The notes under the pieces: model-generated
The model's database searches: none
Told to the model about the DNA's origin: nothing
What the model saw: the letters and a program-made list of their open reading frames with translations, nothing else
Position numbers and translations under genes: made by a program
NCBI GenBank assembly: GCA_040754655.1
Contig: JBFMCE010000077.1
Coordinates: 1-19,039 of the forward strand
Origin: Bdellovibrionota bacterium
Lineage (GTDB): Bacteria > Bdellovibrionota > UBA1018 > UBA923
DNA: 19,039 nucleotides
Direction: 5' to 3'
Shown: in pieces, positions 1 through 19,039 of the stretch
How positions within the stretch are numbered: position 1 is the first letter of the stretch
Layout: the number at the start of each line of letters is the position of its first letter

Positions 1-3
1 TAA

Positions 4-60
4 GGGGAGGGCAGCGCCATTTTCGAAGTACTCGCTTTGCTGCTCTCGCCTGAGCTTTTT
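4..60 (+). terminator. Possible intrinsic terminator hairpin for an upstream + strand gene
   Basis: GAGGGCAGCG (7-16) can pair with TGCTGCTCTC (38-47) using two G-U pairs, and a T5 run follows at 56-60. The window begins with TAA, and the site lies just past the stop of the convergent gene at 69. The loop is large, so the call is weak. Confidence 0.3.
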
Positions 61-68
61 ACTTGGGC

Positions 69-866
69 TTATTCGTCGCCTACGCTAGCCGAAGACGTCC
101 CCGTCTTAGGAAGTTCTTGGGCTATGCTTGCGGTTTCAATAAGCTTCACTTGAGCCTTTCCTTCTTCCTCTGCTGCTGGTGCGACATTTTCCCTCGGAGT
201 CAAAGCGATCTTTATCGCCTCGATATCGCCAGACAAAATACGCATTGAAAGGTCAGCTTGTTCAAGAAGTCCAGGATGTTGTTTCATGGCATTGGCCTTT
301 TCAAGTTCTTCTTTGATAGCAGCTTCAATTTGTTCAGCCGATCGGGGTCTGCAAACACCGTTGTGATCACGCACGAATGATAACTTCATTTGCATGGTGG
401 CATCAATGTCTGGTCCGTAGCTTTTTCTTTCTAGTTCAGAGTTTATGTAGGTTTGTGCTTCTTTAGGGGTATCTATCAATTCTAAATTAGCTGGGACGTT
501 CTTTTCCTTGCTTGCATCGATAGGGGAACCCATTATCTTTTGTTCTAAATCCGGAAGATTGCTGGCGTCAAACAGCCCGACACGGATTACAGCTACAGCG
601 AGATTCGAGCGTAGAACGTCTCGATACTTCGCGAGCATGGGGTTGAGGATTTTCATTTGCTCCGTGAAGCAAGCCGCTTGTGCTTCATTGAACGCAATAG
701 GTTGATCTTGGTCAAGCGAAGAGCCGTTATGCTTTGCCGTAGTTCCATACATGTTGATTCCGAACGTCCCTGGGCTAAAGTGGCTCAGCTCCTTAGCGGA
801 AACGAGGGTCGAGCTCATCAAAGCAGTCGCGATAAAAGGGATCGTGAATTTAGAAATTGATCTCAT
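69..866 (-). CDS. Secreted hypothetical protein (265 aa, Sec signal peptide)
   Basis: Long ORF with GGAGG RBS (876-880, minus strand) 9 nt before the ATG. N-terminus MRSISKFTIPFIATALMSSTLVSA/KE resembles an SPI signal peptide. Two Cys and a low-complexity C-terminal tail. Confidence 0.85.
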   Translation of the reverse strand: MRSISKFTIPFIATALMSSTLVSAKELSHFSPGTFGINMYGTTAKHNGSSLDQDQPIAFNEAQAACFTEQMKILNPMLAKYRDVLRSNLAVAVIRVGLFDASNLPDLEQKIMGSPIDASKEKNVPANLELIDTPKEAQTYINSELERKSYGPDIDATMQMKLSFVRDHNGVCRPRSAEQIEAAIKEELEKANAMKQHPGLLEQADLSMRILSGDIEAIKIALTPRENVAPAAEEEGKAQVKLIETASIAQELPKTGTSSASVGDE

Positions 867-916
867 GGGCAGGGTCCTCCAACAACAAACAATAGTCTTC
901 TCTTGAGTTACGTTAG

Positions 917-932
917 TGCAACGCGTGTGCCG
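917..932 (-). promoter_or_regulatory. Sigma-54 (RpoN) -24/-12 promoter for the 69..866 gene
   Basis: Minus strand reads CGGCAC-ACGCG-TTGCA, i.e. GG-N10-GC, matching TGGCAC-N5-TTGCW with one mismatch, about 50 nt upstream of the ATG. Confidence 0.7.
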
Positions 933-995
933 CAGCAGTGCCTTGAATTATCTTGTGTAACTCTTTGAAAACCATGGATGCGGAATTAGGGGTTC

Positions 996-1012
996 TGTAA
1001 AGGTTTTAGACA
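996..1012. promoter_or_regulatory. Candidate enhancer-binding-protein site (TGT-N11-ACA)
   Basis: TGTAAAGGTTTTAGACA is an imperfect palindrome lying roughly midway between the two divergent sigma-54 promoters. Confidence 0.35.
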
Positions 1013-1085
1013 CTTGTACAAGCCTACTGTAGCTTGGGCAGCGCTGACTAAGGGGACTGGTATTGATTGGTAAATATATTCTATT

Positions 1086-1101
1086 TGGCACGTCCCTTGC
1101 T
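1086..1101 (+). promoter_or_regulatory. Sigma-54 (RpoN) -24/-12 promoter
   Basis: TGGCAC-GTCCC-TTGCT is a perfect match to TGGCAC-N5-TTGCW, preceded by an AT-rich tract and followed by an RBS and a small ORF. Confidence 0.8.
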
Positions 1102-1134
1102 CAATGGGCCCCGTACTTGAAAGGATGACAACCT

Positions 1135-1212
1135 ATGAGAATCGACTGGGAAGATGTTTTTTGGCTAACGGCCCTTGCAGTGACTATCGTTGCAGGTGCG
1201 GCGATCCATTAG
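1135..1212 (+). CDS. Small single-pass membrane peptide, 25 aa (MRIDWEDVFWLTALAVTIVAGAAIH)
   Basis: Translated by hand (below the ORF-track cutoff): ATG 1135 to TAG 1210-1212. AAGGA RBS at 1121-1125, directly downstream of a consensus sigma-54 promoter. Contains a 17-residue hydrophobic stretch. Confidence 0.6.
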   Translation: MRIDWEDVFWLTALAVTIVAGAAIH

Positions 1213-1222
1213 TTTTTTCGCC

Positions 1223-1366
1223 TTACTGACGTTCTGATCTGCGTCCACAATGAGTGTGACGGGCAAGCCACCTCAATTCAGGTTTTGAATAAACTTTCAG
1301 GGCGGCATCGCGATCGTAGCAAAACAACTCGTGCGCAATCGCGTAGTATTCGTATTCATTTTTCAT
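1223..1366 (-). CDS. Possible small hypothetical protein (47 aa, MKNEYEYYAIAHELFCYDRD...)
   Basis: Internal ATG of the 1223..1459 ORF with GGTGGAG 10 nt upstream. Fills an otherwise empty intergenic gap. No family recognised. Confidence 0.4.
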   Translation of the reverse strand: MKNEYEYYAIAHELFCYDRDAALKVYSKPELRWLARHTHCGRRSERQ

Positions 1367-1531
1367 AGAGTGGTCGCTCCACCAACGGAGATTGTCAGAG
1401 GTTTCGCCTCCTATGATTTGAAAAATACAGACACCGGACGTCGCTCTAAGAGACTTCATCGCAAACGGTTATGGCATTTCCCTAAGGCGGGGTATGGCCT
1501 TCGTCTTTGGGATTGTATAAATAAGTTTAAT

Positions 1532-2932
1532 TTATCTAGAGCAATGCCACGCCCACGGTATCGGATCGGGTGATTGCGGCAGCGGCTTGGGCCAGGGTTT
1601 GCATGTGAATCCAAGCTCTTCGAAAACGGTGAGTTTTTTCCAGTCGCTGGCGACTCCGATGCTGCGCAGCCCCTTGGTGTGAACTGCAAGGTTCGCGCGA
1701 TCAGTTTGGGTGGCTGCGCTGGGCACATGCCGAGGCAAGTAAAAGATCGCAGACCATTGGGGCGAGAGCATCTTTTCGATGCCTTCAATTTGGCCCGCTT
1801 TGTAAATCGCCTCGATCCGGTTCCACCAAGTGCGTTTCACTAGATAGGTGACCGTGTTTGAAGAAAGGTGCACGAAGAAGAGCGTCCCGGCCATGATCCA
1901 AACTGGCTTGGATAGCTTCTTGAGCAAGTCCCTTCCGTAGGCTAGCGTAGCGAATGCCGCGACTTGCCCCGTATAAACCAGCGGCGCGATAAATCTTTTT
2001 TCTTTATGTTCGACCGCGCAAAATACGGCGACAAAGAACGCATTCAAGAACCAGATCGCCCGCAAGGGTTCGGGAATTTTCTTCCAGACCCAGGGCAGAA
2101 GAAAGAATGAGAGAAGCGCCGGCACCCCAGTGATGTCAAAGTAGTAAAAGACATGGGTGTACCACGGGCTTACTCCCCACTGGTTTCCAATCTCTTCCAC
2201 CAAATTCACTCGCGCATGCCCTAGTACGCTGTGAAACCAGGTTCCCCAGGTGAGTTTATCCACCCAACCCACGGCTAAGATGAACGGAAGCACGCCTACC
2301 GCAAGATGAAGGGCTTCTTTGACCCCTGACCGAGCGAGCTGCCATATCCCAAACGCAAGTCCTGCAACAGCGACGTCAATCTTCAAGGCGAGCGCGCATC
2401 CAAAGAACGCGCCCGATAAAATATAGCCACGACTTTTCACCAAATAAGGCGCGGTGGCGCCGGCAAGCACGAAAAGCGCTCCGGCCATTTCACCATGCGT
2501 GTGAAAGCCGCAGTAAATCGAGTAGGGCCATAGAGCCACAAGCCAGGCCGCCAGGCCTGCGAACATCAGATCTTCTTTGTGTCTGCCTTGCGTGAGCAAA
2601 CCCCGAATCGAGGCGAAGACCAGCGGAACTGAGAGCGAGGAAAGCGCTCCATGCCAAGAGCGTACGAAGGCATTGATCCAAATGGGTTCCTTGATTCCGA
2701 TGAGCTCAGCCAGACGCATCGGCAGAGAGACCAACCCCGGATAAATCCACGAACGCAGGCCTTCTTTCCATTCAGTGGCCTGCGACCAAAAACCATTCAC
2801 TAGAAAGTTCGCGGGCTCGATGACCTGCCAATGCTCATCCATGTAGCGAAACCCATGCGCGTACCAAGGTATGAGCACACGAATCGCGAGTCCCACCACG
2901 AATGCCAGTCGCCAGTTTAAAAGTATGCGCAT
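1532..2932 (-). CDS. PIG-B/Alg9-like (GT22, GT-C fold) polyprenol-phosphate-sugar-dependent glycosyltransferase, probably a mannosyltransferase
   Basis: Multi-TM protein. Motifs DEHWQVIEPA, EWKEGLRSWIYP, WGVSPWY and HKEKRFI parallel the PIG-B motifs DEyWQslE, WEW..glRSy.yP, yG.hPWhwY and HKEfRFi. Confidence 0.8.
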   Translation of the reverse strand: MRILLNWRLAFVVGLAIRVLIPWYAHGFRYMDEHWQVIEPANFLVNGFWSQATEWKEGLRSWIYPGLVSLPMRLAELIGIKEPIWINAFVRSWHGALSSLSVPLVFASIRGLLTQGRHKEDLMFAGLAAWLVALWPYSIYCGFHTHGEMAGALFVLAGATAPYLVKSRGYILSGAFFGCALALKIDVAVAGLAFGIWQLARSGVKEALHLAVGVLPFILAVGWVDKLTWGTWFHSVLGHARVNLVEEIGNQWGVSPWYTHVFYYFDITGVPALLSFFLLPWVWKKIPEPLRAIWFLNAFFVAVFCAVEHKEKRFIAPLVYTGQVAAFATLAYGRDLLKKLSKPVWIMAGTLFFVHLSSNTVTYLVKRTWWNRIEAIYKAGQIEGIEKMLSPQWSAIFYLPRHVPSAATQTDRANLAVHTKGLRSIGVASDWKKLTVFEELGFTCKPWPKPLPQSPDPIPWAWHCSR

Positions 2933-2993
2933 GTTTTTAGATCTTAGACATTTTTAGTTGGCGAAAAAAGTGATTTATGGTGAATCTCAAGAC

Positions 2994-4076
2994 ATGGAGT
3001 TGATTTTCAGGCAGTTTCGTTCAGAAGGAGGGTGCAATTCGTTCATCTTTGCTGACGCAAAGACGCGACAAGCATGCATCATTGATCCGCGGGCCGATGA
3101 GGTTGACAGTTACGAATCTTTCGTCCATTCACGCAAGCTCGATGTTCGTTATGCGATCGATACTCATACCCATGCCGATCATTACTCGGGAACTCATCTT
3201 ATCGCAGATCGGTTGGGAGCGGCGATCGTGATGAGTGCTCAGACCAAGAGCGCAAGGCCTTCTCTGAAATTGAAAGACGGTCAGACCCTTGAGCTTAGCA
3301 GCGGATTTGCTATTGAAGCGCTTTATACGCCCGGACATACGCCCGATAGCGTTTCCTTCTTGTTTCGCGGCGATTGGGGAAGCGCCGTCTTCACTGGTGA
3401 CACTCTCTTTATCGGCAGCAGCGGCCGCACCGATTTTCCTGAAGCCGATGCGAGTGAGCAGTACGAGAGCATCTATAATCGCTTGGGAAAGCTTGAAGAT
3501 TCGACTTGGGTCTTGCCGGGCCATGATTATTCAAATCTTCTCTTCTCGACCATCGGATGCGAGAAGAAGACCAACCCGCATTATTTATTCGCAGACAAGG
3601 AAGCGTTCGTCCGCATGAAAAAGACCGAAGCGCTAGAGGTCTCGGGAGTGGTGCCGCATATTGTTGAGTTTAATTTGCACTCTAAGCCGTCAAACCGCCC
3701 TCGGTCGGGTGCTCATACGATGTGCTCAAGCGGTTGCGTGGCCGCTGATGCTACCATGGCAAGGAATTCGGTGGCCGAATTTAGCGAAGCGCTTCGGGCT
3801 GAGAAGAACAGGGGCGCGCTTTTCTTGGATGTGCGTGAGCCCGAAGAACTGAAGATGGGTTTTATTCCGGGCACTGAGAACCTTCCGCTGAGCGAGCTTT
3901 TCATGCATTGGCGTGAACTTCAGTCCGCAAGCAAGGTCTACATCACATGTCAGCGCGGAAATCGAAGTCAGTTTGCCGCTCAAACTTTGATGCGTTTGGG
4001 CTTAAGGCATGTCGTGAATGTGGATGGCGGTTTTCTCGCATGGGCCGCGGCGCAGTTGCCAATTCAGCGCTCTTGA
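2994..4076 (+). CDS. MBL-fold persulfide dioxygenase (ETHE1-like) fused to a C-terminal rhodanese domain
   Basis: IFRQF N-terminus, THTHADH metal motif, TPGHT, FTGDTLFIGSSGRTDF, LPGHDY and STIGCEKKTNP. Rhodanese part has LDVREPEE and the active-site loop CQRGNRS. ATG 2994 preferred over TTG 2958. Confidence 0.88.
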   Translation: MELIFRQFRSEGGCNSFIFADAKTRQACIIDPRADEVDSYESFVHSRKLDVRYAIDTHTHADHYSGTHLIADRLGAAIVMSAQTKSARPSLKLKDGQTLELSSGFAIEALYTPGHTPDSVSFLFRGDWGSAVFTGDTLFIGSSGRTDFPEADASEQYESIYNRLGKLEDSTWVLPGHDYSNLLFSTIGCEKKTNPHYLFADKEAFVRMKKTEALEVSGVVPHIVEFNLHSKPSNRPRSGAHTMCSSGCVAADATMARNSVAEFSEALRAEKNRGALFLDVREPEELKMGFIPGTENLPLSELFMHWRELQSASKVYITCQRGNRSQFAAQTLMRLGLRHVVNVDGGFLAWAAAQLPIQRS

Positions 4077-4567
4077 ATGATGCCGTCGATCACTTGAGGC
4101 TGCTCTTCTTTCGGTTTTTGGTACTGGATGCTGCGAGCGCCTTCAGGCCCTAGCATTGGGCCCGTGGTTGCATTGATGTTGCGGTCTTGGATCTTCCTTG
4201 CGCCGTCTGGAGTTGTTGCCGCAGGTTCGCGACTTTTGGCGTCGTTTGATTTGTTGCCCAAGAGTTTGTTCAAACTCTTTTTCACACCGCCATAGGCAGC
4301 CTTGATCGCGCTTTTCCAATTCCGAAGGTGCCCTGCGTGCTCGGCATCCAAGGCCCGCCTTGCGGGCCCAAAATGTTTTTGGTTGATTTGAGCGATTTGC
4401 TCTGAAGTGGCATTGACCCCAAGTTGCTTGATCTCTTCGTATTGGGCTTGGTTGGCTTCAGCCAGAGTTCTAAGGGCGCTTTCGGCCCGTGCAGCATGGG
4501 TGAGTAGGTTTAAACCGAACAAGAGTAGTAAAAAAAACGTTACATTTCGTATACTTAAATAAGGCAT
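4064..4567 (-). CDS. Secreted hypothetical protein (167 aa)
   Basis: ATG at 4567 gives MPYLSIRNVTFFLLLLFGLNLLTHAARA/ES, a signal peptide with an AxA cleavage site. The longer TTG start at 4633 coincides with the predicted promoter. The 3' end overlaps the convergent gene by 13 bp. Confidence 0.75.
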   Translation of the reverse strand: MPYLSIRNVTFFLLLLFGLNLLTHAARAESALRTLAEANQAQYEEIKQLGVNATSEQIAQINQKHFGPARRALDAEHAGHLRNWKSAIKAAYGGVKKSLNKLLGNKSNDAKSREPAATTPDGARKIQDRNINATTGPMLGPEGARSIQYQKPKEEQPQVIDGIIQER

Positions 4568-4604
4568 TTGAGGCGCCCCCAGCGCACTTATACTTGACTT
4601 TTTT

Positions 4605-4633
4605 ATTCTATAGTTAAATGGTACACTTTGCAA
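4605..4633 (-). promoter_or_regulatory. Sigma-70-type promoter for the 4064..4567 gene
   Basis: Minus strand reads TTGCAA (-35), 17 nt spacer, TAGAAT (-10). An extended -10-like TGgTACACT (4619-4627) on the plus strand could drive the divergent 913-aa gene. Confidence 0.6.
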
Positions 4634-4663
4634 AGGGATTTCTTTTAGTGGGGGATTTGAGAA

Positions 4664-7405
4664 ATGATCGCATCTGTTTTTGCCCTGGCTTTGGCTAAGG
4701 TCAACTCATCAATACTTCGGCTTTGCATGGCGGTGGTGGTGTTTTCGATCGCCCTACCGGCATGGTCACAACATAAAACAAACCGGCGCTCCGCGCTTGA
4801 GAACTTGAGTCGATACGAAAAAGTGGGTGCCGAGGCGACTCCTCCGCCCAACGTGAATTTCGACAATGAGGCCGCGAAGGCGGAAGCGGGTTTCCCTCAT
4901 GTCGATCCCAAATCTGTGACTTCGGTTGACGTGAAATGCCGAGAAGAAGGGCCTGTGATCATGGGCAATCACCCCTGCCGAGACAAAGGAGCAACACCAG
5001 GCTATTTGAGCCGAGTTGAGAAATTCGTCAAAGAAGCGTTGGCCATCGAAAATTACAATTATTACATCGGATCAACCACGAACTTCGCCACTGGTATTGG
5101 GTCTCTCAGCGCAACCCCCGTGTGCAATATCAGTCAGGGCGAAGAGCACCGCAATCTACTGCCCAAAAACTCGGGCTGCGGCAAGTGGTGCAATGTTCGC
5201 GTTGAGACCTCGTCGATATTGGGTTTGGTGACCGTTGGCGGAGACCTCTTTGTCGACGATAAGAATGGCGGCTGCAGCCGGGAATACGGTTGGTTTCGCG
5301 GCGCCTTCGTTCAGGTCATGAACTACTACAAAGAGAAAGTCTTCGCTGAGTTCAGGAACAAGAAGGTTCAATTGGTCGATATTGAAGGAGTGAAGCCTTG
5401 CGCTGGCATCGCAGCTGATGTGATCAGGGCCCAAGCTGCCACCGATAACGCGCTTGAAAGAGTGGTTGCGGTGCAAGGAATTGAGCGGGCCGCGGCGGCA
5501 AGTTGCCCGCATCTTGAGAAGAGCCGAGGTCTCGCTAGCCTTGGCAAGAAGACCCCATTTGAAAATGAACTGAACTCACATGGGGCGTGCTTCATGGGGA
5601 TGGCGCAGCTGCGATTGGCCTCATTGTGGTCTGGATTTCTGGGATGCGAAATCCGTTGGCGGGCTTCGAGGGACTTCGAGCAAGAGTTCGGATCAATTCA
5701 ACAATGGGTCAATGAGACGAAAGTCGCGATTTCAGATCGCTGCAAGAGTTTCGCGAGCAGTTGCGAGAAGGGAAATGGGGATTCGGCCCTTGCCGGCAAC
5801 CAAAGTTGCGATGACAAGATGCGTACTCGTCTTTTTATGCAATGCTATCAAAAAGAAGTCCCGCTCTATCTCAAAAATAAACTGCAGAGATATAATACCT
5901 CGACGCCAGCGGAGTTTCCGCAAGATTTCTCGAAAAATGACGAGCCCACGGGTGATTTTGGGATTTCATTTGCGGCGTTGAATGTCAAAGCGCTTTTATC
6001 TGCGATGAGTCGCAGGCGGCGAAATCGAAAGCTCGGCAGAGCATTGGTTGCATTGGTCGCGATGGCGCTCGCGTTTTCAGGGTGCAGCGGCGATGACCCT
6101 GAGATCGCCTGTCAGCCCTGCAATCCGTCGCTGGGAAGTCAGCAAACAGGTTGTATTTATCAGGCGTGCATGCAAACGATGTACTTCTGCCTGCAGTTTG
6201 ACCGCATCACCAGGAAAGAGTCGAAGACGAACGTCGTTGATCCGAACGTGGTTCTTGACCGCGAGTTCGGCGAGAACGCGACCAATACGATTTGCATCAC
6301 GGCCAAAGATCAAAAGTCTGACGTCTTGACGATGGGCAAACTCAGGGAGGAAAAGTTCCAGGCCGAGATACAAGAAGCGTACCGGACTTCGTTCAATGCG
6401 ACTACCCGCACCTACGATTGCGGAGACGATTGTCTCTCAAGCCTTGATCCGAACAATGCGCAGGCTCAGGCTAGAAAAACTTGGGAAGCCTTTTTAGAGA
6501 CCCATAAGCTAAAAGCAGAATCCATTTTCAAGGCCGCGGGTGACTGCCGAGAAATCGGGGGATTGAGCCGAACCGAGGACGATCTCGAAAAATACGCTGA
6601 AACAAGCGGTAGCGCGAGCAATAACGTCAGCCGTTTGAATTCTCATGACATCGCGGCCCTTCAAAAGGTGGTCGGACAGCTTGGGGTTGACGCGGGCGGG
6701 TTCGGTGCTGGGGCGAACTGCCCTCAAACTCCCGGAACAACCAATATCGATGGCAGGGGGGGTGTTACCCTCGATGAGCTTGCAGGAGATTTAGCGGGCC
6801 TCAATCGTGTGCTGGGAGGAGAGAACCTTGAAATCGATGAACATAAACCTTCGCTCGCTGGCGGAAAAGGAGGCGGTAGCTCGACCGCCGCTGATCGCGG
6901 AGGAAGCCCTAATAAACCTTCATTGAGTTCGGTGTCTCGCGCCCCAGGCTCGCAGTCAGGGTTGCCCACGGTGGCGCTCACAGGCTCTTCGGCAAGTCAG
7001 GGAGGGGCGCAAGGTATGCCACAATTCAAGGGCCTGGAGGGAGGCGGCAAGCAGGCGGGTCTGGAAGGATCGCCCGCTTTAGGTGAGCATCAAGCGGGAA
7101 CTCTCACCGCCGGAACGGCGTTCGGAGAGTCAGCCGCCGGTGGGGGCGGAGGGGCGCAGTCTAAATCATTTTCATTTGGATCGCAGCCAGACCCTTCAAT
7201 CAACGGAGGTGGCGCCACCGACGTTAAACTCGGCGGCGCGTCTGGCCCTGGCTCAGTGTTTTTGGGCGGAGTCGACCTCGATTCCTATTTCGCCCGTGTC
7301 GGAAAGACTTCTCTCTTCGAAGTGGTGAATAAGCGAATGAACAAGTGGGGAAACGAGATCGAAGTCGAGAGGCAAAAGGGCGAATTCCGCAGGTTATCGC
7401 GATGA
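4664..7405 (+). CDS. Large Cys-rich exported hypothetical protein (913 aa) with an internal lipoprotein signal peptide and a Gly/Ser-rich C-terminal linker
   Basis: GGGGA-type RBS. N-terminal signal (..MAVVVFSIALPAWS/Q), a 14-Cys domain, internal MSRRRRNRKLGRALVALVAMALAFSG/C, a 10-Cys domain, a Gly-rich tract and a short helical C-terminal motif. Confidence 0.85.
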   Translation: MIASVFALALAKVNSSILRLCMAVVVFSIALPAWSQHKTNRRSALENLSRYEKVGAEATPPPNVNFDNEAAKAEAGFPHVDPKSVTSVDVKCREEGPVIMGNHPCRDKGATPGYLSRVEKFVKEALAIENYNYYIGSTTNFATGIGSLSATPVCNISQGEEHRNLLPKNSGCGKWCNVRVETSSILGLVTVGGDLFVDDKNGGCSREYGWFRGAFVQVMNYYKEKVFAEFRNKKVQLVDIEGVKPCAGIAADVIRAQAATDNALERVVAVQGIERAAAASCPHLEKSRGLASLGKKTPFENELNSHGACFMGMAQLRLASLWSGFLGCEIRWRASRDFEQEFGSIQQWVNETKVAISDRCKSFASSCEKGNGDSALAGNQSCDDKMRTRLFMQCYQKEVPLYLKNKLQRYNTSTPAEFPQDFSKNDEPTGDFGISFAALNVKALLSAMSRRRRNRKLGRALVALVAMALAFSGCSGDDPEIACQPCNPSLGSQQTGCIYQACMQTMYFCLQFDRITRKESKTNVVDPNVVLDREFGENATNTICITAKDQKSDVLTMGKLREEKFQAEIQEAYRTSFNATTRTYDCGDDCLSSLDPNNAQAQARKTWEAFLETHKLKAESIFKAAGDCREIGGLSRTEDDLEKYAETSGSASNNVSRLNSHDIAALQKVVGQLGVDAGGFGAGANCPQTPGTTNIDGRGGVTLDELAGDLAGLNRVLGGENLEIDEHKPSLAGGKGGGSSTAADRGGSPNKPSLSSVSRAPGSQSGLPTVALTGSSASQGGAQGMPQFKGLEGGGKQAGLEGSPALGEHQAGTLTAGTAFGESAAGGGGGAQSKSFSFGSQPDPSINGGGATDVKLGGASGPGSVFLGGVDLDSYFARVGKTSLFEVVNKRMNKWGNEIEVERQKGEFRRLSR

Positions 7406-7538
7406 TTTTTGGGCGCGTTGCCTCGATTTTTTTTGCGCCGCACATAAACTTTGGCGGTTTACTAATAGTAAGTCTACTCAATCGTAAGTGACTTATTTTG
7501 ATTCATGATGCGGTAAATAAATTTAGTTTTTGATGCAA

Positions 7539-7564
7539 ACTGTCGTTGTTTATTTCTCGACAGT
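7539..7564. promoter_or_regulatory. Inverted repeat, candidate transcription-factor site
   Basis: ACTGTCG-N12-CGACAGT is a perfect 7-bp inverted repeat in AT-rich intergenic DNA upstream of the 7608 ATG. Confidence 0.4.
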
Positions 7565-7607
7565 CCCAGAATTTTTTCCTCTCATGCCAAACATGGAGGA
7601 AAAAATC

Positions 7608-8081
7608 ATGCGTATTCTTTTTTCAGTGGTAGCTTTAATGGGACTTAGTTCATCATTTGCTTTGGCCGACACGTCGATGTTCAATACCGACAACAGGGAT
7701 GGTTGCATCCCTTATCGATGTAACGTGCGTGCGGAAGAAAAAGGCGCTCGTTGCACCGTAAAGGGCGAGATCTGCTCATTGAGAGGTTCGGAGGCAGCCG
7801 TTGATCAACGAGGCGGACCCAGGATCTCAATGGAAGTTGATTGCACCAACGGATTTGAACTCGAAGATCGTCGCGTAGAAGTATTCAGTTCGACAGATCG
7901 CGCTCTTCTCCGCGGGGAAGAAGATGATAAATCTGCCGACCTCGAACTTCGCGCAAATGGTTCTAGCAACGATACCTTTCGCGCTCACCTGACAACGGCG
8001 GTTGATGGCGGATCTTCTTACGAGTATCACGGTCGCTGCCACATCGGTGGTCGCAACAACGATCGTCCTCGAGCTGAGTAA
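7608..8081 (+). CDS. Secreted Cys-containing hypothetical protein (157 aa)
   Basis: GGAGG RBS at 7595-7599 and ATG 7608. Signal peptide MRILFSVVALMGLSSSFALA/D. Six Cys in a beta-rich mature region. Confidence 0.85.
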   Translation: MRILFSVVALMGLSSSFALADTSMFNTDNRDGCIPYRCNVRAEEKGARCTVKGEICSLRGSEAAVDQRGGPRISMEVDCTNGFELEDRRVEVFSSTDRALLRGEEDDKSADLELRANGSSNDTFRAHLTTAVDGGSSYEYHGRCHIGGRNNDRPRAE

Positions 8082-8099
8082 TCCTACTGGCTTGATAAA

Positions 8100-8157
8100 G
8101 AACAGTGATTGCGCGAACCCAACATCTCAAGTGAAAGGTTTGCGCAATCACTTGTTC
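8100..8157. terminator. Long hairpin between convergent genes (bidirectional terminator or RNA-stabilising stem)
   Basis: AGTGATTGCGCGAACC (8104-8119) and GGTTTGCGCAATCACT (8137-8152) form a 16-bp stem with one G-U pair and a 17-nt loop, extendable by GAAC/GTTC across a bulge. Confidence 0.65.
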
Positions 8158-8160
8158 GAT

Positions 8161-9063
8161 TCATTTGGTGAAAGCGTTAAGTTTTTTGAAAAGCTCTTCC
8201 TCATCGTCAACGTAGCCAATCGGCTCAACTATATTGCAATCCAACTTTTCTTCTTCGAGAAGCTTTTTGATTCCGGCGCCATGCGAGCCGCCGTAAAGAA
8301 GCGCCACGTTTCTTGACGTGGCGTGTTTCAGTTTTGAGATGGCCAAGCGATTTCTCTTCTCGGATGAGGCTTCGATCCTTGTTACGGCTTCCTTGAGTTC
8401 TTGTTTCAGTCGTCTCTCTACCTCGGAATAAGAAGCCGATTTCGGGAGGCCGAAAGCTTCTCTTGCCCCCTCAAGATAAACTTGCGCCCGTGCCGGATTA
8501 TTCTTGTGCTGATCAAGGCGCGATAAGAAGCCTAGCGTTCCTCTGGCGTCCGAAAAGGCGAGATTGGCTTCTTTGACCAAGGCGTCTTCATCGCCGCAAA
8601 GAGTAGTGATCTTATCTGCATGCTTCGCTTCAAGCTTGAGCCCGATATGGCTCAGGATTGAAGCATAAGACTTCTTTTCGGTTTCCTTCTTTAAAGATGA
8701 AATATCCCAACCATTGAACTTTGTCGTAGAGTTTTGCGAGAGTTCGCCAGAGCAGCCTTCTACGATGATTTCTTTTAAGAAGCCGCTGCTTACCCATCGG
8801 TCAAGCTGCTGATAAAGTGCGGCCTGATTCTTGGCCTGGGGTAGCTTGCCCGAGGCGTTTTGATCTTGGGTCATCGTCGAAGGAGCAAGATGCCATTGTT
8901 TAAAGATCCAGACAGCCTTCTCTCCGTTGCCTTTTCTGCATTGTGCGACGACCCTCCCCAAAAGAGGGTCGATTTGTCCGGCGCTGGGCTGGGTCTTGGC
9001 GGTCGAAGCGCCTGATCCCGCTAAAAAAGTCGCCATCAGAATGAGAGTCGACGGGATTTGCAT
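8161..9063 (-). CDS. Exported hypothetical protein, possibly EreA/ChaN/TraB(Tiki)-like superfamily
   Basis: 300-aa ORF with a hydrophobic N-terminal signal. Motifs occur in order: IFKQWH, IIVEG, EKRN, LLYGGSH, resembling the H..E..R..H signature of that superfamily. The family call is tentative. Confidence 0.75.
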   Translation of the reverse strand: MQIPSTLILMATFLAGSGASTAKTQPSAGQIDPLLGRVVAQCRKGNGEKAVWIFKQWHLAPSTMTQDQNASGKLPQAKNQAALYQQLDRWVSSGFLKEIIVEGCSGELSQNSTTKFNGWDISSLKKETEKKSYASILSHIGLKLEAKHADKITTLCGDEDALVKEANLAFSDARGTLGFLSRLDQHKNNPARAQVYLEGAREAFGLPKSASYSEVERRLKQELKEAVTRIEASSEKRNRLAISKLKHATSRNVALLYGGSHGAGIKKLLEEEKLDCNIVEPIGYVDDEEELFKKLNAFTK

Positions 9064-9137
9064 GCCTTCAAGCCTACCTTGCCTTGCGATTTGTGAACAG
9101 AACGATTACTCTTTCTGAGAATTTGAAAGGACGTTAG

Positions 9138-10064
9138 ATGACTTCTCTAGAGCCGCAGGCCGTGTCGCAGCAAAACCGGGGTGCCGATGCCCGATATTAT
9201 TCCGAGAACGGGTACGTCGTGTGTTCGAACCTTATCCCTCATGGTTTCATCGATCGACTCCTTGAAAGTTATGAGAAAGAGATCCGTCCTTCTAATCATC
9301 CGTTTTACCGGCAGAGTTCGGGCAAGTATGAAGTCAATAAAAGAAATGAACACGGTTACGTCGTTCAGTCTTTTCTCGATATCCACGACTACGAAAAGTT
9401 TAAGGCTTTCTCGGAGAGGTCGCTGGATCTGTTCACCTGCCCGAGGCTTTTATCGAAGCTCAGCGAAATCACGGGAGCGCAGTCTTTCAACTTGATGCAG
9501 ACCATGCTTTTTGATGCAAACACCGCTACTCAGCCTCACCAAGACTGGTGGTACCTTGATACCGTTCCCAATGGACATCTGATCGCCGCATGGATCGCTA
9601 TGGAAGACATTGATGAGCGGGCTGGCAGATTCTATGTTTTAAGAGACACCACCCAGGTCGACCTTCATAGCGATACGCCGAACTTGCCGCACCTGACTTG
9701 GATTCGGCGCGTCGAGGAATATCTGCGCGGCCATCCGGAAAAAGTCGTGGCTCCGGCGCTGAAGAAAGGCGACGTGCTTTTCTGGAATTCACGAACTATT
9801 CATGGGGCGTTGCCAACGCAAGACCCGAGTTTTTCAAGGAAGTCGCTTACGGCGCATTATATCCCTTCGACCATGAAGTTTGGAAACCTCTTCAAAGTAA
9901 AAGACTATATTGAGTACAAAGAATTTCGAGGGGTAAAATTTTTCAAGAACCAGCCCGATTACACGTTTTGGAATCACCTGAAGTCCGAGTTTAAGCTCAA
10001 GGCGTACAACTCGCCGCGGCTGCTTAAATTCTTGAGAAGATTTCAGGGAGTGCTGGCCAAATAG
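9138..10064 (+). CDS. Phytanoyl-CoA dioxygenase (PhyH) family Fe(II)/2-oxoglutarate dioxygenase
   Basis: GAAAGGA RBS. Motifs YSENGYVV, PHQDWWY (HxD), AAWIAMEDIDE..G, LKKGDVLFWNSRTIHGA (distal His) and SRKSLTAHY (2OG-binding Arg). Confidence 0.88.
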   Translation: MTSLEPQAVSQQNRGADARYYSENGYVVCSNLIPHGFIDRLLESYEKEIRPSNHPFYRQSSGKYEVNKRNEHGYVVQSFLDIHDYEKFKAFSERSLDLFTCPRLLSKLSEITGAQSFNLMQTMLFDANTATQPHQDWWYLDTVPNGHLIAAWIAMEDIDERAGRFYVLRDTTQVDLHSDTPNLPHLTWIRRVEEYLRGHPEKVVAPALKKGDVLFWNSRTIHGALPTQDPSFSRKSLTAHYIPSTMKFGNLFKVKDYIEYKEFRGVKFFKNQPDYTFWNHLKSEFKLKAYNSPRLLKFLRRFQGVLAK

Positions 10065-10150
10065 GCCGACCTCGGAAGCCGCGCGTATTTTGGCGAAGCT
10101 CTGTTCCTGGGGCCTAATTTAAAAAAGTTGAGTTTATTTCGCCTTGCGAC

Positions 10151-11344
10151 GTGATTTCTCGAAAAGAAGCTTTAGAGTCTCTTCCAATGGAGCCGATGGA
10201 GAGGCGTCATTCCACGAAACCTTCTTATACTGAGCAGAGCTTAGAGCCGCCTTGGACTCTACAACAGTTCATTGGATCATACGAACCGTACATTACCCCT
10301 GAAGTCTTGGTGTTGATCTTTGTTGAAAGCTTGCTTGTCTTGGAAGGGTTTCACCGGCGAGGACGCTTTCATGGAGTGCTAGACGCTCAAAACATATTGA
10401 TTGACCAAGATGGTTTGATCTCGCTTACGACGCCAAAAGGCGTCACGGTCGATCAAATAGCGGCCACCCGCTTCACGGATCTTGTGATGATCGGCAAGAC
10501 TTTTTTCGATCTGATCCTGCGCTACAACCGCAGTCGAGCGAGAATTCACCCGTGGCTAGAGAAAATCCTCTATCGGGCTGGTGGCCGAGAACGAAAGGCG
10601 GGGTACAACACCGCCTGGGATTTGAGGGCCGACCTGCTCGACTTCTTGCAAGAGCTCAGCCTTGAGGGGTTCTTCCTCGTGCATTTCATCGAGGCGCCCG
10701 CTGCGTTCAATCGGTCGGTCGGCATCGTGATGGGCGATCGCCAGGTAAAGCGAGTGGAAAAACTGATTCGGCACCGGCACCGGAAGCAGGCTCTCTCAGA
10801 GCTTTATTTCTTGCTAGAGGTCACCCCTACGAATGTTGCGGCCTCAAAAATATTCTCGAAACTCAAACAAGGAAGGACTTTGCTCCTTGCTCGCATGGCC
10901 TATGTCGCGGCGATCGTCGGTTTGATCGTGCTAGGGGCGTCGGTTTTTTTGGAAAATTACAGAGGCGAGCGCTCGAAGCCCTTGCTTATCGAACCCGTGC
11001 CTGCCAGGAGATCTCCAAATGCAGAGTCTGAATTTGGCGAATCGAACGCCAAGGCGACAGGCTCAATAGAAATTATTCAAAAATCTCGTTCCATCCCTGG
11101 GCTCTCGGTCCTGCATCCCGATAAGGGCCTGGTTTCCCTCGAGCTTGACCCCGATACCTTGGCCTATTTTGACGGAAGGCCAGGTGAAGTGCCCGCCAGG
11201 TCTAACGGAGCGCAGATTTGGCTTTCCGCCGGCACTCATTCAATCACGGTGACAAAGAAGGCCACCCCGCCAGTGATAGGGCAGATCGAGGTCAAGCCAG
11301 GTTCATCGACCGAAATCATCGCTCGACTGGTAGCCAATCCCTAA
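10151..11344 (+). CDS. Membrane-anchored degenerate Ser/Thr kinase-like protein (pseudokinase) with a C-terminal PEGA-like domain
   Basis: FHRRGRFHGVLDAQNILIDQDG echoes the Hanks catalytic loop (HRDLKPxNIL) but lacks the catalytic Asp and DFG. GYNTAWDLRADL resembles subdomain XI. Followed by a helical/TPR-like segment, one TM helix (AYVAAIVGLIVLGASVFL) and a PEGA-like end (LSAGTHSITV). Start codon uncertain. Confidence 0.65.
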   Translation: MISRKEALESLPMEPMERRHSTKPSYTEQSLEPPWTLQQFIGSYEPYITPEVLVLIFVESLLVLEGFHRRGRFHGVLDAQNILIDQDGLISLTTPKGVTVDQIAATRFTDLVMIGKTFFDLILRYNRSRARIHPWLEKILYRAGGRERKAGYNTAWDLRADLLDFLQELSLEGFFLVHFIEAPAAFNRSVGIVMGDRQVKRVEKLIRHRHRKQALSELYFLLEVTPTNVAASKIFSKLKQGRTLLLARMAYVAAIVGLIVLGASVFLENYRGERSKPLLIEPVPARRSPNAESEFGESNAKATGSIEIIQKSRSIPGLSVLHPDKGLVSLELDPDTLAYFDGRPGEVPARSNGAQIWLSAGTHSITVTKKATPPVIGQIEVKPGSSTEIIARLVANP

Positions 11345-11389
11345 AGACTTGCGCCGACCTCCCGAAAAGAGAAGTGTAAGGGAGACACT

Positions 11390-12148
11390 GTGTCGGCTTC
11401 TACTGGGCAAAATTTATCACCGGGCTTTGAATCGCCCTCACGGTTGCTGGTCGTCGTCGTGCCAGCCTACAACGAGAAGACGAACATCGCGGGAGTGCTC
11501 GCTGAGTTGAGCGCTGTGCGTCTTGAGCGTACCACGGTCGAAGTCGTGGTGGTTGACGACGGTTCGACAGATGGCACCGCTGAGTTAGCAAGGCGCCTGG
11601 GAACCGAAGTTGTTTGTTTGCCTTTTAATATGGGAATAGGCATGTCGGTGCAGACCGGCGTTCTTTATGCGTTAAAGCGAGGCGCGGACTTTGTTGTTCA
11701 AGTCGATGGAGACGGTCAGCATGTTCCCGGAGAGATTTCAAAGCTTCTCGCCGTTTTGGAAACGACAAGGAGCGATGTCGTCGTCGGCAGCCGGTTCGCC
11801 CGCAAGAGGCGAGGTGGTTTGGAAAGCACGACTCTGGCGAGGTGGCTAGCCGGGCGTGCTCTTGCAATGGTCGTGCGCTTGCTAACCGGACAGAGGTTTT
11901 CAGATACGACAAGCGGCTTCAGGATCTACACCAGACGAGCGGCCCAATTGGTGGCCCATTCCTACTCTGACGATTATCCCGAGGTGGAAGCGCTCGTAGC
12001 GCTGGTTCGCCGAGGCTTTCAAGTTACCGAGATCGGGGTTCAGATGCGCCGGCGAATCCACGGGAAGAGTTCGATCGGGGCCTGGAAGTCGATTTATTAC
12101 TTCATCAAAGTCATCCTCTCTTCCTGCATTGAGAAGGTGCGCGCATGA
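11390..12148 (+). CDS. Glycosyltransferase family 2 (DPM/DPG-synthase-like, polyprenol-phosphate glycosyltransferase)
   Basis: VVPAYNE, VVVDDGSTDGT, NMGIG, QVDGDGQH, VVGSRF, DTTSGFR and R..GKSS. GGAG RBS before the GTG start. Confidence 0.9.
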   Translation: MSASTGQNLSPGFESPSRLLVVVVPAYNEKTNIAGVLAELSAVRLERTTVEVVVVDDGSTDGTAELARRLGTEVVCLPFNMGIGMSVQTGVLYALKRGADFVVQVDGDGQHVPGEISKLLAVLETTRSDVVVGSRFARKRRGGLESTTLARWLAGRALAMVVRLLTGQRFSDTTSGFRIYTRRAAQLVAHSYSDDYPEVEALVALVRRGFQVTEIGVQMRRRIHGKSSIGAWKSIYYFIKVILSSCIEKVRA

Positions 12149-12516
12149 TCGCATTGGCGGGTCTGCAGCGCATCGAGCTGATCGCAGTGCTTGCTTGCGG
12201 CGTGCTCGCCGCCACGGTTTTCGAGCTCGTGAGAAGGGGAAAGATAAAAGAAAAATATTCGCTGCTCTGGTTTCTGACGGTCGCGTCTCTCTCTATCTTG
12301 TCTCTCAAAAGAGAGTGGCTCCATTCGTTGGCGTCGAGTTTCGGGATTTATTATCCTCCTTCGGCTTTGTTTTTGGCCTTGATCTTCTTCGTTATTTTCA
12401 TCCTGATCCATTTCAGCATGGTTCTCACGAAGCTCATGAATCAAAACCAGAAGCTAGCTCAAAGAGTCGCTCTTCTTGAAGTAGAGGTCTTGCGTGAACA
12501 AAACAAGGCAAGATGA
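12145..12516 (+). CDS. DUF2304-family small membrane protein
   Basis: ATGA overlap with the upstream GT2. LVRRGKIKEKYSLLW, FGIYYPPS and a C-terminal KLAQRVALL coil, with three TM helices. This family is typically adjacent to DPM-like GT2 genes. Confidence 0.8.
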   Translation: MIALAGLQRIELIAVLACGVLAATVFELVRRGKIKEKYSLLWFLTVASLSILSLKREWLHSLASSFGIYYPPSALFLALIFFVIFILIHFSMVLTKLMNQNQKLAQRVALLEVEVLREQNKAR

Positions 12517-13603
12517 TCGATCGCCGTTTGTCTCGGGTAAGTCGGCGCCAGTGACCGTCATCATATTGAACTACAATGGCGCGGACGTCGTTAAGCGCTG
12601 CGTGCGGTCGTTCGCGGCGCAGAGGGTTTTGCCAAAACAGGTCTTATTTATTGACAATGGCAGCAGCGATTTTGATCAAAACGAGTTGCGTTCGTTGTTC
12701 GGGACAAGGTACTCGAGCCGGTTGCGGTTTCTCGCGTTCAAAGAAAATCTCGGATATAGCAAGGGAATGAACCGCGGTTTGGCCTGGGTATTGGCCGAAC
12801 CGAATCCAACCGAATGGATCATGACGCTCAACAACGATACGGCTCTCGAAGAGGATTTTTTCGAGTCGTTGCTTAAGGTGGCCGAAGCAATCAAAGACCA
12901 GAGCAAATGCTCCCTAGGAATGCTCTCACCCAAAGTGTTGTCGATGTCCTCGCCGGACGAACTTGATGCCGCGGGGCTTGTTCTCAGTCTCGATGGCATG
13001 AGTTCCGCGAGGGGTCAGAGAGAGAAAGACCTCCGGCAGTATGATGATAAACTAGAAGTATTGGCTCCGAACGGGGTCTCGGCCATTTACAGGGCCTCGA
13101 TGTTGCGGCAGATCGGATTGTATGACGAGCGATTCGAGGCTTATTGCGAAGACACCGACCTGGGGTTTCGAGCCTGGCTCGCCGGGTGGAACTGCCGGTT
13201 CGAACCAGCGCTGCGCTTGTACCATTCCCGCTCGACAAGCCATGGCAACCACAGTTTGAGAAAGCTCTATTTGGTCGAGCGGAATCATTTCTGGTTCGCC
13301 ATCAAGAATTACCCGGCGCCGCTACTGATCCTTGGGCCCGCGTTCACGGCCTGGCGTTATCTGGTTCAGGCATACAGCATTGCCCGAAAGAGAGGTCAGG
13401 GCAGGGGATTTTCTTTCCAGGCTAAAACCCGCTTTTTGGTGTTTGCCACGCTTCGCGCCTTATTTGACGCTCTTAGAGGCTCTCCCGAGATGTTTCTCGC
13501 TCGGATCAGATTAAGGAGATTGCGAAAACGGTCTGAGATCGAGGTTCTTACGACGCTTTGGAGAGGCCGCCTGAACTTTCAAGAGCTTATCTTGAAAGAG
13601 TAA
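12494..13603 (+). CDS. Glycosyltransferase family 2 (WbbL/rhamnosyltransferase-like)
   Basis: VIILNYNG, IDNGSSD, ENLGYSKGMNRG, LNNDT, IGLYDERFEAYCEDTDLGFRAWLAGW and ERNHFW. Confidence 0.9.
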   Translation: MNKTRQDDRSPFVSGKSAPVTVIILNYNGADVVKRCVRSFAAQRVLPKQVLFIDNGSSDFDQNELRSLFGTRYSSRLRFLAFKENLGYSKGMNRGLAWVLAEPNPTEWIMTLNNDTALEEDFFESLLKVAEAIKDQSKCSLGMLSPKVLSMSSPDELDAAGLVLSLDGMSSARGQREKDLRQYDDKLEVLAPNGVSAIYRASMLRQIGLYDERFEAYCEDTDLGFRAWLAGWNCRFEPALRLYHSRSTSHGNHSLRKLYLVERNHFWFAIKNYPAPLLILGPAFTAWRYLVQAYSIARKRGQGRGFSFQAKTRFLVFATLRALFDALRGSPEMFLARIRLRRLRKRSEIEVLTTLWRGRLNFQELILKE

Positions 13604-15088
13604 GAGGATGAGCGCCAGCAGCGCGAAGCCTGAGATTATTTTCGCAACCGTTTTTACAATCGTATCGCGGAATTTCCAAGCCACCTTGTGCTTTCCTGGC
13701 GGAAGGGACGCCTGAAGGGCCCCGGAACTGGGATGGGTTTCATTGGACTTCAAGATCGTCCCATCGACCACCGTCGTCCATCCGGGATAATCAAAGACAT
13801 TTAGTTGAAGCGTGGTGGTTTGAATCGCCAAGACAACACATTCTATTTGGCCTAACTTTATCTGAGTGCAACGGCTGTCGGCTCTTCCAGAAAGAACCTC
13901 GACCAACTCTTGTCGTTGTTGAGAGGGTGGAATTGAAACCTTCACAGGAATCGGGCTTGCCGCGGGTGCTGAAAGTGAAGCCGAGGTGGCTGACTTTCCA
14001 AGGTAGCCCAGCGCCAGGATCGGAACTAAGATCAGCGCCGCTTTCTTTGATGCCAGTGTTCGCGCGAACCAAACGCCAAGCCAGGTTCCGGTGAGAATGC
14101 ACGATGCCAGAAGGGCGTCGCTGAAGGCCTGCGGAGGGCGAAAGAGATCAAACCAAATCTTTGAAGCGGGATGAATGAGATAAATGCACAATCCAAGAAT
14201 GGGCAACAAGAGCCTCGCATACGGATCAAGCCTTGCATTCCAAAGCCATTTCCACAAACCGCTAATGAGACCAACGCCCCACAAGACACCAAACGAATTT
14301 CTCGGATGTGCCCACTCTTGAATGCTCAAAAACGCATAAGAGCTGGGCAAAAATCGAACAAGGCGATGCTCAAAGAGCGCCGGGATCCAGTAGAATGAGG
14401 CCAAAAGCATTCCCGTTGCCATTGAACCCAGAAGAAGAAACGGTCCTGAAAGCGATCGACGGGAAAGTACGAGGAACAAAACTGTGAGCAGAGCTGCGGT
14501 AAGCGAATAGGCGGGCGGGCATAACCAAAGCGCTGATGTCGCGGCCACGCTTCGCAAGAAAACGAATTTAGACCTGTCTTTATTCAAACCGACGAGCCCA
14601 AAAACGAACCAAGGCAAACACGCAAGAAAGAGAAGGGTTTCCAATCGAGAATCTTGCAAGGCTCTTAATGTTGCGGGCGCAAAAATAAGGCTCGCACCCC
14701 CTAAAAACGACAGCCCCATGCGTCTGAAAGCTTGCTCGTATTTAAGGGCTTCGCTGAGCAACATAAACAGGCCGTAGGCAGCGGCAAAGAGCAGGAAGAA
14801 TACGTAGATTCGCGCGGAAAGCTGAGGGCTTGAAGTCATCGCATGGAAAAGTTCTAAGGGATAAGAAACGAGAGGGGACCTAAAAGTGAATTCAGGGCTT
14901 CCAAAGCCATGGTTTGCTTCAAAGTTCCAACTTGGGATCAAGTTCCCCTGAGCGATATTCTGATGAAAGTGTCGGATAGACGAAACGTGCCGGTCAAAAG
15001 TCGGATGGGTGAATCTCAGCGCCCCCGCGGCCGCGAAAGCCATTAAAAAACCAAAAAATAGCCGCGTGAAAGTCGTCTTTGGCCTCAT
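13511..15088 (-). CDS. Polytopic membrane protein, YfhO / 6-pyruvoyl-tetrahydropterin-synthase-related family (GT-C-like)
   Basis: About 11-12 TM segments. PSWNFEANHGFGSPEFTFRSPL resembles P.W...n.GyG.P.f.fY.PL. Also LASFYWIPALFE, a periplasmic domain with FDYPGWTTVVDG and LPPGKHKV, and a final TM. Coupled to the upstream DPM synthase by an ATGA overlap. Confidence 0.75.
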   Translation of the reverse strand: MRPKTTFTRLFFGFLMAFAAAGALRFTHPTFDRHVSSIRHFHQNIAQGNLIPSWNFEANHGFGSPEFTFRSPLVSYPLELFHAMTSSPQLSARIYVFFLLFAAAYGLFMLLSEALKYEQAFRRMGLSFLGGASLIFAPATLRALQDSRLETLLFLACLPWFVFGLVGLNKDRSKFVFLRSVAATSALWLCPPAYSLTAALLTVLFLVLSRRSLSGPFLLLGSMATGMLLASFYWIPALFEHRLVRFLPSSYAFLSIQEWAHPRNSFGVLWGVGLISGLWKWLWNARLDPYARLLLPILGLCIYLIHPASKIWFDLFRPPQAFSDALLASCILTGTWLGVWFARTLASKKAALILVPILALGYLGKSATSASLSAPAASPIPVKVSIPPSQQRQELVEVLSGRADSRCTQIKLGQIECVVLAIQTTTLQLNVFDYPGWTTVVDGTILKSNETHPSSGALQASLPPGKHKVAWKFRDTIVKTVAKIISGFALLALILLLFQDKLLKVQAASPKRRKNLDLRPFSQSP

Positions 15089-15825
15089 GCCGCCGGAAAA
15101 AGCCGACCACGCCGTTTAAGTTCCCGGAACCGCAGAACCATCAAAGAGGTTTTGATCAACGTTGTTGAGTTCAATTTCGTGACGCCTATTCTGCGATCAA
15201 TAAAAACGATCGGCACTTCAACGATCTTGAACCCTTTCATCGAGCATTTATAGAGGATTTCGAGCACTATTGAAGGGCCTGTCGAGATAAGATTGTCTAA
15301 CCCGATTTGCTTAAGCGCATTTCGGCGAAAACACCGGTATCCGCTCGAGACATCCCGAACTTTCAAACCGAGCAAGGTTCGAACATAGAAACCCGCCAGC
15401 TTGGTGACGACCTGCCGGTACGGCCCGCGATCATCGTCCGAACCTCCCTCCACGAACCTGCTCCCAAGAACGACATCGGCGCCGCTTGCTGCCGCGTTGA
15501 GCAACTCCGGGATGTACTTGGGGTCGTGAGAAAAATCGGCATCCATTTCAATGACGAAATCAGAGTCGCTTGCGAGGGCCTCTTTAAATCCGACGATCCC
15601 CGCGCTTCCTCTTCCTCGTTCATTCTTGCGCGTGATCAATCTTACTTTCGAGTTTTTTGCCGCATATTCCGCTACAGCCTCGCCGGTCCCATCGGGTGAG
15701 TTGTCGTCTACGACCAAAACATGAATCTCTTGGCCCGCCACTTTTAATGACAGAATCGACTCGATCAGACGGCTAATGTTCCCCCGCTCGTTGTAGGTTG
15801 GGATCATAATCGTTGTTTTGCTCAT
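15085..15825 (-). CDS. Polyprenol-phosphate mannose synthase (DPM1/Ppm1-like GT2)
   Basis: IPTYNERGNI, VVDDNSPDGTG, GRGSA...GF, EMDADFSHDPKYIP, VLGSRFVEGG, DVSSGYRCFRR and EVPIVFIDRRIG. Confidence 0.88.
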   Translation of the reverse strand: MSKTTIMIPTYNERGNISRLIESILSLKVAGQEIHVLVVDDNSPDGTGEAVAEYAAKNSKVRLITRKNERGRGSAGIVGFKEALASDSDFVIEMDADFSHDPKYIPELLNAAASGADVVLGSRFVEGGSDDDRGPYRQVVTKLAGFYVRTLLGLKVRDVSSGYRCFRRNALKQIGLDNLISTGPSIVLEILYKCSMKGFKIVEVPIVFIDRRIGVTKLNSTTLIKTSLMVLRFRELKRRGRLFPAA

Positions 15826-15932
15826 ATCTCTAACGAGTTAACATGTACTCGATAGAAATTACACTTGGTTTTCAGTTTCAGGCTATTATAAGCTCGCCAC
15901 TACACGTTTTCATTTGTCAGCAGAGAGAGCGC

Positions 15933-17114
15933 ATGGGGAAATACAAATTCGATTGTTTGGACTTTCGCGGCTATAAGCCCTGCGTCGCAAAGAAAACTTG
16001 CGACACTTGTGATCAATACGAACCCTGGGATCGAAAGATTGTCATCGTAAAACTAGGCGCCCTGGGCGATGTGATGCGCACGACGCCGGTGCTCTATGCC
16101 TTGAAGCGCAAGTATCCGCGAGCGCAAATCACTTGGGTCACTAAGCGCAACGCGAAAGACATGCTCGAAACGAGCCCTCGCATTCACCGTTTGGTTTATG
16201 TCGACCAGCCCGACGGCGGAGGCATGTTGCGTTTGCTGGCGGAAGAGTTTGATGAAATGCACTGCTACGATAAAGAAGACGCGGCCATCTCTCTTGCCAC
16301 CCTGATCAAAGCCAAAAAGAAGTACGGATTTCATATGAATTCGCTGGGGCAAATGGCTCCTTTGAACGAGGCTTCGGAATACTGTTTTGATCTTGGGCTT
16401 TCTGACGAACTGAAGTTCCATAAAAACCAGAAGACCTATCAGGAGTTGACCTACGACTGTTCCGAGCTTCAGGTGCCGGATTCCATGGATCCCTATGATT
16501 TTAATTTACGTGACTCTGATCGAGAGGCTGCACGGTTTTTAATGACGAGGTTGCGTTGGGACACTAAAAGAGGCGTCAGCCGTCCTCCGGTCATTGGGTT
16601 GAATACAGGCTCTGGAAAGGTTTTTCGGACCAAGCAATGGTTAGAGGAGTATTTTCTCGAGCTTAGCAAGCAGCTCAAAAAGAAGCTCAAAGCCCGAATT
16701 ATCTTATTGGGAGGCGAAGATGAAGATGCCCGCAATAAGCGGCTTTCAGCCAAACTTAAGGGAATCGCGTATTATCCCGGTGGATCCTTTTCAATAAGGC
16801 AGTTTGCCGGTCTTCTTGAGCAATGTGACTTGTTGGTCACGGGCGATACCTTAGCAATGCACTTGAGTTTAGCAGTCGGAACTCCTCCAATTGTTTTATT
16901 TGGGTCTACTTGTGAACAAGAAGTTGATCTCTATGGAACGGGCCAGAAACTTGTTTCAAAGCCCGCGTGTGCCCCATGTTACAAAAACGAGTGTGATCAG
17001 CCAGATTGGATGAGGTGTATGAAAGACATCACCCCCGCTCAAGTATTACAGGCTGCAACCCAAATTCTTCGTATTCGAGGTAATTCTACTCGTCCCCCTC
17101 GACGTCCTGCTTGA
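15933..17114 (+). CDS. Glycosyltransferase family 9 (ADP-heptose:LPS heptosyltransferase-like) with N- and C-terminal Cys clusters
   Basis: KLGALGDVMRTTP, YPRAQITWV, IGLNTGSG...KQW, LLVTGDTLAMHLSLA and LFGST. Cys clusters CLDFRGYKPC..CDTC and CAPCYKNEC..C. ATG 15933 preferred over 15843. Confidence 0.88.
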   Translation: MGKYKFDCLDFRGYKPCVAKKTCDTCDQYEPWDRKIVIVKLGALGDVMRTTPVLYALKRKYPRAQITWVTKRNAKDMLETSPRIHRLVYVDQPDGGGMLRLLAEEFDEMHCYDKEDAAISLATLIKAKKKYGFHMNSLGQMAPLNEASEYCFDLGLSDELKFHKNQKTYQELTYDCSELQVPDSMDPYDFNLRDSDREAARFLMTRLRWDTKRGVSRPPVIGLNTGSGKVFRTKQWLEEYFLELSKQLKKKLKARIILLGGEDEDARNKRLSAKLKGIAYYPGGSFSIRQFAGLLEQCDLLVTGDTLAMHLSLAVGTPPIVLFGSTCEQEVDLYGTGQKLVSKPACAPCYKNECDQPDWMRCMKDITPAQVLQAATQILRIRGNSTRPPRRPA

Positions 17115-17136
17115 GTAACCTAAAAGTTGGTGTTAT

Positions 17137-17544
17137 ATGCACCCTCCTATGGGAAAACAGGTAGGAATTTTTATTCGTGAAATGCGTGAAAAACGCGGTC
17201 TAAGTCAAGGCGATGTCGCAAGACTGCTGAAACTCAAGACGGCTCAGTCTATTAGCAACATTGAGAGAGGAGTTTCTCCGCTTCCGCGCACGAAGATCAA
17301 GCGCTTGGCGGATATCCTTGGAATCAGAAAGAGCGAAATTGTAACCATCGTTTTACGAGAAGTTCAAGACCGCTACTCCAAGGTTGTTGGGGTACAAGGT
17401 GGCTCAATCTTGGTTTCCAGTGGCTTGAAGTCCGATGAGTTTGAGCTGCTCCAAGGTCTCGCTGAGAGATTGCGTGAGTCCAAGAGTGGACAGCGTGCAG
17501 TACTCAAAAAGCAAATGAGAAAAATCGTTAGCTACAACGCTTAA
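17137..17544 (+). CDS. XRE-family helix-turn-helix transcriptional regulator
   Basis: IREMREKRGLSQGDVARLL...QSISNIERGVSPLP is a classic HTH_XRE motif. The true start may be ATG 17149. Confidence 0.88.
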   Translation: MHPPMGKQVGIFIREMREKRGLSQGDVARLLKLKTAQSISNIERGVSPLPRTKIKRLADILGIRKSEIVTIVLREVQDRYSKVVGVQGGSILVSSGLKSDEFELLQGLAERLRESKSGQRAVLKKQMRKIVSYNA

Positions 17545-17939
17545 CGATCCTTTTTTACACGATTTTTCGTGTTCTTCTTCTCAAGACTTTTGTGTGCTTG
17601 TTGATGGTACTGGTCCTTTTGGGATTGGACCATCAACAATGAGTGCATAGCTTTAAGTTCAGCAATTTCATATTGTGATAGGGCTTGGTCCGTCCAGCCT
17701 TTCGACTCATAGGTTTGTGCTAGCGCCAGGTGAGCCGCGGGGTTGTCAGGGTCTTGCCTTGTTGTGTCTGCGAAGAAATAGAGGGCTGAGTCGAGTTTTC
17801 CTTTTTTGAGGGCGACTTTTCCTTTTTCATAACTTGAAGCGAGTTTCGTTTGATGGAAGTGGTCCAGGCCGATTGCGGCGACCAGCAGTAAAAGAAAGAT
17901 GGCTGGTTTTTCGTATTGCTTCAGAGTTGCCAGGCGCAT
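17541..17939 (-). CDS. Membrane-anchored tetratricopeptide-repeat protein
   Basis: N-terminal TM (AIFLLLLVAAIGL) followed by TPR-like repeats YEKGKVALKKGKLDSALYFF..DPDNPAAHLALAQTYESKGWTDQALSQYE. Confidence 0.8.
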   Translation of the reverse strand: MRLATLKQYEKPAIFLLLLVAAIGLDHFHQTKLASSYEKGKVALKKGKLDSALYFFADTTRQDPDNPAAHLALAQTYESKGWTDQALSQYEIAELKAMHSLLMVQSQKDQYHQQAHKSLEKKNTKNRVKKDR

Positions 17940-17964
17940 GCTTTAACTTTAAACGATAATCTCA

Positions 17965-18957
17965 ATGTCGGTTGAATTATTTCCAGTGTCGCAAGTGATC
18001 GTTGTCGGGGGTACGGGTCAAACCGGGCATCGCCTCCTGATGCGGTTGTGTGATGTCCGTCCGCATGCGAAGGTCTACGCAACCTCACGCACTGTGGGCG
18101 AGGACGGTTTTCCTTCGGGAGATCATCCTCAGCTCGTGAAAGATCATTTTCATGAATGGAAAACCAAAGTCTCTTGGCATGGGCTGAACCTTGAGGCCGA
18201 TGGACGGACTTTAAAAGAGCGACTCCGTTCTCTTGGCTTGTCACTTGACCCTAAAGCCTCGACGGTGCTTCTCTTCTCGGCGGCGTTTACGAACGTCGAG
18301 GTGTGCGAGACCGATCCACCGAAGTGCAATTTGGTCAACGAGCAGAATACCATCGCCGTTCTTCAATGGGCCAGGCGGTTGTTCAACGCGAAACTTGTGT
18401 TTTACAGCACCGATTATGTATTTGACGGCCAAGATGGGCCTTATTCAGAATCAGATTCGAAAAATCCTCTTTCACAGTATGGGCGATCTAAGGCCGTGGT
18501 GGAAGAATGGTTAGAACGCAATGCGCCTGAGGCGTCGCTTATTCTTCGCACCACCGGAGTTTATGATTACTTGCCTGGCTCAAAAAATTTTTTGATGCAG
18601 ATGTTAGACTTATGGAGCCAGGGCAAGACAACCCGGATTCCCGCGGACCAATTCGCTAACCCGACCTGGGCTGATGATCTTGCTCGGGCAACACTTGAGC
18701 TTATTGCGGCCGGATCAAGCGGCGTTTTTCACGTGGCCGGCGCGAGTCATTTGGCGCGGCACGAGTTCGCAAGACTGATCGCCAAGGTGTTTGGATGCCA
18801 AGAAAGTTTGATCCTGCCCGTAAGGACCAATGAACTTCACCAGAAAGCTCGACGCCCGTTGAAAGGTGGCTTGAAGACGGAAAAGCTTGAGGCAAAGCTG
18901 GGATGGGCGCCCGCAGGCGTGCAAAAGGTGCTCGAATATTTCAAGACATCTTTTTAA
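17965..18957 (+). CDS. rfbD: dTDP-4-dehydrorhamnose reductase (RmlD/RfbD)-family SDR
   Basis: GGTGQTG Rossmann motif, AAFTNVEVCETDP, YSTDYVFDG, PYSESD..NPLSQYGRSK (YxxxK), DQFANPT and GVFHVAG. Confidence 0.82.
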   Translation: MSVELFPVSQVIVVGGTGQTGHRLLMRLCDVRPHAKVYATSRTVGEDGFPSGDHPQLVKDHFHEWKTKVSWHGLNLEADGRTLKERLRSLGLSLDPKASTVLLFSAAFTNVEVCETDPPKCNLVNEQNTIAVLQWARRLFNAKLVFYSTDYVFDGQDGPYSESDSKNPLSQYGRSKAVVEEWLERNAPEASLILRTTGVYDYLPGSKNFLMQMLDLWSQGKTTRIPADQFANPTWADDLARATLELIAAGSSGVFHVAGASHLARHEFARLIAKVFGCQESLILPVRTNELHQKARRPLKGGLKTEKLEAKLGWAPAGVQKVLEYFKTSF

Positions 18958-19039
18958 TTAAAATCAATTTATGCCATTGCAATCAGAGCTTTCCATGGAT
19001 TTCGGGCAATTTTTGCCATGCCTGTAGACGCCCTCATCT

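Follow-up and report, generated by a model that had tools for sequence, protein, structure and literature searches.

The window analysed here, a 19,039-nt stretch from a draft genome (3.78 Mb in 196 contigs, 90% complete), carries an open reading frame (ORF) that is preceded by a Shine-Dalgarno-like GGGGGA 9 nt 5' of its ATG and that joins, without an internal stop, two parts which in many relatives are separate genes. The features of the ORF and its immediate surroundings are as follows.

4064..4633, minus strand: small secreted protein of 189 aa, divergently transcribed
4664..7405, plus strand: whole fused ORF, with N protein, membrane hairpin and putative lipoprotein in one chain (913 aa and stop)
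4664..4768, plus strand: N-terminal Sec-type signal peptide, residues 1-35, with a signal-peptidase-I-like site (from hydropathy; cleavage site by eye)
4769..5953, plus strand: N domain, residues 36-430, with 14 Cys, a conserved family (alignments A1 and A2, AlphaFold2 model)
5957..6007, plus strand: H1 (residues 432-448), short and hydrophobic, proposed to act as stop-transfer segment or 'topology inverter' (predicted helix 436-448)
6011..6040, plus strand: Arg/Lys-rich loop, residues 450-459, putatively cytoplasmic, doubling as n-region of the internal lipoprotein signal
6041..6085, plus strand: H2, h-region of the internal lipoprotein signal, and lipobox FSGC (Cys474 at 6083-6085; predicted helix 461-468)
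6083..6763, plus strand: putative mature lipoprotein, opening section (residues 474-700), partly folded, with 10 Cys besides the lipobox Cys
6824..7279, plus strand: Gly/Ser/Ala-rich disordered region, residues 721-872 (pLDDT below 50; low-complexity columns in alignment A3)
7274..7402, plus strand: conserved C-terminal helix motif of the lipoprotein, consensus DPxDYFxR ... LFKIVERRY
7411..7423, plus strand: terminator-like hairpin and T run directly 3' of the stop codon (consensus match only)

The N-terminal signal is hydrophobic (best 11-residue window 2.8, residues 20-30) with a small-residue site at its end; this and all other signal and transmembrane calls rest on hydropathy rules made for the analysis. 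At the junction between the two parts, the hydrophobic stretch at residues 432-448 gives way to a basic run at 450-456; an h-region (460-470) comes next, and the lipobox FSGC closes the series at residue 474. Six Arg or Lys residues lie within 449-459. The junction thus has the n-region, h-region and lipobox of a prolipoprotein signal, placed internally (residues 448-474 of 913) instead of at the N-terminus. The 26 Cys residues of the ORF comprise C21 in the signal, 14 between residues 92 and 394, Cys474 and 10 between residues 483 and 686. An earlier, sequence-only reading of this DNA had claimed the uninterrupted frame, the N-terminal signal, the Arg run and the internal lipoprotein signal, and all are present, as is its Cys pattern of 14 + 1 + 10; its placing of a Met (Met448) at nt 6005 and of the lipobox Cys at 6083 is exact, and its remark that no Shine-Dalgarno sequence stands ahead of ATG 6005 holds in that no purine-rich candidate was found there. 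Its caution that the first membrane segment is only moderately hydrophobic was also well placed, H1 containing both Asn and Lys.

A scan of the whole protein against Pfam and NCBIfam returned no family at E≤0.01, and none covers the N-domain family; a word-indexed search for homologues of similar length, with 8000 candidates scored, found nothing besides the protein itself, and a whole-protein search of genome contigs found no relative. The N-domain profile (alignment A1), which matches the ORF itself with E = 1.8e-150, has matches in 56 of the 116 genomes of the order and in 236 metagenomic representatives at E≤0.001, and among the genomes searched the module is restricted to one order of uncultured Bdellovibrionota. 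In the window and the loci of 66 relatives (67 sources), the N domain is found in 69 ORFs, 17 of them fused and 37 split, the latter being those whose next ORF on that strand contains the C-tail motif; the remaining 15 were assigned to neither state. The sequence-only reading had proposed a search for homologues of each half as a way to its own refutation, and the halves are not always two genes. Within the split pairs the gap between the N and C genes runs from -35 to +46 nt, frequently as a 4-nt overlap, the C genes have their own Met and a lipoprotein signal at the start, and a Shine-Dalgarno sequence is present at 24 of the 37. One such split, paralogous pair lies on contig C51 of the same genome. 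Judged from these arrangements, the gene family is a two-gene module of a predicted secreted N protein some 400 aa long and a predicted lipoprotein, either split or fused.

The AlphaFold2 model of the N domain is a confident one (pLDDT 86.4, pTM 0.84), and the modelled fold matched none among the databases searched: there were no matches at E≤0.001 in the PDB by Foldseek or in BFVD, the best Z in a wide VIA-align comparison was 5.1 and concerned helical hairpins only, and the ESM Atlas gave no usable feature match, its structural rows all having TM below 0.3 by query. PDB sequence profiles of the N domain (alignment A2) and the lipoprotein (alignment A3) likewise yielded nothing below E 0.001, and the best A3 match in the PDB (E 0.0018) was rejected as a Gly-linker artefact. 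The lipoprotein is predicted to be mostly disordered, with a conserved C-terminal helix. In the full-length AlphaFold2 model the pLDDT is 55-83 over residues 540-640 or thereabouts, below 50 over residues 721-872 and 72-88 in the terminal helices (872-878 and 884-912), in agreement with the Gly-rich region and terminal helix described from the sequence; the isolated confident helices of this model lie at residues 700-720 and 870-913. The Asp, Tyr and Phe of the C-terminal motif are invariant or nearly so in alignment A3, and an HMM of the motif matched 55 ORF segments in the loci. An uncontrolled complex prediction for the N domain and this motif reached a score of 0.13, where the mark stood at 0.32; it speaks neither for nor against binding.

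The junction goes with the fused state. A fixed rule (H1, an Arg/Lys run and H2) was applied to the best 150 of the 236 metagenomic representatives, which divide into 52 long and 98 short proteins. The full junction is present in 47 of the long representatives, with a Cys just past H2 in 43, and in none of the short ones; among the five long misses, P0051 shows the junction by eye with a weaker H1. One fused representative, P0095, has an internal lipoprotein signal but lacks H1. In the set of sequences used for the tree, H1 with its Arg/Lys run occurs in all 15 fused rows and in one of the 44 split rows, a confinement that matches the prediction for a topology-restoring element. The uncharged run of H1 is short (median 13, with a wide range), and the loops of the 47 fused representatives contain 349 Lys and Arg compared with 16 Asp and Glu, in keeping with the positive-inside rule. 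The lipobox Cys, whose lack of conservation the sequence-only reading had listed among its possible refutations, is at least 90% conserved among these 47 proteins, and the residue at position -1 to it is mainly G, A or S. A hydrophobic N-terminal signal strong enough to pass the threshold is present in most fused representatives but not in all (36 of 46).

The junction is unique in this genome. In a six-frame scan of the 3.78 Mb, the junction rule was satisfied by 15 ORFs that are 350 aa or longer; four of these have no other membrane-like segment, and inspection by eye left the ORF at 4664..7405 as the sole one of those four with a real Arg run and lipobox. The same in-frame junction recurs in 16 further genome loci and in 46 further representatives with mutual identities below 50%. 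This arrangement, unique in the genome scan and recurrent in distant relatives, goes beyond what chance would give.

Fused and split forms are intermixed on the N-domain tree. On this tree of 61 rows, which is unrooted and weakly resolved, the two states require 12 parsimony changes, and the well-supported branches force at least three, a pattern of repeated interconversion. The clustering of the fused label on this weakly resolved tree is no greater than that of shuffled labels. Independent, well-supported contrasts between fused and split forms number only three, all of them in the predicted direction (sign test, p = 0.25).

Textbook lipoprotein signals are N-terminal, and a gene fusion of two exported bacterial proteins is not expected to work, as its second signal would be wrongly oriented. 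On balance, the ORF probably encodes a natural Sec 'polyprotein', in which H1 would act as a stop-transfer 'topology inverter' that lets the internal signal insert, and Lgt and LspA would free the lipoprotein. The N-terminal signal would direct the N domain through the inner membrane until H1 (residues 432-448) halts transfer; the Arg/Lys run at 450-459 would remain cytoplasmic, and the segment 460-473 would insert N-in/C-out, as the signal peptide of an ordinary lipoprotein does, with export of the C part. Lipidation of Cys474 by Lgt and cutting ahead of it by LspA would then give a mature lipoprotein of the same kind as the split-gene product, whereas the N protein would stay tethered through the H1-loop-H2 hairpin unless trimmed further. 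What becomes of the N fragment, like the topology, the lipidation and the cleavage, we infer from sequence. Both enzymes are encoded in the genome, with two matches to Lgt (PF01790) and one to LspA (PF01252), all above the cut-off. The threading out, in and out again, and the cut into an N protein and a lipoprotein, had been put forward by the sequence-only reading, and the in-silico tests that were run support them.

The hairpin might instead form in a chain that is never cut, giving an inner-membrane protein of two spans whose domains are both periplasmic and whose Cys474 is unmodified, or lipidated without cleavage. Such a protein would draw on the same topology evidence as the processed chain, in which cleavage is a step that we infer only. 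It would also accommodate the absence of the Cys from 4 of the 47 fused junctions and the name of the most similar NCBIfam model, which speaks of anchoring rather than processing. Nevertheless, we consider it unlikely, since the Cys and the small residue preceding it are retained in fused forms about as often as in split ones, where they form an ordinary lipoprotein site: one strict lipobox rule holds for 28 of 37 split forms and, among the fused forms, for 11 of 17 loci and 34 of 47 representatives, compared with 54 of 975 background windows. Furthermore, repeated switching between fused and split genes would be easiest to explain if both yielded the same mature products, and in the split forms the N protein has no anchor and the C protein is predicted to be a free lipoprotein. 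Three fused loci (L067, L085 and L101) lack the lipobox Cys and have, by eye, signal-peptidase-I-like sites instead, so the cut need not be made by LspA in every case.

The C-terminal sorting signals of the GlyGly-CTERM/rhombosortase, PEP-CTERM/exosortase and MYXO-CTERM kinds consist of a hydrophobic stretch followed by an Arg cluster, and the sequence-only reading had pointed to the likeness. In shape the likeness stands, as H1 is a short Gly/Leu/Phe-rich hydrophobic stretch followed in the position table by RRRR, and two short representatives, P0103 (which is locus L076) and P0114, stop soon after H1 and the Arg/Lys residues, as expected of a true C-terminal tail. In this case H1 and the Arg run would be recognised by a dedicated membrane enzyme that cuts or re-attaches the N protein, perhaps alongside LspA processing of the C part, a scheme that is improbable on several counts. 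H1 and the Arg run occupy residues 432-456 of a 913-residue chain, and not its C-terminus, and they carry no signature motif, no Pro-Glu-Pro ahead of the span being conserved in the junction position table. Neither rhombosortase (TIGR03902, no match at E≤0.001) nor exosortase (PF09721, no match) was found in the 90%-complete genome, and no CTERM model appears among the NCBIfam matches to five junction peptides at E≤10. The proteome contains no expanded class of short tails: a terminal hydrophobic stretch with Arg or Lys was counted in 65 of its 3536 ORFs, and most of these are ordinary long membrane spans. Finally, 36 of the 37 split N proteins have no terminal hydrophobic stretch, from which it follows that the N protein itself has no need of the H1 tail.

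Initiation at or near Met448, with the long frame incidental and its read-through product irrelevant or degraded, would exploit a Met that stands immediately ahead of a perfect lipoprotein signal and a C part that works as a separate gene in split forms. This is very improbable: ATG 6005 has no Shine-Dalgarno sequence of its own, no candidate ATG, GTG or TTG backed by one was found in the loop of any of the 17 fused loci, 10 of these have no such start codon in the loop at all, and a Met occurs there in just 13 of the 47 fused representatives. The conservation of H1 in fused forms only would moreover be pointless were the long product irrelevant. An assembly or sequencing artefact, in which a lost stop or a frameshift joined two genes of this 196-contig draft (in relative G002, locus L014, the N and C frames overlap by about 270 nt and a frameshift is possible either way), is almost certainly not the explanation, as the in-frame fusion recurs in many independent assemblies and an artefact would add no conserved H1 and Arg run.

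The polyprotein reading invites comparison with several known systems. Ordinary prolipoproteins, which are handled by Sec, Lgt and LspA (PROSITE PS51257-type), have a basic n-region, an h-region and a lipobox ending in Cys. The junction shares all three, and the split relatives are predicted to be ordinary prolipoproteins; the difference is that the signal here lies 448-474 residues into the chain, past an exported domain and a putative stop-transfer segment. Viral envelope polyproteins (alphavirus E2-6K-E1, bunyavirus Gn-Gc and flavivirus C-prM) likewise place an internal signal after a stop-transfer segment, and their logic is the same, with a span, a basic cytoplasmic loop and a second hydrophobic segment that serves as the next protein's signal and is cut on the far side. 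They operate in the eukaryotic ER with signal peptidase I-type complexes, whereas the setting here is bacterial and the cut is predicted to be made by the lipoprotein signal peptidase after lipidation. The Bradyrhizobium FbcH cytochrome b/c1 precursor, which is cut at an internal signal peptide, is also a bacterial membrane precursor that gives two proteins by way of an internal export signal; its upstream partner is polytopic, so that no extra inverter is needed, and it is cut by leader peptidase and not, as predicted here, by LspA.

Closest among the profile models is NCBIfam NF058595 'invert_tail' (lipo-invert putative C-terminal anchoring domain), the best NCBIfam match for all five junction peptides, whose best match in the whole genome is the junction of this ORF. 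The alignment spans profile positions from about 23-40 to 72-75, corresponding to H1, the basic loop and the region of the lipoprotein signal, with scores below the 37-bit cut-off (20.7-21.1 bits for this ORF and 12.9-23 for four relatives). Going by its name alone, the model would embody the same principle, topology inversion followed by the use of a signal of lipoprotein type. The C-terminal position that the name and the 113-position length suggest is absent here: NF058595 is a C-terminal domain with about 38 positions past its Cys, whereas Cys474 is followed by a conserved lipoprotein of 440 residues with a motif of its own. Across 301 sampled genomes of the phylum no match exceeded the cut-off, and most of the sub-threshold matches that were examined are ordinary N-terminal lipoprotein signals read together with an upstream non-coding frame.

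We regard as evenly balanced the broader proposal that bacteria possess a 'topology-inverter' cassette which is portable and combines a hydrophobic stretch some 13 residues long with an Arg clamp, so that two exported proteins could be made as one Sec chain, with LspA serving as a polyprotein-processing protease at an internal lipidated Cys. On this proposal the cassette is present in the Bdellovibrionota family when the N protein and the lipoprotein are fused and gone when they are split, and the family would be a natural, repeatedly replayed experiment on topology versus gene fusion. A literature search found no published precedent for LspA acting at an internal signal, nothing relevant on an internal lipobox, an internal lipoprotein signal or a bacterial polyprotein made through stop-transfer, and no paper on 'lipo-invert' or 'invert_tail'. 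A passage in bioRxiv 10.1101/2022.09.15.508085 concerns an ordinary lipoprotein signal and has no bearing on internal ones.

The family would illustrate a simple natural fix for the fusion of two exported proteins, present only where it is needed. If the cleavage is real, the substrate range of Lgt and LspA extends to internal sites, viral envelope polyprotein processing has a bacterial counterpart, and the element offers a compact design tool for delivering two periplasmic or surface proteins at a fixed 1:1 ratio. For annotation, it is a warning that predictors confined to the N-terminus miss lipoproteins of this sort.

The neighbouring genes give no clue to the function of the module, and they vary by clade (2-oxoacid dehydrogenase acyltransferase-like, UvrA-like, acyl-CoA dehydrogenase and others). 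Upstream genes on the opposite strand, similar in size and position to the 189-aa protein, recur near the module and form neighbour clusters of 20, 6, 4 and 4 loci. Of the examples scanned from these clusters, five have no Pfam family, and the example from the 6-locus cluster is an AhpC/TSA protein, which marks that cluster as an unrelated gene.

The ORF at 4664..7405 translates without interruption, and the anatomy proposed for it by the sequence-only reading, in which an exported Cys-rich half continues through a hydrophobic and Arg-rich junction into an internal lipoprotein signal, is borne out in every detail by translation, Cys positions, hydropathy and structure modelling:

4664..7405, + strand: uninterrupted ORF, 913 aa by translation
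9 nt upstream of the ATG at 4664: Shine-Dalgarno (SD)-like GGGGGA
Residues 1-35: hydrophobic N-terminus
Residues 92-394: 14 Cys of the N-terminal half
Residues 432-448: H1, a short stretch of moderate hydrophobicity, last residue Met448 (nt 6005)
Residues 450-459: basic run of the junction (the Arg/Lys loop)
Residues 460-470: H2, strongly hydrophobic, h-region of the internal lipoprotein signal
Cys474 (nt 6083): lipobox FSGC
Residues 483-686: 10 Cys beyond the lipobox
C-terminal end: long Gly-rich region, then a terminal helix
Directly 3' of the stop: terminator-like hairpin

The full-length AlphaFold2 model places helices at 436-448 and 461-468 with low confidence, as is expected of membrane segments.

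No Pfam or NCBIfam family covers the ORF product, and the only protein of similar length that a word-indexed search returned was the product itself. Six-frame searches with the whole protein matched 9 of 41 related genomes (its own included). A profile of the secreted Cys-rich half (the N domain; alignment A1) found matches in 56 of 116 genomes from the same order. In a phylum sample of 301 genomes, all 26 matches at E<=1e-5 fell within the same order, with no N-domain match in the 240 genomes of other orders. Searched by profile, a set of 1.84 billion representative proteins yielded 236 N-domain members at E<=0.001.

Classification of 66 relatives' loci with their flanks, together with the window (69 N-domain ORFs in all), revealed 17 ORFs fused like the window's and 37 that are split, with the same conserved C-terminal motif encoded in the next same-strand ORF; the other 15 were left unclassed, owing to contig ends or a divergent motif. 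Split N proteins are ~340-500 aa long. The partner ORF starts between -35 and +46 nt relative to the N stop, frequently with a 4-nt overlap, and encodes a lipoprotein of ~250-500 aa that has a Met and a basic n-region of its own and, mostly, a lipobox. Both forms occur in the window's genome (G000), which carries a split paralogous pair on contig C51 (locus L009), so one cell carries the module in both states:

Contig C51, 2359-3669, + strand: N gene of the split paralogue, 436 aa, without an H1 tail
Contig C51, 3657-4520, + strand: lipoprotein gene of the split paralogue, 287 aa, same C-terminal motif, 13-nt overlap with the N gene

Given split and fused relatives, both of them in its own genome too, the ORF is, on comparative grounds, a conserved two-gene module joined into one gene. 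The single-gene arrangement on which the sequence-only reading depended thus recurs, homologues of the two halves not always being two genes.

All the fused relatives inspected join the N domain to the lipoprotein part through a junction of three elements: a short, Leu/Phe/Gly/Ala-rich H1, an Arg/Lys run, and a signal-peptide-like H2, at the end of which a small residue is usually followed by Cys. A fixed junction rule was applied to the best 150 of the 236 representatives, 52 of which are long (>150 residues past the N domain). It identified the junction in 47 of the 52 long representatives (with a Cys directly past H2 in 43 of these 47) and in full in none of the 98 short ones. Among the long misses, P0051 has a junction by eye, with a weaker H1, and P0069, P0130 and P0143 lack the lipoprotein part, their architectures being different. 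The one clear exception is P0095, a metagenomic protein of 752 aa and the only fused member seen to carry an internal lipoprotein signal without H1 or an Arg run ahead of it; the gene may be broken or wrongly called, or it may be a genuine counter-example to the topology rule.

Over 56 distinct junctions, the basic run opens with R in 50 cases and with K in 6, and the median lengths are 13 residues for the uncharged run of H1, 14 for the loop and 16 for the distance from H2 to the Cys. The loops of the 47 junctions are strongly basic (349 K+R versus 16 D+E). Conservation of the lipobox Cys, which the sequence-only reading needed, is at least 90% in an alignment of the 47 fused proteins. A strict lipobox rule is satisfied at similar rates by split C proteins (28/37), fused loci (11/17) and fused representatives (34/47), the background being 54 of 975 windows of N domains.

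The presence of H1 closely follows the fused state. Past the N domain, H1 plus R/K is found in 1 of 37 split N proteins, the others ending without H1. In this single case (L076, identical to P0103; genome G075, contig C20) the N protein stops 17 residues past the basic run and a separate lipoprotein gene comes next, with a 13-nt overlap. The same rule gives 5 matches among the 98 short representatives, 3 of which lie within the N domain and 2 of which (P0103 and P0114) are real terminal tails. L076/P0103 and P0114 look like fused/split intermediates or frameshifted fusions, and they show that H1 can occur as a genuine C-terminal tail. At locus L014 (genome G002, contig C2, about 2832-3103) the N and C frames overlap by ~270 nt and the C frame has an H1-like stretch and basic run upstream of its own Met, which may mean that a former fusion was broken by a frameshift, either recent or artefactual.

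On the N-domain tree (61 rows, weak or fragmentary matches with E above 1e-8 or <180 aligned residues having been dropped), H1 plus R/K is present in 15/15 fused rows versus 1/44 split rows. The two states are mixed, with 12 parsimony changes, at least 3 of them forced by well-supported branches, and their labels cluster no more than shuffled ones. The well-supported independent fused-versus-split contrasts number 3, all in the predicted direction (p = 0.25, significance being unreachable at n=3). The raw counts therefore show a strong association of H1 with fusion, one that has been gained or lost more than once, but on the tree it is not statistically proven.

From these comparisons we infer that the ORF contains an internal lipoprotein signal preceded by a dedicated topology inverter; the most likely topology, lipidation and cleavage of the product, predicted from comparative evidence, are as follows. 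The N-terminal signal would carry the N domain through the membrane. If H1 were absent, H2 would act as a stop-transfer segment, leaving the Arg run periplasmic and the C part cytoplasmic. With H1, the chain would return to the cytoplasm and the Arg/Lys loop would be held inside; the positive-inside rule is established knowledge. H2 would then insert N-in/C-out, as an ordinary lipoprotein signal does, so that the C part is exported, and Lgt and LspA, both encoded in the genome, would lipidate Cys474 and cut ahead of it. The N fragment would retain the H1-loop-H2 hairpin, perhaps trimmed further. Such a mechanism would account for the (near-)restriction of H1, as topology inverter, to fusions, for the retention of the Cys in fused forms, as a substrate of Lgt/LspA, for the strongly basic loop of an out-in-out chain, and for the interchange of fused and split forms. 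The feature itself is real, conserved and well explained. In G000, lspA adjoins one of two lgt copies (contig C91, about 6657-7851, - strand), the second copy being on contig C10.

A less likely alternative is that the hairpin forms and the chain stays uncut as a two-span protein. That H1 is a CTERM-type sorting signal is unlikely, as neither rhombosortase nor exosortase was found in the genome (90% complete), the proteome has no expanded class of such tails, and the tail is absent from 36/37 split N proteins. Delivery of the lipoprotein by independent initiation also seems unlikely for fused genes. A Met lies in or beside the loop in 13/47 fused representatives, yet a candidate ATG/GTG/TTG in the loop with an SD-like motif occurs in 0/17 fused loci (10 of the 17 lack any such codon there), versus an SD-like motif in 24/37 split C genes; at ATG 6005 itself the claimed absence of a Shine-Dalgarno sequence holds, with no purine-rich ribosome-binding site upstream. 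An artefactual fusion is excluded in practice by its recurrence in many independent assemblies.

The nearest curated entity is NCBIfam NF058595 ('lipo-invert putative C-terminal anchoring domain'), for which our literature search found no paper. This model is the top match for 5/5 junction peptides, which score 12.9-23 bits where the cut-off is 37, and its best match in the window's genome is the junction of this ORF; none of the 301 genomes of the phylum has a match over the cut-off. A whole conserved lipoprotein follows the Cys here, in contrast to the short tail implied there. Given this difference and the sub-cut-off scores, the junction is not a member, although it would act as the NF058595 domain seems to. 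The proposed junction would share its logic with viral envelope polyproteins and the Bradyrhizobium cytochrome b/c1 precursor. No paper on an internal lipoprotein signal or internal lipobox was found in a search that did not extend to ~1.7 million articles in PubMed Central or to most of the subscription literature.

The N domain is modelled confidently (pLDDT 86.4, pTM 0.84), with no match to its fold in PDB or BFVD and none by sequence profile. Most of the lipoprotein part is disordered, and a helix motif at its C-terminus is conserved. Amid the long disorder, the full-length model contains two short confident helices, at 6770-6811 (residues 703-716; pLDDT block 83-87) and 7274-7402 (72-88), which may dock on the N domain. 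The module is flanked by the following genes:

1532-2932, - strand: GT22 (Alg9-like) mannosyltransferase-family gene
2958-4076, + strand: metallo-beta-lactamase-fold plus rhodanese protein, upstream of the module
7530-8081, + strand: small Cys-containing protein of no known family, with a signal-like hydrophobic stretch near its N-terminus, directly downstream of the ORF
9138-18957: dense envelope-glycan cluster

The gene at 7530-8081 is not conserved beside the module in other loci. Upstream of the module, a divergently oriented gene encoding a small secreted protein is a recurring neighbour, and the metallo-beta-lactamase-fold/rhodanese gene precedes the module in three close relatives too (L011, L015 and L017). 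The glycan cluster comprises a PhyH-like dioxygenase, three GT2 glycosyltransferases, a GT-C-like membrane protein, a GT9 heptosyltransferase-like protein, an HTH regulator, a TPR protein and an RmlD-like reductase.
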